From: an uncultured Eubacteriales bacterium
GTDB taxonomy: Bacteria; Acidobacteriota; Aminicenantia; Aminicenantales; UBA4085
Assembly: GCA_964557435.1 (NCBI GenBank)
Contig: CAZLAM010000018.1
Coordinates: 23,021-87,020 of the forward strand
DNA length: 64,000 nucleotides
Direction: 5' to 3'
In this document: piece by piece, positions 1 to 64,000 of the stretch
Layout: each line of letters starts with the position of its first letter
Position numbering within the stretch: position 1 is the stretch's first letter
Notes under the pieces: generated by a model
Seen by the model: only the letters and a program-made list of their open reading frames with translations
Told to the model about the DNA's origin: nothing
Database searches by the model: none
Made by a program: the position numbers and the translations under genes

Positions 1-423
1 CAATACTTCAACCAGGGGAAACTGGACAAAGCCCGGCAGCTTCTCGAAGCGGCTTACCGGACCGACCCCAATTCCCAGCCGTTCGCCCTGGACTTCGCCC
101 GCCTCCTCATACAAGCCAAGGATTTCCCCGCCGTAAAGACGGTAGCCGCTCCGTTCCTCAAGGACGAGCGGAAATGGGATTTTCTGCAGATCGCGGGCCA
201 GGCCAGTCAGGCCTTGGGCGAACTCCTTCCCGCCATCAACCATTACAAGGACTATCTGGCCCACTTCGGGACGAACATCCTCGTCCTGAACGCCATCGGC
301 GAATGCTGGTTGGGCCTGGGCAACCCGGCCGAAACGCGGATCGCCTGGGAAAAATCCCTCGAACTCAACGCCAAACAGCCCGAGCTGCGGGAGCGGTTGA
401 ACGCCATCAAGGATAAGAAATGA
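1..423 (+). CDS. TPR-repeat protein, C-terminal fragment (5' end outside window)
   Basis: Frame 1 is open from the window edge to TGA 421-423. The sequence is helical-repeat/TPR-like (AINHYKDYLAHFGTNILVLNAIGECWLGLGNPAETRIAWEKSLELN). The stop overlaps the next start (ATGA at 420-423). Confidence 0.7.
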   Translation, partial: QYFNQGKLDKARQLLEAAYRTDPNSQPFALDFARLLIQAKDFPAVKTVAAPFLKDERKWDFLQIAGQASQALGELLPAINHYKDYLAHFGTNILVLNAIGECWLGLGNPAETRIAWEKSLELNAKQPELRERLNAIKDKK

Positions 424-1325
424 AAAAAACTCCGCGGGTGCTTTTCGCCCTGGCCCTGCTTTTCATCGCGGCCTGCGCCACGGCCCGGCTGGAAAAGTCG
501 CTTGATCCCGACAGCCGCGATTTCTTGTCTAAAGTCCGTTACCTGATCACCAAGGGCGAGCGCCGGGCGTTCATCAACCTGCCCGCGGAGGAGCGCAAGG
601 CGTTCACGGTGGAGTTCTGGAAAAAACGCGATCCCGACCCGTTGACGGAAGAAAACGAATTCAAGGACGAGTATTTCCAGCGGATCGAGGACGCCAATCA
701 TCTGTTCAACGAAGGCCGGGGAAGCGAACCCGGCTGGCTCCAGGACCGCGGACGGATCTATATCCTCCTCGGCTCGCCCGACAACCGCGATCAGTATCCG
801 CGCGGGATGTCGTTCTACGACATCCCTACGGAAATCTGGTACTATGGGTTTTTTCCCATCGTTTTCCGCGATCCCACCTGGACGGGCAACTACCGGCTCG
901 AACCGGACAGCGCGATCCAGCTGGTGGAAATCATGAAAACCCAGCTTTTCCTGAAACCCCAGGTCGCCGCGGAAAAAGGCTTTCTGGAATGCCGCACGGA
1001 AGTCGTCTCGCCGGAAAAAGGGAAAGCCGTCCTCCGGGTCAAAGTGCCCTACCGGCGGATCTGGTTCAAGGAGGAAAACTCGACTCTCAAGGCCACCTTG
1101 ACCCTGACCTTGACGGCCCTGGACGCCAAGGAAAAACCGGTCTGGGAGTTCTCGGCCGGCTATCCCCTGAGTTTCACCGTCGAGAATCTGGTCAAAACCG
1201 GCCGGAGCGATTACATCATCGAAGCACCTCTTCCCCTGCCGGCCGGAAAATACCTGATCAACTTGACGCTGGTCAACTCCGGCGACGGAGCGAAAATTTT
1301 CAAACGGGTGCCGTTGAATCTTTGA
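420..1325 (+). CDS. GWxTD-domain lipoprotein
   Basis: Signal peptide with a lipobox-like LFIAAC. The block FWKKRDPDP...GSEPGWLQDRGRIYILLGSPD matches the GWxTD-domain signature region. ATGA coupling to the upstream TPR gene. Confidence 0.8.
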   Translation: MKKTPRVLFALALLFIAACATARLEKSLDPDSRDFLSKVRYLITKGERRAFINLPAEERKAFTVEFWKKRDPDPLTEENEFKDEYFQRIEDANHLFNEGRGSEPGWLQDRGRIYILLGSPDNRDQYPRGMSFYDIPTEIWYYGFFPIVFRDPTWTGNYRLEPDSAIQLVEIMKTQLFLKPQVAAEKGFLECRTEVVSPEKGKAVLRVKVPYRRIWFKEENSTLKATLTLTLTALDAKEKPVWEFSAGYPLSFTVENLVKTGRSDYIIEAPLPLPAGKYLINLTLVNSGDGAKIFKRVPLNL

Positions 1326-1572
1326 ACCTGGTTTTTCATTCCCTGTTTGACCTAAAAATGCTACAATGTCCTTTTTCCGGGGATCTTGCCGGGTGAGTCC
1401 TCCTGAGAGAAAGAATCTATACGGGAATGGTCTCGGGTAGACCATCGATCGAAGCGGCAATAGACCCGGAGGCAATAGTACATTTGTTTTTTTTCCAATA
1501 ACTTACAATGGCGGTGATGCATCCGGCCCGGGTTGGCATATTCTTTGCATAAGTACTGATTGGAGGCTGAAC

Positions 1573-2541
1573 ATGAAAAGCAATATGATCAAGCGCAGCG
1601 TAATCCTGGCGGCGGCCGTGCTTTTCGCTGCGGGATTCGTCGCGGCCCAGGCGGGCCGAGGCGTCGGGCGTTTGAACGGCAGCGTGACCGACCTCGACGG
1701 CAATCCGATCGAAGGGGCCAAGGTTCGTATCGTCTTCTCCCAGAATGAAGGCTTGAAGTTCGACACTGTGACCAACAAGAAAGGCGAATGGTCGTTTCTC
1801 GGTTTGGGCACGGGCATGTGGAACATGACCGCCTATGCCAAGAACTACGACCCCGTCACCCAGGGCCTCAACGTCAGCCAGTTGTCCCTGAATCCGAAAG
1901 TCCAGATCAAGCTGAAAAAAACGGAAAAACCGGGCGGCGGACTTATCGAAGATGAGGCGTCTTTCGCCTACCTGGATAAGGGCAATCAGCTGTACCGTGA
2001 ACAGAAATTCGACGAAGCCATCGCCCAGTTCGAATTGTTCATCGAGAAAAATCCCCAGGCCTATCAGGTCCGGATTTCGATCGGCGATTGCCATCGCGAA
2101 AAAGGCGATTTCGAGAAAGCCACCGCGATCTATAACGAACTCATCGAGCGCTCCAAGACCGACGCCGCTCTGGGCAAGGATATGATGGCCAAAGCGCTGG
2201 CCGGCCTGGGCAACATTATGATCAAACAGAACAAAATCGCCGAAGCCCAGGATTACTTCAAGCAATCCATCGAGAATTCGCCCAAGGACGAGATTCTGGC
2301 CTACAACGTCGGCGAAATCTACTTCTCCAACCAGGGTCTGGACGAGGCGCTGAAGTACTTTGAACTGGCGTCTAAAATCAAGCCCGAATGGGCCGATCCC
2401 TGCTTCAAGCTGGGCATGGTTTATCTCAACAAGGCCGATAATGCCAACGCCATCACCAAGTTCGAAAAATTCCTGGCTCTGGAACCGGACGGGGAACGGG
2501 CCGCTCTCGCCCGCAACATCCTCAACACCATCAAAAAGTAA
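1573..2541 (+). CDS. Secreted CarboxypepD_reg-like beta-sandwich + TPR repeat protein
   Basis: GGAGG RBS lies 6 nt upstream, followed by a signal peptide. The N-terminal GSVTDLDGNPIEGAKVRIV...NKKGEWSFLGLGTGMWNMTAYAKNYDP is typical of carboxypeptidase-regulatory-like domains. The rest is TPR repeats. Confidence 0.75.
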   Translation: MKSNMIKRSVILAAAVLFAAGFVAAQAGRGVGRLNGSVTDLDGNPIEGAKVRIVFSQNEGLKFDTVTNKKGEWSFLGLGTGMWNMTAYAKNYDPVTQGLNVSQLSLNPKVQIKLKKTEKPGGGLIEDEASFAYLDKGNQLYREQKFDEAIAQFELFIEKNPQAYQVRISIGDCHREKGDFEKATAIYNELIERSKTDAALGKDMMAKALAGLGNIMIKQNKIAEAQDYFKQSIENSPKDEILAYNVGEIYFSNQGLDEALKYFELASKIKPEWADPCFKLGMVYLNKADNANAITKFEKFLALEPDGERAALARNILNTIKK

Positions 2542-2617
2542 CGTCCCCCTCATTCCCCCCGTTCCGCCCGGCCCGCCGGACGGAGCGGGGGGATTACCAT
2601 TTTTAGAAAGGTATCCG

Positions 2618-4864
2618 ATGTCTTCAAAAAAACGTTCCCGCCATCGCCGGCATCCATCTCCTCCGCGCGGCCAACAGGCCGAGCCATTGTCCGCCAAGTC
2701 CGTCCCGGTTTCCCCGGCGGCGACATCGGCCGGGAAAAAAAAGGCCCGCGGTCGCTGGATGCCCTTCGCGGCCGGCGGCATGGTCCTCTGCGCAGCCGGA
2801 GCTCTGTACTTCGTCTTTCGACCCAAGCCGGTTCCCATCCTGCGCGACAGCCGGATGAACGTCGTCCTCGTCACCCTGGATACGACACGGGCCGATCGGC
2901 TCGGTTGTTACGGCTATGGGGCCGGTAAGACCCCCAACTTGGACACCCTGGCCCAAGGCGGGGTCCGTTTCGCCAACGCCTACTGCCAGGTTCCCCTGAC
3001 CCTGCCCTCTCATGCTTCGATCATGACCGGTCTCAATCCATACACGCACGGCGTTCACAACAACGGCGCCTACGCCCTGAGCGCGAACTCGACGACCTTG
3101 GCCGAGGTGCTCAAGGGGAAGGGCTATCAGACCGCCGCTTTCACCGCGTCCTTCTCGGTCGATTCGCGGTTTGGACTCGGCCGGGGATTCGACGTCTATG
3201 ACGATAACTTTCAGTCGGATTCGCCGTTCAAGTCAGTCAATGCCGAGCGCAAGGCCGAGGAAGTCTTCAAGGTTTTCGAATCCTGGTTCGACAAGAACGC
3301 GGCCTCGGACACGCCGTTCTTTGTCTGGCTCCACTTCTTCGACCCCCATCTCCCGTACAACCCGCCTTCGCCCCTCCGCGAGCAATTCGGCGACCGCCTC
3401 TATGACGGCGAAGTGGCTTACATGGATGCCATCTTCGGCCTGGTCATGCGCAAGCTCATGGCCAAGAACCTGATGGGACGGACTCTCGTCGTCGCCGCCG
3501 GCGACCACGGCGAATCGTTCGGGGAGAAAGGCGAATCCGGCCACGGCGTGTTCCTTTATGAACAGGCCGTCCATGTCCCGCTGATTTTTCAGAGCGAAGG
3601 CCGCCTCCCCGCCGGCCTCGTCGTCCCGTCCCGGGTGCGGCTCATCGACGTGATGCCGACCATTCTCGACCTCCTCGACACGCCGCCGCCCGACCAAATT
3701 CAGGGCGAAAGTCTCGTCCCTTACATCCAGAAGAAAAAGAAAGCCGACCTGGATAACTACCTGGAGACTTTCTATCCGCGGGAAAACTTCGGCTGGGCCG
3801 CCCTGACCGGGCTGCAGAGCGACCAATGGAAATACATCCATGCGCCCAAGCCCGAGCTCTACGATATTCCGGCCGATCCCGGGGAAAACCGCAATGTCGC
3901 TTCCGGGAACCGGGCCGCCGCCGCCCTGAAATCGCGCCTGGACGCGCTGGTCCGCAGCGCCGGCGGAGCGCCCTCGGCCGGACGAACCATGACCGAGGCC
4001 GAAAAAACCCGCCTGCGCTCGTTGGGCTATGTCGATTATGCCGATCCGAAGACGCGGGCCGAGGCCGCTGATCCCAAAGACAAGATCGGCGAACTGAAGA
4101 TGATCCAGGATGCCGAGAAATTCGAATACGAAGGGAACTTCGCGGCGGCCGCCGAACTCCACGCCAAGATGCTGGACCTGCGGCCGGACACCGCCGGGAG
4201 CTATGTCAACCTGGCCCTGGCCCTGGCCCGCCAGAAGAAATTCGACGCGGCCATCGCCACCCTGCGCCAAGGCCTGGAACGCCTTCCCGGCTCCGAGCTG
4301 CTCCTGACGCGGCTGGGCTATACCTATCTCGTCACGGGCAAGCCCGACCTCGCCCTCGCCGTCATGCAGGATGTTCTTAAGAGCAATCCGCTATCCATGG
4401 ACGCCTTGACCTCGGTTTCCATGATCCTGGAGAACTTCGGCCGGAGAGACGAGGCCCGCGGCATCTTCGAGCGCGCCCTGGCCGTCGAGCCCGAAAACAA
4501 GTTCATGCGGGCCGGATACGCGGGCAACCTGGTCGCGTCGGGACGGCCGGCCGAGGCCATAACGGTCTATACGAAACTCGTCCGGGATTTTCCCCGGGAC
4601 ACCGCCTTATACCGGATGCTCGGCATCGCTTACGGATCGAGCGGCGACTTCGACAAAGCCATCGAGAATTTCAAGCAGATCACTTATATCGCCCCGAATC
4701 CCGATGCCTATTTCAACCTGGCCCTGGCCTATGTGCAGAAGGGCGAGTTCGCCGAAGCCGCGGCGTATTTCGAGCGGTATCTGGACGACGTCAAGGGCGA
4801 ACCCGAGCCCAAGGTGCGGCGGGCGCGGATGGAGCTTGAGCGGGTCAAAGCCCGGATGCGTTGA
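2618..4864 (+). CDS. Membrane-anchored sulfatase-fold (alkaline phosphatase superfamily) protein with C-terminal TPR domain; non-canonical active-site motif
   Basis: Start set to ATG 2618 (GAAAGG RBS) because the ORF-track start 2360 overlaps the upstream gene. Basic N-tail plus TM helix (WMPFAAGGMVLCAAGALYFVF). Sulfatase-fold blocks VVLVTLDTTRADRLG and GDHGESFGEKGESGHG. The active-site region reads PLTLPSHASIMTG. About 270 aa of C-terminal TPR. Confidence 0.8.
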   Translation: MSSKKRSRHRRHPSPPRGQQAEPLSAKSVPVSPAATSAGKKKARGRWMPFAAGGMVLCAAGALYFVFRPKPVPILRDSRMNVVLVTLDTTRADRLGCYGYGAGKTPNLDTLAQGGVRFANAYCQVPLTLPSHASIMTGLNPYTHGVHNNGAYALSANSTTLAEVLKGKGYQTAAFTASFSVDSRFGLGRGFDVYDDNFQSDSPFKSVNAERKAEEVFKVFESWFDKNAASDTPFFVWLHFFDPHLPYNPPSPLREQFGDRLYDGEVAYMDAIFGLVMRKLMAKNLMGRTLVVAAGDHGESFGEKGESGHGVFLYEQAVHVPLIFQSEGRLPAGLVVPSRVRLIDVMPTILDLLDTPPPDQIQGESLVPYIQKKKKADLDNYLETFYPRENFGWAALTGLQSDQWKYIHAPKPELYDIPADPGENRNVASGNRAAAALKSRLDALVRSAGGAPSAGRTMTEAEKTRLRSLGYVDYADPKTRAEAADPKDKIGELKMIQDAEKFEYEGNFAAAAELHAKMLDLRPDTAGSYVNLALALARQKKFDAAIATLRQGLERLPGSELLLTRLGYTYLVTGKPDLALAVMQDVLKSNPLSMDALTSVSMILENFGRRDEARGIFERALAVEPENKFMRAGYAGNLVASGRPAEAITVYTKLVRDFPRDTALYRMLGIAYGSSGDFDKAIENFKQITYIAPNPDAYFNLALAYVQKGEFAEAAAYFERYLDDVKGEPEPKVRRARMELERVKARMR

Positions 4865-4918
4865 AAAAGACGGGGCCGCGTTTAACGGGTTGTTTTTTAT
4901 TTCGTTGGAGCCGGAAAT

Positions 4919-4968
4919 TAAATCCATTCGACTCCCCGGGCTTCAGCCCGGGGAGTCGAATGGATTTA
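4919..4968. terminator. REP-like perfect hairpin (23-bp stem, 4-nt loop TTCA); probable bidirectional terminator between convergent genes
   Basis: Left arm 4919-4941 is the exact reverse complement of right arm 4946-4968 (core AAATCCATTCGACTCCCCGGGC/GCCCGGGGAGTCGAATGGATTT). It overlaps the last 8 codons of the AbiEii-like gene. A T-run (4892-4898) precedes it, downstream of the + strand gene. Confidence 0.6.
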
Positions 4969-5608
4969 TTCTCAATATATCGCTTATTACTTTTTCCATA
5001 TCGGCCTTAAATATTTCATCCGACGGCCTTTTAACCCATTTTACTTTGTCAAAAGTTTTAAGATTAAATTCTTCGATTTTTTCGGCAATAAGAGGCGCGC
5101 TTAAACCGGCGGCTTTGCTGTCTGCCGCTGTAAACATTTCTTTCCAGTCCACAGGCAGCATTTTTGAAATAATCCATATATCAGCAATATCTTTAGGCTC
5201 TTCCCTGTCGTTAAAAGCAGTTATCTTATTGGCCAGTATGTTCATGGGATTGTCTATTCTGGAAAACGGGCCGGAAGGCCTTATTTCTACCGCTCCGTAA
5301 TAAAAAAAAATATCATTTACAAAATCCAGTTTTAATATCCCTTCCACCGTGAGCCGGCAAAAAGACTCATCTCTTTTTTCTATGATTTGTTTTAACCCGT
5401 TGCCGGAAATAGCGTTAATTATCCGTTTAACCCCATCCTGGAATTTCGGGTCATCATTTAAAAAAAAATCAAGGTCATCAGAATATCTGTGATTGAAATG
5501 AAACCGGCTCAGTGCCGTACCGCCGGTGAGGTAAAAAGAAGTGCCAAGGCTGTCAACTATGTCGAGGACTTTATCTTGCAGAGGATACAGTGTATTTTCG
5601 TAGTACAT
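4943..5608 (-). CDS. AbiEii/AbiGii-family nucleotidyltransferase (type IV toxin-antitoxin toxin-like)
   Basis: N-terminal FYLTGGTALSRFHFNHRYSDDLDFF matches the GG-x-AL...R-x-S-x-DLD nucleotidyltransferase signature of DUF1814/AbiEii proteins. AT-rich gene in a GC-rich context. Its start overlaps the upstream small gene by 38 nt. Confidence 0.75.
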   Translation of the reverse strand: MYYENTLYPLQDKVLDIVDSLGTSFYLTGGTALSRFHFNHRYSDDLDFFLNDDPKFQDGVKRIINAISGNGLKQIIEKRDESFCRLTVEGILKLDFVNDIFFYYGAVEIRPSGPFSRIDNPMNILANKITAFNDREEPKDIADIWIISKMLPVDWKEMFTAADSKAAGLSAPLIAEKIEEFNLKTFDKVKWVKRPSDEIFKADMEKVISDILRINPFDSPG

Positions 5609-5861
5609 AATCCATGCCTTTTTTTACATTTTTTAAGCGAAAAGTCTGCCTTATCTCGGGCCATACTTCAGCTATAGTCTTGAGCCCGACGACCTCAAGA
5701 AGATCATAATAATTCAGCCCCTCTATCGCCCGTCTTACCGCCCATTTTCTGTTAAAACTGCCCAATTCCGTCTTACCGCCAAGAATATCCATAAACTCTT
5801 CTTCGGTAAAATTGTAATCCCAGAGCAGTTTTTTTATTGTTTTTTTCTGTGCCTGCGTCAT
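5571..5861 (-). CDS. Small (96 aa) partner protein of the AbiEii-like toxin; putative antitoxin by position
   Basis: Same AT-rich composition, immediately upstream of and overlapping the toxin gene. AAAGGG RBS. I can recognise no helix-turn-helix motif. Confidence 0.55.
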   Translation of the reverse strand: MTQAQKKTIKKLLWDYNFTEEEFMDILGGKTELGSFNRKWAVRRAIEGLNYYDLLEVVGLKTIAEVWPEIRQTFRLKNVKKGMDYVLRKYTVSSAR

Positions 5862-5888
5862 TGTGCGACCCTTTCATTTCTTAGACAA

Positions 5889-5916
5889 ATTATAGCATCC
5901 GGATAATTAAAATCAA
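5889..5916 (-). promoter_or_regulatory. Sigma70-like promoter for the TA cassette
   Basis: On the minus strand: TTGATT (5916-5911), 16-nt spacer, TATAAT (5894-5889), about 28 nt upstream of ATG 5861. Confidence 0.45.
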
Positions 5917-6119
5917 CAGTAATAGTAAAACAGATCTAAACCTTAAGGAAAAACCCGCATTCTCACTCTGCGCGCCATCCACCAACGATTGTTTCTCCCC
6001 CCTCCCGCACTTCAGCCTCTTGGGCCGGGCGAGCCGCCGGCTGTCTGGCGCTATTCCGGCGAAAAGGCCGCGGGCAACTCCGCGCCCGGCGAGCAATTCT
6101 ATAATAATTCCCGAATGTA

Positions 6120-8390
6120 TCAACGCCCCCCGGGCGGCAAATGGGCGTTGAGATACGACGTCAACAGCGTGTAGAGATGCATCGTCGTCCCCCTGCCCTC
6201 CGAGATGCCGTGGGAGCGGTTCGGATACGACATCATCGTGAACGTCTTTCCATTGGCGATGAGTTCGTTGACCAGCATCTCGAAGCCCTGGTAGTGGACG
6301 TTATCGTCGCCTGTTCCATGGACAATGAGGAGATTACCCGTCAAATTTTTGGCGAAAGTTATGGGCGAACCATTTTTGTAGCCCTCCGCGTTGTTCTGGG
6401 GCAGGCCCATGAAGCGTTCCTGATAAATGGTATCGTAGAGCCGCTGGTCGGAGACAAAAGCGACCGCCAGGCCCGTCTTATAAAGTTCCGGATAGCGGAG
6501 GATCGCATTGAGCGTCATCTGCCCCCCGCCGCTCCAGCCCCAACTCCCGACACGGTCGGCATCGACGAAGGGCCAGGCGGCAATGGCCGCCCGGACCGCC
6601 GCAGCCTGGTCGGCCGAAGCCAGGATGCCGATTTGGCGGTAGACGCTCTTGCGCCAGGCCCGGCCGAGCGGTGCGGGCGTGCCGTGGTTGTCAAAGCTGG
6701 CCACGATGTAGCCCTGCTGGGCCAGCATCAGGTGCCACAGATACCCGCTTCCGCCCCAGCCGTCCTGAACGGTCTGGCCGGCGGGCTCGCCGTAGACATA
6801 GACGAAGAGCGGATATTTTTTCTTCGGATCAAATCCGGGCGGAAGGATGCGCCAGGAATCGACCGTGACGCCGCCGCCGATGTCCAGTTTTGTATATTCG
6901 ACTCGGTTCCGGCGGAGGGCTTCGACTTTCGCCCGGAGTTCCTTGTTGGCGGCCAGCGGCCGGACGGTCTCTCCGCCCGGCAGACGGACGAGTTCGGTCA
7001 GGGGCGGCGTATCAAGGCTCGAGTAGCTATGGAACGCCCAGCGGGCCGTGGGTGAGATGTCGTATCGATGGACCCCCGTCTGGGAGGCGGGGCCGACGCG
7101 CTCGGGCTTTCCCCGGCCGTCCATGCGAACGCGATACTCGAAGCGCTTGGTCGCGTCCGCGGGCGAGGCCGTCACGTAGAGCAGTCCGTTCTTTTCATCG
7201 ATGGCGTTGACGCTCATGACGTCGTATTCGCCGGGCGTCATCAGCCGGACTTCCCGGCCGTCCCGTGAGATATAATACGCGTGACGCCAGCCGTCGCGCT
7301 CGCTCAGCCAGAACAGCCCTTTCCCCCCGGCCAGCCAGACGAAGTTTTCCATGTGATCGAGCCAAGCCTCGTCTTTGTCGACAAAAAGCGTCCGGACATC
7401 CCCCGTAGCGGCGTCGCCGATTTGGACCTGGTTTGTGTTCTGCAGTCGGTTGAGCTGCTGGAAGATGACTTCCCTGGAGTTGTCGGCCCAGTCCATGAGG
7501 GCGATATAGAAATCCCGCGGATCGCCGGGAGCCTTCATCCAGACGGGGTACCCGCCCGCCACCGGGACCACGCCCAGCCGGACGGCCGAATTCCGCTGAC
7601 CGGCCTTGGGGTGCTTGAAGGAGATCGTTCGGGGATATACGCCGTCGGTATTGTTGATCATGGTGAAAACGGGGACGCCGTGGGTGTCGAACTGCCAGAA
7701 AGCGAGGCGCAGGCTGTCGGGGCTCCAGCGGAATCCATCGCGGATGCCGAATTCCTCTTCGTTGACCCAGTCCGAGGTGCCGTTGATGATGTCCTCTTCG
7801 CCGTCGTAGGTCAGCTGCCCGACCGTCCCGGCGGCCAGATCCTCGACGTAGATATTGTTCTTCACCACATAGGCGGCCTTGCGGCCGTCGGGCGAGAGTT
7901 TGGCGAACATCAGCGTCGACGGTTCGAAACCCGGGCCGAGCTTGCAGAGCTTGCCCGAAGCCAAATCGTACGTCCAGAAATCGCCCCTCGTGTTCTGCCG
8001 CCAGACGCGGCGGGAATTGGTCATGACGATCAAGACCTTGCCGTCCGGCGACCAGGCGTAGTCCTCGATGGCGATCGGGGCGGACGCGCCCGGAGGTATG
8101 AGTTTGTCGGCCGGCACAAGAATTTCACGTTGGCCGGTCTCGGCGCGATAGAGGACGAGATCGCGGCCGCCCGCCGTCCCGGCGCTCGGCTCCACGGTCG
8201 TATAGGAATCGCCGTCCCGCATCCAGCGGGCCGGGCCGAATCGCTCGGCGGCGAACTCGCGGCCGGCGAAGATCCGGCCGAGCGTCAGGAGACCCGGATC
8301 GGAAGGCTTGTCCTGGGCGCCCAGGAGCCCCGGCCCTCCGAGCCCAACGAAAAACAGAAGCGCTATTCCGATGATCCTGTTTTTTTTCAT
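6120..8390 (-). CDS. S9B-family dipeptidyl-peptidase IV (prolyl dipeptidyl aminopeptidase)
   Basis: AAGGAGAA RBS and signal peptide. DPP-IV-type beta-propeller region followed by an alpha/beta-hydrolase domain with nucleophile motif GWSGGG, then GTGDDNVH and RSHGI. Confidence 0.9.
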   Translation of the reverse strand: MKKNRIIGIALLFFVGLGGPGLLGAQDKPSDPGLLTLGRIFAGREFAAERFGPARWMRDGDSYTTVEPSAGTAGGRDLVLYRAETGQREILVPADKLIPPGASAPIAIEDYAWSPDGKVLIVMTNSRRVWRQNTRGDFWTYDLASGKLCKLGPGFEPSTLMFAKLSPDGRKAAYVVKNNIYVEDLAAGTVGQLTYDGEEDIINGTSDWVNEEEFGIRDGFRWSPDSLRLAFWQFDTHGVPVFTMINNTDGVYPRTISFKHPKAGQRNSAVRLGVVPVAGGYPVWMKAPGDPRDFYIALMDWADNSREVIFQQLNRLQNTNQVQIGDAATGDVRTLFVDKDEAWLDHMENFVWLAGGKGLFWLSERDGWRHAYYISRDGREVRLMTPGEYDVMSVNAIDEKNGLLYVTASPADATKRFEYRVRMDGRGKPERVGPASQTGVHRYDISPTARWAFHSYSSLDTPPLTELVRLPGGETVRPLAANKELRAKVEALRRNRVEYTKLDIGGGVTVDSWRILPPGFDPKKKYPLFVYVYGEPAGQTVQDGWGGSGYLWHLMLAQQGYIVASFDNHGTPAPLGRAWRKSVYRQIGILASADQAAAVRAAIAAWPFVDADRVGSWGWSGGGQMTLNAILRYPELYKTGLAVAFVSDQRLYDTIYQERFMGLPQNNAEGYKNGSPITFAKNLTGNLLIVHGTGDDNVHYQGFEMLVNELIANGKTFTMMSYPNRSHGISEGRGTTMHLYTLLTSYLNAHLPPGGR

Positions 8391-8475
8391 GTTATCGTTC
8401 TCCTTATCAGACTAAAGATATCAAAATTCCGGTCGTTTTTCGAGAATATCCGCAGACGGTTTCCCGGCCTGTTCA

Positions 8476-10251
8476 TCAGTCCCGGAAAACGGCGAACTCG
8501 GCCAATCCGGCATTCCGGGTTTCCCGGGACACGGAATCAACGGCGAACACGATCCAGGAGACCTGTTTGGCCGAAAACACGATCTCGCAAGCCGACCCGG
8601 CATCGTTGGGCAATTCCCCGACCTTAAGCGCGCTGCCGTCGCTGAAAAGCAGGACTCCCGACGTGATATGGTCTTTCATGTTCGGCAGGTCGAACAGCCA
8701 GACCCGGCTCACTTTTTGGGGCGCGTCCCAGCCGAGCCGGATCATGGCCGTTCCCAGCTCGCCGCGGCTCACCCAGGCCCGGGAGTTGATCTCGTCCTTG
8801 AGATCGACGAGACCGTCCACGGCCCCCTCTCCGAAGTATTCGAGCAGCTCCGTGAAGGGCTTGTTCTTCCCGTGGACCGAGGAGACATTAACCCGGGCGC
8901 GAAGGGCGATGTTGTTCCCGCTCTTGAGCGGGTCGGCCGGCGCCTTGCCCGCGTCTTCGGTCAGGGCGGCCGCCGTGGCCGCGTCCAGCAGCTTGATTTC
9001 CTGGAGCGTCCAGGCATAGCGGCTCCCGATGGGGGCGGCCACGGTGCGGTTGCCGAAGTAGTTTTTATGGAAGTTGGCTGAATAGCTGAGCCAGGCGGTC
9101 CGGCCGTCGGCACTCACGAATTTGGAGGGGAAAGTCAGGAAATATCCCTGACGCCCGAACCCGGACATGAAAGTAATCAAGCGGTAGGGTCCGGTGAGCT
9201 CATCGGCCTCGAGGAGGTAGGAGTTCATGTCCTCGACTCCGGGCCAGCCATCGGTGACGCACATCAGATATTTCCGGAGCGGCGCGCTATATGTGATCGT
9301 CGTGCAGCCCATCCGGTGGGGCCAGGCCGCCAGCGGTTTGATGGCGCCGAAATCGCGGGACCAAGAGGGATTTCCGTCCCCGCCGGGGCCGGCATAGAAT
9401 TCCCATTTGGCGACATCGTTGATGTTTTCCGGGCTGGGCGTGACGCGGGCCAAATAGGCGGCGTCACCGGCGATCCAGCTGTTGCCGGCGAGGCGCGGTT
9501 TCGGGTCGTTTTCCAAAAAGCCGTGGCCGACGAGGTAAGCCTTCCCGTCCGGGGAGTGCTCCATGTTCTTTCCGAAATCGACGAAGTGGGGCGTGCCCAT
9601 TTTCACCTGCCGGCCGTTCTTCCCGGATTCCGGGAAGAGCGGCTTTTCGGGGGTGAGCGGGCTGGGGATCCAGGTCTTGCCGTAGTCCCTGGATATGCGG
9701 AATCCCGGCACGGGCCCGCAGATCGCCCAGCTGTAAAGATCCCGGTATTCGGGCTTGGAAAGGTCGAAATCGACGGCGTAGGTCCCGTAATACCAGATGC
9801 CGTCATGGACGAGGTTGGCGCTCGGGTAACGTCCGCCGTAGGGAAGGGCCGAAGCCGCTTCCGAGCCCAGGGACGTAACCGTCAGGCGGAGAGGGTCGTC
9901 CCCGACGATCCTGGCATTGCCCGTGCGGGCCTTCGCGCCTCCGCTCGAGTGGCAGACTTCCTCCCCGATCTCGCCGTCCGTCCAGCCGCTGTACATGACG
10001 TCGTCCGACGCCCAGGACGGGTACCAGGTATCGGCGTCGGTGTAGGCAACATAATTGCGGGTAAAAACCACGGCTGTAATGTCCTTCGAGGGCTCGAAAG
10101 GACAGCCTTCGGGGACTTCGGACTTCCATACCTGCGGCGCCCAGGGTCGAGACGTGTAAGGCACGCTCCGTTCCCGGACCGGAGCCGCACTCAGAAGAAA
10201 AACCAGAACGAGCGGGACGGGCATCCAAAAAATCTTTCCGGATGTCATCAT
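8476..10251 (-). CDS. Secreted uncharacterised protein with C-terminal galactose-binding/discoidin-like module
   Basis: Signal peptide. The N-terminal ~430 aa carry no motif I can name (propeller/sialidase-like composition). The C-terminal ~150 aa resemble a discoidin-type binding domain (RAWVSRGELGTAMIRLGWDAPQKVSRVWLFDL). Coding-like composition. Confidence 0.6.
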   Translation of the reverse strand: MMTSGKIFWMPVPLVLVFLLSAAPVRERSVPYTSRPWAPQVWKSEVPEGCPFEPSKDITAVVFTRNYVAYTDADTWYPSWASDDVMYSGWTDGEIGEEVCHSSGGAKARTGNARIVGDDPLRLTVTSLGSEAASALPYGGRYPSANLVHDGIWYYGTYAVDFDLSKPEYRDLYSWAICGPVPGFRISRDYGKTWIPSPLTPEKPLFPESGKNGRQVKMGTPHFVDFGKNMEHSPDGKAYLVGHGFLENDPKPRLAGNSWIAGDAAYLARVTPSPENINDVAKWEFYAGPGGDGNPSWSRDFGAIKPLAAWPHRMGCTTITYSAPLRKYLMCVTDGWPGVEDMNSYLLEADELTGPYRLITFMSGFGRQGYFLTFPSKFVSADGRTAWLSYSANFHKNYFGNRTVAAPIGSRYAWTLQEIKLLDAATAAALTEDAGKAPADPLKSGNNIALRARVNVSSVHGKNKPFTELLEYFGEGAVDGLVDLKDEINSRAWVSRGELGTAMIRLGWDAPQKVSRVWLFDLPNMKDHITSGVLLFSDGSALKVGELPNDAGSACEIVFSAKQVSWIVFAVDSVSRETRNAGLAEFAVFRD

Positions 10252-10330
10252 CTCTCCTTCCTGATTTTCTCAGCGTCGGAGGTAGCGCCGTCCATTCGAA
10301 ACCTTGTCCCGAGACGAGCTCTCGATCCTT

Positions 10331-12787
10331 TTATTTCACCGCCGTCAATGCATAGGGGGCGCCGGGGACCGTTTTAAATTCCACCACGCCGTTTTCAGGC
10401 TTCGTGACGCCGACGGATTTCCCTTTCGAGGTGATTTTCAAGGGTACGGCCGACCGCACCCGGCAGGTGTTGCCGAGCTTGGAGATCAGAGTGGCTTGGC
10501 CGAGCTTCCCGTCCTTCCATTTCAACCCGACCTCGAACCCCCCCCGGGCCAAGAGGCCGGACACGTCGCCCGACGTCCAGGACTCCGGCAGCGCCGGCAG
10601 GAGATTCAGCTCGTTCTCATGCGATTGGAGGAGCATCTCGGCGATCGCCGCGGTGAAGCCGAACGCGCCGTCCACCTGCATGGCCCGCGAGCAAATCGAG
10701 AACAGGCTGGTGGTGGTGTAGTTATGCATCGCGTAAGTGAAATTGTCCATGGCCTTGGCGGCATCGCCCAGCCGGGCCCAGCAGGCCGCTTTCCAGGCCG
10801 AGGCCCAGCCGTTCCCGGACAGTCCGCGCTGCTCCAGAACGACCTTGCTGGGTTCAACAAATTGAGGCGTCCGCCGGGCCGAAATCTGTTTGCCGGGAAA
10901 GAGGCCCCAGAGTCCGGAGACGTGGCGATGGCTCTTCTCGGTCTCATCCCAGTCCTCGATCCACTCCTGGAGATTTCCCTTCCGGCCGATTTGCAGGGGG
11001 GCGAGCTTGGACTTGGCCTCGAGGACCTTCTTTTTCAGGTCGGGATCGACGCCTAAAATGTCCGCGGCCCGGGCCACGGAATCGAAAAGGTCGTTCAGGA
11101 TCTGCATATCGATGGTCGAGCCGGCGCAAATCGAGGCCCCGGTCATGAACATCGTGACCTCGTCGAAGAAGCGGACGGCTGCCGGACCGGCCGGGAAATT
11201 TTCGGGCGAAGTCGATGGATTCGTCACCAGCCAGCCGTATTTCGGGTGGGGGATGAGAAAATCGAGAAAAAACTCCGCGCAGCCCTTAAGGACCGGGTAA
11301 TACTCCTTCAGAAACGCCTTGTCCCCGGTGTAGAGATAATGCTCCCAGAGGTGGGTGGACAGCCAGGCGCCGCCCGTAGTGAACGTGCCCCAGCTGGCCC
11401 CGTCCATCGGCGCAGCCACGCGCCAGAGGTCGGTGTTCTGGTGAAAGACCCAGCCCCGGGCGGCGTAGTTCTCGCGGGCCACCCGGCTCCCCTGGTCGGT
11501 CAGTTCCCGGATCATGTCAAAGAGGGGTTCGGCGCATTCGCTCAGGTTCCCGACCTCGGCCGGCCAGTAGTTCATTTCGGTATTGATGTTGGTCGTGTAC
11601 TTGGCGTCCCACATCGGGTTCTGGTCCTTGTTCCAGATGCCCTGCAGGTTCGCCGGCTGCGTGCCCGGACGGGACGAAGAGATCAGCAGGTAGCGGCCGA
11701 ACTGAAAGACCAGCGCTCCGAGCGCGGGGTCGTTTTTCCCGTCGAAGGCCTTCAGCCGTTCGTCGGTCGGGAGCCCCGAGTTCATCGTCGCGGGCAGGGT
11801 TACGGACACCCGCCGGAACAGCCGCTGGTGCTCCTTGATGTGGGCCGTTTTCAGCGCCTCGTAGGCTTTCCCCTCGGCGCCTTTCATGGCCGCCTCGACG
11901 CGGGCCGCGGGATCGGCGCTCACGTCCTTGTAATTGACGAAGTTCGTGGCCGCGGCGATGAGGAGGGTCACAGCGTCGGCGCCGTCGACAAAAAGTTCAT
12001 CGTCGACAACCTTGACCGTGCCGCCCTCGGCCCTGGCCCGCAGGCGGGCTTGATAGCGGAGCTTGCCTTCGACGCCCATGTAGTCGGCCGACTTGCCGCG
12101 CAAGACAAGGCCGTCGGGCCCGAAACCGTCCATCTGGAAATAGTCCGTGGCATAGTTCGAATGGGCCTGGTTCCGGCTGCCCCGAATCTGCGAGACGAAG
12201 GAGATATTCCCCGGCTTGTCGGCCGTCAGCCGGACGACAATGACCTGGTCGACGGGGCTGGAGAACACTTCGCGGGTATAGCGGACGCCGCCTTGGTCGT
12301 AGCTTGTCGTCGCCACGGCCGTATCGATGTCGAGTTGGTGGCGATAATTCACGGCCGGGTCCGCGGCCGGGAACTTGAGAGCCAGGGTGCCGAGCGCCTG
12401 ATATTTCATCTGCTCGACCGGATAGCCGAGGAGATGCCGGCTGAAGAGAACATAGGCCTTCTTATACTGGCCGTCAAAAACGGCCTTCCTGAGTTCGGGC
12501 AGATAGGCGGAGCCGCCTTTGACCACCGTCGAATAAGGGCCGCCCGACCATAAGGTGTCCTCGTTGAGCATGATCTGTTCCTCGTCGGTCTTGCCCCAGA
12601 CCAGCCCGCCCAGCCTGCCGTTGCCGACGGGAAACGCGTTTTCCCACTTGTCGGCGGGATGGGAATACCAGATAACGCCGGAGGGATTCAGCCCGGCGGG
12701 CTTTTCACCCTGAGCCGGAACCGCGGCCGATGCTCCGGCCGCGACCGCCGCGGCGAGGGCCAAGCTTATCAAGGTCCTTCTCTTCAT
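10331..12787 (-). CDS. GH95-family glycoside hydrolase (alpha-L-fucosidase/alpha-L-galactosidase type)
   Basis: AGGAGG RBS and signal peptide. N-terminal block WENAFPVGNGRLGGLVWG...NEDTLWSGGP and catalytic-domain block LQGIWN...WDAKYTTNINTEMNYWP, both characteristic of GH95. Confidence 0.9.
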   Translation of the reverse strand: MKRRTLISLALAAAVAAGASAAVPAQGEKPAGLNPSGVIWYSHPADKWENAFPVGNGRLGGLVWGKTDEEQIMLNEDTLWSGGPYSTVVKGGSAYLPELRKAVFDGQYKKAYVLFSRHLLGYPVEQMKYQALGTLALKFPAADPAVNYRHQLDIDTAVATTSYDQGGVRYTREVFSSPVDQVIVVRLTADKPGNISFVSQIRGSRNQAHSNYATDYFQMDGFGPDGLVLRGKSADYMGVEGKLRYQARLRARAEGGTVKVVDDELFVDGADAVTLLIAAATNFVNYKDVSADPAARVEAAMKGAEGKAYEALKTAHIKEHQRLFRRVSVTLPATMNSGLPTDERLKAFDGKNDPALGALVFQFGRYLLISSSRPGTQPANLQGIWNKDQNPMWDAKYTTNINTEMNYWPAEVGNLSECAEPLFDMIRELTDQGSRVARENYAARGWVFHQNTDLWRVAAPMDGASWGTFTTGGAWLSTHLWEHYLYTGDKAFLKEYYPVLKGCAEFFLDFLIPHPKYGWLVTNPSTSPENFPAGPAAVRFFDEVTMFMTGASICAGSTIDMQILNDLFDSVARAADILGVDPDLKKKVLEAKSKLAPLQIGRKGNLQEWIEDWDETEKSHRHVSGLWGLFPGKQISARRTPQFVEPSKVVLEQRGLSGNGWASAWKAACWARLGDAAKAMDNFTYAMHNYTTTSLFSICSRAMQVDGAFGFTAAIAEMLLQSHENELNLLPALPESWTSGDVSGLLARGGFEVGLKWKDGKLGQATLISKLGNTCRVRSAVPLKITSKGKSVGVTKPENGVVEFKTVPGAPYALTAVK

Positions 12788-12975
12788 GATTCCTCCTGTC
12801 CAGTTCGATTAATATAATAATGTTCTCAGCGCAACCCGGCCGTCCCGGCCGGCCGCTTCAGGTCGAAGGACAAGAGACGGCCCGCGCCGCCTCCGTCAAT
12901 GTCCCGTCGCAGACCGGAAACTCTCCTGTATCGTGTCCTGATCTCAACGCCCTCGGATATCTGGGGCGAAAACGC

Positions 12976-13638
12976 TCAATATCCCCATCCGACCCCCAAG
13001 AATACGGCCATCTTGATTTGATTGGCCTTCGTTTCGTAGGCGACATTCTCTCCGTTCACCAGGAGCCCGTGAAAGCCGATGTCTCGGTATTCCACGTGAA
13101 CGCCGGCTTCGAATCCTTTCAACAATCCCATCAATTCCAAACCGTAGACTTTCATATCCCCATCGCGCCAGCCATTCCCGGTATTATCCAGGTATTCGAC
13201 ACCGGAAGTCTGTCCGTAATAGAGGAAGGTCGTCAAGGGGCCTTTCTGCAGGAAAAAAAGCGGGTTGATTTTCGCCAGCCATAGTTTTTTAGGCTTGATT
13301 TCCATTTCGATTTCCTCGCCGGGCCCCAGATCCGCGCCGAAATTATGATTGCTTTTGCCTTCCCACCTGTATTCGAACTGGAGGATGTTGCGGATGCCGA
13401 AACGGGCTCCACCCCAGAACGCCCCGCCTCCCATGATTCCATAGGGAGAGATGAGTTTTTCTATTTCGTTCGAAGCCAGGCTTTCGCCGAAGGAGAGGCC
13501 GCCGACGGCATGGATATAAAAAAACTTTGTTGGAGCCGTCCAGAAATCCGCTACTTGGGCGGATAAAGCGAACGGAACCAAAAAGGCGAGGCTGAATATC
13601 GCCCCGCGAAACCTGGATCTGGGTCCGAAGAAATTCAT
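12976..13638 (-). CDS. Small outer-membrane beta-barrel-like protein
   Basis: Signal peptide (…FALSAQ), alternating aromatic/hydrophobic pattern, aromatic C-terminus GVGWGY, GGGAGAAAG RBS region. Confidence 0.55.
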   Translation of the reverse strand: MNFFGPRSRFRGAIFSLAFLVPFALSAQVADFWTAPTKFFYIHAVGGLSFGESLASNEIEKLISPYGIMGGGAFWGGARFGIRNILQFEYRWEGKSNHNFGADLGPGEEIEMEIKPKKLWLAKINPLFFLQKGPLTTFLYYGQTSGVEYLDNTGNGWRDGDMKVYGLELMGLLKGFEAGVHVEYRDIGFHGLLVNGENVAYETKANQIKMAVFLGVGWGY

Positions 13639-13778
13639 ATCTTTCTCCCAAGGAATACGGGTAAAAATCTTCCGAAACAGGATTGGAATCTACCCCAGAA
13701 GCCGTTCACTGTCAACATAAAGGACGCCCCAAGCCAGCGCCCATGGCCTTTCCGGGGGCCGCCATCCGTGGTTAGGAT

Positions 13779-16007
13779 CTATTTGATCTCCTTGAGGGCC
13801 CATTCGGCCGCCGATTTAATGATCCCGGGCGCCTTCATTTTTGCCGCGTCCTGAAGAAAGGGGATAATCGACCGGTCTTCCGTTTTCCCGAGAGCGACGA
13901 GGACCGCCGCCTGCGCTCCGTAGCTGTCGTCCTTGGCGAATTGCCGGGTCAGGAACGGGATGAGCGTCTTGTCCTTGAGGTTCCCGAGCGCCCAAAACGC
14001 CGCGGCCCGGACTTTGGGATTGGGGTCTTCGGTCTTTTCCTTAAGGAGGCCGACCAGCCCGGCCGTCAGGAATCTTCCCGGCTTAAAACCCTCGTTCAAC
14101 CGGGTCCAGGGGATGTTGGTCCGTTCGTCCATATCGACCGCCCCTTCATATCCGCCTAAAGCATAGAGGGCGTCCCGCCGGACCGCCCAGAAGGGGTCGC
14201 TTTTGGCGCTTTGGGCCAAGGCCGGCCCGACATGGGGGTCGTCGGCATGCCGCCCAAGCCGGCCGGCCGCCCACATCCGGCCCAACGCGTCGTCGTGGAC
14301 GAGCTGATAGAGAAGCTCCTCGACCGGCCGTTCAAAGGTCCATTCTTTGAGGAGAAAATCGCCTTCATCAAACCGGACCATGAGCGGCTTTTGGGGACAG
14401 TCAAAGGTGAAGACGCTTTCCCGGTCCGAGATCCAGACCTTCTCCGATTGTCGGCCCGCCGCCGTGACGGCGCCCAGGACGACGGGCGTCTTGAAAATAG
14501 GAACGCCGGCCGACGTGTCCTGGGTCTGAACGATCCGCCAGGTCAGCTTTTTCGTCTCCTCATTCCAATCCGACCGGACATCGAAGATCGGGTGCCCCGG
14601 GCTGAGGAGCCATTGGTCGAAGAACCAATCGAGGTTCTGCCCGGTCGCCTCCTTGATCGCGGTCAGGAAATCGTTCGTGTCCGCCGGCTGGAAGGCGTGC
14701 TTATGGAGGAAGTGCGAAAGCACTTTGAGAAAAGGCTTGTCGCCCAGGATCCAACGCATCATGTGGACGACGGCCGATCCCTTTTGATAAGTATGACGGT
14801 CGAAATTCTGCCCCGGCTCCTCCCAACGGTGAAAAACGATGGGGCGCATGTAGCGGGTGGCGGCCTCGAGAAAATAGCGGTTCTTTTTCCCCAGGAGGTC
14901 GACGGCGGCCTCGTCCGGACCGCCTTCATGCTCGGCGAACTGGACTTCGGAATATGTCCCGAAGCTTTCGTTGATCCAGGTGTGCCCCCAGTCCCGGCAG
15001 GTGACCAGGTCGCCCCACCACTGGTGGGCCGCTTCGTGGGTGATCAGCCAGCGGTGGACGGAAAAGTCCTTCTCGGCCTTGAGATCATGGATTATGCTTT
15101 GAGTCAGCATCGTGGCCGAGGTCGTTTCCGTCCCGCCTCCGCCGGGCACGATAACCTGGTCATATTTGTCCCAGGGAAAATCGTAGCCGTAGGTTTTATT
15201 CAAGAATTTGATGATCTCCGGCGTCCGGTTGAAGGAGTTCATGGCCTCGTTCTTATCTTTCTCGTAATACCAGTAGTTGATCGGAAGCGTCCCCAGCGAA
15301 TCCTCGGTCACGAGATAGGGGCCGGCGATCAGGGCCGAGAGATAGGTGGCGTGGGGCTTTTCCTGGGACCAATGGAATGTTTTCGTTTTCTTGACCGGAT
15401 CTTCGGTCACGCCGATCAGCTTGCCGTTCGAAAGAACGCGGTATCCGCCGGGAACGGTGGCCAGGATCTCCTGCGTCACCTTTCCGTTGGGGTGATCATA
15501 ACAGGGGAACCAATGCCGGGCGCCGTCCGGGAAGGACCGGGCCACAATGAGAGCGGGGTTCGTGGGAGTGGCGTCCACAAAATTGATCCCCTTTTTCCGC
15601 CCCTGCGGGTCGGCCAGGCCTTCGGCGTGATAGAAGACTGTGAACGTGATCCTGTCGCCGAGGCCGTAAGGCCGCGGAAAATCGACGGTCAACCGGCCGT
15701 CGGCCTGCTGGAACGGCAAGGCCGCCCCGTCGCTCAGCGTGACCGCGGAAACGGTGAACGTCCGGGCATCGAGGATGCACGTCCGGAACCCGTCGCGGAA
15801 GGGGCTCACCGTGATCGTGTTCCCGCCCGAGAAGGCCTTGTTCGCGGCGTCGAGATCGAGGGCGATCCGGTAATGCAGGGCCTGGTAATCACGGCTCGGC
15901 TCAGTCCGCAGCGGACGGCTGTAGACATCGACCTTCTGGGCGAAGGAAACCGCCCCGGTTAAAAAAACGCCGGCGATGAGAAAGCCGAGGAAAATTTTAC
16001 GTTTCAT
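13779..16007 (-). CDS. M1-family zinc aminopeptidase with C-terminal HEAT repeats
   Basis: Start moved from ORF-track 16304 to ATG 16007 (GGAGAGG RBS, signal peptide MKRKIFLGFLIAGVFLTGAVSFAQ). Zinc motif HEAAHQWWGD...WINESFGTY (HExxH+E). HEAT-like C-terminus (DPNPKVRAAAFWALGNL). Confidence 0.9.
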   Translation of the reverse strand: MKRKIFLGFLIAGVFLTGAVSFAQKVDVYSRPLRTEPSRDYQALHYRIALDLDAANKAFSGGNTITVSPFRDGFRTCILDARTFTVSAVTLSDGAALPFQQADGRLTVDFPRPYGLGDRITFTVFYHAEGLADPQGRKKGINFVDATPTNPALIVARSFPDGARHWFPCYDHPNGKVTQEILATVPGGYRVLSNGKLIGVTEDPVKKTKTFHWSQEKPHATYLSALIAGPYLVTEDSLGTLPINYWYYEKDKNEAMNSFNRTPEIIKFLNKTYGYDFPWDKYDQVIVPGGGGTETTSATMLTQSIIHDLKAEKDFSVHRWLITHEAAHQWWGDLVTCRDWGHTWINESFGTYSEVQFAEHEGGPDEAAVDLLGKKNRYFLEAATRYMRPIVFHRWEEPGQNFDRHTYQKGSAVVHMMRWILGDKPFLKVLSHFLHKHAFQPADTNDFLTAIKEATGQNLDWFFDQWLLSPGHPIFDVRSDWNEETKKLTWRIVQTQDTSAGVPIFKTPVVLGAVTAAGRQSEKVWISDRESVFTFDCPQKPLMVRFDEGDFLLKEWTFERPVEELLYQLVHDDALGRMWAAGRLGRHADDPHVGPALAQSAKSDPFWAVRRDALYALGGYEGAVDMDERTNIPWTRLNEGFKPGRFLTAGLVGLLKEKTEDPNPKVRAAAFWALGNLKDKTLIPFLTRQFAKDDSYGAQAAVLVALGKTEDRSIIPFLQDAAKMKAPGIIKSAAEWALKEIK

Positions 16008-16182
16008 GCGACGCCTCTCCTTATCCTGATTTAAACGATCCGGCGATTCGGCCGTCCTCCGCCCGATTCGGGCCGGGCGGTCCCGGAACGGTTTCGTTTC
16101 GAGAAAATGAATAGCGCGGCCTCCATATATATTTCCGCCCGGGGATGGTGTCAAGCTGAAAGAATTAAAGTAAAATAAGTAC

Positions 16183-18417
16183 ATGAAAAAATTCTGTTTA
16201 TCCCTGGCCATCCTCGGTGCCGCAACAATTATGTCCTTATCCGGGCAAACCGTGATTGATCCGGAGAAAGGCTTCACGCTGCAAAATGATTTTGCGCAAT
16301 ACAAATTTGAACCTCATGGTCTCGGCCTGTCCGGAATGATAGATCGGAGAACCGGATTCAACCATATACGGGCGGTGGAGGGAAAACACTTGTTGTGGGA
16401 AGTGGTATTCGGCAAAGGAACCATGCGCCCCAGGATCGATAATAATTATAAACCTTGTAGTTATATCAAGCTGTTCAAGCAACCCAACGGCGATCAGATC
16501 GCCGTTCTGGAATGGAATGCCATGAGATTTTGGGAGGAAGACGGCATCGTGACGGTTCAGGTTACCGTTGAACTCCCCAAAACGGATGGCATTGCGAAAT
16601 GGAGAATATTCGTCAAGAATCTTTCCGATTACTGGGGACTGTGGGAGGCGGCCTGCCCCTCCGTCAATGGATTCCCTTCTGAAGGAGCTTACGATGTGGC
16701 CATGCCTGTTACGGGAGCAGGCGGGCATCTGCTGAAAAACTGGAAAGGATCCTTTAAAACCCGTTCCCCTTCCGGATTTTTCCCGATGCAATTCATGGCC
16801 CTTAACGCCGGAAGCAATGGCATCTATTTTTCCAGCATGGACGGAGAATCCCGGGCCAAAGATTTCTCCGTGGATTCCCGAAAGAAAACCTTATCGCTGA
16901 TCCGCTACCCTGAAAACATGGGAGTCACCGGCTCGGGTCTTCCGGATCATTACGCCGCGGCCTTGGGACCTTACCAGGGTGGCTGGCTGGAGGCCGCTCA
17001 CCGCTACAGGCCCTGGGCTCTGCAGCAGATCTGGACCCGGAAAGGGCCTATTTCGCAACGACCTGATTTTCCCAAGTCGGCCGTCAATGTCGGTTTCTGG
17101 ATCCGCGATACCTGGGTCTGGGATCTTCCTCCCGATGTCGACAAAGACACCGGCGATCCCATGACCTGGACGCGTGATGATCGTGATCATCAGGAGATGA
17201 ATCTCCCCTTCCTGAAGGTCATGAAGAAAATGGGCGTGCCCATCGCCTTCCAGTGGTACGGATGGCACGAAACCCTGTTCGACAACAATTACCCCCATTT
17301 TCTTCCTCCCCTGCCGCGGTTTAAAGAACGGGTCAAGGAGCTCGTCGATGCGGGCGCACTGATCGTTCCCTACATCAACGGGTTGAGCGCGGACAGCAAA
17401 ATCGCCGACTGGGACCGTTTCGATCCCTATGCCATCAAAGACGAGCAAGGCGGGCTGCGGCAAAAATTTTACAGGGATGGCGCCGGCCGGCTCACGCCCA
17501 TGTGTCCGAGCCAGGTTCCCTGGCATCACACGATAGCCAATCTGGTCGACACCATCGTCGGGCAGTATGGAGCCAACGGCATCTATATCGATGAAGTTTC
17601 CTGCAATTCCCATGAACTTTGCTTTAATAAAGACCATCTCCATCCTCTGGGCGGCGGCCGCTATTGGGCTGATGGCTGGCGTGATTTCTATCAGAATATT
17701 CTTAATGTCGCTCATCAGAATGGCCGGGACGTCGTGGTCACATCCGAAGCGGCCAACGAGATATTCTTTGACCTGGTCAGCGCGAATTTGTACACCGGAA
17801 GACCCTCCGATTATGAAATTCCATTGCAAGAGGTCGTTTACGCGGGCTACACCCTTTTTTATGGCAGTGTCTGCGATTTCAGAAAGAGCGACCGGCTTTT
17901 CAATTTCTCGGTCGGGCAAGGTTTCATCGACGGGAAACAGATTGGCTGGATGGACTTTGATCTGTTCCGCCGGCCCCAGTTTTCGGCCAAGGTGGATTTC
18001 CTCCGCCGGTGTGCGCAATTAAGAATGGTAACTCAAAAATTTCATACTTTCGGCCGGTTGTGGGAACCTGTCATCCCGATCAATTCCGTCCCGACGTTCG
18101 AAGAGGAATTCGGAGAGGGGGGTCTTCACCAGGGGACCGTCCCGGCCGTGGAAGCCCGGCTATGGCAGGCTGAGGATGGTCACCTGGCCCTGTTCATAGC
18201 CAACTATACGGGCCAAGAAATTCCATTTTCCTACACAATAATTCCCGCTAAATATGGTCTTAAGGCCGACCGCTATGAGGTGACTGAAATCACTCCGGAA
18301 AAAGTTTTGTCGTTAGCCAAAGAAGGCGGGCCGATCAAACGCACGGAGATCATGCCACCCAATCAAGTGAGAGTCCTGGAAATTGCTCCGCTTTCATCCC
18401 GCCAGGGACCTACCTGA
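16183..18417 (+). CDS. Secreted uncharacterised protein (possible glycoside-hydrolase-like); compositionally atypical
   Basis: Signal peptide MKKFCLSLAILGAATIMSLSGQ. Long uninterrupted ORF with visibly lower G+C than its flanks. I can assign no family motif with confidence. Confidence 0.65.
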   Translation: MKKFCLSLAILGAATIMSLSGQTVIDPEKGFTLQNDFAQYKFEPHGLGLSGMIDRRTGFNHIRAVEGKHLLWEVVFGKGTMRPRIDNNYKPCSYIKLFKQPNGDQIAVLEWNAMRFWEEDGIVTVQVTVELPKTDGIAKWRIFVKNLSDYWGLWEAACPSVNGFPSEGAYDVAMPVTGAGGHLLKNWKGSFKTRSPSGFFPMQFMALNAGSNGIYFSSMDGESRAKDFSVDSRKKTLSLIRYPENMGVTGSGLPDHYAAALGPYQGGWLEAAHRYRPWALQQIWTRKGPISQRPDFPKSAVNVGFWIRDTWVWDLPPDVDKDTGDPMTWTRDDRDHQEMNLPFLKVMKKMGVPIAFQWYGWHETLFDNNYPHFLPPLPRFKERVKELVDAGALIVPYINGLSADSKIADWDRFDPYAIKDEQGGLRQKFYRDGAGRLTPMCPSQVPWHHTIANLVDTIVGQYGANGIYIDEVSCNSHELCFNKDHLHPLGGGRYWADGWRDFYQNILNVAHQNGRDVVVTSEAANEIFFDLVSANLYTGRPSDYEIPLQEVVYAGYTLFYGSVCDFRKSDRLFNFSVGQGFIDGKQIGWMDFDLFRRPQFSAKVDFLRRCAQLRMVTQKFHTFGRLWEPVIPINSVPTFEEEFGEGGLHQGTVPAVEARLWQAEDGHLALFIANYTGQEIPFSYTIIPAKYGLKADRYEVTEITPEKVLSLAKEGGPIKRTEIMPPNQVRVLEIAPLSSRQGPT

Positions 18418-19312
18418 AGCGCACGGGAAAATCGGCGGTCAGGCCGATGCCGGCCATGTCGATGGGCTTGAAGCCGAGCTTCCAAACGGGAGAATCGGGC
18501 CTAAGCCGGAAATCTTTCTGGGCCGGGTCCACGAACAGGGGGTCGGCCGAGACGGTCCGTTGGTGGCGGAGAGTTTTGCCCGGCGGCAGCTCCTGAGCGC
18601 CCGCCGGCTTCATGAGTTCCTCGACAAAGGCCGCGCTCCCCGCGGGATTGCCGGCGCTGTAGAAGATGTTGAAGTCGGCCTCGAATTGGCCCAGACTCGC
18701 GCCGCGCATATTGAGCAGAAACTTCACGCTGTCGGATGAGTTGTAGACGATATTCCGCTGGAACCGTCCCTTCGCTTCCGGCCCGAACATGAAGTGGCCG
18801 GTCTGCGAGGGCCACCGCCGGGTGGAAACATCGATCATGATATTGTTTTCGATGTAGTTGTCACGGGCGCCCGGATTAATGGCGGGGATGGCGCAGTCAT
18901 AAATCAGATTCTCGGATATGAGGGTTCCCTGCGCCGCGGCGTCCTCCAGTCTGCGCCAGCCGGTAATCCTTACGCCGCCGCTGAAAACGGGCGTTTCGCC
19001 GGGATAGGCCGCATAGGTGATTGTATATTCCCGGGTTCCCGAGTCGGCCGGCCCGAACACCACGGTCCGGGTGAGGCGATAGGTGCCGCCGCGGACGAAG
19101 ACCGTCACATTCTCTTTAAGGCCGGCGGCGATAAGCTTTCTCACTTCGTCACGCGCCCGCTCGAGGGTGGCAAAGGGCCTCTTCAAGCTGCCCCCATCGG
19201 CATCGCGGCCAGGGACGGCCACATAGAATTCCGCGGCATACGAGGGACAGACAACCAACAGGGTCAGGCCGACGCACAGGCCGCCGAGATACTCATTCTT
19301 TCGAATTTTCAT
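18410..19312 (-). CDS. Short right-handed parallel beta-helix protein (truncated paralogue of 34688-36913)
   Basis: AGGAGGAG RBS and signal peptide. The N-cap AEFYVAVPGRD...KRPFATLERARDEV...YAAYPGETPVFSGG and the C-terminal DPLFVDPAQKDFRLRPDSPVWKLGFKPIDMAGIGL are collinear with the 741-aa paralogue. Confidence 0.75.
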   Translation of the reverse strand: MKIRKNEYLGGLCVGLTLLVVCPSYAAEFYVAVPGRDADGGSLKRPFATLERARDEVRKLIAAGLKENVTVFVRGGTYRLTRTVVFGPADSGTREYTITYAAYPGETPVFSGGVRITGWRRLEDAAAQGTLISENLIYDCAIPAINPGARDNYIENNIMIDVSTRRWPSQTGHFMFGPEAKGRFQRNIVYNSSDSVKFLLNMRGASLGQFEADFNIFYSAGNPAGSAAFVEELMKPAGAQELPPGKTLRHQRTVSADPLFVDPAQKDFRLRPDSPVWKLGFKPIDMAGIGLTADFPVRFR

Positions 19313-19447
19313 TACTCCTCCTGCTGAAAGTCCGTTCCACGCGCCTCCCCGATCATCACAATCGCTTTTCGCCGGCGCCGATCATAAGTTTTTTAAAGGG
19401 AAACGGCAAGTCATAAACCCATTTGATTTGCCCGCCAAGCCCGGGGC

Positions 19448-19519
19448 ATGTTCAGGGTTAATACTGAACGGCGCTTTGGCCGCGAACGTATCAAACGAGA
19501 TAGGGAGATTCCGTTTTAA
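19448..19519 (+). pseudogene. Relic of the 5' end of a Tat-signal (sulfatase-type) gene
   Basis: 19448-19477 matches the reverse complement of 43976-44005 (the arylsulfatase start) at 28/30 nt. 19480-19498 matches the reverse complement of 43928-43946 at 18/19 nt. A 27-nt indel and a 1-nt insertion lead to a stop after 23 codons (MFRVNTERRFGRERIKRDREIPF). Confidence 0.55.
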
Positions 19520-19700
19520 GGGGGGCAGGTCCGCTCAAAGCTCCATCCCTCCGCCACCCACCGAACTCGGAGATGGGGATGGTTTCGGTACAGGACTGGT
19601 GAAGGGGATAGTATCGAACGGGATAAAAGTCCTAGAATAGTCAAGAGAAACGGCGGGCGCCGGCCATCCGGCGCGTCCACGCCGCCCAGGAGGAAACGAT

Positions 19701-21380
19701 ATGAAAAAAGCGTTGATTTTGGCCCTCGCCTTTTTAACCGGCGGGCTCCTCGCCTTCAGCCAGAAGATCTATTGGGGCGATGCCGTCCCTCCGCACTGGA
19801 ACGGAAGCTGGCCGTCCGAACTGCGGATTGTCCCCGAGAAGACCGATTACGTCCGGACGACGTCGTCCCTCGAGCTCCTCGAGTTCATCGACCGGCTCAG
19901 GTGGAAAAGCGACAAGATCCACGTCTTCAATATGTATACGAGCCCGCTCGGCCGCGTCTGCCCGGTCCTCGTCCTGGCCAATCCGCGGATCACCTCGCCC
20001 AACGAAGCCGCGAAATCCGGAAAGACGGTTGTCTACCTCGAGGGGAATATCCATCCTTACGAAGCGGAAGCGAAGGAGGCGCTCCTGATGCTGACGCGCG
20101 AAATCCTGCTCGGCCGAATGACGCACCTCCTCGAGAACCTGATCATCGTCGTCTGCCCGAGTTTCAACGTGGACGGGAACGACGCCTGGAGCCTTAACGA
20201 TGGGACGCCTCATATCCTGAGCGGCGGGACGAACGCCCTGGGATTCAATCTCAACCGCGATGCGATCAAACTGGAGACGCTCGAAGTCAATGCTCTCTAC
20301 CGGACCGTCTTCAACCGCTGGGACCCGATCCTGATCTACGACGGCCACGCCATGGAGCGCGTCCAGCACGGCTACGCCATCGCCTATGCCACGTCCTCCG
20401 TTCCGGCAGCCCATCCGGGTCCCCGGACATATGTCTGGGACAAGCTGTTCCCGGAGCTCCGCGAGGAGACGCGAAAGAATTTCGGGCTCGAAACGTTCAC
20501 CCATTGCGGGCTCGACGAACGCTGGCCGCCGACAGTCTGGAGCCATGACGGGGCCATCTGGACGACCGAGGCGAAGTTCGTCGCCGGCGCCTACGGCCTC
20601 CGGAACCGCATGTCCATCCTGGCCGAGACGCCGATCCACCTGTCGTTCCAGCGCAAGATCTATGCCCAGTACGCGCTCATCGCCGGGATCCTCGAATACG
20701 CCCGGCGGCACGGCCGGGAGATGCAGGAGGTCTGCCGGACCGCGGACCGCGAGGTCGTGGAGGCCGTTCGGACCAGGGCCGGGACGGGCGAGCTCAAGAA
20801 TTTCACAGCCGGCCGCTACGAATCCCGGGGCCGCGTCGACGTCCTGGCGTACCAGGAAAAAAACGAGCCCGACTATATCCCGGGGACGAGCATCCGCGCC
20901 CGCATCCCGGCCTCCCTGCTCGGGCCGCCCGTCCTCGTCCGGGGCCTCGAGGACCTGACGAAGCCGGTCGGTACGGCCGAAGCCGGGGTGCCGCGCGGCT
21001 ATCTGATTCCGGCCGATCTGGATGTCCTGGCCGACAAGCTCCGAACCCAAAACATCAAAGTCGAAGTGCTGGCCAAGCCGGTCAAAGCCGCGGGCGAGGA
21101 GTTCGTCGTCGACAGCCTGGTCAAGGCGAGGCGCGGGGGATTCGCAATGACCTCGCTCGAAGGCGGCTTCGCCCGCTCCCAGGTCAAGGAATTCCCGGCC
21201 GGAACGTTCCACGTAGATTTGGCCCAGCCGCTGGCGAACCTGGCGTTCTATTGCCTGGAGCCGCAGGCAGCCGACGGTTTTGCCGCCTGGAGCCTTCTCG
21301 ACGGATACTTGAAATCGGCGGGCGTCGACAAACGGAGCGTGGTTTATCCCATCTTCAAGTATTCCAAGATCATCGAATAA
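19701..21380 (+). CDS. M14-family zinc carboxypeptidase-like peptidase
   Basis: AGGAGG RBS and signal peptide. YLEGNIHPYEAEAKEA (HxxE zinc motif) and the overall M14-like layout. Confidence 0.8.
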   Translation: MKKALILALAFLTGGLLAFSQKIYWGDAVPPHWNGSWPSELRIVPEKTDYVRTTSSLELLEFIDRLRWKSDKIHVFNMYTSPLGRVCPVLVLANPRITSPNEAAKSGKTVVYLEGNIHPYEAEAKEALLMLTREILLGRMTHLLENLIIVVCPSFNVDGNDAWSLNDGTPHILSGGTNALGFNLNRDAIKLETLEVNALYRTVFNRWDPILIYDGHAMERVQHGYAIAYATSSVPAAHPGPRTYVWDKLFPELREETRKNFGLETFTHCGLDERWPPTVWSHDGAIWTTEAKFVAGAYGLRNRMSILAETPIHLSFQRKIYAQYALIAGILEYARRHGREMQEVCRTADREVVEAVRTRAGTGELKNFTAGRYESRGRVDVLAYQEKNEPDYIPGTSIRARIPASLLGPPVLVRGLEDLTKPVGTAEAGVPRGYLIPADLDVLADKLRTQNIKVEVLAKPVKAAGEEFVVDSLVKARRGGFAMTSLEGGFARSQVKEFPAGTFHVDLAQPLANLAFYCLEPQAADGFAAWSLLDGYLKSAGVDKRSVVYPIFKYSKIIE

Positions 21381-21407
21381 GGGACGGTGCGCCCGGTGCC
21401 GCCACCT

Positions 21408-21616
21408 CACGCAGATAGTTGCCGCCCTTGCTGACGACATCCACCGGCCGGAAGACGATCTCGTGCGGATCTATCCAATTGGTATCGTTGCGGCCGAACC
21501 CGGAGCCGGTCCACGGAATAATAGCATCCGAATTTGAGTCCGGCCTCACGGCGGGCTTCCGCCAATTCCCCGCTGACATCCCGTTTAGAGGACGCAGCGT
21601 CGACGATTCGGAACAT
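21408..21616 (-). pseudogene. Internally deleted, frameshifted GH29 alpha-L-fucosidase relic
   Basis: Two blocks are homologous to the intact GH29 gene. About 21505-21615 corresponds to 25775-25885 (FRIVDAASSKRDVSGELAEARREAGLKFGCYYSVDR vs FDVVDATPFKRDFIGELGEACREAGLKFGCYYSVDR). About 21411-21500 corresponds to 25303-25392 (NDTNWIDPHEIVFRPVDVVSKGGNYL vs NDNNWIDPREIVFRLVDIVSKGGNYL). The blocks lie in different frames and the ~380 bp between them is missing. Confidence 0.8.
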
Positions 21617-21621
21617 AGCCC

Positions 21622-24600
21622 TCAATAATTCGAGGGGCCGTTGGGGGGAGCTTGGATGGGCCGGACCTGCAGCCGCCGCTCGCCGGACCGCGCTTGAGGA
21701 GTGACAAGGTGGAGCTCGGCCCGGGCCTCGTCGAAACCTCGACCGAATAGCATCACGATGAATTCCACGGCTTTCCCGGCCCATTCTTTTTGCACGGGAA
21801 GCCGGAAGGTCATCCCGCCGAGTCCCTCGCTCTTGATCCAGGAGCAGTTCCACTCGTAATTATGATAGGGATAGCTCGGCACCCGGTGCCTGGGGACGAT
21901 AATCTTACCGTCCACGGAGGCCACGACATAAACGCCGTCGACGGGGTCGAATTTCACAGCCCCGGAGTGGACGGCAATGGCAAATTCCTGGCCCGGCCGG
22001 TAGTCCTTGATAACCGCTTCGGATTTCAGGATGCGCCCCGGCCGAGGCGTTTCGCCGAAGAAGTTCGTCGCTTGCCACCGGCTGCGGTCCAGCTTCCGGC
22101 CAAGCCCGTCATATCCCACAATCTCCGAAACGCTGAAATTTCGCCCCCTTATCCGTATATAGCGGCTCCGGTTCGGCGGCAGGAGGACCACGATGAGGAC
22201 GGGTTTGTTGTCGCCGGCCTCAATGTCAAAAATCTTGATTTGTTTCCCCCTTTGCCGGATCTCGGTAAAGAGCGGGATCCCCCCGGCCTTCTTGAGGGAC
22301 AGACCGTCCACACGGGTCCACGTCTTCAGATCGGGGGAAGTCTCGACGACTTCGAGAAATCCGTCTTCGGTCTTCCGGACGATGTGGAGCTCGAGTTTTC
22401 TCAGATCCGCGAGCCCTCCCAGATCGATCCTCCACATCGATGTATCGCTCCTATAGGGCGCGGGGCTGCCCGTAAAAGGACTGCGCTTGCTGTAGCCGTC
22501 GCTCCAACGGGTGATGGGGTCATCATCGAAAGCGTTGCGGGCGCTCCCCTCGGCGGCGATGACCTTCCGTTCCATATATTCCCGGCAGGCTTCGATCTCC
22601 GGCAGAGACGAGGGGGCGAGTTTCAGGGAATCCATCTCCCGAACCTCCAGGGCATCGTCGTCCACCGTGAATTTTGCCAGCTCCGCCAGATAAGAGCCGT
22701 CGATCCGGCCGGGTGGAACCTCCGTAAAATCCTTCAAGCGGGAGAACGGCTTCCCGCCGAGAGGTTGTCCGGGAAAACGAACCCGCCAGGTCTTTTCTCC
22801 GGCCGCGTTCACGGCCCGGCCCATGGACAGGACCGACCGTCCTCCGAAATTGTGGAACGAGACTTCGTAGTCCCGTCCCGGGTCGCCCAGGAGTCTCAAA
22901 TCGAAGGCGTCCGCGTCGGGTCCGGGGACGACTTCAAAGGGAACGCCCCCGAGATAAGGCTCATCCGGAAGCCCGGTGTCGACCTGGATCATCCGGACAT
23001 CGAAGGGCTCCAGTTCGATCCGGAGGGACTCTCCGGCCTTGATCCCCTGTTTCGAAATGAGGAATTCGCGGGGGTGGCGCTGCCGCACGGTCAGCGGCGT
23101 CCCCGGGGCCGCGGCCAGGCCGATGGTCCCGTCCAGGCGGACGGACTTGGTTTGGTACACCCACGTCGGATTGCGCAGAACGATCAGAGACGACCGGCCG
23201 TCGCCGTGGGCGATGTCGCCGTCGTTCAGCGGGAAGGCCTTTTTCAACAGAGACTCGGACCGCTTGTGGAGCTGGATGAGCCGGGCCAGCTTGGGATAAT
23301 CCTCGTCGCGCAGGAAGAAAAAAGTCCCATACAGCTCGGGAGAGAGGACGGAAGCCCTTCCGAAGGCCTGGGCGACCAGGTCGTCCTCCCATTTCTCGAC
23401 ACAGCTGTTGAAGCAGATCCCGTGGTCCTCGAACTGCCGGAACGGCGTCTTAAAAAACTCCGAGGTCAGCTCACGATCGATGGAGCTGGATCTATTATAC
23501 AGGGCAGCCGTCGTGTTGGTGATGTGGACGTCGATATAGGTCTCTTCCCCCTTCCACAAAAGACAGTCCGTGATGGCCAGCATATAGGGCGAGTTGTTGA
23601 TCCGGTGATTGATGGCGATGAACGAGGGATCGATCCGGCGGGCCTCGGCCAGAGCATCGGCCAAACTCTGGTATTTCTTCTCGAGAATATATTTATTCTT
23701 GTGGGCGAGGGCCGAAACCACCGTGTCCATTTTGAAGAGGCCGACGTTGAAATCCCTGACCCAGGAGAGGAGCTGGTTCCGGCGGGCCGCCATCTCCGCC
23801 GGCGTCTCGCCAAAGCCGTCCGGCCCGATCCAAAGCCCCAGCTTCATCCCCAGGCTGGCCGAGGCGTCGGCGATAGGCCGCAGGCCACGGGGGAACCTTT
23901 TATCGAAGTCGGCCTTGAACTGCGGGAAATATGTCCCCTGGGATTCAACCAGTCCGGCGTCGGAGTTGTAGATATCGATCTGCAGGCCAAAAAGGGTTCG
24001 GAGCTTTTTGAGGGCCGCGAAGTTGGCCAGGATCTCGGACTCCAGCGGTCCGGAATTGTCGTGGCAGAGCCAGTCGAAATAGAAGGTCGCGAAATCGACG
24101 CGATTGGCCCGGATGACCTGGATATACCGGCCGAAGGCTTCTTCGATCCGGCCGGACTCCGACACCCCGAAGCCTGTGGTCTTGCTCGTCCATGATCCGC
24201 CCGGAGGGAGAGAAGCGGCCGGAAAATGAGTCAGGCGAAGGCGGCCGTCGCGGACATCCGCCTCGGCGATCGGCCATTCCATCCCCCAGAAGATCTGGCC
24301 GTCCAAAAAGACGGGGTTTTCGGCCTTGGCCGGGAATGGGCTCTCCTTGAGCCGGACGTCGTCGACGGCGGCGTCGTGGATGACGACGGCTTCGCTCAGG
24401 CCGTTGCGGACGGTCAGACGCTTGCGCACATACCAGGCATATTCCCCCAGCTCCAAGTCGACCTGAACCGCCAGCCCTTTTCGTTCCCCTGTCCCGTCAT
24501 AATGGAACCGGAGCAAAGCCGGAGAGGGATTCTCGGTGTTGATCAGGAGGAAATCCCCGGCCGTCGCCTGAAACCGGCTCCCCCCGATCTCGATCAGGAG

Positions 24601-24834
24601 AGCAAAAGGCTCAGCGCTGAGCGTATATGCACTCCCGGTCAGCTTATTGGTCAGGACGGCCGTGCCGGGCTCGGAAAAGCGAAGGGACAGAGTCCCGTTC
24701 TCAAGCCCGCCCGTCAGCGCCGGAGGCCCGGATTTTCGGGACCCTAAAAGGAACGGAACGAAGAAGGACGAAAAGACCAGGGACCAGGCCAAGGTCCTCA
24801 TCAGCCACGAACAAGGGAGGATGGCTTTTTTCAT
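21622..24834 (-). CDS. Large secreted putative glycoside hydrolase (clan GH-D/GH36-like TIM-barrel region) with discoidin (F5/8 type C)-like domain
   Basis: Signal anchor. Central region GLWIGPDGFG...NVGLFKMDTV (K-x-D motif reminiscent of alpha-galactosidase-like enzymes). Later NAFDDDPITRWSDGY...MWRIDLGG (discoidin-like). The start ATG overlaps the GH29 stop (ATGA at 24831-24834). Confidence 0.6.
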   Translation of the reverse strand: MKKAILPCSWLMRTLAWSLVFSSFFVPFLLGSRKSGPPALTGGLENGTLSLRFSEPGTAVLTNKLTGSAYTLSAEPFALLIEIGGSRFQATAGDFLLINTENPSPALLRFHYDGTGERKGLAVQVDLELGEYAWYVRKRLTVRNGLSEAVVIHDAAVDDVRLKESPFPAKAENPVFLDGQIFWGMEWPIAEADVRDGRLRLTHFPAASLPPGGSWTSKTTGFGVSESGRIEEAFGRYIQVIRANRVDFATFYFDWLCHDNSGPLESEILANFAALKKLRTLFGLQIDIYNSDAGLVESQGTYFPQFKADFDKRFPRGLRPIADASASLGMKLGLWIGPDGFGETPAEMAARRNQLLSWVRDFNVGLFKMDTVVSALAHKNKYILEKKYQSLADALAEARRIDPSFIAINHRINNSPYMLAITDCLLWKGEETYIDVHITNTTAALYNRSSSIDRELTSEFFKTPFRQFEDHGICFNSCVEKWEDDLVAQAFGRASVLSPELYGTFFFLRDEDYPKLARLIQLHKRSESLLKKAFPLNDGDIAHGDGRSSLIVLRNPTWVYQTKSVRLDGTIGLAAAPGTPLTVRQRHPREFLISKQGIKAGESLRIELEPFDVRMIQVDTGLPDEPYLGGVPFEVVPGPDADAFDLRLLGDPGRDYEVSFHNFGGRSVLSMGRAVNAAGEKTWRVRFPGQPLGGKPFSRLKDFTEVPPGRIDGSYLAELAKFTVDDDALEVREMDSLKLAPSSLPEIEACREYMERKVIAAEGSARNAFDDDPITRWSDGYSKRSPFTGSPAPYRSDTSMWRIDLGGLADLRKLELHIVRKTEDGFLEVVETSPDLKTWTRVDGLSLKKAGGIPLFTEIRQRGKQIKIFDIEAGDNKPVLIVVLLPPNRSRYIRIRGRNFSVSEIVGYDGLGRKLDRSRWQATNFFGETPRPGRILKSEAVIKDYRPGQEFAIAVHSGAVKFDPVDGVYVVASVDGKIIVPRHRVPSYPYHNYEWNCSWIKSEGLGGMTFRLPVQKEWAGKAVEFIVMLFGRGFDEARAELHLVTPQARSGERRLQVRPIQAPPNGPSNY

Positions 24835-26597
24835 CGGATCTCGACCTTATAGACGAGGGCGTATCGGCAGGGCTGATTTTTAGGCACGGTCAGCGACAGC
24901 CCTTCACCGGTCTGACGCCAGCGGATCTTTTCTTTCGAACCGAGCATGCTCACGGCCGCGATTTCCCCGTCGAGCATTCCCTTTTGACCCAAGGCCCTCA
25001 CCAGGATGTCTTTTTCGGGCCAGGCCAGGCAGATGGCGTACACTGTTTTATTTTTGGCCGTAAATCGCATCTCCAGAGGGGTTTGCCCCGTGCCCGCAGG
25101 GGGGACCCCTGCGGCGGCCGGCCCTCCTTTTCCCTTGGCTTTGGCCGCCTCTTTTTCATAAAGCGGTCCTTGGCCATAGACCCGCCAAGCCGAAGTGCCA
25201 TAAATGGCTTCCTGGTTCGTCTCCATCCAGGTCCCGACTTCCATCAACCGGTCGATGCTCGGCTGGGGGATGAGGCCTTCGGCGGTGGGGCCGACATTCA
25301 GCAGATAGTTGCCGCCCTTGCTGACGATGTCGACGAGCCGGAAGACGATCTCCCGCGGATCGATCCAGTTGTTGTCGTTCCGGCTGTACCCATAGGTCGA
25401 GTTCAGCGTCCCCGGATTCTCCCAATCGTACCCCGGCGTCCTGTCGGCGATCTCGTTGTCTCCCAGGGAGATGTAATCGCAAAAACGGTAGGGATCCGGC
25501 ATGGGGTTGATGAACGTCTTGATCCGGCTGTTGATGATGCAGTCCGGCCCAAGCGTCCGGATCGTCCGGACAAGTTCTTCGAGCTGGCTGTCGCTCTTCA
25601 TGCCTATACCGTCGAACCAGAGGACGTCGGGCCGGTACTTCTTGAGCAATTCTTCGACCTGGGGCTTGGCGAAGTCCCGGAAATAGCGGTCAAAATCCTC
25701 CCGCGTCGAGTTCGGGAAGTCCCACATGTTGGTCTGTTTGAACCTGTTGCCGGGACCCGTGGGCCGGCGCCAATCCCGGTCCACGGAATAATAACACCCG
25801 AATTTGAGTCCGGCTTCCCGGCAGGCCTCCCCCAGCTCCCCGATAAAATCCCGTTTGAAGGGCGTGGCATCGACGACATCGAAGTCCGTCAAGGCCGACT
25901 TGTACATGCTGAAGCCGTCATGGTGTTTGGCCAGGGGGATAACGTATCGCATGCCGGCTTTTTTGGCCAGGGCGGCCCAGGCCTTGGCGTCGAACTTGAC
26001 GGGGTTGAATTCCCCGGCCAGACGCGCGTATTCCTTTACAGGAATCTTTTCGTCGAACATGATCCATTCGGCATAGTTGTCCGGATGGGTCTTGTTCTTC
26101 CAGACGCCCGCGGGGACGGCATAGAGTCCCCAGGAGACCATCATTCCGAATCGGGCTTCGCGCCACCAGGCCAGGCGCTGCTCCCGGGTCGGTTCCGGCT
26201 TCTTCCCCTTTTCCTCGGGAGCGGGCGGAGCATCCGCGGTTTTCGCCGGGTTTGCCGCCACCGCTTCCATTCCTCCATAGGCGGCCTTGATCTGCCTGAC
26301 GAGAGGAGGGGCGGAATAATAATAGCTCATCAAGGTGCCCTCGCCGCCGCGGCCGACCGTATAATCCCCGGCCAGCGCCGAGACGATCTCTTCCCCGGCG
26401 AAATCAAGAACCGGGTCTCCCTCCGCGCCGATGATGGACACCATGGGAGGCTTGTCCGAACGGCAGCCGAACCCGGCCAGGAGGAGAACCCCGGCCAGGA
26501 CCGCCGCGATGGCCACGGCGGAAAATCCGGCAGGATGGAACGGCCTGACCGGGAATTCCGGCCGATCGGTTCGGGAGTTTTCGTTCCAGGCTTTCAT
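24831..26597 (-). CDS. GH29 alpha-L-fucosidase
   Basis: Start set to ATG 26597 (RBS AAAGAGGAAAG), which forms an ATGA overlap with the GH127 stop. N-terminal TM/signal segment. GH29 blocks AKHHDGFSMY, GLKFGCYYS and PDVLWFDG (nucleophile Asp context). Confidence 0.9.
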   Translation of the reverse strand: MKAWNENSRTDRPEFPVRPFHPAGFSAVAIAAVLAGVLLLAGFGCRSDKPPMVSIIGAEGDPVLDFAGEEIVSALAGDYTVGRGGEGTLMSYYYSAPPLVRQIKAAYGGMEAVAANPAKTADAPPAPEEKGKKPEPTREQRLAWWREARFGMMVSWGLYAVPAGVWKNKTHPDNYAEWIMFDEKIPVKEYARLAGEFNPVKFDAKAWAALAKKAGMRYVIPLAKHHDGFSMYKSALTDFDVVDATPFKRDFIGELGEACREAGLKFGCYYSVDRDWRRPTGPGNRFKQTNMWDFPNSTREDFDRYFRDFAKPQVEELLKKYRPDVLWFDGIGMKSDSQLEELVRTIRTLGPDCIINSRIKTFINPMPDPYRFCDYISLGDNEIADRTPGYDWENPGTLNSTYGYSRNDNNWIDPREIVFRLVDIVSKGGNYLLNVGPTAEGLIPQPSIDRLMEVGTWMETNQEAIYGTSAWRVYGQGPLYEKEAAKAKGKGGPAAAGVPPAGTGQTPLEMRFTAKNKTVYAICLAWPEKDILVRALGQKGMLDGEIAAVSMLGSKEKIRWRQTGEGLSLTVPKNQPCRYALVYKVEIR

Positions 26598-28603
26598 TGT
26601 GGATTCTTTCCTCTTTTTTGGGATTCGGCGATCCAAACGGTCATGTCTCCGGCCCCCCGGTTAGCCCAGGCGTAGTAAGGAACAGCTTGAAAAGCGATAA
26701 CGTCCCCCCCGCCGGAGAGACCTTGTCCCCGAATAACGGTCACGCCGCCGAGAAGATCAACCCGGCGTTCCGCCGTGATGGCCGCGTCTTCCGGCAGGGA
26801 CAGTTTCAGAATGTCGCCGGGATTGTCGGTGCTTTCCAGACAGTAGAGGAGCGGTCCGCGCATCAGCGCCACTCGCCCCCGATCGGCCTCCACGGCGGGG
26901 TTCGCCCGCACGCGGCGGACCGGCATGGGCAGGTCCAGTTCCAGGATGTCGCCTTTTTCCCAGGCCCGCCGGATCCGGGCATAACCATTCCTGATATCGA
27001 GGGTCCCGACGGACTTGCCGTTGACGGCCATCGTGGCGCCCGTCCGAACCCCGGTGCCGACGGCCGCGAATCGGTACAGATCGGTTTTGACCGGTCCGGC
27101 GCCCGTCCAGGCGGGGATCCGAACGTTCAGGGTGAACACATCCGATCCCTCCGGTTCGATGCCGATCTTTACCTTCCCCTCCCAGGGATATCGGGTCGTC
27201 TGGGTGAGCTTGATGAAGCCTCCCTTCCACGGAACGGCGGCCGCGCTATCCATGAAAAGGTTCACGAAGATCCCCTCGGCGTCCAGGGCAAACACAAAAT
27301 TTCCCACTTGGGGGATAAGGCGTACGACGTTGCTCGGACAGCAGGCCGGGTCGGACCAGCGGTCACGGCGCAGGCCGCTCCGGCCGGCCAGCGGGTTCTC
27401 ATAGAAGAACTCGTCGCCGGACAGGGAAACGCCCGACAGAAATCCGTTGTAGAGGCCGAGTTCCAGGACATCGATGTATTTTGCATCACCCTCGAGCAAG
27501 CTCAGCCGATGGTTCCAGAGGATATTGGCGACGGCCGCGCAGGTTTCGCCGTAGGCTTTTTCATTGGGGAGGTTGTAGGGAGTCCCGAAGCCTTCGTCCC
27601 CGTATTGAGCCGTCCCGACGCCGCCCGTTATGTAAAGCTTCTTCCCGGCAACGTTGTCCCAGATCCGGCCGACGGCCTGCCGATAGCCCGGATTTCCGGT
27701 TACAGCGGCAACATCGGCCATGGCCGCATACATGTATCCCGCCCGGACGGCATGCCCGACGGCCTCGTCCTGCTCGATGACGGGTAAATGGTCCTGGCGG
27801 TAACGGCGAGTCGACCAGATGGATCTCCGGTTATTCGGGTCGATGGTGTCCTGGCGCACGGATTCCTCCGGCGTCGGACGGCGGTGTTCGGTGCCGTGGG
27901 CGAACCCCCGCTCGTCGAGGAAAAATTTGGCCAGATCGAAATAGCGCCGCGTCCCCGTCGCCTTGAAAAGCTTGACCAGGGCCAGTTCGACTTCCTGATG
28001 GCCGGAAACCTCATAGCGCTTGCCGGGTCCAAAGACGGAATCGATATGGTCGGCCAGGCGGAGGGCGACGTCGAGAATTTTCCGTTTTCCGGTGGCCTGA
28101 GCATAGGCCGCGGCGGCCTCGAAGAGATGGCCCGCGCAGTAGAGCTCGTGCTCCGTCGGCGCCATCGCCCACTTCACCACGGGTGTGCGGGTCGCGAAAT
28201 GCGTGTTGAGGTAACCGTCCTTCTGCTGGGCCGCCGCGATAGCCTCGATCAGGCGGTCAACGTACGCTTCCAACTCCGGGTCCGGATGGATCGTCAGGCT
28301 GTAGGCGGCGCCTTCGATGATCTTGTAAACGTCCGAATCATAAGCGTGGGAACCCTTGGAAACACCGGGTTCCCAGCCCGCGGCGATGCGGAAATTGCCG
28401 ATGTTTCCGGAAGCTTCGCACTCCCGGAAAGCCGCAGGCAAACTGACTGTTCGATTCCGCTCGATTCGGGGCGCCCAAAAATCATCGGTAATCCGGACCT
28501 GGGCGTAGGAGACGGCTTCGAACGGCTTAGTCCCGGCCCGGTCCGCTCCCGCCGAACCTAGAACAACCCCAAACAGGGCCATGATTTGCAGAATGCGCAT
28601 CAT
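26594..28603 (-). CDS. GH127 beta-L-arabinofuranosidase-type glycoside hydrolase (DUF1680)
   Basis: Signal peptide. DUF1680/GH127 layout with E-T-C (YGETCAAV) and C-C (DPACCPSN), the zinc/nucleophile cysteine pattern known from HypBA1-type enzymes. Confidence 0.85.
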   Translation of the reverse strand: MMRILQIMALFGVVLGSAGADRAGTKPFEAVSYAQVRITDDFWAPRIERNRTVSLPAAFRECEASGNIGNFRIAAGWEPGVSKGSHAYDSDVYKIIEGAAYSLTIHPDPELEAYVDRLIEAIAAAQQKDGYLNTHFATRTPVVKWAMAPTEHELYCAGHLFEAAAAYAQATGKRKILDVALRLADHIDSVFGPGKRYEVSGHQEVELALVKLFKATGTRRYFDLAKFFLDERGFAHGTEHRRPTPEESVRQDTIDPNNRRSIWSTRRYRQDHLPVIEQDEAVGHAVRAGYMYAAMADVAAVTGNPGYRQAVGRIWDNVAGKKLYITGGVGTAQYGDEGFGTPYNLPNEKAYGETCAAVANILWNHRLSLLEGDAKYIDVLELGLYNGFLSGVSLSGDEFFYENPLAGRSGLRRDRWSDPACCPSNVVRLIPQVGNFVFALDAEGIFVNLFMDSAAAVPWKGGFIKLTQTTRYPWEGKVKIGIEPEGSDVFTLNVRIPAWTGAGPVKTDLYRFAAVGTGVRTGATMAVNGKSVGTLDIRNGYARIRRAWEKGDILELDLPMPVRRVRANPAVEADRGRVALMRGPLLYCLESTDNPGDILKLSLPEDAAITAERRVDLLGGVTVIRGQGLSGGGDVIAFQAVPYYAWANRGAGDMTVWIAESQKRGKNPQ

Positions 28604-28633
28604 TCACCGTCAAACGGCTGAATTGACGATCGG

Positions 28634-30766
28634 CTATTTCTTCTCCAGCATCTTGATCGCGGCGTCGGCCGCTCTTTTGACCATGTTCTGGTGGGACGGA
28701 AGGGACGCCGACTGCCGTAGAAAGGGGATCACGGCCGGGTCGCCGGTCTTGCCCAGGGCGCGCAGAGCTTCGGCCTGAACCCGACCGCTGGCATCCTTCT
28801 TGAAAAGATCCTGATAGAATCCGGCCAGGCCGCGGTCTTGGCGTTCACCGAGGGCCAGGACGGCCGCCGTCCGGACCGAAGAATTCGAGTCCTGGCAGGC
28901 TTTTTTGATGACGGCGGGGATTTGGGGCGAGGGGATCTTGGCCAAGGCCTCGACGGCGCTTCGGCGGACCGCCCAGAACGGATCGCTTTGGGCGCTCAGA
29001 CCCAGTCCCGCGGCCGTGCGGGGGTCGTCCTTGAAACGCAGGAGCTCCCCGGCGGCTCCCATCCGTCCGATCACGTCATCGTTCTTGAGCTGAAAGAGCA
29101 GCTCGTCCTGGTCCCGGGGAAACGAAACTTCCTTGATGAGCGTATTGCCTTCATCGAACCGGACCAGAAGGGGCTTTGTTTCGGCCGGGAATTCAAACGT
29201 CTCTTCGCGCTCTCGGATCCAGACCTTTTTCGTGTCCTTCCCCTTGGCCGTGACGATTTTGACGGCGACGGGAACCCTGAACACGGGAATCCCCCGGCTG
29301 AAATCCTGGACCTGAACGACCTTGAGCCGGACGACCTTACGCGCTTCGTCCCATTCGCTTTTAATGTCGAAGACCGGGTGGCCTGGTTTGAACAGCCACT
29401 GGTCGAAGAACCAATCGAAGTTCTGTCCTGTAACCGTCTTCACGGAGCGGATGAAGTCGTGCGTATCCACGGCGTCGAAGGCGTAGCGGTTCAAAAAATG
29501 GCTGATGGTCTTGAAGAAGGGCTCCTCTCCGACCATGGTCCGCAGCATGTGGAGGACCAGTGCCCCTTTGGGATACGAGTGGGAGTCGAACATATCCCCG
29601 GGTTTATCATAGCGGTCGGAGACGATCGGCCGGATATAACGGGTCTTGGCTTCCCGGAGATAGCCGTTCAATTTGCCCAGCAGGTTGACGGCGCCCTCGT
29701 CATCGCCCTTTTCGAACCGGAAATAAAGGTAATCCGAATACGTTCCGAAGCTCTCGTTCATCCAGGTATGGGCCCAGCTCCGTAGGGTGATGAGATCGCC
29801 CCACCACTGGTGGGCCAGCTCGTGGGAGACGATGCCGATGGCGGAGAAATCCGGCTCGTCCTTCTCGCCGACCATGATCCGATGGGTCATGGCCGTGGCC
29901 GAAGTGCTCTCGGCGCCTCCGCCGGAGGGAACCGAGATCTGATCGTACTTCTGCCAGGGATAGTCAAAGCCGAAAGTTTTGTTGAAGAACTCGATCATTT
30001 TCGGCGTCTTGCCGTAGGTGGGGAAGGCCTTCTTCTCGTCCTGAGGATAGACCCAGTAGTTCACGGGCAGGGTCTTGTACGAATCCCGGACCACCACATA
30101 GGGGGCGGCGGCGAAAAAGATGAGATACGTCGAATGGGGGAGTTCCTGGGACCAATGGTACGTCACCAACCCGGTAGCCTTGTCCTCGACGACGCTGTCC
30201 AGCCGGCCGTTCGCGGCGACCTTGAGGCCGGATTTGACCGAGACGATGAGCTCGTTGGTGACTTTGTCGTTGGGGTAGTCAAAGCAGGGAAACCAGTGGT
30301 GGACGTTATCGGGGAACGAATCGGAAAACGCCATCTTGGGATTATCCGGCGTCTCCTCGGCGAACCGCATCCCGATCTTGGGGTCCCGGCCATTGTAAAA
30401 GCAAGTGAACGAAGCGATTTCGCCGAACTTGAAGGGCCGGGGAAGGAACACCTTGAGCTCCTTGTCCGACTGCTCGAATTTCAGGGGCGCGCCATAGTCG
30501 CTGAGGACGGACGTCACGGCGAACTCTTCGGCGTCGAGGATGCAGACATCAAGCCCGTCTCTGAGCGAGGAGACTATCACCGTTGTTTCCCCGGCGAAGG
30601 ACTTGCCGTCGATATCGAGCTTGAGCTTGATCCGGTAATGGATCGCGTCATAGCTCCGGCTGCGCTCGGACTGGAGGGTCATCTTGGAAAAATCGATCGT
30701 TTGGGCAGGGGCGGCCAAAACGAGGGCCAGGACCAGCCCGGCGATGACAGTGAGTTTTTTCATCAT
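28634..30766 (-). CDS. M1-family zinc aminopeptidase with C-terminal HEAT repeats (paralogue of 13779-16007)
   Basis: HELAHQWWGD...WMNESFGTY. Signal peptide MMKKLTVIAGLVLALVLAAPAQ. Start at ATG 30766 is preferred (AGGAGA RBS, 8-nt spacing). The alternative ATG 30805 would overlap the upstream stop (ATGA). Confidence 0.88.
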   Translation of the reverse strand: MMKKLTVIAGLVLALVLAAPAQTIDFSKMTLQSERSRSYDAIHYRIKLKLDIDGKSFAGETTVIVSSLRDGLDVCILDAEEFAVTSVLSDYGAPLKFEQSDKELKVFLPRPFKFGEIASFTCFYNGRDPKIGMRFAEETPDNPKMAFSDSFPDNVHHWFPCFDYPNDKVTNELIVSVKSGLKVAANGRLDSVVEDKATGLVTYHWSQELPHSTYLIFFAAAPYVVVRDSYKTLPVNYWVYPQDEKKAFPTYGKTPKMIEFFNKTFGFDYPWQKYDQISVPSGGGAESTSATAMTHRIMVGEKDEPDFSAIGIVSHELAHQWWGDLITLRSWAHTWMNESFGTYSDYLYFRFEKGDDEGAVNLLGKLNGYLREAKTRYIRPIVSDRYDKPGDMFDSHSYPKGALVLHMLRTMVGEEPFFKTISHFLNRYAFDAVDTHDFIRSVKTVTGQNFDWFFDQWLFKPGHPVFDIKSEWDEARKVVRLKVVQVQDFSRGIPVFRVPVAVKIVTAKGKDTKKVWIREREETFEFPAETKPLLVRFDEGNTLIKEVSFPRDQDELLFQLKNDDVIGRMGAAGELLRFKDDPRTAAGLGLSAQSDPFWAVRRSAVEALAKIPSPQIPAVIKKACQDSNSSVRTAAVLALGERQDRGLAGFYQDLFKKDASGRVQAEALRALGKTGDPAVIPFLRQSASLPSHQNMVKRAADAAIKMLEKK

Positions 30767-30801
30767 GATGTTTCTCTCCTTGGATGGATATCGTCCCGCG
30801 T

Positions 30802-32199
30802 TCATTGGCGGCCTTTTTCCTTGAGGGTCTGGAGGATCCCGTCCGCCTTCATCAGGGCTTCAACTTCCTGGACCGTCCGGGGGACCCCGAGCGACAAATT
30901 TTCGCACCCGTTTTCGGTGATGGCGATGGTGTCCTCGATTCGGATCCCGATCTCCTCCTCGACGCGGAACAACTGGATGTCGCAAGCGAAGACGAACCCG
31001 GGGGTGAGGACTTCCTTGGACCCGGCGAACGTCCCCGTGACGTCGTGAGTGGCCAGACCGATCATGTGGTTATAACCGCCGAGGCGGACGATCCCGCGGA
31101 AGTCCTTGGCGTACTTGTCCAGGCCTTTTTCCTTGAGCATGGCCTCGACTTTCTCCCCGACCTGTCCGAAAGTGAGGCCGGGTCGATAGTTCGCTAAGCA
31201 GACGTCGCGCACGGCCAGGGCGGCCTCATAGAGCTCCTTCTGGCGGGGCGAGAACGTCCCCGAGGCGGGAAAAGTCGTGGAGATGTCCACGTGATAATCG
31301 GCGTAATCGGGGCCGGCATCCAGGATAACGAAATCGCCGGATTTCAGGACCCGGTCATAGATGTGGTAGTGCCCGTAGGCGTGGTTCTTCCCGGACATCA
31401 GAATCGGGCTGTAGGCCATGTCGACCGCCCCTTCCAGCCGGCAGACGAACTGGAACACGGCGGCCAGGGCCTTCTCGGAGACGCCGGGCCGGGTCGACTG
31501 GATCAGGGCGTTGTGGGCTTTGACCCCGATCTTGGCCGCACGGCGCATTACGTCCAGCTCGGCGGCCGACTTGATTTTGCGCAAGTCCCAGACCATGGCC
31601 GAGCAGTCCCGGACATCGACCTGGGGAAACTTGTCCCGCATTTGTTTGATGAACTGGAGCTCCCGGGTGAGCCGCCCGTCCCAGATATTCTGGGTCATGG
31701 TCTTCTGGAGGGAGTTGAATTTCTCGTTGGTGTTCTCCGCCCCCAGCTCCTCGGGCTTGAACATCGTGTAAAAAACGCGGGTCCGTTGGCTCAACCCCGT
31801 CAGGGTGGACCCGAATTGCTCGGCGGTGAGGACCTTCTCGATCCCCGTATATTCTTTGGGGGTCTTGATCAAATCCAGGGAAATGCCCTCGCTGTCGGCC
31901 TCCTTCTCGGTCATGGTGAAAAAGAGGAGACTCTCTTTCCGGACACCATCGATGATGAGAGTGGCGTTGGGAATGGCGACCCCGGTAAAATAGGCGAAAT
32001 CGTGGCCCTGCCGGAACAAGACATCGGCGGCCGGTGTGGCCGCGCCGAGAAACACAGCCACTCCGTCGGGGATTTTGTCCATCAACCGGCCTCGGCGGGC
32101 GGCATATTCGCTTTTTTCGAAGAGACTGCCCGCTGAAACCGACTGGGCAAAAAAGGCCAGAGTGAGTATCAATCCGAACACCCGGAGGCAACGATTCAT
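30802..32199 (-). CDS. Secreted M24B Xaa-Pro aminopeptidase-like metallopeptidase
   Basis: GAGGAGAAAC RBS and signal peptide. AMP_N-like N-domain plus pita-bread domain (VILDAGPDYADYHVDISTTF, HMIGLATHD, IRIEDT). Confidence 0.85.
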   Translation of the reverse strand: MNRCLRVFGLILTLAFFAQSVSAGSLFEKSEYAARRGRLMDKIPDGVAVFLGAATPAADVLFRQGHDFAYFTGVAIPNATLIIDGVRKESLLFFTMTEKEADSEGISLDLIKTPKEYTGIEKVLTAEQFGSTLTGLSQRTRVFYTMFKPEELGAENTNEKFNSLQKTMTQNIWDGRLTRELQFIKQMRDKFPQVDVRDCSAMVWDLRKIKSAAELDVMRRAAKIGVKAHNALIQSTRPGVSEKALAAVFQFVCRLEGAVDMAYSPILMSGKNHAYGHYHIYDRVLKSGDFVILDAGPDYADYHVDISTTFPASGTFSPRQKELYEAALAVRDVCLANYRPGLTFGQVGEKVEAMLKEKGLDKYAKDFRGIVRLGGYNHMIGLATHDVTGTFAGSKEVLTPGFVFACDIQLFRVEEEIGIRIEDTIAITENGCENLSLGVPRTVQEVEALMKADGILQTLKEKGRQ

Positions 32200-32264
32200 T
32201 TGAGTTTCTCCTCAGCAGGACACCCGTGTCCAAGATCTTCAGATATATTAGATATCTACGCCAT

Positions 32265-32293
32265 TATAGAAGACCGGCTTCCTCCAGACAAGG
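32265..32293 (-). promoter_or_regulatory. Sigma70-like promoter for the M24-M1-GH127-GH29 run
   Basis: On the minus strand: TTGTCT (32293-32288), 17-nt spacer, perfect TATAAT (32270-32265), about 66 nt upstream of ATG 32199. Two palindromes lie between it and the RBS. Confidence 0.4.
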
Positions 32294-32337
32294 ATTTTTG
32301 CAAGAACACATGGAGGTCATGACCGGACGGCACCGGC

Positions 32338-34485
32338 CTATTCAACTTTCGTCCCGGCGGCCGGAGAAACGGAGATTCGGACGGGAACGGCGGATTCCAG
32401 GCGGACCCACAGCACGAGGTCGTCGCCTTCGAGTCCGTGAACATGACCGGCGCGGACATCCGGGCCGAGCGGAGCGGGCTTGCCGTCGATCGTGACGAAC
32501 GGGACGGCCGGGCCCCAGTTGCGGATCCGCAGCACCGGATTCAAAACCGGCGATGCCGCGGTCGCCCGGAGCGTGACAGCCAGGTCCGACGATGCGTCCG
32601 GGCCGCGGCGGGCCAGGACGAAGGCCCGCTGGGTCGGATCGTAGCCTTCGTCGGCGAAACCGTCCCCGGCGATTTCCAAGCGGGGCGGCGAGAGCCATGA
32701 TTTCGCCAGCGGCAGCAGCGCGGAGGCCGATTTTTCGGTCAAACCGTTAAGCATGATCATAGTGATGCCGTCGTCCGTCTCTTCATAGGGCCGCCACGAC
32801 TGGATGTGGGCCAACGAACTGTGTGAGACGCGGTCCGGGGCGACCGCCCAGCGGCCGTTGGAGCGGATCTGCTGGGAGACGGGCCAGTGATTCCACCACG
32901 GAAAAATGGACCGTTCCCGGATGATCTCACCGGCGTAGCAATCGATGGCCACGTTTCTCGGATCGACGACGACGTAGGGGCTGAACTTGGCCTTGAGGTT
33001 CACCCGCAGGATGTTGCCGCCGGCCGGGAGCGTCAGCCATTTGTGCGCGCCCGTATCCTGGTCGCTGATCCGATGCAGGAGGGTCAGCGTTTCCTCGCTG
33101 AAGTCGGCCGGATAACCCGGCGCCTCGCGGGCCCAGGAGTAGGTATGGGTTTCCCCCTTCATGTTGGCCAGGGTCAGGGCATCGGCCTGAATATTGTCTT
33201 CGGGGCGGGTGCCGGGCGGGTTGATGATGATGGCTTCGTGATACTGGCGGAAATTCTCCAGGCCCTGGCCCTCGGCCGGATTCACCCTCGGATTGGAGGA
33301 CCAGACCTTGATTTTGCGGATGCACGTCCCGTCCGGATAGACCGTGTATGTCTCCTCAACCCAATCGCTCCAGCCGGTCAACGGATCCACATGGACGAGA
33401 TCATAATTGACGCTGACCGGGGAGTACCGCCACAGCACGACCACGCGGGCTTCGTTGCTTTCCAGTATCCGGGCGGATGAAAACCGGGCCTGTTTGTCGG
33501 CCATGGGCTCGGCGCTGGTTTCCATGGCCCGGTTCTGGGTTTCATAGAATTCGTTGGTATACCAGATCCCGTTTTCCGTCACCCAGGCCGGAATATAGCT
33601 GGTGCCGCGCCAGAAGATCAGCCGGTTCGGGTTCTCATCGAAGCGGACGACGACGTCCGCCTCGTCCCCCACGCGCCACGGGTTCTCCCATTCCTCGGCA
33701 TACTTGAGCCGCGTATAGTAAGCCCCGAAACGGCCCGGCCCCTTCGGTCCGGAGGGAAGCACCGGAGGCCGGAGCGGCGGCAGGCCGGAGGGAACCAGGA
33801 CGGCATAGGCGGCCGCGGGCTCTCCGGCGGCCGGGACGCGGTCATGGATCCGGATCTCGTCGAGGATCCCGTCGAAGGAGAACGCCACCGGGGCGACGAC
33901 CTTGATCTCTTCGCTGAGTCCGAGCGGGGTTTGGTTCCGGCCGATCCACAGGTCGGCCTCAGGCGCAAAGCGCGGCGTTCCGGAAATCTTCGTTTCGCCG
34001 ACGAGAGTCCCGTTCAGGTACAGCTTGATCCCGGAGGCCGGGTCAAAGGCGGCGACGAGATGGTTCCACGCGTACAGCGGGAGCTTGACCGTCGATCGGC
34101 TCTCCCGCCATTGGCCGTCCACGGCCACCTGCAGCCCGAAGCGCCCCTCGGGATCGATCCCGAAGAAATAACCGGCCTGGTGGTCCTTTTCCTGATTGAC
34201 GACGGCGCACCACGTCCAGGGATAGGTCTGGACGGCGACCCACGCTTCGATGGAAAACGCGCCGCCGAGCCGGGGCGCCTTCGACGCGCCGCGGATCACT
34301 GCCGTCGTTTGTCCGTCGAAGCGGAGGCCGTTTCCGGCGACGCCGGGGACGAACTTTTGAAAGCCGCGGATTTCGTCGCCCTCTTTTCCCCGTTCGAACG
34401 ACCAGGACGCGGCGGGCTTCTGATCCGCCGCAAATGCCGGGACGGCGAGAAGAACGGCCAAGCTCCAGAGCGTGAATCGACGCAT
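32338..34485 (-). CDS. Secreted LamG (concanavalin A-like) domain protein with large uncharacterised C-terminal region
   Basis: Start set to ATG 34485 (AGGAGG RBS); the ORF-track start 34500 is a TTG. Signal peptide. LamG-like N-domain (GNGLRFDGQTTAV...FSIEAWV...WNHLVAAFD...LYLNGTLV...FDGILDEIRIHDR). Confidence 0.75.
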   Translation of the reverse strand: MRRFTLWSLAVLLAVPAFAADQKPAASWSFERGKEGDEIRGFQKFVPGVAGNGLRFDGQTTAVIRGASKAPRLGGAFSIEAWVAVQTYPWTWCAVVNQEKDHQAGYFFGIDPEGRFGLQVAVDGQWRESRSTVKLPLYAWNHLVAAFDPASGIKLYLNGTLVGETKISGTPRFAPEADLWIGRNQTPLGLSEEIKVVAPVAFSFDGILDEIRIHDRVPAAGEPAAAYAVLVPSGLPPLRPPVLPSGPKGPGRFGAYYTRLKYAEEWENPWRVGDEADVVVRFDENPNRLIFWRGTSYIPAWVTENGIWYTNEFYETQNRAMETSAEPMADKQARFSSARILESNEARVVVLWRYSPVSVNYDLVHVDPLTGWSDWVEETYTVYPDGTCIRKIKVWSSNPRVNPAEGQGLENFRQYHEAIIINPPGTRPEDNIQADALTLANMKGETHTYSWAREAPGYPADFSEETLTLLHRISDQDTGAHKWLTLPAGGNILRVNLKAKFSPYVVVDPRNVAIDCYAGEIIRERSIFPWWNHWPVSQQIRSNGRWAVAPDRVSHSSLAHIQSWRPYEETDDGITMIMLNGLTEKSASALLPLAKSWLSPPRLEIAGDGFADEGYDPTQRAFVLARRGPDASSDLAVTLRATAASPVLNPVLRIRNWGPAVPFVTIDGKPAPLGPDVRAGHVHGLEGDDLVLWVRLESAVPVRISVSPAAGTKVE

Positions 34486-34601
34486 CCGACCTCCTGACAA
34501 TTCCGGTCCTCCCCCGGGGAGGATAAATTTGGAAAACCATTATACGGCTTCGAGCCCGATTTTGAAGGATATTTTTTATTTTTCGGCGCGCGGCGGCAGG
34601 G

Positions 34602-34631
34602 TTGACAGGGATTCTCCGTTTAACATACATT
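34602..34631 (+). promoter_or_regulatory. Sigma70-like promoter for the beta-helix gene
   Basis: TTGACA (34602-34607), 18-nt spacer, TACATT (34626-34631), about 57 nt upstream of ATG 34688. Confidence 0.35.
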
Positions 34632-34687
34632 CAGCCGGAAAGCCGGGGCGAAAAAAATTCAGTCTTGGTCTTGAAGGAGAAACAAAA

Positions 34688-36913
34688 ATGGCCGGACCCG
34701 GGATTCGGACGCTGAAATCTCTGGGGGCGATCCTGCCGCTTACGCTTTGCTTCGCGGCGATGTCTGGAGGTCCGTCGTCCGCCGCGTTCTACGTTTCGGC
34801 CGCCGGCAACGACCTCAATCCCGGCACGAAGTCGGCCCCCTTCGCCACGCTGGGACGGGCCCAGCAGGCCTTGAGGACGAGGAAACAGCCGGCTCCGGGC
34901 CCGGCCGTCGTCGCGGTCCGCCAGGGCTCCTATTCCCTCGACCGGCCGTTGGTGTTTACTCCCGAAGATTCGGGTTCGGCGGCTTCTCCTGTCGTTTTTT
35001 CCGCCTACCCCGGCGAAAGCGTCACCATCAGCGGCGGCCGGGCCCTGGATGGCCGTTGGAGACCTTTCAAGGACGGAATCCTGATGTGCGACCTGCCTGC
35101 CGTCAAACGGGGGGAATTCCGTTTTTCCCAACTCTTCGTCAACGGCAAACGTCAGACGCCGGCCCGATTTCCGAACCGGGACGATTCGAAACCCGGGCGA
35201 AGCGGCTATATCAATCCGGCGGCCGGGATCCCGGCCGATATGCCTGACCCGCGGGCCGGGGCGAACGACGACATGACCTTTTCCGGGGGCGCCCCGCGGG
35301 GCATCCTCTTCGATCCCGCTTCGTTCACGGCCAAGCGGTGGGCCAGGCCGGAGGAGGCCGTCATCCACATTTTCCAGGGCTGGGAGTGGGGCAATCTCCA
35401 GTGGCGTCTCAAAGCCGTCGATTATGACAGGAAGGCCGTCTGGTTCGGCGAGGGAGGATTCCAGATGGGCGCCAAATGGTTCGAGGACCCGGCTAAGATC
35501 GAAAAGGAATCCCGCTTCTTCATCGAAAACGTCTTGGAGGAGCTCGATGCCCCGAGGGAATGGTACCTGGATGTTGGGGCCGGGGTCCTCTACTATAAGC
35601 CGGAGCCGGGAGTCGACATGGCCGGGGCGCGCGTCGAGGCTCCGCTGCTCCAGCAGCTCATCCGGTTCGAAGGGACGCAGGACGCACCGGTCCACCATAT
35701 CGCCATTGAAGGCTTCCGCCTGACGCAGACGGCCTCGACCTTCCTGGAGCCCTACGACGTTCCGTCCCTGAGCGACTGGGCCATCCACCGCGGCGGAACC
35801 GTGTTCCAGGAGGGAACCCGGGACTGCACGGTCAGGAACTGCTGGTTCGATGCCGTCGGCGGCAACGCCGTCTTCGTCAACAACTACAACCGGAACGCGA
35901 CCGTGACCGGATGCAAGTTCACGGAAACGGGCGACAGTGCAGTCTGTCTCGTCGGGACCCTGGGGACCACGAACGGCACCCGGCGCGCCTTCCCCTACGA
36001 ATGCGCGGTGTCCAACAACCTCATCCACGACGGCGGGGTCTTCGGCAAGCAGGTCGCGGGCGTCTACATCTCCCGGGCCAAGCGCATTACGGCCGCCCAC
36101 AACACCATCTTCAATATGCCCCGGGCGGGCATCTGCATCGGCGACGGCACTTGGGGGGGGCATGTGATTGAGTACAATCACATCTACGACACCGTCCGCG
36201 AAACCGGCGACCACGGACCGTTCAACGCCTGGGGGCGCGAACGGTTCTGGAGTCTGACCCAATCCCACTCCGACTACAGCCGGAGCCGGAGCCTCGAGGC
36301 CGGCGACGTCAAGATCGACGCCATGGAGCCGGTCATCTTAAGGAATAATTTCTTCGAGGACAGCTCGGGCTGGGGGCTGGACATGGACGACGGCGCCTCC
36401 AACTACGAAATCTACAACAATATATCCAAGGGCATCAGCATCAAGCTGCGCGAGGGGGCTTATCGGACCATCTATAACAATATCTGGGTCGACAGCAACG
36501 TCGCCCCTTGCTTCCATGTCGGGAACGAGGACAACCACGACCGCTATTTCCGGAACATCACGGTGATGGCCCGCGACGACGTCTATTCGATCATCGCCCC
36601 GCCGGCGCGGGGCTTATGGCTGGAAAAGATCGACAACAACTGCCTTTTCAGCAGGTCCGGGCGATTCACGGCCCGGATCAGCCAGATGCGCGGGGAGAAC
36701 GGGCCGGAACGCGGATCCCGCCGGGTCGACATCGAGGAATGGCGCAAGCTCGGGTTCGACCGGAATTCCGTCTTCGCCGATCCCCTGTTCGTCGACCCTG
36801 CCAAAAACGATTACCGGGTGCGGCCCGAGTCGCCCGCCCTCCGGCTCGGATTTAAAAATTTTGAAATGGGGCTCTGGGGGATCACCAAAGAATTCCCCCG
36901 GGAGCTTCGCTGA
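34688..36913 (+). CDS. Secreted right-handed parallel beta-helix repeat protein (pectate-lyase fold; GH141-like or lyase-like, family unassigned)
   Basis: Start set to ATG 34688 (GAAGGAGA RBS, signal peptide), not ORF-track 34472. N-cap AAFYVSAAGNDLNPGTKSAPFATLGRAQQAL. Repeated NN/xGxxI coil motifs. C-terminal DPLFVDPAKNDYRVRPESPALRLGF. Confidence 0.8.
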   Translation: MAGPGIRTLKSLGAILPLTLCFAAMSGGPSSAAFYVSAAGNDLNPGTKSAPFATLGRAQQALRTRKQPAPGPAVVAVRQGSYSLDRPLVFTPEDSGSAASPVVFSAYPGESVTISGGRALDGRWRPFKDGILMCDLPAVKRGEFRFSQLFVNGKRQTPARFPNRDDSKPGRSGYINPAAGIPADMPDPRAGANDDMTFSGGAPRGILFDPASFTAKRWARPEEAVIHIFQGWEWGNLQWRLKAVDYDRKAVWFGEGGFQMGAKWFEDPAKIEKESRFFIENVLEELDAPREWYLDVGAGVLYYKPEPGVDMAGARVEAPLLQQLIRFEGTQDAPVHHIAIEGFRLTQTASTFLEPYDVPSLSDWAIHRGGTVFQEGTRDCTVRNCWFDAVGGNAVFVNNYNRNATVTGCKFTETGDSAVCLVGTLGTTNGTRRAFPYECAVSNNLIHDGGVFGKQVAGVYISRAKRITAAHNTIFNMPRAGICIGDGTWGGHVIEYNHIYDTVRETGDHGPFNAWGRERFWSLTQSHSDYSRSRSLEAGDVKIDAMEPVILRNNFFEDSSGWGLDMDDGASNYEIYNNISKGISIKLREGAYRTIYNNIWVDSNVAPCFHVGNEDNHDRYFRNITVMARDDVYSIIAPPARGLWLEKIDNNCLFSRSGRFTARISQMRGENGPERGSRRVDIEEWRKLGFDRNSVFADPLFVDPAKNDYRVRPESPALRLGFKNFEMGLWGITKEFPRELR

Positions 36914-37020
36914 TCAGCGGCCTTCCTGTTTTTAGGACGTTCGGCCCGAATTGAGGGGACATTTCTCCCGCTTTTTTGTATAAATATGGAACATCCATTG
37001 TTCAGTTTCGAGGAGGCGTT

Positions 37021-38523
37021 ATGAGAAAAACGGGAATATTGATCGCTTCGCTCGTTATCCTGGTTTTTTTTCCAGGCGCAATGGCGTCTCCGGCCGCCGA
37101 AAGCCGGGGCGTCGAGCATGGGAAACGATATGACCGGATCATCATCCGCAACGTGACCGTCATCGACGGCAAGGGGACGCCGGCCCGCGGCCCGCTGGAC
37201 GTGATCGTCGCGGGGAACAAGATCGCGGCGGTCACGGGGGCGAACCTGCGCCCGGACGCCTATAGGAACGAGGCGCATGTCCTCGACGGCGCCGGGATGT
37301 ACCTCCTGCCCGGCCTGATCAACAGCCACGTCCATCTCCACGACGAGAGGGCCGGGATCGCCCAGCCTTTCGAATACGAATACAAAGTCTGGCTGTCCTG
37401 CGGCATCACCACGGTCCGCGACGTCGGCAGCGAGTATCCAAAGACCATCGAGGAGCGCCGCAAGAGCCGGGAGGGGACCGTCGTCGCTCCGCGCATCTTC
37501 CTCTACATGACCGCCGGCGGGCGGACGCCCGAAGAAGGTCGCAAAGCGGTCCAGGCCATCAAGAAGCAGGGCGGGGACGGGGTCAAGATCTTCGGGATGG
37601 ACCGCGACATCATGGCCGCGATCGCCGACGAAGCGACGAAGCTCGGCCTGAAAGTGGCCAGCCACATGGGGGTCGAGGAGACCGACGCTTGGGACCTCGC
37701 CGCATTCGGCGTGGACACGGTCGAGCATTGGTACGGCATCCCCGACGCCGCCCTCCACGGCTCGCAGAAGTTCCCGCCGGGCTATAACTACAACAACGAA
37801 AGCGACCGTTTCCGGTGGGCGGGCCGCTTGTGGCGGGAGGCCGATCCGGTCAAGCTGGACAAGGTCCTGGCCACGCTCATCGAGAAGAACGTCGCCTGGA
37901 TCCCGACCTTCAGTACGTACGAGGCCTGCCGGGACATGATGAGAGCGAGGAACCAGCCCTGGTTCAAGGACTACCTGCACCCGGCCCTGGAGGAGTATTT
38001 CAAGCCGAGCCCGGCCCGCCACGGCGCGTTCACCTGGGGTTGGTCGACCGAGGACGAGATCTATTGGAAGGAGAACTACCGGATCTGGATGAAAGCCGTC
38101 CGGGATTTCACGAACAAGGGCGGACTTGTCGGCGCTGCAGACGACGCCGGCTTCATCTACACGCTCTACGGATTTAGCTTCCTCAGCGAGCTCGAGCTGC
38201 TGCAGGAGGCCGGCTTCCACCCGATCGACGTCATCCAGTGCGCGACCGGGAACAACGCGAAGATCATGGGGATGGAGAACGAGCTGGGCCGGGTCCGGGA
38301 AGGATTCCTGGCCGACCTGATCCTCATCGATGAGAACCCTCTCCAGAACCTCAAGTACCTCTATCCGACGGGGGTCCTGGACATCAAGGACGGCCGGCAA
38401 GTCCAGCGCGGCGGCGTGAAGTGGACGGTCAAGGACGGGATCTTCTACGATTCACGGGTCCTGCTCGAGGACGTCGCCGATATGGTCAGCAAGGCGAGGG
38501 CGGAGCGGAAATCCGGGAATTGA
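37021..38523 (+). CDS. Secreted amidohydrolase-superfamily metallohydrolase
   Basis: Start ATG 37021 (GAGGAGG RBS, signal peptide), not ORF-track 36976. IIRNVTVIDGKG...LLPGLINSHVHLH (HxH metal motif). Confidence 0.8.
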   Translation: MRKTGILIASLVILVFFPGAMASPAAESRGVEHGKRYDRIIIRNVTVIDGKGTPARGPLDVIVAGNKIAAVTGANLRPDAYRNEAHVLDGAGMYLLPGLINSHVHLHDERAGIAQPFEYEYKVWLSCGITTVRDVGSEYPKTIEERRKSREGTVVAPRIFLYMTAGGRTPEEGRKAVQAIKKQGGDGVKIFGMDRDIMAAIADEATKLGLKVASHMGVEETDAWDLAAFGVDTVEHWYGIPDAALHGSQKFPPGYNYNNESDRFRWAGRLWREADPVKLDKVLATLIEKNVAWIPTFSTYEACRDMMRARNQPWFKDYLHPALEEYFKPSPARHGAFTWGWSTEDEIYWKENYRIWMKAVRDFTNKGGLVGAADDAGFIYTLYGFSFLSELELLQEAGFHPIDVIQCATGNNAKIMGMENELGRVREGFLADLILIDENPLQNLKYLYPTGVLDIKDGRQVQRGGVKWTVKDGIFYDSRVLLEDVADMVSKARAERKSGN

Positions 38524-38564
38524 CGAAGTCCAAGTGCCTCCCCGGCGACTGAGCGACGCTTTGC

Positions 38565-38586
38565 ATCCTAATTTATAAATTAGGAT
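38565..38586. terminator. AT-rich perfect 22-bp palindrome between convergent genes (weak bidirectional terminator or binding site)
   Basis: ATCCTAATTTATAAATTAGGAT is its own reverse complement. It is followed by TTTTG and lies between stop 38523 (+) and stop 38630 (-). Confidence 0.35.
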
Positions 38587-38629
38587 TTTGCGCCGCGAAT
38601 GTATCAATGATCCGGCCGGGAGCCCCGGT

Positions 38630-41110
38630 TTATTTCAGATCGATCTGGATCGTGACCTCCTGGTCCCGGGGAAGGGCGACCTTGCGGCTCGTCTCCTGTC
38701 CGGTTTCGGCGACCGAGGCCGGACCCGCCGTGACGGAGGCGGCCCGGATCGCGGCCGGCAGCTCGAGGATCACCAGCTGTTCCTTTCCGGACTTCAAGCG
38801 GACCTGGACCCGGTCCTTCTGCCAGCGGAGGCTCTTGATCTCGACCTGGCCGCGGCAGAGAACTCCCTCGATCGTTCCCGATGGCCATTCGTCCGGAAGG
38901 GCGGGCAGGAGGCGGATCTTCCCGGGCTCGGAGATCGCCAGCATCATGATGATCACGGCCGGCAGGCCCCCGCTGATATCGGTGTTGAAGAGCTCCTTGG
39001 AGTTATGGGTCGAGGCCAGGTTGTGGTACCAGAAGCGGTTGACGAGAGGAACGAGGCATTGGTAGGCGAGCTTCGCCTCGCCCAAGCTTGTCGCCGCCTG
39101 GCCCAATTGGACGAGCCCGAAGGACATGAAGGCGTCCTTCTTCAACGAGTTCGCCCAATGCCGTTCCAGCTTCAGCTCGATGGTCCGCTTGAAGGCGGCC
39201 CGGAACTTGGGATCGCGGGCGATCTCCTCCGGCATCCCGTCGAAGAGGGCGTACAGTTGGGAGGAGTGCCGGTGGTCGTAGTTGTCGGCGAGCTTGGGCG
39301 TCAGCCACTCCTTGACCGCCCCGTCCTCGTTGATCATGTACGCGGGCATCTTGGTCAGCATGTCCTGCCAGACCGCGACCTTCTCCGCCTTGACCCCAAG
39401 CTCCTTGGCTGCGGCGATGATGTTCCCGAGGAGCTCCTTGGCCGAGGCGACGTCCAAGGTCGCGTTCAGCGAGGCCTGGGACATGGAATTGCCCGGGCTG
39501 TTCTCCGGGGATTGACAGGGGTTGAAGACGTATCTCCCGTCCGGACCCAGGTAGAGGTAGTCCTCGAAGAAGAGGGCTGCTTTTTCCATGAATGGGAACG
39601 CGTGTTCGGCCAGGAACTTCCGGTCCCCCGTGTAGAGGTAATAGTCGTAGAAGAAATGGGCCGCCCAGGCGGCCCCGGCCACCCAAAATTCTCCCGGGAA
39701 GCCCGCGGCGAAGGAGTTGTTGTATCCATTCGTGGTCGAGCGGGAGGGGAGGATGATGCCCCGGGCCCCGAAGATCCGCTGGGCGTTGACCTCCAGATAG
39801 GGGACGAGGGTCTCCATGTAGGACGTGTAGGCCAGCATGAGCTCGGGCGTGTTCCCCATCAGAAGGCTGGCGATGGCCGAGGGCACGTTCCCGTTATGGG
39901 TGAAATCGCTCGACCAGGGGGGCGAGTAGGTCCCGGTCCAGACGCCCTGCAGGGTCGGGGGCAGGTCGCTCGTGCTGGAGATGATGTTGTAGCGGCCGGC
40001 GTCGAATTCCTTCTCGATGAGCGCCTTCGAGGGCTGGGCATCGTTCGTTTTGGCCAGCAATTCCTCGGACGTCGAACGGCGGTCCGCCCCGCCCCCGAGG
40101 TCCAGGCGCATCCGGCTGAACAGCTCGCCGTGGACCTTCCGGTGCTTCTGGAGGAGACCCGCGTAGTCGGCCGGCACGGCGGCCAGCTTTTTCTTCAACT
40201 CCTCCATCCGGGTCTCGTCCTTGTCGTTGGGCAGGGCGATATCGATCAGGACCAGGACCTGGTCGGCCCCGGTGACGGACAGGACGCTCCCCTCGAGGGT
40301 CGTCGTCCCGTTCGGAGCGATGATCCGGGCCACTCCCTCGCAGGCGAAGATGCTCCCGGGGTAGGCCCGGGCGAAGTTGCTCCGATAGGTCAAACCGGAG
40401 GGATCGGCCGTCGTTTTGTAGTCAGAGATGTCCTCCTTGAACCTCTTCTCCTCAGGACCCCGCGGCTGCAGCTCCAGCCGGCAGCTCACCGAGCCCCGGG
40501 CGGGTCCGGTGATCGACAGGACGGCGATGCCGTCGGTCCGGGAAACGAAGAGCCTGCGTTCGAACACGCCTCGGCTGTCGGCCCAATGCACGGTCGCCTC
40601 TCCGGAATCGAAGTTCACCGACCGGGCGTAATCCTTCACCTCCCCCTGGCCCTCCATCCGGATCCGCAGGTCGAAGGCCGGCATCAGCGGATTGGGATAG
40701 CGGAACCCCTTCTGCTCCGAGATGTCCGCGGCCAGCTGGCTCGCCTGACGGTAAAGGCCGCGCTCGATGAGCCCCCGGATCTCGAACAGCCGGGTCGCGA
40801 GAAGAGGAGGAAGGAAGGCGGGAAGCTCGGGCATGAATAGGCGCTTATGGCTGAATACGATCGTCTCGTCGAGCGGCCGGCTCATCACGCTGGCCCCGAT
40901 CGAGCCATTCCCGCTGAGGAGGCCTTGCTCCCAGGTCTTGGCCTCTTCCGAGCTGAGGAAGCCGCGTTCGGGAGCCGGCAGCCCTTTCGCCGCGGCCGCG
41001 GCCGCGGCCGGCGCGGACGACGGGACCGAGCCCGCCTTGGGATCGGCCGCCAAGCCCGCCGTCAAAGTAAGAACCAGCAGAAGAATGAGTGTCCGGATCG
41101 AATTCTTCAT
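38630..41110 (-). CDS. Divergent GH95-family-like glycoside hydrolase (paralogue 2)
   Basis: AGGAGAAAAG RBS and signal peptide. The block LQGVWTGTYSPPWSSDFTHNGNV aligns with the GH95 LQGIWN...W..[13 protein letters not shown] block of 10331-12787. Similar length and architecture. Confidence 0.75.
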   Translation of the reverse strand: MKNSIRTLILLLVLTLTAGLAADPKAGSVPSSAPAAAAAAAKGLPAPERGFLSSEEAKTWEQGLLSGNGSIGASVMSRPLDETIVFSHKRLFMPELPAFLPPLLATRLFEIRGLIERGLYRQASQLAADISEQKGFRYPNPLMPAFDLRIRMEGQGEVKDYARSVNFDSGEATVHWADSRGVFERRLFVSRTDGIAVLSITGPARGSVSCRLELQPRGPEEKRFKEDISDYKTTADPSGLTYRSNFARAYPGSIFACEGVARIIAPNGTTTLEGSVLSVTGADQVLVLIDIALPNDKDETRMEELKKKLAAVPADYAGLLQKHRKVHGELFSRMRLDLGGGADRRSTSEELLAKTNDAQPSKALIEKEFDAGRYNIISSTSDLPPTLQGVWTGTYSPPWSSDFTHNGNVPSAIASLLMGNTPELMLAYTSYMETLVPYLEVNAQRIFGARGIILPSRSTTNGYNNSFAAGFPGEFWVAGAAWAAHFFYDYYLYTGDRKFLAEHAFPFMEKAALFFEDYLYLGPDGRYVFNPCQSPENSPGNSMSQASLNATLDVASAKELLGNIIAAAKELGVKAEKVAVWQDMLTKMPAYMINEDGAVKEWLTPKLADNYDHRHSSQLYALFDGMPEEIARDPKFRAAFKRTIELKLERHWANSLKKDAFMSFGLVQLGQAATSLGEAKLAYQCLVPLVNRFWYHNLASTHNSKELFNTDISGGLPAVIIMMLAISEPGKIRLLPALPDEWPSGTIEGVLCRGQVEIKSLRWQKDRVQVRLKSGKEQLVILELPAAIRAASVTAGPASVAETGQETSRKVALPRDQEVTIQIDLK

Positions 41111-41269
41111 GTCTTTTCTCCTATTTCGGAGTCCTCAGCCGGCCGTCCAGGGCGTAGGCCCGGCCGGTTTCCGTCTTGAATTCCACGTTCATGGATAGGA
41201 ATTTGCTTTTCCCAGGACCCCACAAATTCCCGCTCCGACCTACGAACCCCTCAACTTATTCACATTCGT

Positions 41270-41299
41270 GATATACTTTCGACCGCTCGGCAATGTCAA
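41270..41299 (-). promoter_or_regulatory. Possible sigma70-like promoter for GH95-like paralogue 2
   Basis: On the minus strand: TTGACA (41299-41294), 18-nt spacer, TATATC (41275-41270), about 160 nt upstream of ATG 41110. Confidence 0.3.
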
Positions 41300-41525
41300 G
41301 GGCAACGAAAAATACGAAAATAGATCTCGAAAAGCATATTTGACCGAAAAATCTTCTCGCACCGGCTGAAAGATGATAGACTCCCGCGCCCTCCTGATCA
41401 TCAAATCCTAGAAATATTCCCCACTCTCCTCGGCCGCACTCCTGAACCGGGCCCTGTTCCTGAGTACAGACAAAACCGTCGCCTGTCCCCGAAGCGGGGT
41501 TTCGCTACTCCACGGACTCCCATCC

Positions 41526-41551
41526 ATTGAATCCCGCGAAGGGGATTCAAT
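41526..41551 (-). terminator. REP-like hairpin downstream of the CBM9-like gene
   Basis: ATTGAATCCC (41526-41535) and GGGATTCAAT (41542-41551) form a 10-bp stem with a 6-nt loop. The arm resembles the CCATTCGAATCCCC repeat family. No U-tract. Confidence 0.35.
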
Positions 41552-41559
41552 CGTCCCCG

Positions 41560-42327
41560 TCACTGGAACAACAAGATGCCGAAACACCAGGGGCGATGGA
41601 AATCAATTTTCTCGGTGGGGTTCCAGGCGTAATATTTCTGACGTCCCGGTTCCGGCGAATCGATCCGGTAGAGATTCATCCGCCAGGCGTCCCCCTTTCG
41701 AGGGGGGATGTGCGGGGCTCCGATCAGCCGGGAAAGCGGGATGGCGTATTCCACGGTCCACGATTTGGCCCCGCCGCTCTTGTCCAACTCCCCGTCGACA
41801 TGAACACGCGTTTCCAGGCCCTCGGGATGATAGTCCTTCAGCCCTGTGAACTTGAGCCCCGGGTCGGAAGGCGTCCGGGGATTGAGGATGCAAGCGTCGA
41901 AAACCACGTTTTTGGGGCTGACGTTGATTTCATAATATTGGTGAGGAACGCCGGCCGGATTCAGAAAGACTTCGACGCATTCCTCCGTATAGACATCGCT
42001 GTCGGGTTCCGTTTTCGTCCCCCAGACGAAATCGTCTTGGCAGACGAATCCGACGTATAAAGTCGTCGCGCTGTAGAGAAGGCGCACCTCGGTCGGACGA
42101 TCGGCCGCCTCTCCGGAATCCGCGAAAACGAGCCGAACGGCCGGCGCCGTTTTCCACAGCGGGTCGGACAGCCTCCCGTCCAAGGCGATCTCCCGCTCGA
42201 TTCGGGGACAGGCATAGACGGGGGGCCGGACCTCCCCTCCGGACGGGATTCCGGCCCAGAAAAAGAACGCCGCGAAAAACAACATCATCATGGACGAACA
42301 ATAACCCAAAATCGGGACGATCGCCAA
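41560..42327 (-). CDS. CBM9-like/DOMON-like carbohydrate-binding protein
   Basis: Hydrophobic N-terminus. Pattern IALDGRLSDPLWKTAP...LLYSATTLYVGFVCQD...EECVEVFLNP...YYEINVSP...WTVEYAIPL...WRMNLYRID is typical of CBM9-like proteins. The start is uncertain (TTG 42327 or ATG 42291). Confidence 0.7.
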   Translation of the reverse strand: MAIVPILGYCSSMMMLFFAAFFFWAGIPSGGEVRPPVYACPRIEREIALDGRLSDPLWKTAPAVRLVFADSGEAADRPTEVRLLYSATTLYVGFVCQDDFVWGTKTEPDSDVYTEECVEVFLNPAGVPHQYYEINVSPKNVVFDACILNPRTPSDPGLKFTGLKDYHPEGLETRVHVDGELDKSGGAKSWTVEYAIPLSRLIGAPHIPPRKGDAWRMNLYRIDSPEPGRQKYYAWNPTEKIDFHRPWCFGILLFQ

Positions 42328-42382
42328 GAGCCGAAGGGACCGGCATCGAAGCGGATCCCCGGTGATTTCCCGCGCGGCGCCG

Positions 42383-44005
42383 TCATTTTTTCCGGGGCGC
42401 GCTGCGGCCGTCTTTTTTGTATTTTTCCAGAAGCGCCGTCAGCCGGGCGACGATTTCGGGCCGTTTTTCCCATAGATCGCGGCCTTCGAGAGGATCGTCG
42501 GCCAGGTTATAAAGCTGGCCGGGCGATCCGGGAACCGGCGGTTTCCCGGCCGGTGCCATCCATCCACCCGAGGTTTTATTGTCGAGAATGAGCTTCCATT
42601 CGCCCTGGCGGATGGCGAACGTCCCGTTCTCCGAATGGGAAACGAGGGCCTCCCGGATCGGAGCCCGGCTCGCCGCACCCAGCAGAGCGGGCGAAATGTC
42701 GTAGCTGTCGGGGCCGGCCCCTTCGGGCAGACCCGCGCCGGTCAAGGCGGCGAACGTCGCCGGCAAATCGACCAGGCAGATCGGTTCGCCGCTCGTCCGG
42801 CCCGGTTTGATCCGCTCCGGCCACTGGGCGACGAAGGGAATCCGGTGTCCGCCTTCCCAGATCTGGGACTTGAGTCCGCGCAGGCCGCCCTCGGATTTGT
42901 GCCCGTGGGTCCCGGGATGGGGTCCATTGTCGCTGGTGAAGATCAACAGAGTGTTTTTGGTCGCGCCCAGCCGGTCCAGGGCTTTGATGATCTCGCCCGT
43001 GCACCAGTCGGCCAGCATGACCAGGTCACCGCGGGGGCCGTCCAGGCTCTTGCCCTTAACGAGGTCCGGCGGCAGCCAGGGCGTATGAGGCGCCGAGAGA
43101 CATAAGGACACGAAGAACGGTATGGCCGGAGATTCCCGGCGGCTCCGTTCCATGAACTCGACCGCTTTTTGCGTAAAATGAAGGTCGACGTCCTCGAGTT
43201 TGAAGCCCTCGGCAATCCAGCCCGGGCGAGGGCTTCCTTCTTCGCCCTTGGTCATATCGTAAAAATCGGAGACCTGCTTGTCGGGAATTCCGACGGTCCT
43301 GTCTTTGTCGATGAAGACGAAAGGACCGTCGATGGTCGAGCAGGCGGCGCTGAAATAGGCCTCGTCGAAACCATGGTCCACGGGACCTCCCCGAACGGAT
43401 TTGGAGAAATCGACATTCAGCCCGGTTTTGGGATCGGCGTCCTGCCAAGATCCCTTGACCAATTTTTCCGCGTCCTTCCAGGCGGGCGTAAATCCGTTCA
43501 TCCGTGTCCAGCCGAGGCCGAGATGCCATTTGCCGAAAAACCCCGTCGCGTATCCCCTTCCCTTGAGAAAGGAAGCCGTGGTGGTCCGGTCCGGTTCGAT
43601 GAGCGGAGGCGTATAGCCGCCGACGACACCCCGCTGCAGCCAAGTCCGCCAGGCATAGCGGCCGGTCAGAATGCCGTAGCGGGTCGGCGTGCACACGGCC
43701 GAGGGCGAATGGGCATCCGTGAAACGAACCCCCCGCGCCGCGATGCCGTTGACATTCGGCATGGGGATCTTCGACTCCGGATTGTTGCAGCCCGGGTCGC
43801 CGTAGCCGAGATCGTCGGCCAGAATGAGGACGATGTTCGGTCCCGCACCGCGACTCCGGCGGGCGCCGGTCCCCGGGGCGGCAGCCAGGACCGCCCCCCC
43901 CAGGACCAGGGTCTCCAGGAATTCCCTTCGCTTGATACGTTCGCGGCACCCAATCCCGGTTTTTAAATCGGGGGAAAAGCGCCGCTCAGTATTAACCCTG
44001 ATCAT
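42383..44005 (-). CDS. Tat-exported arylsulfatase (formylglycine-type, S1 family)
   Basis: Twin-arginine motif KRREFLETL. ILADDLGYGD. FGly motif C-T-P-T-R (SAVCTPTRYGILTGRY). The only ATG start (44005) lies inside a repeated 30-nt element. Confidence 0.85.
   Translation of the reverse strand: MIRVNTERRFSPDLKTGIGCRERIKRREFLETLVLGGAVLAAAPGTGARRSRGAGPNIVLILADDLGYGDPGCNNPESKIPMPNVNGIAARGVRFTDAHSPSAVCTPTRYGILTGRYAWRTWLQRGVVGGYTPPLIEPDRTTTASFLKGRGYATGFFGKWHLGLGWTRMNGFTPAWKDAEKLVKGSWQDADPKTGLNVDFSKSVRGGPVDHGFDEAYFSAACSTIDGPFVFIDKDRTVGIPDKQVSDFYDMTKGEEGSPRPGWIAEGFKLEDVDLHFTQKAVEFMERSRRESPAIPFFVSLCLSAPHTPWLPPDLVKGKSLDGPRGDLVMLADWCTGEIIKALDRLGATKNTLLIFTSDNGPHPGTHGHKSEGGLRGLKSQIWEGGHRIPFVAQWPERIKPGRTSGEPICLVDLPATFAALTGAGLPEGAGPDSYDISPALLGAASRAPIREALVSHSENGTFAIRQGEWKLILDNKTSGGWMAPAGKPPVPGSPGQLYNLADDPLEGRDLWEKRPEIVARLTALLEKYKKDGRSAPRKK
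43975..44005 (-). repeat. Repeat R2 (ATGATCAGGGTTAATACTGAGCGGCGCTTTT), copy at the arylsulfatase start
   Basis: 28/30 identity to 19448-19477 (+) and 26/28 identity to 63311-63338 (+). Confidence 0.8.
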
Positions 44006-47000
44006 GTTCCGGACTTTGCAGACATGCGCTGGACTTTGGTGAGCAAGTCCTGCGGTTTTTGCAGGGCAAGTCCCGGGTATTTCCGGGGCATCCCCAGGTC
44101 TTCAGGCCGGGGAGTCGAAGGGGTTTATTCCCGCCGGGCAATAAGGGGATACGATTCCGATTTTGGAAAAGCGGATCACGTCCCTCCATTTCCACTTTTC
44201 CCTCTGGAACTCCAATATTCATGAATAATGCCGACGAAATGTTATATGTTAAGACCTGACCCCCAACCCCAACAGATTCCGGCAAAGCCGCCGCGAAGGA
44301 ATATCGGCCCGAGCCGATTTCGAACACGGCGGCGCCCTGTTCCCACCGGAGATAGCGGACGCCGTCGGACCCGACGGCCGGCCTCTTTCCTTCCCGGACG
44401 GTTTGGGGATCATCGGACGGGACATAAACGAGCGCCGTCGCGTTGGGAGGAATGGCGACATCCAGAATGAATCGGCCGTTTTCGATCCGCCATTCGCTCC
44501 GGACCTCACCCCGCACCGTGAGGACTCCGCCCTTGACCCACTCCAAACCCCCGACGGGCTGGGGCCGGATGACGATCCGGTCGAATCCCACGGCGTCGGG
44601 AGCAGGCTGGATGCCGGCCAGCCATTGAAAAAACCACTCGCTGACCGAGCCGAACATCGGATGGTTGTGCGAAAACGTGTTATCGCTGAAGTCCCAGTGC
44701 TCCCAGAGCGTGGTCGCTCCGCGGGCCAGCATGTATCCCCAGCCGGGAAACTCCCGCCTGTTGACGAGCTCGAAGGCAAGGTCGGCCCGCCCCGCCCGGG
44801 ACAAGGCATTCAGAAGGAATTTCGTCCCGAAGATGCCTGTCGTCACCTGCGGCCCCGGCGCGGCCAGGACCATCCCGACGAGCGCCTGTTCGGCGGCGCC
44901 CCGCTCTTCGGCGGGAAGAAGCCCCAGTTCAAGCGCCGCAGCCAACCCGGTCCGGGTCATGGACATGAATTTGTCCGGCCCCGGAGCGAGGACTCGTTCG
45001 AGATAAGCGGTTCGGATGGAATCGGCCAAGCCGGCGTATCGGACGGAGTCGTCCCTTTTCTCCAAAAGCCGGGCCAAGGACGAAACGATCCCAGCCGTTT
45101 GATAAAAAAGCGGCGTCACCAGGACAGGCACGTCGGTCGGGGTGAGGCTTTCATGGTCGGAGAGCCCGTCGCGGATGATGAAGTCGGGATTCTGCCCGAC
45201 CACGAGATCGAGCCACCGCCGCGACGCCTCGTACTGTTCTTCGACCAGGCGACGGTCACCGTAATAACGAACAAGCTGCGCCTGGAGAAGCGGATGGGCC
45301 ATGGCCCAAGCCAAGCCGCAATACTGTATTCCGACGAACGGCGCCGTGTCCGTCAGCATCCCGTCGGGCCGGACGGCGTCCGACCAGTCGCCGGCGGCCT
45401 TGGCGTAAAAGCCTTCCATGCCGAAATTTAATAGAAACGCGTCGCTTGTGGCGACGAGATCCCCTCCGTAGCCGAACTTCTCCCGGTGGGGACAGTCCGA
45501 TTGGACGCTGAAGATGTTGCTCAGGAAAGTCCGCCGGGTCATCTCCTGGATGCGGTTGAGGAGGTCGTTCGAACAGGTGAACGTGCCGGTTTCCACGACG
45601 TCCGAGTTCAACCGAAGCCCTTCCAGGTCGTCCGGCTTCGGCGCGGCCGGCAGTCCGGAGACCTCCGCATAGCGAAAGCCGTGGAACGTGAACCGGGGCG
45701 TATAGATCTCTTCGCCGCCGCCCTTGGCAATATAGGTATCGGACGGCTCGGCGATTTCGGGCGAACCCGGTCCGCCGATGAGCGCGCCTTCTTTATCCTT
45801 TCCCTTGATCTGGCCGCAGACGCCGGTCATGGGATTGAGGCTGCCGTCGGGATAAAGCAGTTCGCCGAAGCGGATCTTGACCGGCGTCCCGGCGGGCGCG
45901 CAAAGACGAAGGCTCGCCCACCCGGCGAAATTCCGGCCGAGGTCAAAGATGAAGACGCCGGGTTTCGGCTCGGTGAGCGCAACGGGCCGGATCCGCGCGG
46001 TGATTCTTATCGGCGGCTGGGGCTGGGCTTGCAGGGGCCCCGCAGGATCGGGGCAAAGGACGGCAGCCTCCCAGTCTTCATCGTCCAACCCCGGACTGTC
46101 CCACCCCGGGACCTCCCGACGGGCGTCATAGACCTCGCCGAGGTAGACGTTGTTGCGGAGAAGGGGACCGCCCCGGACCTTCCAGGTCGAATCCGTGGCC
46201 ACCGTGATTCGGGAGCCGTCTTCGAACTCGACCTGCAATTGCCCGAACAGGCGCGGACGCCCGACCGGGAGCGCCTGGCGCAGGTTCCGGCTTCCCCACA
46301 GGCGCAGAGGCAGGGGATTGTACCAGCCGTTGCCGACCGCGACCCCGATCGCGTTTTGGCCCTCCCGGAGAAGCCCGGTGACGTCATAAGCGCTGTAATA
46401 GACCCGTTTTTGATAATTCGTCCAACCCGGATCGAGGACCTGATCCCCGACCCGGCGTCCGTTCAAGAACGCTTCATAATAGCCGAGCCCGGTGATGTAA
46501 AGACGGGCGCGCACAACTCCTGGGGGAAGAACGAAGGACTTCCGGAAGAGTGGCGCCGGATCGTCCCCGTAAAAATCCTCGTCCCTGCCGGGCAGGGGTT
46601 TTCCGTCTTCGATCCATCGCCCTTTCCAATCGCTCGGATCAAGAATGGCCGTTTCCCAGAACGCGGGCCGGCTCCAGTCCGAAGGGGCTCCACCGCCGTC
46701 CCAGACCCGGACTTTCCAAAAACACCGCATCCCGCTCCGGAGCGGCTTCCCGTCATAAACAATATGGAGGGTTTCCCGGGACCCGACCTTGCCGCTGTCC
46801 CAGAGGCTTCCCCGGTCGGAGTTCAGGGATTCGAGCGAATCGGCGACGAGCACCCGGTAGGCCGTCTGAATCTCCGCGCGGCGGATTGATACCAGAATCC
46901 AGCTCAACCGCGGCCGGGGAGAGTCGATCCCCAGGGGATCGACGCGATATTCGCACCTTAATCCCCGGGCAACGATTCCGCCGGGGGCCGGGCTCGACAC

Positions 47001-47078
47001 CGGATACGGCCGGACCAGGAAGCAGGCCCCGGCCGCCAGGGAGATCGTCAGCACCGCTATGCCTCTTTTTCGTTTCAT
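43992..47078 (-). CDS. GH78 alpha-L-rhamnosidase (3' ~97 codons probably non-native read-through)
   Basis: Start set to ATG 47078 (signal peptide MKRKRGIAVLTISLAAGACF), not ORF-track 47174. GLRCEYRVDPLGIDSPRPRLSW and downstream GH78 blocks. The family-like end is ...FEIGSGRYSFAAAL near 44283. The ORF then continues through lower-GC repeat DNA to 43992. Confidence 0.85.
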   Translation of the reverse strand: MKRKRGIAVLTISLAAGACFLVRPYPVSSPAPGGIVARGLRCEYRVDPLGIDSPRPRLSWILVSIRRAEIQTAYRVLVADSLESLNSDRGSLWDSGKVGSRETLHIVYDGKPLRSGMRCFWKVRVWDGGGAPSDWSRPAFWETAILDPSDWKGRWIEDGKPLPGRDEDFYGDDPAPLFRKSFVLPPGVVRARLYITGLGYYEAFLNGRRVGDQVLDPGWTNYQKRVYYSAYDVTGLLREGQNAIGVAVGNGWYNPLPLRLWGSRNLRQALPVGRPRLFGQLQVEFEDGSRITVATDSTWKVRGGPLLRNNVYLGEVYDARREVPGWDSPGLDDEDWEAAVLCPDPAGPLQAQPQPPIRITARIRPVALTEPKPGVFIFDLGRNFAGWASLRLCAPAGTPVKIRFGELLYPDGSLNPMTGVCGQIKGKDKEGALIGGPGSPEIAEPSDTYIAKGGGEEIYTPRFTFHGFRYAEVSGLPAAPKPDDLEGLRLNSDVVETGTFTCSNDLLNRIQEMTRRTFLSNIFSVQSDCPHREKFGYGGDLVATSDAFLLNFGMEGFYAKAAGDWSDAVRPDGMLTDTAPFVGIQYCGLAWAMAHPLLQAQLVRYYGDRRLVEEQYEASRRWLDLVVGQNPDFIIRDGLSDHESLTPTDVPVLVTPLFYQTAGIVSSLARLLEKRDDSVRYAGLADSIRTAYLERVLAPGPDKFMSMTRTGLAAALELGLLPAEERGAAEQALVGMVLAAPGPQVTTGIFGTKFLLNALSRAGRADLAFELVNRREFPGWGYMLARGATTLWEHWDFSDNTFSHNHPMFGSVSEWFFQWLAGIQPAPDAVGFDRIVIRPQPVGGLEWVKGGVLTVRGEVRSEWRIENGRFILDVAIPPNATALVYVPSDDPQTVREGKRPAVGSDGVRYLRWEQGAAVFEIGSGRYSFAAALPESVGVGGQVLTYNISSALFMNIGVPEGKVEMEGRDPLFQNRNRIPLLPGGNKPLRLPGLKTWGCPGNTRDLPCKNRRTCSPKSSACLQSPEHDQG
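44100..44130. repeat. Half copy of the REP-like hairpin (R1 family)
   Basis: CTTCAGGCCGGGGAGTCGAAGGGGTTTATTC matches 4941-4971 at 28/31 positions (loop, right arm and 3' flank). Confidence 0.75.
44226..44267 (+). repeat. 42-nt repeat module R3 (TAATGC-N5-AAATGTTATATGTTAAGACCTGACCCCCAAC), copy 1
   Basis: 44237-44267 is identical over 31 nt to 63476-63506. The extended 42 nt match at 39/42. Both copies abut the 3' end of a minus-strand hydrolase gene in the same orientation. Confidence 0.85.
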
Positions 47079-47103
47079 GGCCGTCCCGGCGGCAGGCCCG
47101 CCG

Positions 47104-48513
47104 CTATTTGAATTTGGCCCGGTCTTCAAGCAGGGCCTTGATCCTCCGGTCGCATCGTCCGCGCAGATCGGCAAGTTCAGCGGTAAAACGCGGCTCCCCG
47201 GCCAGGTTCAATTTTTCATCGGGATCATTCCGGAGATCGAACAGCTCGATGTATTCCGGATGTCGGGGATAGCGGATGAATTTCCAGCGGTCCGTCCGGA
47301 CGCATTCGCTTGGGGGGATGTCCGGGTGGTCCCAGAGCTCCTCGCAGAAGATCTCGTCGCGCCAGGCCGGAGCCCCCCGGCCGAGAAGAGGCCTCAAGCT
47401 TCGTCCCTGGATCAGCGGCGGGATTGGAACGCCGGCGAAATCCATGAGGGTCGGGGCCAAGTCGATGTTGAGCGCCATTTCCTTTTTGACCAGGCCGCGG
47501 TTCTCGCCCGGAGCCCGGGGATCATAGACGATGAGCGGGACGTTGATCGACAAGTCGTACATCAGCCACTTGTCGGCGTAGCCCCGTTCGCCCAGGAAAT
47601 AGCCGTTATCCGAGGCGTAAATTATGATCGTGTTCCGGTCCAATCCGAGGCGGGCGAGCTCGGCTGTAATCCGGCCGAGGACCAGGTCGATGCCGCTGAT
47701 CATCCGGTAATAGCCCTTGACCATAATCTGGTATTTTTCGGGAGTATCGAACCGCCAGGCCCAGCGCGTCCGGCTCATCGTGTTTTTCAGAAACTCGGGC
47801 TGGGCCTCGTAATAGGCCGGGGCCGCCATTTCCGGGACCGGGATGCGGACGTCCCGATACAGATCGTCCACGGCGGGCGGCCAGAAATACTGGGCCGGAT
47901 TATCGTCGTCGGCGTGCGGAGCCCAGGGGCACCAGGCCAGGCAGAACGGCCGTCCCGGCGTGACGCCGCGGAGGAATTCCACAACGGCCTCGCCCTCGAC
48001 CTCGGTCATGTGCCGCTCGACGCCGCCGACCGTCTGGATGTGGGGAAGGCCCGTGGTTTTCAAAAAGTCGAACATCTCCCCCTGGACGCCCTCCCCGACT
48101 TGAACCCCGAATTTTCCGACGAATCCGGTCTTGTACCCGGCCCGGCGGAGGACGACCGGATAGCTGATGTCCGTGAAGGCCCGGGTCAACGGCGGCTTGG
48201 TGAACGTATAGGTGTGCGTCCGCTCGAAGGTCCCGCTGAAAATGCTGGCTCGGCTGGCCGCGCAGATCGGGGTCGTGACGAAGGCCCGTTCGAACCGGAC
48301 GCCGTCGCGGGCCAGCCGGTCGACGTTCGGCGTCTTGATGATCGGGTTTCCGGCGCAGCCCATCGTGTCGAAGCGCTGGTCGTCGGTCAGGACGAAGAGG
48401 ATGTTCGGCCGCCCGGCATCCGCCTCTCCGCGGCGGACCCGCGAACCGAAAGTCAGTCCGCCGAAACCGGCCGCGGACATTTCCAGAAACTTCCGGCGCG
48501 AGAGCATCGCCAT
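47104..48513 (-). CDS. Tat-exported sulfatase (formylglycine-type)
   Basis: Start set to ATG 48513 (MAMLSRRKFLEMSAAGFGG, twin-arginine), not ORF-track 48801. ILFVLTDDQRFD. FGly-type motif C-A-A-S-R (TTPICAASRASIFSG). It lies 5 nt after the permease stop. Confidence 0.85.
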   Translation of the reverse strand: MAMLSRRKFLEMSAAGFGGLTFGSRVRRGEADAGRPNILFVLTDDQRFDTMGCAGNPIIKTPNVDRLARDGVRFERAFVTTPICAASRASIFSGTFERTHTYTFTKPPLTRAFTDISYPVVLRRAGYKTGFVGKFGVQVGEGVQGEMFDFLKTTGLPHIQTVGGVERHMTEVEGEAVVEFLRGVTPGRPFCLAWCPWAPHADDDNPAQYFWPPAVDDLYRDVRIPVPEMAAPAYYEAQPEFLKNTMSRTRWAWRFDTPEKYQIMVKGYYRMISGIDLVLGRITAELARLGLDRNTIIIYASDNGYFLGERGYADKWLMYDLSINVPLIVYDPRAPGENRGLVKKEMALNIDLAPTLMDFAGVPIPPLIQGRSLRPLLGRGAPAWRDEIFCEELWDHPDIPPSECVRTDRWKFIRYPRHPEYIELFDLRNDPDEKLNLAGEPRFTAELADLRGRCDRRIKALLEDRAKFK

Positions 48514-48518
48514 CGGCG

Positions 48519-49544
48519 TCACCCGGCCTTTTGCTTGTCGCTGTAGATTTCCCGGACGCGGTCGACCACGATCGCCAGCAGGATCAGAAGCCCGAGGAAC
48601 GAGTTGGCGTAGTAGGGGTTCGCTTTCACCTCGACCAGCCCATGCTTGATCAGCATGAAGATGGCCGAACCCATGAAAATGCCCAGGGCCGAAATGATTC
48701 CGCCGTTGAGGCCCGTTCCGCCGATGATGGCCACGGCGAAGGAGATGATCAGCCAGTCGTCTCCGGTCTCCGGCGCGGCCGAACCGAGCTTGGACGCCCA
48801 CAGCACGGCGGCGAGCGCGGCGAACGCGCCGGACAGGACGTGGGCCCAGATGACCATGCGGTCCGTATGGATCCCGGAGAGCCGCGCCGCGGCCGCGTTG
48901 CCGCCCGTGGCCAGCAGGCGGCGGCCGAAGACCGTGTTCCTGTACATATAGCCGACCAGCCCGAGGAGGGCGACCACAAGCAGAAAGACGTAGGGAACGC
49001 CGAGCAGGCTTTTTTGCCCGATGAAGCTGAACGACTCGGGAACCTTATAGGGAGACCCTCCGGAGATGCCCGAGCGCAGCCCCATGAAGATGAACATCAT
49101 CGACAAGGTGACGATGAACGAATCGATTTTGAGCCGGGTGATGAGCACCCCGTTGATCGCGCCGGCCAGGGCGCCGACGCCGAGGGCGATGGCGACGGCC
49201 AGCCACGCCGGCAGTCCCCAGGTCTCGAGGCCGAGCCCGAGAATGATGGTGGTGATGCTGCCGATCGCACCGACGGCCAGGCTCATCTGACCGACGACCA
49301 GGCAGAACGCCTGGCTCAGGGCGACCAGGACATAGAAGGCCATCTGCCGCGACACAACAAACATGGTGTAGCCGCTGAGAAAGCTCTGCGACAGGAGGGC
49401 CAGGCTGGTGAAAAGGAGCGCCGTGGAGATGATCAGGCCGAGCGTCCGCCCGCTGATCCGTTCGCGGCGGTCGCCGGCCGCGGCGGCCGGGCGTTGCGCC
49501 AGGGAGCTTTTCGTTTCGTTCGTGGACATAATCGTGTTCTCCAT
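48519..49544 (-). CDS. Sugar ABC transporter permease (ribose/xylose-type, BPD_transp_2)
   Basis: About 9-10 hydrophobic helices and a typical RbsC-like sequence. ATG 49544 overlaps the ATPase stop (TGATG); the ORF-track start 49547 is a TTG. Confidence 0.85.
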   Translation of the reverse strand: MENTIMSTNETKSSLAQRPAAAAGDRRERISGRTLGLIISTALLFTSLALLSQSFLSGYTMFVVSRQMAFYVLVALSQAFCLVVGQMSLAVGAIGSITTIILGLGLETWGLPAWLAVAIALGVGALAGAINGVLITRLKIDSFIVTLSMMFIFMGLRSGISGGSPYKVPESFSFIGQKSLLGVPYVFLLVVALLGLVGYMYRNTVFGRRLLATGGNAAAARLSGIHTDRMVIWAHVLSGAFAALAAVLWASKLGSAAPETGDDWLIISFAVAIIGGTGLNGGIISALGIFMGSAIFMLIKHGLVEVKANPYYANSFLGLLILLAIVVDRVREIYSDKQKAG

Positions 49545-51052
49545 CAATTCAAATGCCGCCCGATGGCCGCGCTGACCTCGGCATACGTTTTCACCCCGTC
49601 GTCCACGCCGGTGATCTCTCCCGCGACGCGGTGGTCCTTGAAGACGAGAATCCGACTGGCCACCCGGATGATCTCAGGCATGTCCGAGGAGATCAGGATG
49701 ATCGCCTTGCGCCGGTTTTTGGCCAGGTCCCAGATCAGCTGATGAATCTGTTCCTTGGCCCCGATGTCCACCCCAACCGTCGGCTCGTCGATGATCAGTA
49801 TATCGCAATCTGCGGCCAGCCACTTGGAGATGCAGATCTTCTGCTGGTTGCCGCCGCTGAGGTCCTCGGTCTTCTGGTTCGGTCCCGTGGCCCGGATGTT
49901 CAAGTCCCGGATCATGTCCCGGGTGATGCGGATTTCCTTGATCCGGCTGATATAGCGGATCAGGGGCCGGATGATCCGCGGCCAGACCGCGATGGTCACG
50001 TTTGTGCTGACCGGCGACTGCAGGAGAAGCCCTTCTTCCTTCCGGTTTTCGGTGACGTAGCCGAGGCCGTAGCGCTCCAGGCTGTCGGCGACGCTGCGGA
50101 TGCGCGCTTTTTCGCCGCGGACGTAGATCGCGCCGCCGTCCAGCCGGTCCTCCCCGATCAGGACGCGGGCCAGTTCGGTGCGGCCCGCCCCGACCAGTCC
50201 GTAGAAGCCGAGGATTTCGCCCTGGCGGACCATGAAGCTGACATCCTCGACCTTGCCTTTCCGGACCACGCCTTCGGCCCGGAGCATCTCCCGGCCGCGG
50301 TCTCCGTCGAGCCGGCCCAGATGGGCTTGGGTGACGTCGCGTCCGATCATCATTTTAACCAGCTCCGCCAGGTTCAGCTCGCCGATCCGCTTCGTTCCGA
50401 CAAGCCGGCCGTCGCGGAGCACGCTGACTTTGTCGCACAGGGCGAACACCTCTTCGAATTTGTGCGAGACGAAGATGATCGTGACGCCCTTATCCCTCAG
50501 GCCCCGCAGGATCCCGAAGAGATTACCGGCCTCATGCTCCGTGAGGGAGCTCGTCGGTTCGTCCAGGAGCAGGACGCGGGCGTCGGCGGCGAGGGCCTTG
50601 GCGATCTGGACCAGCTGTTTGTGGGCGGCGCTCAAGTGCTTGATGACCGTGTTCGGCGGAAGCGGCAGGCCGACCAGGTCCAGGTATTGGCGGGCGACGC
50701 GGTTGACCGCGGCCCAATCGATGATCCCCGTCTTCCCCCGGGTGATCAGCTTGTCAAGCATGATGTTCTCGGCGATGGTGCTGTCGGGGATGACCTGGAT
50801 TTCCTGGCTGACGATGTCGATGCCCTGGGCCAGGCTGTCGCGGTAGCTGCGGAAGCGCAAAGGCCGCTCTTCGTAGGCGACCTCGCCGCCGTCGGGCTGA
50901 TAGATCCCGGTAATGATTTTGATCAGGGTGCTTTTGCCGGCGCCGTTCTCGCCGACGAGGGCGTGGATCTCCCCCGGCTCGAAGCGCACGCTCACATCGT
51001 CCAACGCTTTGACGCCGGGAAATCGCTTGCTGATGCCTTTGAGCTCCAGCAT
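49544..51052 (-). CDS. Sugar ABC transporter ATP-binding protein (duplicated ATPase, RbsA/MglA-type)
   Basis: Two nucleotide-binding domains. Walker A motifs GENGAGKST and GLVGAGRTE. Signature-like LSAAHKQ and LSGGNQQK. Confidence 0.9.
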   Translation of the reverse strand: MLELKGISKRFPGVKALDDVSVRFEPGEIHALVGENGAGKSTLIKIITGIYQPDGGEVAYEERPLRFRSYRDSLAQGIDIVSQEIQVIPDSTIAENIMLDKLITRGKTGIIDWAAVNRVARQYLDLVGLPLPPNTVIKHLSAAHKQLVQIAKALAADARVLLLDEPTSSLTEHEAGNLFGILRGLRDKGVTIIFVSHKFEEVFALCDKVSVLRDGRLVGTKRIGELNLAELVKMMIGRDVTQAHLGRLDGDRGREMLRAEGVVRKGKVEDVSFMVRQGEILGFYGLVGAGRTELARVLIGEDRLDGGAIYVRGEKARIRSVADSLERYGLGYVTENRKEEGLLLQSPVSTNVTIAVWPRIIRPLIRYISRIKEIRITRDMIRDLNIRATGPNQKTEDLSGGNQQKICISKWLAADCDILIIDEPTVGVDIGAKEQIHQLIWDLAKNRRKAIILISSDMPEIIRVASRILVFKDHRVAGEITGVDDGVKTYAEVSAAIGRHLN

Positions 51053-51071
51053 GGCCGGTCCCTTCTTCAGC

Positions 51072-52088
51072 TCACTTGGGGGCGCGCAGATACTTCGTTT
51101 TGAGATCGGCGGCGATGCCGTCCGTGATCTTGCGGACCTCGGCGGCGAACGTGTCCACGTTGTCCCTGGTCACGATGACGATACCCGCGTCGATGAATTG
51201 ATAATCCTGCACCGGCGACCAGCCGTCGAGCAGAAGCTTGAGGAGCAGGCAGGAGATATAGCCGTGCCCGGGCGGATTCTGGGCGATCGTCGCGTCGATG
51301 GAGCCATCCCGGATCGCCTGCAGAACGGTGGATCCGGTGTCGATCCCGATGAAGCGGATGCGCTTGTGCTGGGGATCCTTGTGCCATTCGGTCAGGACGG
51401 AGGCGGCCGCAATCGTCGGATTATAGCCCGTGGTGATGATCCCGTCGATCTCGTCCATCCGGGCGGCCAAGGCGCTCTGAATCTTGACCGTGGCTTCGCT
51501 GACCTGGGTCATGTCCGAGATCGTCTGGATGATTTCGACGCCGGGGTGCCGGGCGACGACGTCCCGGATGCCGTCATCGCGCTTTTTCGTGTTGATGTCG
51601 GTGACCAGCTCGAGGACATTCAGGATCCGGCCCTTTCCTCCCATCAGGTCGATCAGACGTTCGGCGGCCGTCATGGCGGCGGCCTTGATATCGGTGGCCA
51701 CGGTGAACACGGCCGGCGTGGGCAGGCCCGGTTCCGCGCCGTAAGCCACGACGAGCTGGCCGCGGTTCTTCAATTGGGCGAACAGCGCGTTGGCGCCGGC
51801 GGGATCGCCGGGATAGATGCTGAAGGCCTTGTGGCCCCTCGTGGACAGGGCCTCGACGTTGACGTTCTCGTTGTCCTGCGTCCACTGTTGTCCGACGACC
51901 TTGAGAACGGCGACCCCGGTTTCCTGTTCCATCCGCTCCGCGCCGCCGCGGACCTCGGTCTTGTAAGGATGCGGCATCATGCCATACCAGACGATCGGCT
52001 CGACGTCCGTTTTTTTTCGGCCGATGTTCACGACGATGACGACGGCCGCCAAGGCGATGACGGCCGCAATCAGGGCGATCTTTTTCAT
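51072..52088 (-). CDS. Sugar ABC transporter periplasmic substrate-binding protein (type I PBP, RbsB-like)
   Basis: N-terminal anchor/signal and Peripla_BP-like sequence. It lies 19 nt upstream of the ATPase gene. Confidence 0.85.
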   Translation of the reverse strand: MKKIALIAAVIALAAVVIVVNIGRKKTDVEPIVWYGMMPHPYKTEVRGGAERMEQETGVAVLKVVGQQWTQDNENVNVEALSTRGHKAFSIYPGDPAGANALFAQLKNRGQLVVAYGAEPGLPTPAVFTVATDIKAAAMTAAERLIDLMGGKGRILNVLELVTDINTKKRDDGIRDVVARHPGVEIIQTISDMTQVSEATVKIQSALAARMDEIDGIITTGYNPTIAAASVLTEWHKDPQHKRIRFIGIDTGSTVLQAIRDGSIDATIAQNPPGHGYISCLLLKLLLDGWSPVQDYQFIDAGIVIVTRDNVDTFAAEVRKITDGIAADLKTKYLRAPK

Positions 52089-52151
52089 GGGTCCATCCTT
52101 CCGCTCCGGGGCCGGCTTATTGAATTCATATGAAAGTCTTCGGCGCGGCGC

Positions 52152-52160
52152 ATTATATCA
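52152..52160 (-). promoter_or_regulatory. Extended -10 promoter element upstream of the ABC transporter genes
   Basis: Minus strand reads TGATATAAT (TGn + perfect TATAAT), about 64 nt upstream of ATG 52088. No convincing -35. Confidence 0.3.
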
Positions 52161-52270
52161 CGATTCCGCGGCCGCCCCGAATGACGGGAGACCCCGGCCA
52201 CGGCCGGCTCGGACTTGCCTGGGGCTCCCGGAAAACCGGCCGGACCCCCGAGTACGGCGGAAGTTTACCC

Positions 52271-52289
52271 CCCTGGACACCGTCCAGGG
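52271..52289 (-). terminator. Stem-loop downstream of the Fe-ADH gene (possible terminator or processing site)
   Basis: CCCTGGAC-ACC-GTCCAGGG: 8-bp stem with a 3-nt loop, about 45 nt after stop 52335. No U-tract. Confidence 0.25.
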
Positions 52290-52334
52290 AACCGGCTGAG
52301 AAGATTTCCTGGCCCTGATTTCCGGCTCATTCCT

Positions 52335-53501
52335 TCAGCTCCGACCGCTTTTTTTCAAGAGCTCGAGGATATCATCCTGGTCGGCGATGCGGGGATGGTT
52401 TTTATAATCCGGGAGCACGAGCGAGGCCCGGGCCAAGGCTTTCAGTTCAGCGTCGGGAATCTTCAGGTCCTGAAGACAGATCCGCAGGCCGATCTTGTCG
52501 AGGAACGATTCGATCGCCTGGCCCGACTGCTCCGCGGCGTCTGCCGGACCGAGGTTCTCGAGCGAACGGTCGAAGATCCGGCCGGCGACGGCGAATTTTT
52601 CCGGCGCGGCGTCCCAGCTGTAGCGCATGACGGCCGGATAAATGCAGGCCAGCGCTTCACCGTGGGCGACGTGGGGATAGAGACCGCCCATGGCCATGCC
52701 GATTCCGTGGGGTAGCGTCACCCCGGCATTGGCGATGCAGAGGCCGGCCAGCGTGTCGGCCCAAGCCATCCAGGTCCTGGCCTCCAGGTCCGCTCCGGTT
52801 TCGACCGCGCCCGGAAGGTGTTGGGCGACAATCCGCAGGGCTTCCAGGGCCAGAAGATCCGTGTACGGAGAGCCGTTCGGATGGATATAGCTTTCGAAGG
52901 CATGGGCCAAGACATCGAATCCCGTCGCCGCGGTCACCTGCCGGGGGACGGTGAGCATGAGCTCCGGGTCGACGATGCAGACCTTCGGATAAAGGAGCGG
53001 GTGGTAGAGCGCCGACTTGTTTTTTTCCTTGGGATTCGTGACCACGGCCACCTGCGTCACCTGCGACCCGGTCCCGGACGTTGTCGTGACCGCGATGACA
53101 GGAAGCGTTTTGTCCGTGGGTTGGGTGTCGCGGAAGAAAAGATAATCCCAGCACGTCCCGGCATGCGTCGCTTCCACGGCTATGGCCTTGGCCGTGTCCA
53201 GGCTCGATCCGCCGCCCAGTCCCAGGACGACATCGGCCTGGAACTCCCTGGCCAGCCGCGCCCCTTCCGAGATCACGTCGGTCGTCGGGTTGGGCACGAC
53301 GCGGTCGAAATGGGCAAAGGGCAGGCCCTTGGCTTTCAACGCCTTTCGGACCTTGTGATGGAGGGGTTCCACCGCGGGAAAGACGGGCTCGGTGACGATC
53401 AGGCAGCGGCGTCCGAAGCGGGCGGCTGCGTCGGCGGCTTCGGCGATCCGGCCGGCGCCGAAACGGATCTCCGTCGGCTGGAAGTATTGGAATTCGTTCA
53501 T
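52335..53501 (-). CDS. Iron-containing (group III) alcohol dehydrogenase, lactaldehyde/propanediol oxidoreductase-like
   Basis: Start ATG 53501 (AGGAG RBS, 7-nt spacing); the ORF-track start 53507 is a TTG. GGGSSLDTAKAIA and the His-rich metal-site region of Fe-ADHs. Confidence 0.85.
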   Translation of the reverse strand: MNEFQYFQPTEIRFGAGRIAEAADAAARFGRRCLIVTEPVFPAVEPLHHKVRKALKAKGLPFAHFDRVVPNPTTDVISEGARLAREFQADVVLGLGGGSSLDTAKAIAVEATHAGTCWDYLFFRDTQPTDKTLPVIAVTTTSGTGSQVTQVAVVTNPKEKNKSALYHPLLYPKVCIVDPELMLTVPRQVTAATGFDVLAHAFESYIHPNGSPYTDLLALEALRIVAQHLPGAVETGADLEARTWMAWADTLAGLCIANAGVTLPHGIGMAMGGLYPHVAHGEALACIYPAVMRYSWDAAPEKFAVAGRIFDRSLENLGPADAAEQSGQAIESFLDKIGLRICLQDLKIPDAELKALARASLVLPDYKNHPRIADQDDILELLKKSGRS

Positions 53502-53546
53502 GACCAACTCCTTTTAGCTGCGTTCAATTCCGATCCGGGGTTTTTC

Positions 53547-54563
53547 TCACAGATCAATAAAGACCTTCATGCTTTGATCCGCCTGCTGATCGACGAAGGC
53601 ATAGGCCTCGGTGTATTCCTCGAACGGAAAATGCCTGGAATCGAGGGGAGCGGCGACGACCGCCCCTTTTTTCATCCATCGGACGGCCTTGACGAAATCC
53701 TGATATTGATACATCAGCGTCCCGATCAGGCTCAATTCCCGGTCCTGGACGAAGCCCATGTTCACGCGGGGGTGCTCGCCGTAGACGCCGACAACGACGA
53801 TCGTCCCGCCTTTCTCGATGCCGGCCACGGCGGCGGCGAGGGTTGCTTCGACGCCCGCGCATTCAAAAGCGACGTCGAACCCCTTTCGGCCGAAAACCCG
53901 TTCGGAAGCCTGCGCCAGCGTTTCTTTTTTAGCGTTGGAAACGTCTTTCAGCCCGCACTTGGCCGCGACTTCGAGCCGGAAATCGCTGATGTCCGTGATC
54001 AGGACCTCGGCTCCCAGGGCGCGGGCAACCTGGCCGACGAGATTGCCGATCGGCCCCGCACCGAGGACCGCGACGCGGCGGCCGGCCAAGCGCCCGGCCC
54101 GGGCCGTGGAATGCACGGCGACCGCGACGGGTTCGACCAGCGCGCCCTGCTCCAGCGTGAAGGACGCGGGCAGGGGGACGACCTTGTCAGCCTCGGTCAC
54201 GAACCATTCCTGAGCGCACCCGGGCGCCTGAAATCCCCTCACCTTCAAGACATCGCAAATGTGATAGTCGCCCCGGCGGCAAGGCGCGCAGCGGCCGCAC
54301 ACCTCTTGGGGTGTGGCGGTGACCATCAGGCCCGTTTTCAAGTCTTCGACCCCTTTTCCGAGCTTTTCGATAATCCCGGAAAACTCGTGACCCTGGACGA
54401 CGGGATAGGGCGTGAAGGGATGTTTCCCGTGATTGACGTGAACGTCGGAACCGCAGACGCCGATGCGGCGGACGCGGATGAGCACCTGGCCCTTTCCCGG
54501 CCTCGGCTTGGGCACGTCCCTGAATTCGATCGTCCCGGGTTTCGTCATGACGGCTTGCTTCAT
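53547..54563 (-). CDS. Zinc-dependent medium-chain dehydrogenase (sorbitol/threonine dehydrogenase-like)
   Basis: CAGGAGA RBS. GVCGSDVH and GHEFSG zinc motifs. GAGPIGN Rossmann motif. Confidence 0.85.
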   Translation of the reverse strand: MKQAVMTKPGTIEFRDVPKPRPGKGQVLIRVRRIGVCGSDVHVNHGKHPFTPYPVVQGHEFSGIIEKLGKGVEDLKTGLMVTATPQEVCGRCAPCRRGDYHICDVLKVRGFQAPGCAQEWFVTEADKVVPLPASFTLEQGALVEPVAVAVHSTARAGRLAGRRVAVLGAGPIGNLVGQVARALGAEVLITDISDFRLEVAAKCGLKDVSNAKKETLAQASERVFGRKGFDVAFECAGVEATLAAAVAGIEKGGTIVVVGVYGEHPRVNMGFVQDRELSLIGTLMYQYQDFVKAVRWMKKGAVVAAPLDSRHFPFEEYTEAYAFVDQQADQSMKVFIDL

Positions 54564-54706
54564 GGAACGTCTCCTGTCCGGATTGTCGGCCTGGCCCGGC
54601 GGCCGAACACCGCCGCCGCGGGCCGGGTTATTCTACCACCAGCGATGGCCAAGTTCTAGCGCTGGCCGAGCGATCGCGCCGGCCGGGGCTTCGCTCTTTA
54701 ATCTTC

Positions 54707-54736
54707 TTGATTCAGGCGTTTTGATGAGACTAGAAT
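54707..54736 (+). promoter_or_regulatory. Possible sigma70-like promoter; implies a ~300-nt leader for the GH2 gene
   Basis: TTGATT (54707-54712), 18-nt spacer, TAGAAT (54731-54736). Confidence 0.3.
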
Positions 54737-55047
54737 GAGGGATCTCTTCCATTTTGTGTGGGTAGGTGAGGCAGCATGGTGTTCGGCCAACGGCGAAGCC
54801 GCGCGGGTTTAGCCGTTCCTAGCCGTTTTCGAGGGGAACCGGATCGGAATGAATCCGGCCGGCGAAGATGTCCGAGTATCCCGGACCAAGACCGTTAGGT
54901 CGAATACGGGATACAAGTTCTGAGCCGCCGAGAAAACGGCGCGGGAACGGCGTGAAAAACCCGCGCCGCCGGGCCGAATACCGTGCCGCAAGCCACACAG
55001 AATGGAAGAGAACCAGAATGAGAAGCATTTTGCCGAGGAGCGCTCCC

Positions 55048-57858
55048 ATGAAAACAACCGCTATCCTGCTTCTGGCCTTGACGGCCGTGCTGGCCGCGGC
55101 CGCCGGCCCCGCGGCCGGCGCCGAGGAACAGGCCACGATGTCCCTGGCGGGCGAATGGAAATTCGGGCTGGACCCCGAGACCAAGGGCGAAGCCGGGCGG
55201 TGGTTCGCCTCGCTTCTCGAAGACCGGATAGTTCTGCCCGGGACGACGGATGAGAATAAGAAAGGGACGAAAATCGACGAACGCCGCGACGACCGCCTTT
55301 CCCGGGTCTTCGATTTCAAGGGAGCGGCCTGGTATCAGCGCCGCGTCTCCGTTCCCGTTTCATGGAAGGGGCGGAGAATAACTCTTTTCCTGGAACGGAC
55401 AAAATATACACGCGTTTGGGTCGATCAATCCGATTACGGAACTCAAGACGGGCTCAGCGCACCCCAGGTCTACGACCTGACGGATGCCCTGGCCCCCGGC
55501 GAGCACACCTTGACGATCATGGTCAACAACGCCAAGGTGCCGCCGGTGGGACCGGCCCACGCCCTGGATGAACGGACCCAGACAAACTGGAACGGCATCA
55601 TCGGCAGGCTGGAGCTGCGGGCCACGGACCCGGTCTGGCTGGACGACATTCAAGTCTATCCCGATGTCCGAAAGAGAAGCACCCGGGTGCGGATCGACCT
55701 TGGCAACAATACGGGGCAGGCGGTGAAAGCCGATCTCACCATCCGCGCGGAAAGCTGGAACACGGCCGATCCGGCTCGATTTCCCGCCAGGACGGTTGCC
55801 ATGGAGGCGGCCGGCCGGCGAACTCCCGTGGAGATCGAATACTCCTTCGGCAGCGGGGTCCCGCTTTGGGATGAGTTCCATCCGGCCATGATCAAAATGA
55901 CCGTTTCTCTCAAGACCCGGCCGAAGGACAGGCCCTTCAAGGACAGCCGGACGGTCGATTTCGGCCTGAGGGAATTCAGGGTCCAAGGAACGCAGTTCGC
56001 CGTCAACGGCCGGACGACGTTTCTCCGGGGAAAGAACGATGCCTGCATCTTTCCCCTGACCGGCTATCCGCCGATGGACAAAGCAGGCTGGCTGCGCGTC
56101 CTCAAAATCGCTCAATCCTACGGCCTCAACCATTACCGCTTTCACACCTGGTGCCCGCCCGAGGCGGCCTTTCAAGCCGCCGATGAATTGGGCGTTTTCA
56201 TGCAGCCCGAACTGCCGAACAAAGTGTCTTTTGAAAAGCCCGAGCACGCCGCCTATCTCCGTCTCGAAGGCGAGCGGATCCTCCGGGCTTTCGGCAATCA
56301 TCCCTCTCTGGTCATGCTGGCTCTCGGCAACGAGCTGGGCGGAAGCCGGGAAATCATGGCCGGGATGGTCGAACATTTCCGCCGGACGGATTCCCGTCAT
56401 CTCTATGCCCAGGGCTCCAACAACTTTCATTGGGAGCCGTCTCTGGCCGCGGGTGATGATTTCTGGGTCACCGGCAAAACCGCCCCGGACCGCCCTGTCC
56501 GGGGCTCTTTTTATCAGGGAGATTTCGACAAAGCTTCCATTGAATTTTTCCCTCCTTCGACGCTGCGGGATTTCCGGTCCTCGATCGCCGGCGTCCCCGT
56601 TCCGGTCGTGGGGCATGAGAACGGACAGTTTCAGGTCTCACCCAATTTCGAGGAAATCCCCAAATACACCGGCGTTCTTCGCGCCCGGAACCTCGAAATC
56701 TTCCGCGACAGGCTGGCCGCCGCGCACATGCTGGACCAAGCCGGCGACTTTGTCCGGGCCTCCGGCGCCCTGTCCGTGATCTGCTATCGCGAGGACATCG
56801 AGCTGGCCTTGCGGACGCCGGGATTCGGAGGATTCCAACTCCTCGACCTCCAGGATTTTCCCGGGCAGGGGACGGCCCTGGTCGGGATCCTGGATGCTTT
56901 CATGGATTCCAAAGGCCTGATCGCGCCCGAAGCCTGGCGCCGGTTTTGCAGTGAAACCGTTCCACTCCTGAGGTTCGAGAAATACACCTGGACCTCGGAC
57001 GAGACGTTCAGCGGACGGATCCAGGCGGCCCATTACGGAGCGAGCGATTTTTCCGCGCCCGTGGTGAGCTGGACGGCCACGGATGGGGCGGGGCGCAAAG
57101 TGGCCTCCGGCCGGTTCGTTCCTTCGATCATCCGGCAGGGACAGATCGGCGACATCGGCGAAATACGCGTTCCTTTAAACGAGGTCCCCGCTCCCGGAAA
57201 ACTGACGGTGGAGGTTTCTGTCTTGGGAACGCCCTACGCAAATTCCTATGACGTTTGGATTTATCCGCCCCGCGCCGACACGTCCGTTCCCCCCGGCGTC
57301 ACGATCGCCGAACGGCTGATTGAGCCCGTCTTAAAATCGCTCCGGGACGGGGGAACGGTCCTTCTCCTCCCCCGGCCCGATAAGCTTCCGCACAGCGTGG
57401 CCGGCGCCTTTCAGACGGATTTCTGGTGCTTCCCGATGTTCCGCCGGGCGGCCGAGAAGAATGGCATCGCCGCCGCCCCGGGCACGCTGGGAATCCTGTG
57501 CGATCCCGGACACCCGTCCCTGGCCGGCTTCCCCACCGAATTCCACGGCAATTGGCAGTGGTGGCACCTGGTCAAGAATTCCCGGCCGGTCATCCTCGAT
57601 GAAACGCCGCCTTCCTATCGGCCCGGCCTCCAGGTCATCGACAATTTCGAACGCAACCATAAGCTGGGGTTGATCTTCGAAACCCGCCTGGGAAAGGGCA
57701 GGCTTCTGATTTGCGCCATCGATCTGCTTCGTCTGCAGGATAAACCCGAAGCCCGGCAGATGCTCCGCAGCCTGCTCCAGTATGCCGGATCGGAGGCCTT
57801 CGCTCCCCGGGCCGAACTCCCGGTCGAACTTCTTAAGAAGCTGTTTCCTTCCGACTGA
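55048..57858 (+). CDS. GH2-family glycoside hydrolase (beta-galactosidase/mannosidase-like)
   Basis: Start ATG 55048 (GAGGAG RBS, signal peptide MKTTAILLLALTAVLAAAAGPAAG), not ORF-track 54868. Sugar-binding-domain block LAGEWKFGLD...GAAWYQRRVSVP. TIM-barrel blocks NHYRFHTW and ALGNELGG. Confidence 0.8.
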   Translation: MKTTAILLLALTAVLAAAAGPAAGAEEQATMSLAGEWKFGLDPETKGEAGRWFASLLEDRIVLPGTTDENKKGTKIDERRDDRLSRVFDFKGAAWYQRRVSVPVSWKGRRITLFLERTKYTRVWVDQSDYGTQDGLSAPQVYDLTDALAPGEHTLTIMVNNAKVPPVGPAHALDERTQTNWNGIIGRLELRATDPVWLDDIQVYPDVRKRSTRVRIDLGNNTGQAVKADLTIRAESWNTADPARFPARTVAMEAAGRRTPVEIEYSFGSGVPLWDEFHPAMIKMTVSLKTRPKDRPFKDSRTVDFGLREFRVQGTQFAVNGRTTFLRGKNDACIFPLTGYPPMDKAGWLRVLKIAQSYGLNHYRFHTWCPPEAAFQAADELGVFMQPELPNKVSFEKPEHAAYLRLEGERILRAFGNHPSLVMLALGNELGGSREIMAGMVEHFRRTDSRHLYAQGSNNFHWEPSLAAGDDFWVTGKTAPDRPVRGSFYQGDFDKASIEFFPPSTLRDFRSSIAGVPVPVVGHENGQFQVSPNFEEIPKYTGVLRARNLEIFRDRLAAAHMLDQAGDFVRASGALSVICYREDIELALRTPGFGGFQLLDLQDFPGQGTALVGILDAFMDSKGLIAPEAWRRFCSETVPLLRFEKYTWTSDETFSGRIQAAHYGASDFSAPVVSWTATDGAGRKVASGRFVPSIIRQGQIGDIGEIRVPLNEVPAPGKLTVEVSVLGTPYANSYDVWIYPPRADTSVPPGVTIAERLIEPVLKSLRDGGTVLLLPRPDKLPHSVAGAFQTDFWCFPMFRRAAEKNGIAAAPGTLGILCDPGHPSLAGFPTEFHGNWQWWHLVKNSRPVILDETPPSYRPGLQVIDNFERNHKLGLIFETRLGKGRLLICAIDLLRLQDKPEARQMLRSLLQYAGSEAFAPRAELPVELLKKLFPSD

Positions 57859-57906
57859 AGTTCCGCGGACCTACTTGCGTCCATGGATTCAGGCGAAGGG
57901 TATCGA

Positions 57907-57933
57907 CCCATTCGACGGCGACCGGGGCCCCGG
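57907..57933. repeat. R1-related motif plus GC palindrome between convergent genes
   Basis: CCCATTCGAC (57907-57916) followed by the palindrome CCGGGGCCCCGG (57922-57933). Lies between stops 57858 (+) and 57950 (-). Confidence 0.35.
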
Positions 57934-57949
57934 GATCAAGATCGGGGTA

Positions 57950-60295
57950 TCAAAGCCGTTTGTCGGTCAAAAAGTCCGGCCTTTTCACGTTGGGATCGCC
58001 TTCGGGAACGAGGGTGATCGCCTCCCCGGACCGGGTGGCAAACGACAGGCGGTCACCCTGAAGGATTTCAGCGCTTTGTCCGTCCCGGAACAAGGATACA
58101 TTTTTCCCCGGCCAGGGATTTTGGACCGTGCAATCCCTCCCTTTTTCGCTCTCCAGGAGAAGAAACCGGATTTTTCCCCGATCGACGGAAGAGGAGGCCA
58201 GGAACGCTCCGAATGTTCGAAGCCTGTAAAAGGACGCTTTCTGACTGGGAGGGAACACCGGAAACACCCGGATGACGCCGCCGTGGCTTTGCAGCATCAT
58301 TTCGTTGATCATCCCGGGGATGCCGCTGCACGTTTCCAGCCCGCCGCCTTCGGCGAATAGCCATAGATTCGGATAGGCCGATTGGGCGATCTTTTGCCGG
58401 GCCATGGCCATTAAGGCGTCCGGGTCCATCCCGACACGCGCCGCCCCGATGAGAACCGTCTGGAAGGCATTTCCGTGATCGAGCCAGGATTTGTTCTCGA
58501 TTTCGACCAGGTCGTTCTTGACCATGGCGATCTCTTCGGGCGGGGAACTCAAACCAATATTGGGAGCGGGAAACACGAGCCCGTGCAGCATGACCCAGTC
58601 GACGCCGATTTTATTCGCTCCAAGGCCGTTCCCTCCCCCGCAGGCGCGGAACCGGGTCCGGCCGTTCTCCAAGCGGACCGGGAAATCGCTCAGGCGGGCG
58701 AGAATGTCTTTCCACTTGTCCCGCCGGCCGGCATCCGCCCGGATGTCCGCACTCATTTCGATCAGGGCCCCGAAAAAGACCCTCAGAAAACCAAGGGAGG
58801 TGATGGGGTTGATGTCCCCGTATCCCGCCCTCCAATTTTTACCGTTCCAGGGGCCGACTTCAAAGACGCTGTCGTCGCGAATGACATACCTGCCGTTCTC
58901 CAAAGTGAGGGTGTCTTCCCAAAAGTCGGCCACGGCGATGAGATACGGATAGACCTTCCGGACATAGTCCTGATCATAGGTATAAAAATACCTTAGGATC
59001 ATATTCATGGCGGCGAACACGGAATTGCTTTTCATCCCGCAGAACATGGGCTGACCGGCGATATCGTCGAAGGGGTCGCCGTCCAGTTGGCCCTTGTATT
59101 GCAGGATCAAGCCGGGTTTGTCCTTGTGCCGCAAGGTCAGGGCCTTCGGCCCGATCATGACGCTGGCGTAGGCCCCCTTCTTTTGGAGAAAGGTCCGGGC
59201 GTCCCTGATGAAGACGGGCAGTTGTTCCAGAAGAGGCGTGTCGTAGGGGTCCGCCAGCTTGACGTGGTTGGAGGAGAAAGCGGCCCAGTAGGGCGCCTGG
59301 AAGTTGTAATCCAGGTGATAATCGCCGGACCAGGATGTCCGATCCTTGGTGATCCAGTTGCCGTACAGCCCCGGGGGGAAATTGACGTTCCGGCTGCAGC
59401 AGGCCAGGATATATTGCGAAGCGTAATAATATTTTTCCAGGACTTTGTCTTCGATGCTGACATACGATTGGGCCCAGAACGACCTCCACCAGGCGTCGTG
59501 CTCGGACCGCAGCCTGCGGAGTTCGGCCCGGTTCAGGCGGGAGGCCAGCTCCAGGGTCTCAGCCTGAAAGCGTTCCGAATCATGATTGGTCATCACCACG
59601 GCGATGATGGTCGCCGGCCGGCCGGGGCGAAGGGTCAAGGGATTCCCGCCGGATTCCAGGCAGCGCATGGCCACGGTCGCCTCCGTCGGAAACAGGAGGT
59701 CGTCCGTTTTGAATTTCCGGGAGACCCAAACAAGGTCCCCGTCCTTTCCTTCCGCCGTCTCCGATCCGTATCCGTCCTTGGCCCACAAACGAAGATCGAC
59801 GGAGACGGGTTCCTTGTCCGTTTTGAGTTCGAGGACAATGACATGGTCCCCGGCCATCACCCGGGCTTCCATGGACACGGTCGTCCGTCCGTTGGAGAAC
59901 CGGGAGGCGATGACCGGCTCATAGAGCGTCTGTTCGATGGCATAGGACGACCGCTCCAAGCCGTCGATGCGGACGTCGAGGCCTCCGATCAGGCTCGGGC
60001 CGGCTTGCTGAAATTCCGGCCCCGACTTCCAAAAATCGTTCTTGGAGATCCAGTACCGCTGACCGGCGGGCGGCCCGCTGACGGTGAGGCCGATATCGCC
60101 GTTGCCGGTGATCGGTCCATCCACGATCTTGGTGGAGGGGATATGCTCCGGAGGAACGGCAAAAACCGCCTTCATCCCGGAAATGATCTCCCTCGTTTTT
60201 ATCACGGCGGGATCTTCCGCCGGAACATTCCGGCAGGACAGCAGAAGAATGGCCAGCAGACCCGTCAGACCCGCGAAGCGGCAGTTCTTTTTCAT
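57950..60295 (-). CDS. Divergent GH95-family-like glycoside hydrolase lipoprotein (paralogue 3)
   Basis: Lipobox-like LLLSC. N-terminal VDGPITGNGDIGL (compare PVGNGRLGG). The block LYGNWITKDRTSWSGDYHLDYNFQAPYW aligns with the GH95 W..YT.NIN..MNYW block. Confidence 0.7.
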   Translation of the reverse strand: MKKNCRFAGLTGLLAILLLSCRNVPAEDPAVIKTREIISGMKAVFAVPPEHIPSTKIVDGPITGNGDIGLTVSGPPAGQRYWISKNDFWKSGPEFQQAGPSLIGGLDVRIDGLERSSYAIEQTLYEPVIASRFSNGRTTVSMEARVMAGDHVIVLELKTDKEPVSVDLRLWAKDGYGSETAEGKDGDLVWVSRKFKTDDLLFPTEATVAMRCLESGGNPLTLRPGRPATIIAVVMTNHDSERFQAETLELASRLNRAELRRLRSEHDAWWRSFWAQSYVSIEDKVLEKYYYASQYILACCSRNVNFPPGLYGNWITKDRTSWSGDYHLDYNFQAPYWAAFSSNHVKLADPYDTPLLEQLPVFIRDARTFLQKKGAYASVMIGPKALTLRHKDKPGLILQYKGQLDGDPFDDIAGQPMFCGMKSNSVFAAMNMILRYFYTYDQDYVRKVYPYLIAVADFWEDTLTLENGRYVIRDDSVFEVGPWNGKNWRAGYGDINPITSLGFLRVFFGALIEMSADIRADAGRRDKWKDILARLSDFPVRLENGRTRFRACGGGNGLGANKIGVDWVMLHGLVFPAPNIGLSSPPEEIAMVKNDLVEIENKSWLDHGNAFQTVLIGAARVGMDPDALMAMARQKIAQSAYPNLWLFAEGGGLETCSGIPGMINEMMLQSHGGVIRVFPVFPPSQKASFYRLRTFGAFLASSSVDRGKIRFLLLESEKGRDCTVQNPWPGKNVSLFRDGQSAEILQGDRLSFATRSGEAITLVPEGDPNVKRPDFLTDKRL

Positions 60296-60320
60296 GCCGG
60301 GATTCTAACGAATCGGCCCT

Positions 60321-61736
60321 CTACTTGACGAGGTAAAGCGCCGTCTGCCGCGGTCGGAAGAACTTCCAGCCGTCCTCGGTCAGATAGACCGGGTCCTCCC
60401 CCATCATGGTCACTTTCCGGCCGCCCCATTCCGCGACCGCGGTGGCCGTGTTGAGCTCCATGGCCAGATAGGAGCCCAAGCGTAGGCGTTTTGGGGGGGG
60501 AGGATTGGGATTGGGTTTGGACGCGGGGTTGGGATTCGGCTTGGCCTCGGGATTGGCCGGTCGGGCGTTGATGGAGGCGCCCAGGGCGTGTCCCTGGTTG
60601 CCGAGCGGATGGGAGTAGATCATAGCCGTGATGCCCTTCGCCTTCATCTCGGCCATGGTTTCCTCGGCCACTTCGCTGACGGATTTGTCCGGGCGGGAAA
60701 TGCGGGCCAGCGCGTCCTGAAGGGCGTTCGTATTGGCCAAGGCCTGTTTGAGCCCGGCCGGCGCGTCCGTCTCGCCTTCGCCCAGGACATAGAGCATCTT
60801 CTGCCAGTCCGAATTCAGGCCCATGTAGGTGAGCCCGAAATCGAGCTGGATCACATCGCCGCGCTCGATGACCGTCGCTTCCTCGGCCACCGGCAGGAAG
60901 CCGCGCGAAGTCGCCTCGCTCCCCGCGCTCTGCCTCTGGATGCGGAGGTCGGGCTGGAACCACGGGCTGAGATCAAGCGCTCCCGATCGGCTGAAGAGCC
61001 AGCGCCGGACGTCCCCCACCGTCGTCCGGCCCGGGGTGATGACCTCATTCGACAGAGCCCGCCGGGCCAGGATCTCGGTGACGCGGACAAGCGCCGCGTA
61101 AGGCTCGAATTCCTCGGGGATCCGCGTGTCCAGATAGTCTTCGATGAGAGCGGCGGCGCTGACGAACCGCTTCTCGGCCTCCGGCCCAAGCTGGTCGGCC
61201 AGATATTTGTAGGAATCGTGGGTCAGGCTCCGGGTCACGCCGCGTCGGCCGCCTATCCCGAGGGCGATGGTCTTAGGCTGGAAACGGTCGAACCACTCCC
61301 GGAGGGCCTTGGCGCCGACCCCGGGCGCGGGAACTTCGAAGAACCGCTCGACGGTTTCCTCGCTGTATCCCGTCACGGCAAACTTCTTCAACCCGGCTTC
61401 GCCCGCATCGATGAACACGAACAGGTCCCGGTTGCCGCAGTAGGGGCGCGGCGGGGCGACAAATTCGGTCAGCGGATCGTTGTGGAACTCTTCGTTAACG
61501 ATGATCCACATCCCGACCTCATGCCGGCGCAGGAGGGGAAGGATCATTTCGTGACGTTGGACCAGCCAGCCCTCGCGCATTTCGATCTGTTGGGCCCGAG
61601 GGAGCAGTTGAGGGAGCGTCTCAAACTCGGACACCTGCCGGGAAAAGCCGGCCGTCCGTGTTCCCATGAAAACAAAAACCGCGCAGCTCGCGGCAAAAAT
61701 GAGAATCGCCCGTTTGTTTCGCAACGTTTGTGTCAT
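60321..61736 (-). CDS. M24-family metallopeptidase with N-terminal membrane anchor and Pro/Asn-rich insert
   Basis: Start ATG 61736 (GGAGGA RBS), not ORF-track 61787. Pita-bread elements (GDVIQLDFG, HPLGNQGHALG, LAMELN, MMGEDPVYLTEDG). Insert NARPANPEAKPNPNPASKPNPNPPPPKR. Confidence 0.75.
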   Translation of the reverse strand: MTQTLRNKRAILIFAASCAVFVFMGTRTAGFSRQVSEFETLPQLLPRAQQIEMREGWLVQRHEMILPLLRRHEVGMWIIVNEEFHNDPLTEFVAPPRPYCGNRDLFVFIDAGEAGLKKFAVTGYSEETVERFFEVPAPGVGAKALREWFDRFQPKTIALGIGGRRGVTRSLTHDSYKYLADQLGPEAEKRFVSAAALIEDYLDTRIPEEFEPYAALVRVTEILARRALSNEVITPGRTTVGDVRRWLFSRSGALDLSPWFQPDLRIQRQSAGSEATSRGFLPVAEEATVIERGDVIQLDFGLTYMGLNSDWQKMLYVLGEGETDAPAGLKQALANTNALQDALARISRPDKSVSEVAEETMAEMKAKGITAMIYSHPLGNQGHALGASINARPANPEAKPNPNPASKPNPNPPPPKRLRLGSYLAMELNTATAVAEWGGRKVTMMGEDPVYLTEDGWKFFRPRQTALYLVK

Positions 61737-61787
61737 CGGTTCCTCCAGAGCCTTTTCCCGAACATTCGTAACGGCCCGGACGGGCAC

Positions 61788-63152
61788 TCAGCGCCCGCCC
61801 GGCTTCTTCATCAGGGCTTCGATGTCCTTGACCGTGCGCGGAAGCCCCGGGGTCAGGTTTTCGCATCCGGTCTCGGTGATCAGGATGGTGTCCTCGATGC
61901 GGACGCCGATTTTCTCTCCGGCGGACACGAAGGCCGGCTCGTTGGCGATGACCATGCCGGGCTGGAGGACATCCAGGCGCCCTCCGACATCGTGGACGGC
62001 CATTCCGACATAGTGGCCGAACCCGCCTCTCAGCCTCTGGAAATAATTCTTGGTCAGGTCAAAGCCCTGCTTTTTGAGGATGTCCGCGACCTCCTTCTGG
62101 CATTGGTCCAAGGTCAGGCCCGGCCGGTAGACCTTCATGTTGGCCTCGTGGACGGCATTGACCGCCTCATAAATCTCTTTCTGGCGCGGGGTAAACTTCC
62201 CGTTGGCGGGGAAGGCGACGGTGATGTCGATATTGTAATAATCGAGCCGGGGCCCGGCGTCGATGACGAGGATGTCCCCGTCCTGGAGGATGCGGTCGTA
62301 TTTATGGGCGTGGCCGTTGGGATGGTTTTCGCCGGAGGCGACAATGACGTAATAGGCCAGTTCCTGGCAGCCCTCTTTCCGGCACAGATAATCGTAGAGC
62401 GCTGCCAGCTCATATTCAGGGAGGCCCGGGCGGGCCGCCTTCATCAGGCCGATATGGGCCTGCACGGCGATGAGCCCGGCCTTTCTCAGCAGAGCGATCT
62501 CGGCCGGGGACTTGATCGTCCGCAGATCCCAGATGAGACCCGAAGCGTCGCGGATTTCGACCTGGGGAAAGCGTTTCTTCAACAGGCTCACGGCCTGCAG
62601 CTCGCGCGTCAGTCGGCCGTCCCAGAGATTGAAAACCATGCTCGTCTGCAGCGTCCGGAGCTTTTCCAGGCTGCATTCCCGGGGCAGTTCCTCGGGCTGG
62701 AACGGTGTATAGAGGGCTTTCGCCCGGGAGGCCAGGCCGGCCAGCATGGCGTCCAATCTTTCGATGGGCAGGACCTGTTCGATGCCGGTCGCTTCTTTGG
62801 CATTCTTGACCAGGTCGAGGCCGATCCCCTCATTGAAAGCCGCGATCTCGGTGATGGTGAAGAAGAGCGTGCTCGTTTTCCGGATCCCGTCGATGATGAG
62901 GACGGCGTTGGGGATTTCGACGCCGCAGAGATAATGAAAATCGCTGTTTTGGAAAAACGGGGTGTAGCCGGTGGGCATCTGGGCGCCGAAGATGACGGCC
63001 GCGCCGTCCGGGATCTTGTCCATGAGCTTCTGCCGGCGGGCGGCGAATTCGGATTTGTCGAAGACCAGGGCCGCCGAGAGAAACGAGGCGGACACCAGGA
63101 TCGCCGTCATCAACGCGATCGTCTTGAGGAGGATTCCGGAAGCTTTTCTCAC
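61788..63152 (-). CDS. Secreted M24B Xaa-Pro aminopeptidase-like metallopeptidase (paralogue of 30802-32199)
   Basis: GTG start with GAAGGAGAA RBS and a signal peptide. LVIDAGPRLDYYNIDITVAF, HYVGMAVHD, VIANEPAF, VRIEDT. Collinear with the 30802-32199 protein. Confidence 0.85.
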   Translation of the reverse strand: MRKASGILLKTIALMTAILVSASFLSAALVFDKSEFAARRQKLMDKIPDGAAVIFGAQMPTGYTPFFQNSDFHYLCGVEIPNAVLIIDGIRKTSTLFFTITEIAAFNEGIGLDLVKNAKEATGIEQVLPIERLDAMLAGLASRAKALYTPFQPEELPRECSLEKLRTLQTSMVFNLWDGRLTRELQAVSLLKKRFPQVEIRDASGLIWDLRTIKSPAEIALLRKAGLIAVQAHIGLMKAARPGLPEYELAALYDYLCRKEGCQELAYYVIVASGENHPNGHAHKYDRILQDGDILVIDAGPRLDYYNIDITVAFPANGKFTPRQKEIYEAVNAVHEANMKVYRPGLTLDQCQKEVADILKKQGFDLTKNYFQRLRGGFGHYVGMAVHDVGGRLDVLQPGMVIANEPAFVSAGEKIGVRIEDTILITETGCENLTPGLPRTVKDIEALMKKPGGR

Positions 63153-63287
63153 GATGTTCTCCTTCAGTCTCGAATTTAGCGGGAAAACGCCAAGCCGGCA
63201 TTTCCCTCGCGGGCTCCGATCAGGCCCGTCACGGGGCCGTCGTTCGGAAAAGTCATCATACTACGGTCATCCGGAAATCGCCATCAA

Positions 63288-63339
63288 CCCATTCGAATCC
63301 CCGGAGTATTATCAGGATTATTACTGAGCGGCGCTTTTT
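63288..63339 (+). repeat. Composite repeat: R1 arm (CCCATTCGAATCCCCGG) + R2 (ATCAGGATTATTACTGAGCGGCGCTTTTT)
   Basis: The R1 arm matches 4923-4940 at 15/18. R2 matches the reverse complement of 43975-44002 at 26/28. The same R1-then-R2 order (R2 distal to the R1 arm) occurs in inverted orientation at 43975-44130 with ~95 nt between the parts. Confidence 0.7.
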
Positions 63340-63391
63340 ACGGCGGCTAAGGGGTTGTAAAAAGTAGTTTATCAGTTCCGCGTTCATGGGG

Positions 63392-63507
63392 AGCCCTTCG
63401 ACCGTTCGACAAGCCTGTCCTGAGCGAAGTCGAAGGGCTCACGGCTCAGGGCGAACGGCTTTTGTAATGCAGCCCAAATGTTATATGTTAAGACCTGACC
63501 CCCAACA
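63392..63507. mobile_element. 116-bp MITE-like/REP-like cassette flanked by a 13/14-nt direct repeat
   Basis: Flanks are CCGCGTTCATGGGG (63378-63391) and CCGCGTTCATCGGG (63508-63521). Internally there is a 12-bp inverted repeat GAGCCCTTCGAC/GTCGAAGGGCTC (63391-63402/63429-63440), the pair CCTGAGC/GCTCAGG, and the R3 module at the right end. Confidence 0.5.
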
Positions 63508-63513
63508 CCGCGT

Positions 63514-64000
63514 TCATCGGGCGCCCGTCTCCCCCCAGATCCGGCGCTTCTCCCGTTCGTCGACGGCCATCTCCCCGGCCAGCTTTTTCTGAAGCGCGGT
63601 CAGAATTTCCGGATGCCGCCCGGCCAAGTTGTCCGCCTCCAAGGGATCGGCAGTGATGTTGAACAATTGATCGGAGCGGTCTTGGCCGGGCATCAATCCC
63701 CGGGCCCACTCGGAGCTTCCCAGAGTGACGAGCTTCCAGTCTCCCTCACGGAGGGCGTTCATCCCGTCTTCATACCGGGTATAGATGGTACGAACCCTGG
63801 AGCTCATGGCCTCTCCCATCAGAAGAGGCCGGATGTCGAGGCCGTCCCAGTGCGGGTCCTCCTGCGGGGCGCACCCGGCGAGGCTCATCAGCGTCGGCAT
63901 CCAATCGACCGCCGCCGTGGGAGCCGTTACTTTCCGCGGGGACAATCGGCCCTTCCAATAAACGAAGGCCGGGACTCGAATGCCGCCTTCGTAGGTCGTC
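63514..64000 (-). CDS. Sulfatase, C-terminal part (5' end outside window)
   Basis: The frame is open to the window edge. It reads TTYEGGIRVPAFVYWKGRL...VDWMPTLMSLAG, typical of S1 sulfatases. The ORF-track 'M' at 63945 is an internal TTG. Confidence 0.85.
   Translation of the reverse strand, partial: TTYEGGIRVPAFVYWKGRLSPRKVTAPTAAVDWMPTLMSLAGCAPQEDPHWDGLDIRPLLMGEAMSSRVRTIYTRYEDGMNALREGDWKLVTLGSSEWARGLMPGQDRSDQLFNITADPLEADNLAGRHPEILTALQKKLAGEMAVDEREKRRIWGETGAR

Follow-up and report, generated by a model that had tools for sequence, protein, structure and literature searches.

A two-module peptidase-glycosidase gene run in an Aminicenantales bacterium and its possible role in the degradation of proline-rich glycopeptides

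Described systems related to the gene run

The Bifidobacterium longum system for the beta-L-arabinooligosaccharides of hydroxyproline-rich glycoproteins (HRGPs) is described as comprising HypBA2 (GH121), HypBA1 (GH127), HypAA (GH43) and an ABC transporter (PMC7263609, PMC10850190). Another GH127 enzyme, BT3674 from the arabinogalactan(-protein) PUL of Bacteroides thetaiotaomicron, takes the beta-L-Araf caps off arabinogalactan side chains and is active on larch arabinogalactan (Cartmell et al. 2018, as summarised in PMC10850190). In the B. thetaiotaomicron PUL BT4240-50, an M60-like peptidase, a beta-galactosidase and an alpha-GalNAc-ase act on mucin O-glycoprotein (PMC11992087). Algal glycoprotein degradation has been suggested in silico for Latescibacteria, uncultured anaerobes of anoxic lake water and lagoon sediment, on the basis of a genome-wide gene content that includes GH127, GH29/95, GH78/106, sulfatases and peptidases, with no physical linkage reported (PMC4454575).

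Here we analyzed a 64-kb stretch of DNA (the window) from an uncultured Aminicenantales-type (Acidobacteriota) sediment bacterium. On its minus strand, within an island of exported hydrolases some 60 kb long, five genes lie head to tail and encode an M24B Xaa-Pro aminopeptidase-like protein, an M1 peptidase with HEAT repeats, a GH127, a GH29 and a 1070-aa protein. Like the B. longum system, the run has a GH127, and the two enzymes have their catalytic Cys/Glu/Zn motif in common; the target of that system, Hyp-rich plant glycoproteins, is the substrate that a sequence-only reading of the run had proposed. Unlike the B. longum system, the GH127 of the run appears exported, GH121 and GH43 partners were not found among the window ORFs scanned, and its partners are a GH29, an unnamed GH36/GH101-like protein, sulfatases and several peptidases. 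The window also differs from the BT3674 PUL in having no SusC/D, exo-beta-1,3-galactanase, GH43_24 or GH16, and in linking GH127 to peptidases, fucosidases and sulfatases. As in BT4240-50, the genes for a peptidase and for exo-glycosidases share a locus, there for a single glycoprotein substrate on which the alpha-glycosidase works with the peptidase; however, the BT4240-50 peptidase is an endo-acting O-glycopeptidase in a SusC/D PUL, whereas the run and its surroundings have exopeptidases (M24B, M1, S9B, M14), no SusC/D and a sugar set of Araf, Fuc, Rha and sulfate. The Latescibacteria gene classes recur in the window, but their genes here lie next to each other or run in the same direction, and gene fusions support a functional coupling.

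Layout of the run and its gene products

Reading of the ORFs and junctions confirmed five minus-strand genes with two ATGA stop/start overlaps, as originally described (Table 1). The M24 gene ends in TGA at 30804-30802, 35 nt before the M1 start at ATG 30766, which is favoured by an AAGGAG ribosome-binding site located 9 nt before it and agrees with public gene calls; with the longer M1 ORF, a third ATGA overlap (30805-30802) would arise. GH127 begins at ATG 28603, 30 nt past the M1 stop, and the ATGA overlaps join GH127 to GH29 (26597-26594) and GH29 to the 1070-aa gene (24834-24831). A promoter scan of the minus strand from 19500 to 34700 returned two sigma-70-like sites in all, one upstream of M24 (32291-32263) and one upstream of the LamG_3 gene that precedes M24 (34566-34539). 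The former is the sole minus-strand consensus match between 21.6 and 32.3 kb, so that within the run the earlier claim of a promoter candidate only upstream of the first gene holds. Shared direction alone is unremarkable because the minus strand carries most genes in the window; the short gaps and the overlaps indicate that the five genes are probably co-transcribed. Judged by inspection of the translations, a signal peptide or membrane anchor is apparent at all five N-termini.

Table 1. Positions of the run and of neighbouring features in the window.
Feature	Position	Strand	Description
DPP-IV-type (S9B) dipeptidyl peptidase	6120-8390	-	Pfam; upstream of DUF7402 and GH95 genes
Second M1+HEAT aminopeptidase	13779-16304	-	Pfam; paralogue, 47 % identical
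M14 carboxypeptidase	19701-21380	+	Pfam; convergent with the run
Second GH29, relic	21376-21613	-	tblastn: two fragments, 69 % identity; directly downstream of the 1070-aa gene
1070-aa protein (BIG)	21622-24834	-	Exported-looking protein; unnamed family
GH29	24831-26636 from TTG; 24831-26597 from ATG 26597	-	601 aa from TTG, 588 aa from ATG; Pfam Alpha_L_fucos + Fucosidase_C
GH127	26594-28603	-	669 aa; all three Pfam GH127 domains; predicted beta-L-arabinofuranosidase
M1-GH127 spacer	28604-28633	-	Scar of ~2-kb deletion relative to L091 (blastn)
M1, preferred CDS	28634-30766	-	710 aa from ATG 30766; C-terminal HEAT repeats
M1, longest ORF	28634-30805	-	723 aa; Pfam Peptidase_M1_N + Peptidase_M1 + HEAT
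M24B ORF	30802-32199	-	465 aa; Pfam Peptidase_M24 + AMP_N
Sigma-70-like promoter candidate TTGTCT-17-TATAAT	32263-32291	-	Upstream of M24; promoter scan and sequence read
LamG_3 protein	32338-34500	-	715-720 aa; Pfam; directly upstream of M24; first gene of LamG-M24-M1 module
GH141-like beta-helix protein	34472-36913	+	Pfam Beta_helix + GH141_M; divergent from LamG_3; conserved-block member
Amidohydrolase, weakly prolidase-like	36976-38523	+	Pfam; best NCBIfam match Caulobacter-type Xaa-Pro dipeptidase, 95.6 bits vs cut-off 500

The family assignments made earlier for M24, M1, GH127 and GH29 were upheld by Pfam. The closest solved relatives of the M24 protein are Xaa-Pro aminopeptidases (3ig4, 168 bits; E. 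coli PepP 1a16, 140 bits), and its score against the NCBIfam PepP equivalog is 171 bits, the cut-off being 465. In alignments, its orthologue group has Asp in place of the Glu of the 3ig4 EPG motif, which we take to be the fourth metal ligand. The M1 protein retains HELAH...E and has GGAES in place of GAMEN. Among solved structures, GH127 is closest to 6ex6 (539 bits), probably BT3674, followed by 4qjy (504), HypBA1 3wkw (339) and 5mqo (303). Its ETC motif, ACCP motif and upstream Glu are all conserved in the alignment with 3wkw and presumably correspond to Glu322/Glu338/Cys340/Cys417/Cys418 of HypBA1 (catalytic Cys/Glu and Zn ligands), and its N-terminus carries a hydrophobic leader that by inspection is signal-peptide-like. 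For GH29, which has an N-terminal membrane anchor or lipoprotein-like leader, the best scores were to 9s0x (309 bits), AlfC (245) and T. maritima 1hl8 (185), with only about 53 bits to the alpha-1,3/4-fucosidase chains 3ues and 3mo4.

The 1070-aa protein had no sequence match in Pfam, NCBIfam or the PDB, F5/8 type C reaching only a sub-threshold 17.7 bits, and its previous labelling as GH-like is borne out by fold only. Its AF2 model (pLDDT 84, pTM 0.83) gave best Foldseek matches to GH101, GH36, GH97, GH129 and GH31 (E 1e-14 to 1e-9), alpha-glycosidases whose TIM barrel with flanking beta-sandwiches matches the overall fold of the model. The modelled protein consists of an N-terminal beta-sandwich (~40-225), a TIM barrel (~250-530), beta domains (540-700), a helical linker (713-768), an F5/8C-like domain (800-910) and a C-terminal beta-sandwich. 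K368-x-D370 is invariant in the family and, in a non-significant hhalign alignment, lies where the GH27/36 nucleophile motif sits, aligned with the GH27 'KLD' that we assume to be this motif. The protein thus resembles the GH36/GH101/GH97/GH129 TIM-barrel alpha-glycosidases in predicted fold, but differs from these families in showing no detectable sequence membership, in its extra N- and C-terminal domains and in catalytic residues that are putative.

Proline-directed exopeptidases beside exo-glycosidases, to which the sequence-only reading had drawn attention, are a genuine concentration in the window. The Pfam and NCBIfam inventory gave a DPP-IV, three M24, two M1 and one M14, plus the prolidase-like amidohydrolase, and M14 orthologues occur near the same modules in loci L007, L016 and L172. 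Around the run there are also four sulfatases, a GH78 and three GH95, with fucosidases and rhamnosidases surrounding GH127.

Two modules and their relatives in other loci

We give about an even chance to the reading that the run is a composite of two modules acting on Pro-rich, probably sulfated O-glycopeptides or proteoglycans, and a Pro-rich glycopeptide substrate common to both modules is plausible. From sequence comparison, module A (LamG_3, M24B, M1+HEAT) is conserved across Aminicenantales: LamG_3-M24-M1 synteny is kept in L171-L175 at 73-89 % identity, with variable genes after M1 and, in L174, a 4-nt overlap of LamG_3 and M24. M1 orthologues, called as 709-710 aa, are found throughout Aminicenantales at 72-88 % identity, and the GH141-like gene is conserved in L171-L173. 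The AF2 model of LamG_3 (pLDDT 85) had structural matches for its N-terminal jelly-roll only.

Module B consists of GH127, GH29, the 1070-aa gene and formerly a second GH29, and is lineage-specific at this position. The syntenic loci L172 and L174 (80-85 % identical) have different genes after M1 and no GH127-GH29-1070aa. The relic of the second GH29 corresponds to aa 239-280 and 403-443 of the intact enzyme, and in L007-L010, where GH29 genes flank the 1070-aa homologue, the same place is held by an intact GH29. The nearest relative, L091, is collinear with the window at 94.6-98.8 % identity (blastn), save for L091 582-2575, a segment between M1 and GH127 that contains a sulfatase gene on the opposite strand and the region upstream of GH127. 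The junction lies at window 28608/28605, where the final 19 nt of the sulfatase ORF remain, and the sulfatase is ancestral to the region, since an 86 %-identical fragment of it persists in L172/L173. A recent deletion of ~2 kb in the window lineage took out the sulfatase and GH127's own upstream region and so fused the two modules; module B, now 30 nt past M1, would most likely be transcribed from the module-A promoter. The five genes do not form a conserved unit, not even in L091.

The best surviving alternative, which we regard as possible and the less probable of the two, is coincidence. Module A would serve general peptide scavenging, module B would act on a peptide-free sulfated fucose/rhamnose/arabinose polysaccharide (algal, cyanobacterial EPS or pectin-like), and a recent neutral deletion would have joined them in a hydrolase-dense, fast-rearranging region. 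The sulfatase in L091 and the differing genes in L172 and L174 are consistent with this, and with so many genes of both classes in the region, neighbours need not share a substrate. Of 80 loci built around the closest GH127 relatives, 79 had no M1, M24, DPP-IV or M14 homologue nearby (the exception being L091), and such peptidases accompany the 1070-aa homologue in only ~5 of 66 non-Aminicenantes loci. In cultured Bacteroidota, the 1070-aa family occurs in ordinary PULs without peptidases, as SusC-SusD-1070aa-GH97 in L050 and with GH27, GH31, two GH78, an esterase and a sulfatase in L083. Members of the L091 sulfatase subfamily adjoin 1070-aa homologues or lie no more than 3 kb from them in L038 and L083; in L016 the distance is ~9 kb. 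The set GH127, GH95, GH141, GH78 and GH2 also resembles the RG-II degradome of B. thetaiotaomicron, reportedly described by Ndeh and colleagues in 2017.

Against coincidence, a distant MAG (L041), with a 1070-aa homologue of just 31 % identity, independently combines both gene classes on one strand, in the order GH127-like, DPP-IV, metallo-beta-lactamase-fold protein, 1070-aa homologue, GH127, GH95, M24, M1+HEAT, SNF-family (amino-acid-type) symporter and GH127, with gaps of at most ~100 nt from the 1070-aa homologue onward. The Asp-for-Glu exchange of the run's M24 is present in the L041 M24 as well. LamG_3, whose association with M24-M1 is conserved, also adjoins 1070-aa homologues across phyla, in Aminicenantes and Bacteroidota (L001, L006, L027, L028, L030, L031, L043, L085, L101, L160). 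The DPP-IV-GH95 adjacency recurs in L014 and, in a different phylum, in the Armatimonadetes MAG L074, and a background level hardly accounts for seven peptidase genes, mostly proline-directed, in 64 kb. In three contigs (L001, L101, L160) a single uninterrupted ORF encodes both the 1070-aa protein and GH127; the two genes adjoin in L092, L093 and L041, and in L098 and L064 they are separated by no more than 2-2.5 kb. By guilt by association, these fusions and adjacencies, together with L041, support a functional linkage of the 1070-aa protein, GH127, GH29 and LamG_3 with the peptidases. The co-occurrence of peptidases and GH127 that had been looked to in relatives was thus recovered in L041, but not as a conserved five-gene unit. 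The interleaving of the two classes, considered uncommon at the outset, is indeed rare around GH127, but has precedent in mucin loci (PMC11992087).

Candidate substrates

The four sulfatases, GH78 and three GH95 point to sulfated fucose-/rhamnose-rich glycans, not necessarily protein-bound. An unlikely explanation is a dedicated extensin/HRGP system, in which GH127, like HypBA1 in its pathway, would free Hyp-linked beta-L-arabinofuranose, and the Hyp-rich backbone would be digested by proline peptidases. GH127 membership, the conserved HypBA1 catalytic motifs and the nearby Pro-directed peptidases are in line with it, as is the in silico proposal of HRGP degradation via GH127 in Latescibacteria (PMC4454575). 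However, no galactanase or hydroxyproline-catabolic genes were found in the window, GH121 and GH43 partners are missing from the ORFs scanned, GH127 has a leader and scores closer to 6ex6 and 4qjy than to HypBA1, and the surrounding sulfatases, fucosidases and rhamnosidases are unexpected for extensin. The HypBA1-type extensin system that had been proposed is therefore not borne out; the broader pairing of GH127 with proline-directed peptidases for Pro-rich glycopeptides is favoured by the Pro-directed set and by L041. Mucin-type O-glycoprotein degradation, with the 1070-aa protein as a GH101/GH129/GH36-like alpha-N-acetylgalactosaminidase on GalNAc-Ser/Thr cores, caps removed by fucosidases and sulfatases and a Pro/Thr/Ser-rich backbone digested by Pro-directed peptidases, is very improbable: the Foldseek matches to GH101 endo-alpha-GalNAc-ases and GH36 alpha-galactosaminidase, the GH29, GH95 and sulfatases typical of mucin degraders, a GH89 (NAGLU) gene near the homologue in L002 and the precedent of peptidase-GH loci acting on O-glycoproteins (PMC11992087) speak for it, but no mucin substrate is known for GH127, GH78 or GH106, the 1070-aa fold is at least as close to GH36/GH97 exo-alpha-glycosidases as to GH101, there was no sign of sialidase, GH20 or GH84-type enzymes, and environmental metagenomes, in part annotated as sediment samples, rather than animal hosts are the source of most related contigs.

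Under the preferred reading of a two-module run, Pro-rich, probably sulfated O-glycopeptides or proteoglycans from plant or algal detritus would be attacked outside the cytoplasm, with arabinogalactan-protein-like or algal hydroxyproline-rich glycoproteins as candidate substrates, the least secure part of the proposal. GH127 would strip beta-L-arabinofuranose, GH29 would take off alpha-L-fucose together with the nearby GH95 and GH141, and the 1070-aa enzyme would remove an alpha-linked sugar. The exposed peptide would then be trimmed by the Xaa-Pro aminopeptidase and M1, with the nearby DPP-IV, M14 and prolidase-like amidohydrolase. Sugars may be taken up via the neighbouring ABC transporter, and deoxy-sugar breakdown may yield the substrates of the adjacent Fe-ADH and Zn-ADH. 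The newest part of the run is the unnamed glycosidase-like family of the 1070-aa protein, a family also present in Bacteroidota PULs.

Layout of the five-gene run

Five open reading frames (ORFs) follow one another on the minus strand and encode an M24 peptidase, an M1 peptidase with HEAT repeats, a GH127, a GH29 and a 1070-aa protein (see table). The positions, gaps and two ATGA stop/start overlaps (26597-26594 and 24834-24831) reported in the sequence-only reading agreed with our ORF list and with direct reading of the junctions. The spacer between M1 and GH127 is 30 nt, and 35 nt separate the M24 stop from the M1 start at 30766, which has AAGGAG 9 nt upstream and agrees with the 710-aa protein of public gene calls; a third ATGA, at 30805-30802, would arise with the longest M1 ORF. 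The claim that a promoter candidate lies only before the first gene was also borne out, as a simple sigma-70 scan gave a single minus-strand site (TTGTCT-17-TATAAT) within the unit. A second sigma-70-like site was located by the same scan upstream of the gene preceding M24. As in an operon, the five genes share one strand, short gaps or overlaps and a single promoter-like site. All five proteins start with a hydrophobic leader by inspection, and an NCBIfam search gave no equivalog-level name for any of them. Scans of the entire window for Rfam families and tRNAs returned zero matches, and thus no riboswitch or leader RNA that would explain the 138-nt leader of M24. Several long ORFs of the mechanical list (e.g., 19734-21440 minus and 60588-63179 plus) were discarded as antisense artefacts of high G+C because Pfam-supported genes lie on the opposite strand; one such antisense ORF, of 863 aa, lies opposite the M24 genes at 60321-63152.

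Features of the run and of the surrounding window
Feature	Position	Strand	Basis or remark
AMP_N + M24	30802-32199	minus	Pfam
Peptidase_M1_N + Peptidase_M1, then HEAT repeats	28634-30805	minus	Pfam
GH127, all three domains	26594-28603	minus	Pfam
Alpha_L_fucos + Fucosidase_C (GH29)	24831-26636	minus	Pfam
1070-aa protein	21622-24834	minus	No Pfam match above threshold
TTGTCT-17-TATAAT	32291-32263	minus	Promoter-like site
LamG_3 protein	32338-34500	minus	Leads the M24-M1 module
GH29 relic, two fragments	21376-21613	minus	Directly after the 1070-aa gene
Sulfatase domain + long C-terminal TPR array	2360-4864	plus	834 aa, unusual architecture
AbiEii-type nucleotidyltransferase toxin gene	4943-5608	minus	Small ORF upstream, no Pfam match
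DPP-IV and GH95 fucosidase	6120-12787	minus	DUF7402 gene between
Amidohydrolase	36976-38523	plus	Best NCBIfam match Caulobacter-type Xaa-Pro dipeptidase, 95.6 bits (cut-off 500)
Sugar-type ABC transporter + Fe-ADH + Zn-ADH	48519-54563	minus	Fe-ADH lactaldehyde-reductase-like, below cut-off
Tandem M24 pair	60321-63152	minus	An M24 with AMP_N that shares 50 % identity with the operonic one, and a divergent M24-only gene

Probable composite origin of the run

Window proteins were compared by tblastn, together with gene tables, against 175 loci fetched from other genomes (L001-L175), and the five-gene order did not hold up as a conserved unit. The first part, LamG_3-M24-M1+HEAT (module A), recurs at 73-89 % identity in five loci (L171-L175), usually with a divergent GH141-like gene, and LamG_3 and M24 overlap by 4 nt in L174. 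After M1, L172 and L173 carry a reversed GH29, a DUF6259 gene, an anaerobic sulfatase-maturase-like gene, another GH29 and an M14 gene, while L174 carries a reversed DUF6259 gene, a gene of unknown kind and a GH29; GH127-GH29-1070-aa (module B) is absent there. Among the 175 loci, module B comes after M1 in the window and in its nearest relative, L091, only. L091 is 94.6-98.8 % identical to the window in DNA and separates M1 from GH127 by 1994 bp more, a segment made up of a 624-aa sulfatase gene on the opposite strand (L091 563-2437) and the sequence in front of GH127.

The window still has the final 19 nt of this sulfatase ORF, and L172 and L173 retain a pseudogene fragment of it at 86 % identity (L172 21467-21724), which argues that the sulfatase is ancestral and was lost in the window lineage. 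The missing ~2 kb could possibly be a mis-assembly of the window. If the sulfatase was deleted, two transcription units would have been fused into one, and we consider a composite operon very probably the right description of the run. Formation of the apparent operon by deletion of an intervening gene would be a new element, beyond the emphasis of the sequence-only reading. At the other end of the run, the two GH29 fragments (~aa 239-280 and 403-443) are 69 % identical to the intact GH29; since four relatives (L007-L010) have an intact second GH29 at the same place, the fragments represent a decayed gene.

The LamG_3 protein is kept at the head of the M24-M1 module across Aminicenantales. It also adjoins homologues of the 1070-aa protein across phyla (L027, L028, L030, L031, L043 and L085 among other loci), both in Aminicenantes and at several loci of Bacteroidota, and thereby forms a bridge between the two modules. 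In its AlphaFold2 model (pLDDT 85), structural matches were confined to the N-terminal lectin-like jelly-roll (clostridial neurotoxin binding domains, TM ~0.2), and the structure search returned none for the C-terminal ~470-aa all-beta part. This domain has many invariant Trp, Asp and Glu residues and may be an undescribed carbohydrate-active domain.

The 1070-aa family and its GH127 partner

The sequence of the 1070-aa protein had no match in Pfam or NCBIfam, and none in the PDB at E <= 1. An AlphaFold2 model based on an alignment of 36 homologues (pLDDT 84, pTM 0.83) places a TIM barrel (~250-530) between an N-terminal beta-sandwich and more beta domains, after which come a helical linker, an F5/8C-like domain and, at the C-terminus, another beta-sandwich. 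Foldseek matched this model in the PDB to GH101 endo-alpha-GalNAc-ases, a GH36 alpha-galactosaminidase, many GH36 alpha-galactosidases, GH97, GH129 and GH31 (E 1e-14 to 1e-9, probability 1.00), and its (beta/alpha)8 barrel with flanking beta-sandwiches resembles clan GH-D-like alpha-glycosidases (GH27, GH36 and GH31, to which GH97, GH101 and GH129 are similar in fold). The label 'GH-like' given to this protein earlier therefore stands by fold, and does not extend to membership of any named GH family by sequence. Residues K368 and D370 ('FKMD') are invariant across the 36 homologues, and fell opposite the GH27 'KLD', which we take to be the nucleophile motif, in a non-significant hhalign comparison of the family profile with the GH27 of L007 (probability 0.5 %). 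This is a hint that K368-x-D370 may be the nucleophile motif.

The family is of moderate size: at E <= 1e-3 it accounts for 1413 of 1.84 billion cluster representatives, and a collection of species-representative genomes yielded at least 587 confirmed matches, none of them named. Its ~800-aa core was found in Bacteroidota, Verrucomicrobiota, Planctomycetota and Lentisphaerota. Cultured Bacteroidota carry the gene within ordinary polysaccharide utilization loci (PULs), such as SusC-SusD-homologue-GH97 in Carboxylicivirga (L050) and GH27, GH31, two GH78, homologue, esterase and sulfatase in Formosa undariae. GH127 and the 1070-aa homologue form a single continuous ORF in three contigs (L001 10001-15121, encoding 1706 aa; L101 6758-11470; L160 6746-11191). 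The two genes are adjacent in L092, L093 and L041 and lie within 2-2.5 kb of each other in L098 and L064, while GH29 flanks the homologue in L007-L010. Judged by such fusion and adjacency, GH127 and the 1070-aa protein almost certainly act on a common substrate.

The GH127 has the catalytic, middle and C-terminal domains of its family (PF07944, 334 bits; PF20736, 81 bits; PF20737, 92 bits). Alignment with HypBA1 of Bifidobacterium longum (PDB 3wkw) showed that ETC, ACCP and a Glu upstream of them are kept, which presumably correspond to Glu322, Glu338, Cys340, Cys417 and Cys418 of HypBA1 (Cys nucleophile, Glu acid/base and Zn ligands). The NCBIfam aceric-acid-hydrolase equivalog scored 422 bits, below its cut-off of 950. 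The protein is a predicted beta-L-arabinofuranosidase, in a family that also covers aceric-acid hydrolase and 3,6-anhydro-D-galactosidase activities. Its N-terminus, MMRILQIMALFGVVLGSAGA, looks like a signal peptide by inspection. Among PDB entries, 6ex6 (deposited as 'Six-hairpin glycosidase') scored 539 bits and 4qjy (GH127 beta-L-arabinofuranosidase) 504, compared with 339 for HypBA1 and 303 for 5mqo. We take 6ex6 to be BT3674. BT3674 is active on larch arabinogalactan (PMC10850190), and this kinship may point to an arabinogalactan substrate for the window GH127, as a lead rather than a test. The GH29 has a catalytic domain (PF01120, 276 bits) and a C-terminal beta-sandwich (PF16757, 43 bits), with 54 fucosidase matches in the PDB.

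Peptidases, setting and substrate

The M24 protein has both the AMP_N domain (PF05195, 43 bits) and the pita-bread M24 domain (PF00557, 163 bits); its best PDB matches are Xaa-Pro aminopeptidases, and the NCBIfam PepP model scored 171 bits (cut-off 465). Alignments showed an Asp ('ACDIQ') in the orthologue group of the operonic M24 where the EPG motif of 3ig4 has a Glu, presumably a metal ligand. An Asp also occupies this position in L041 ('AVDPQ', alignment A3), and M24 paralogues keep Glu ('ANEP', 'TVEPG'). The Asp variant may mark a functional subtype. In the M1 alignment, the zinc motif HELAH...WMNE is present and GGAES stands at the GAMEN position, with the Glu retained and the remainder divergent.

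Pfam and NCBIfam scans of ~40 ORFs showed the window to be an island of exported hydrolases. Its peptidases comprise a DPP-IV-type S9B, two M1+HEAT, an M14, three M24 and a prolidase-like amidohydrolase, a set that is strongly proline-directed; the amidohydrolase is possibly a further proline-directed peptidase. The tandem M24 pair is also found in L171. DPP-IV adjoins a GH95 fucosidase, as it does in L014 (Aminicenantes MAG) and L074 (Armatimonadetes MAG). Glycan-related genes include three GH95, a GH141-like gene, GH78, GH2, CBM9, four sulfatases, and DUF7402 and DUF6259 proteins. A sugar-type ABC transporter and Fe- and Zn-dependent alcohol dehydrogenases are also encoded; the same block occupies L001 1-6148, beside LamG_3 and the fused 1070-aa-GH127 gene, which suggests a linked module for uptake and deoxy-sugar catabolism. 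No Plug, TonB or SusD match was found in the window ORFs scanned. The AbiEii-type gene lies in a low-GC patch (4-6 kb, GC 0.50); L006 has an AbiEi/AbiEii pair resembling it. The 1070-aa, M1 and LamG proteins have homologues of 60-90 % identity that carry the labels Candidatus Aminicenantes/Aminicenantales or Acidobacteriota MAG, many from environmental metagenomes.

The pairing of peptidases with glycosidases emphasized earlier was only partly recovered in relatives. It is split in L091; an M1, M24, DPP-IV or M14 homologue flanks 1 of the 80 loci with the closest GH127 (44-95 % identity; L091 itself), and outside Aminicenantes, where 66 loci have a 1070-aa homologue, such peptidases occur at only ~5. 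The pairing does recur in L074 and in L041, an unclassified MAG whose 1070-aa homologue is 31 % identical. On one strand of L041, with small gaps, are a GH127-like gene, DPP-IV, an MBL-fold protein, the 1070-aa homologue, GH127, GH95, M24+AMP_N, M1+HEAT, an SNF-family symporter and another GH127, with FAH-family, MBL-fold and ARMT1-like genes upstream. Hydroxyproline-catabolic and galactanase genes were sought in the window and L041, and none were found. These gene neighbourhoods and the proline-directed peptidase set give moderate support to joint action of both modules on Pro-rich glycoconjugates, and the chance that the run serves a shared glycopeptide substrate is close to even.

As to the sugars involved, the GH29, GH95, GH141, GH78 and sulfatases around the run suggest fucose- and rhamnose-rich sulfated glycans. 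The subfamily of the lost sulfatase suggests the same direction through its linkage to the 1070-aa family in L038, L016 and L083; its members lie next to a homologue in Draconibacterium (L038 7299-8897) and near one in Formosa (L083 15421-17097). Sulfated Hyp/Pro-rich glycoproteins, either AGP-like or from algae (green algae or diatoms), would fit all of these observations. HRGPs or AGPs specifically are an unlikely substrate. The extensin proposal built on HypBA1 retains the GH127 family and the HypBA1 motifs in its favour; against it stand the exported-looking GH127, its closer kinship to 6ex6 and 4qjy, and the lack of any Pfam match to GH121 or GH43 partners among the ~40 window ORFs scanned. 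GH121 is an (alpha/alpha)6 barrel, and the modelled 1070-aa protein a TIM barrel. In HypBA1-type systems GH127 is cytoplasmic and acts on imported oligosaccharide, whereas the window GH127 seems exported by inspection. The B. longum extensin/HRGP system combines GH121, GH127, GH43 and an ABC transporter (PMC7263609).

A similar proposal from gene content was made in a Latescibacteria genome study (PMC4454575), and O-glycoprotein loci combining peptidases and glycosidases are known from gut mucin degraders, e.g., B. thetaiotaomicron PUL BT4240-50 with its M60-like peptidase (PMC11992087). Unlike BT4240-50, the window has exopeptidases, another sugar set, an uncultured Aminicenantes-type host and no SusC/D; Bacteroidota PULs likewise differ, SusC/SusD standing beside the 1070-aa homologue in Carboxylicivirga. 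Our literature search on PULs for AGP with DPP-IV, on HRGP with aminopeptidase clusters and on DUF6259/DUF7402 found no description of such a locus.

The chief new elements are the unnamed GH36/GH101-like family with its GH127 fusion, and the LamG_3 + all-beta family. A doubtful but wider reading is that the 1070-aa protein founds a new GH family of GH36/GH101-like fold which, with GH127, the LamG_3 all-beta protein and exported proline exopeptidases (M24B Asp-variant, M1+HEAT, DPP-IV), would constitute an undescribed pathway fully mineralising sulfated Pro/Hyp-rich algal or plant O-glycoproteins in anoxic sediments. The run would also offer a clean case of an operon made by loss of an intervening gene. 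Two widespread unannotated families, the 1070-aa TIM-barrel and LamG_3 + all-beta proteins, are flagged here, and their conserved partners (GH127, GH29, GH78 and the sulfatase subfamily) make both tractable for enzyme discovery. The Aminicenantes, still uncultured, abound in anoxic sediments, digesters and aquifers, with a diet known from gene inventories only, and combined peptidase-glycosidase loci are known mainly from gut mucin degraders; the physical linkage of proline-directed exopeptidases to a beta-L-arabinofuranosidase, fucosidases and the unnamed alpha-glycosidase-like family would mark glycoproteins or proteoglycans as a substrate class of Aminicenantes.
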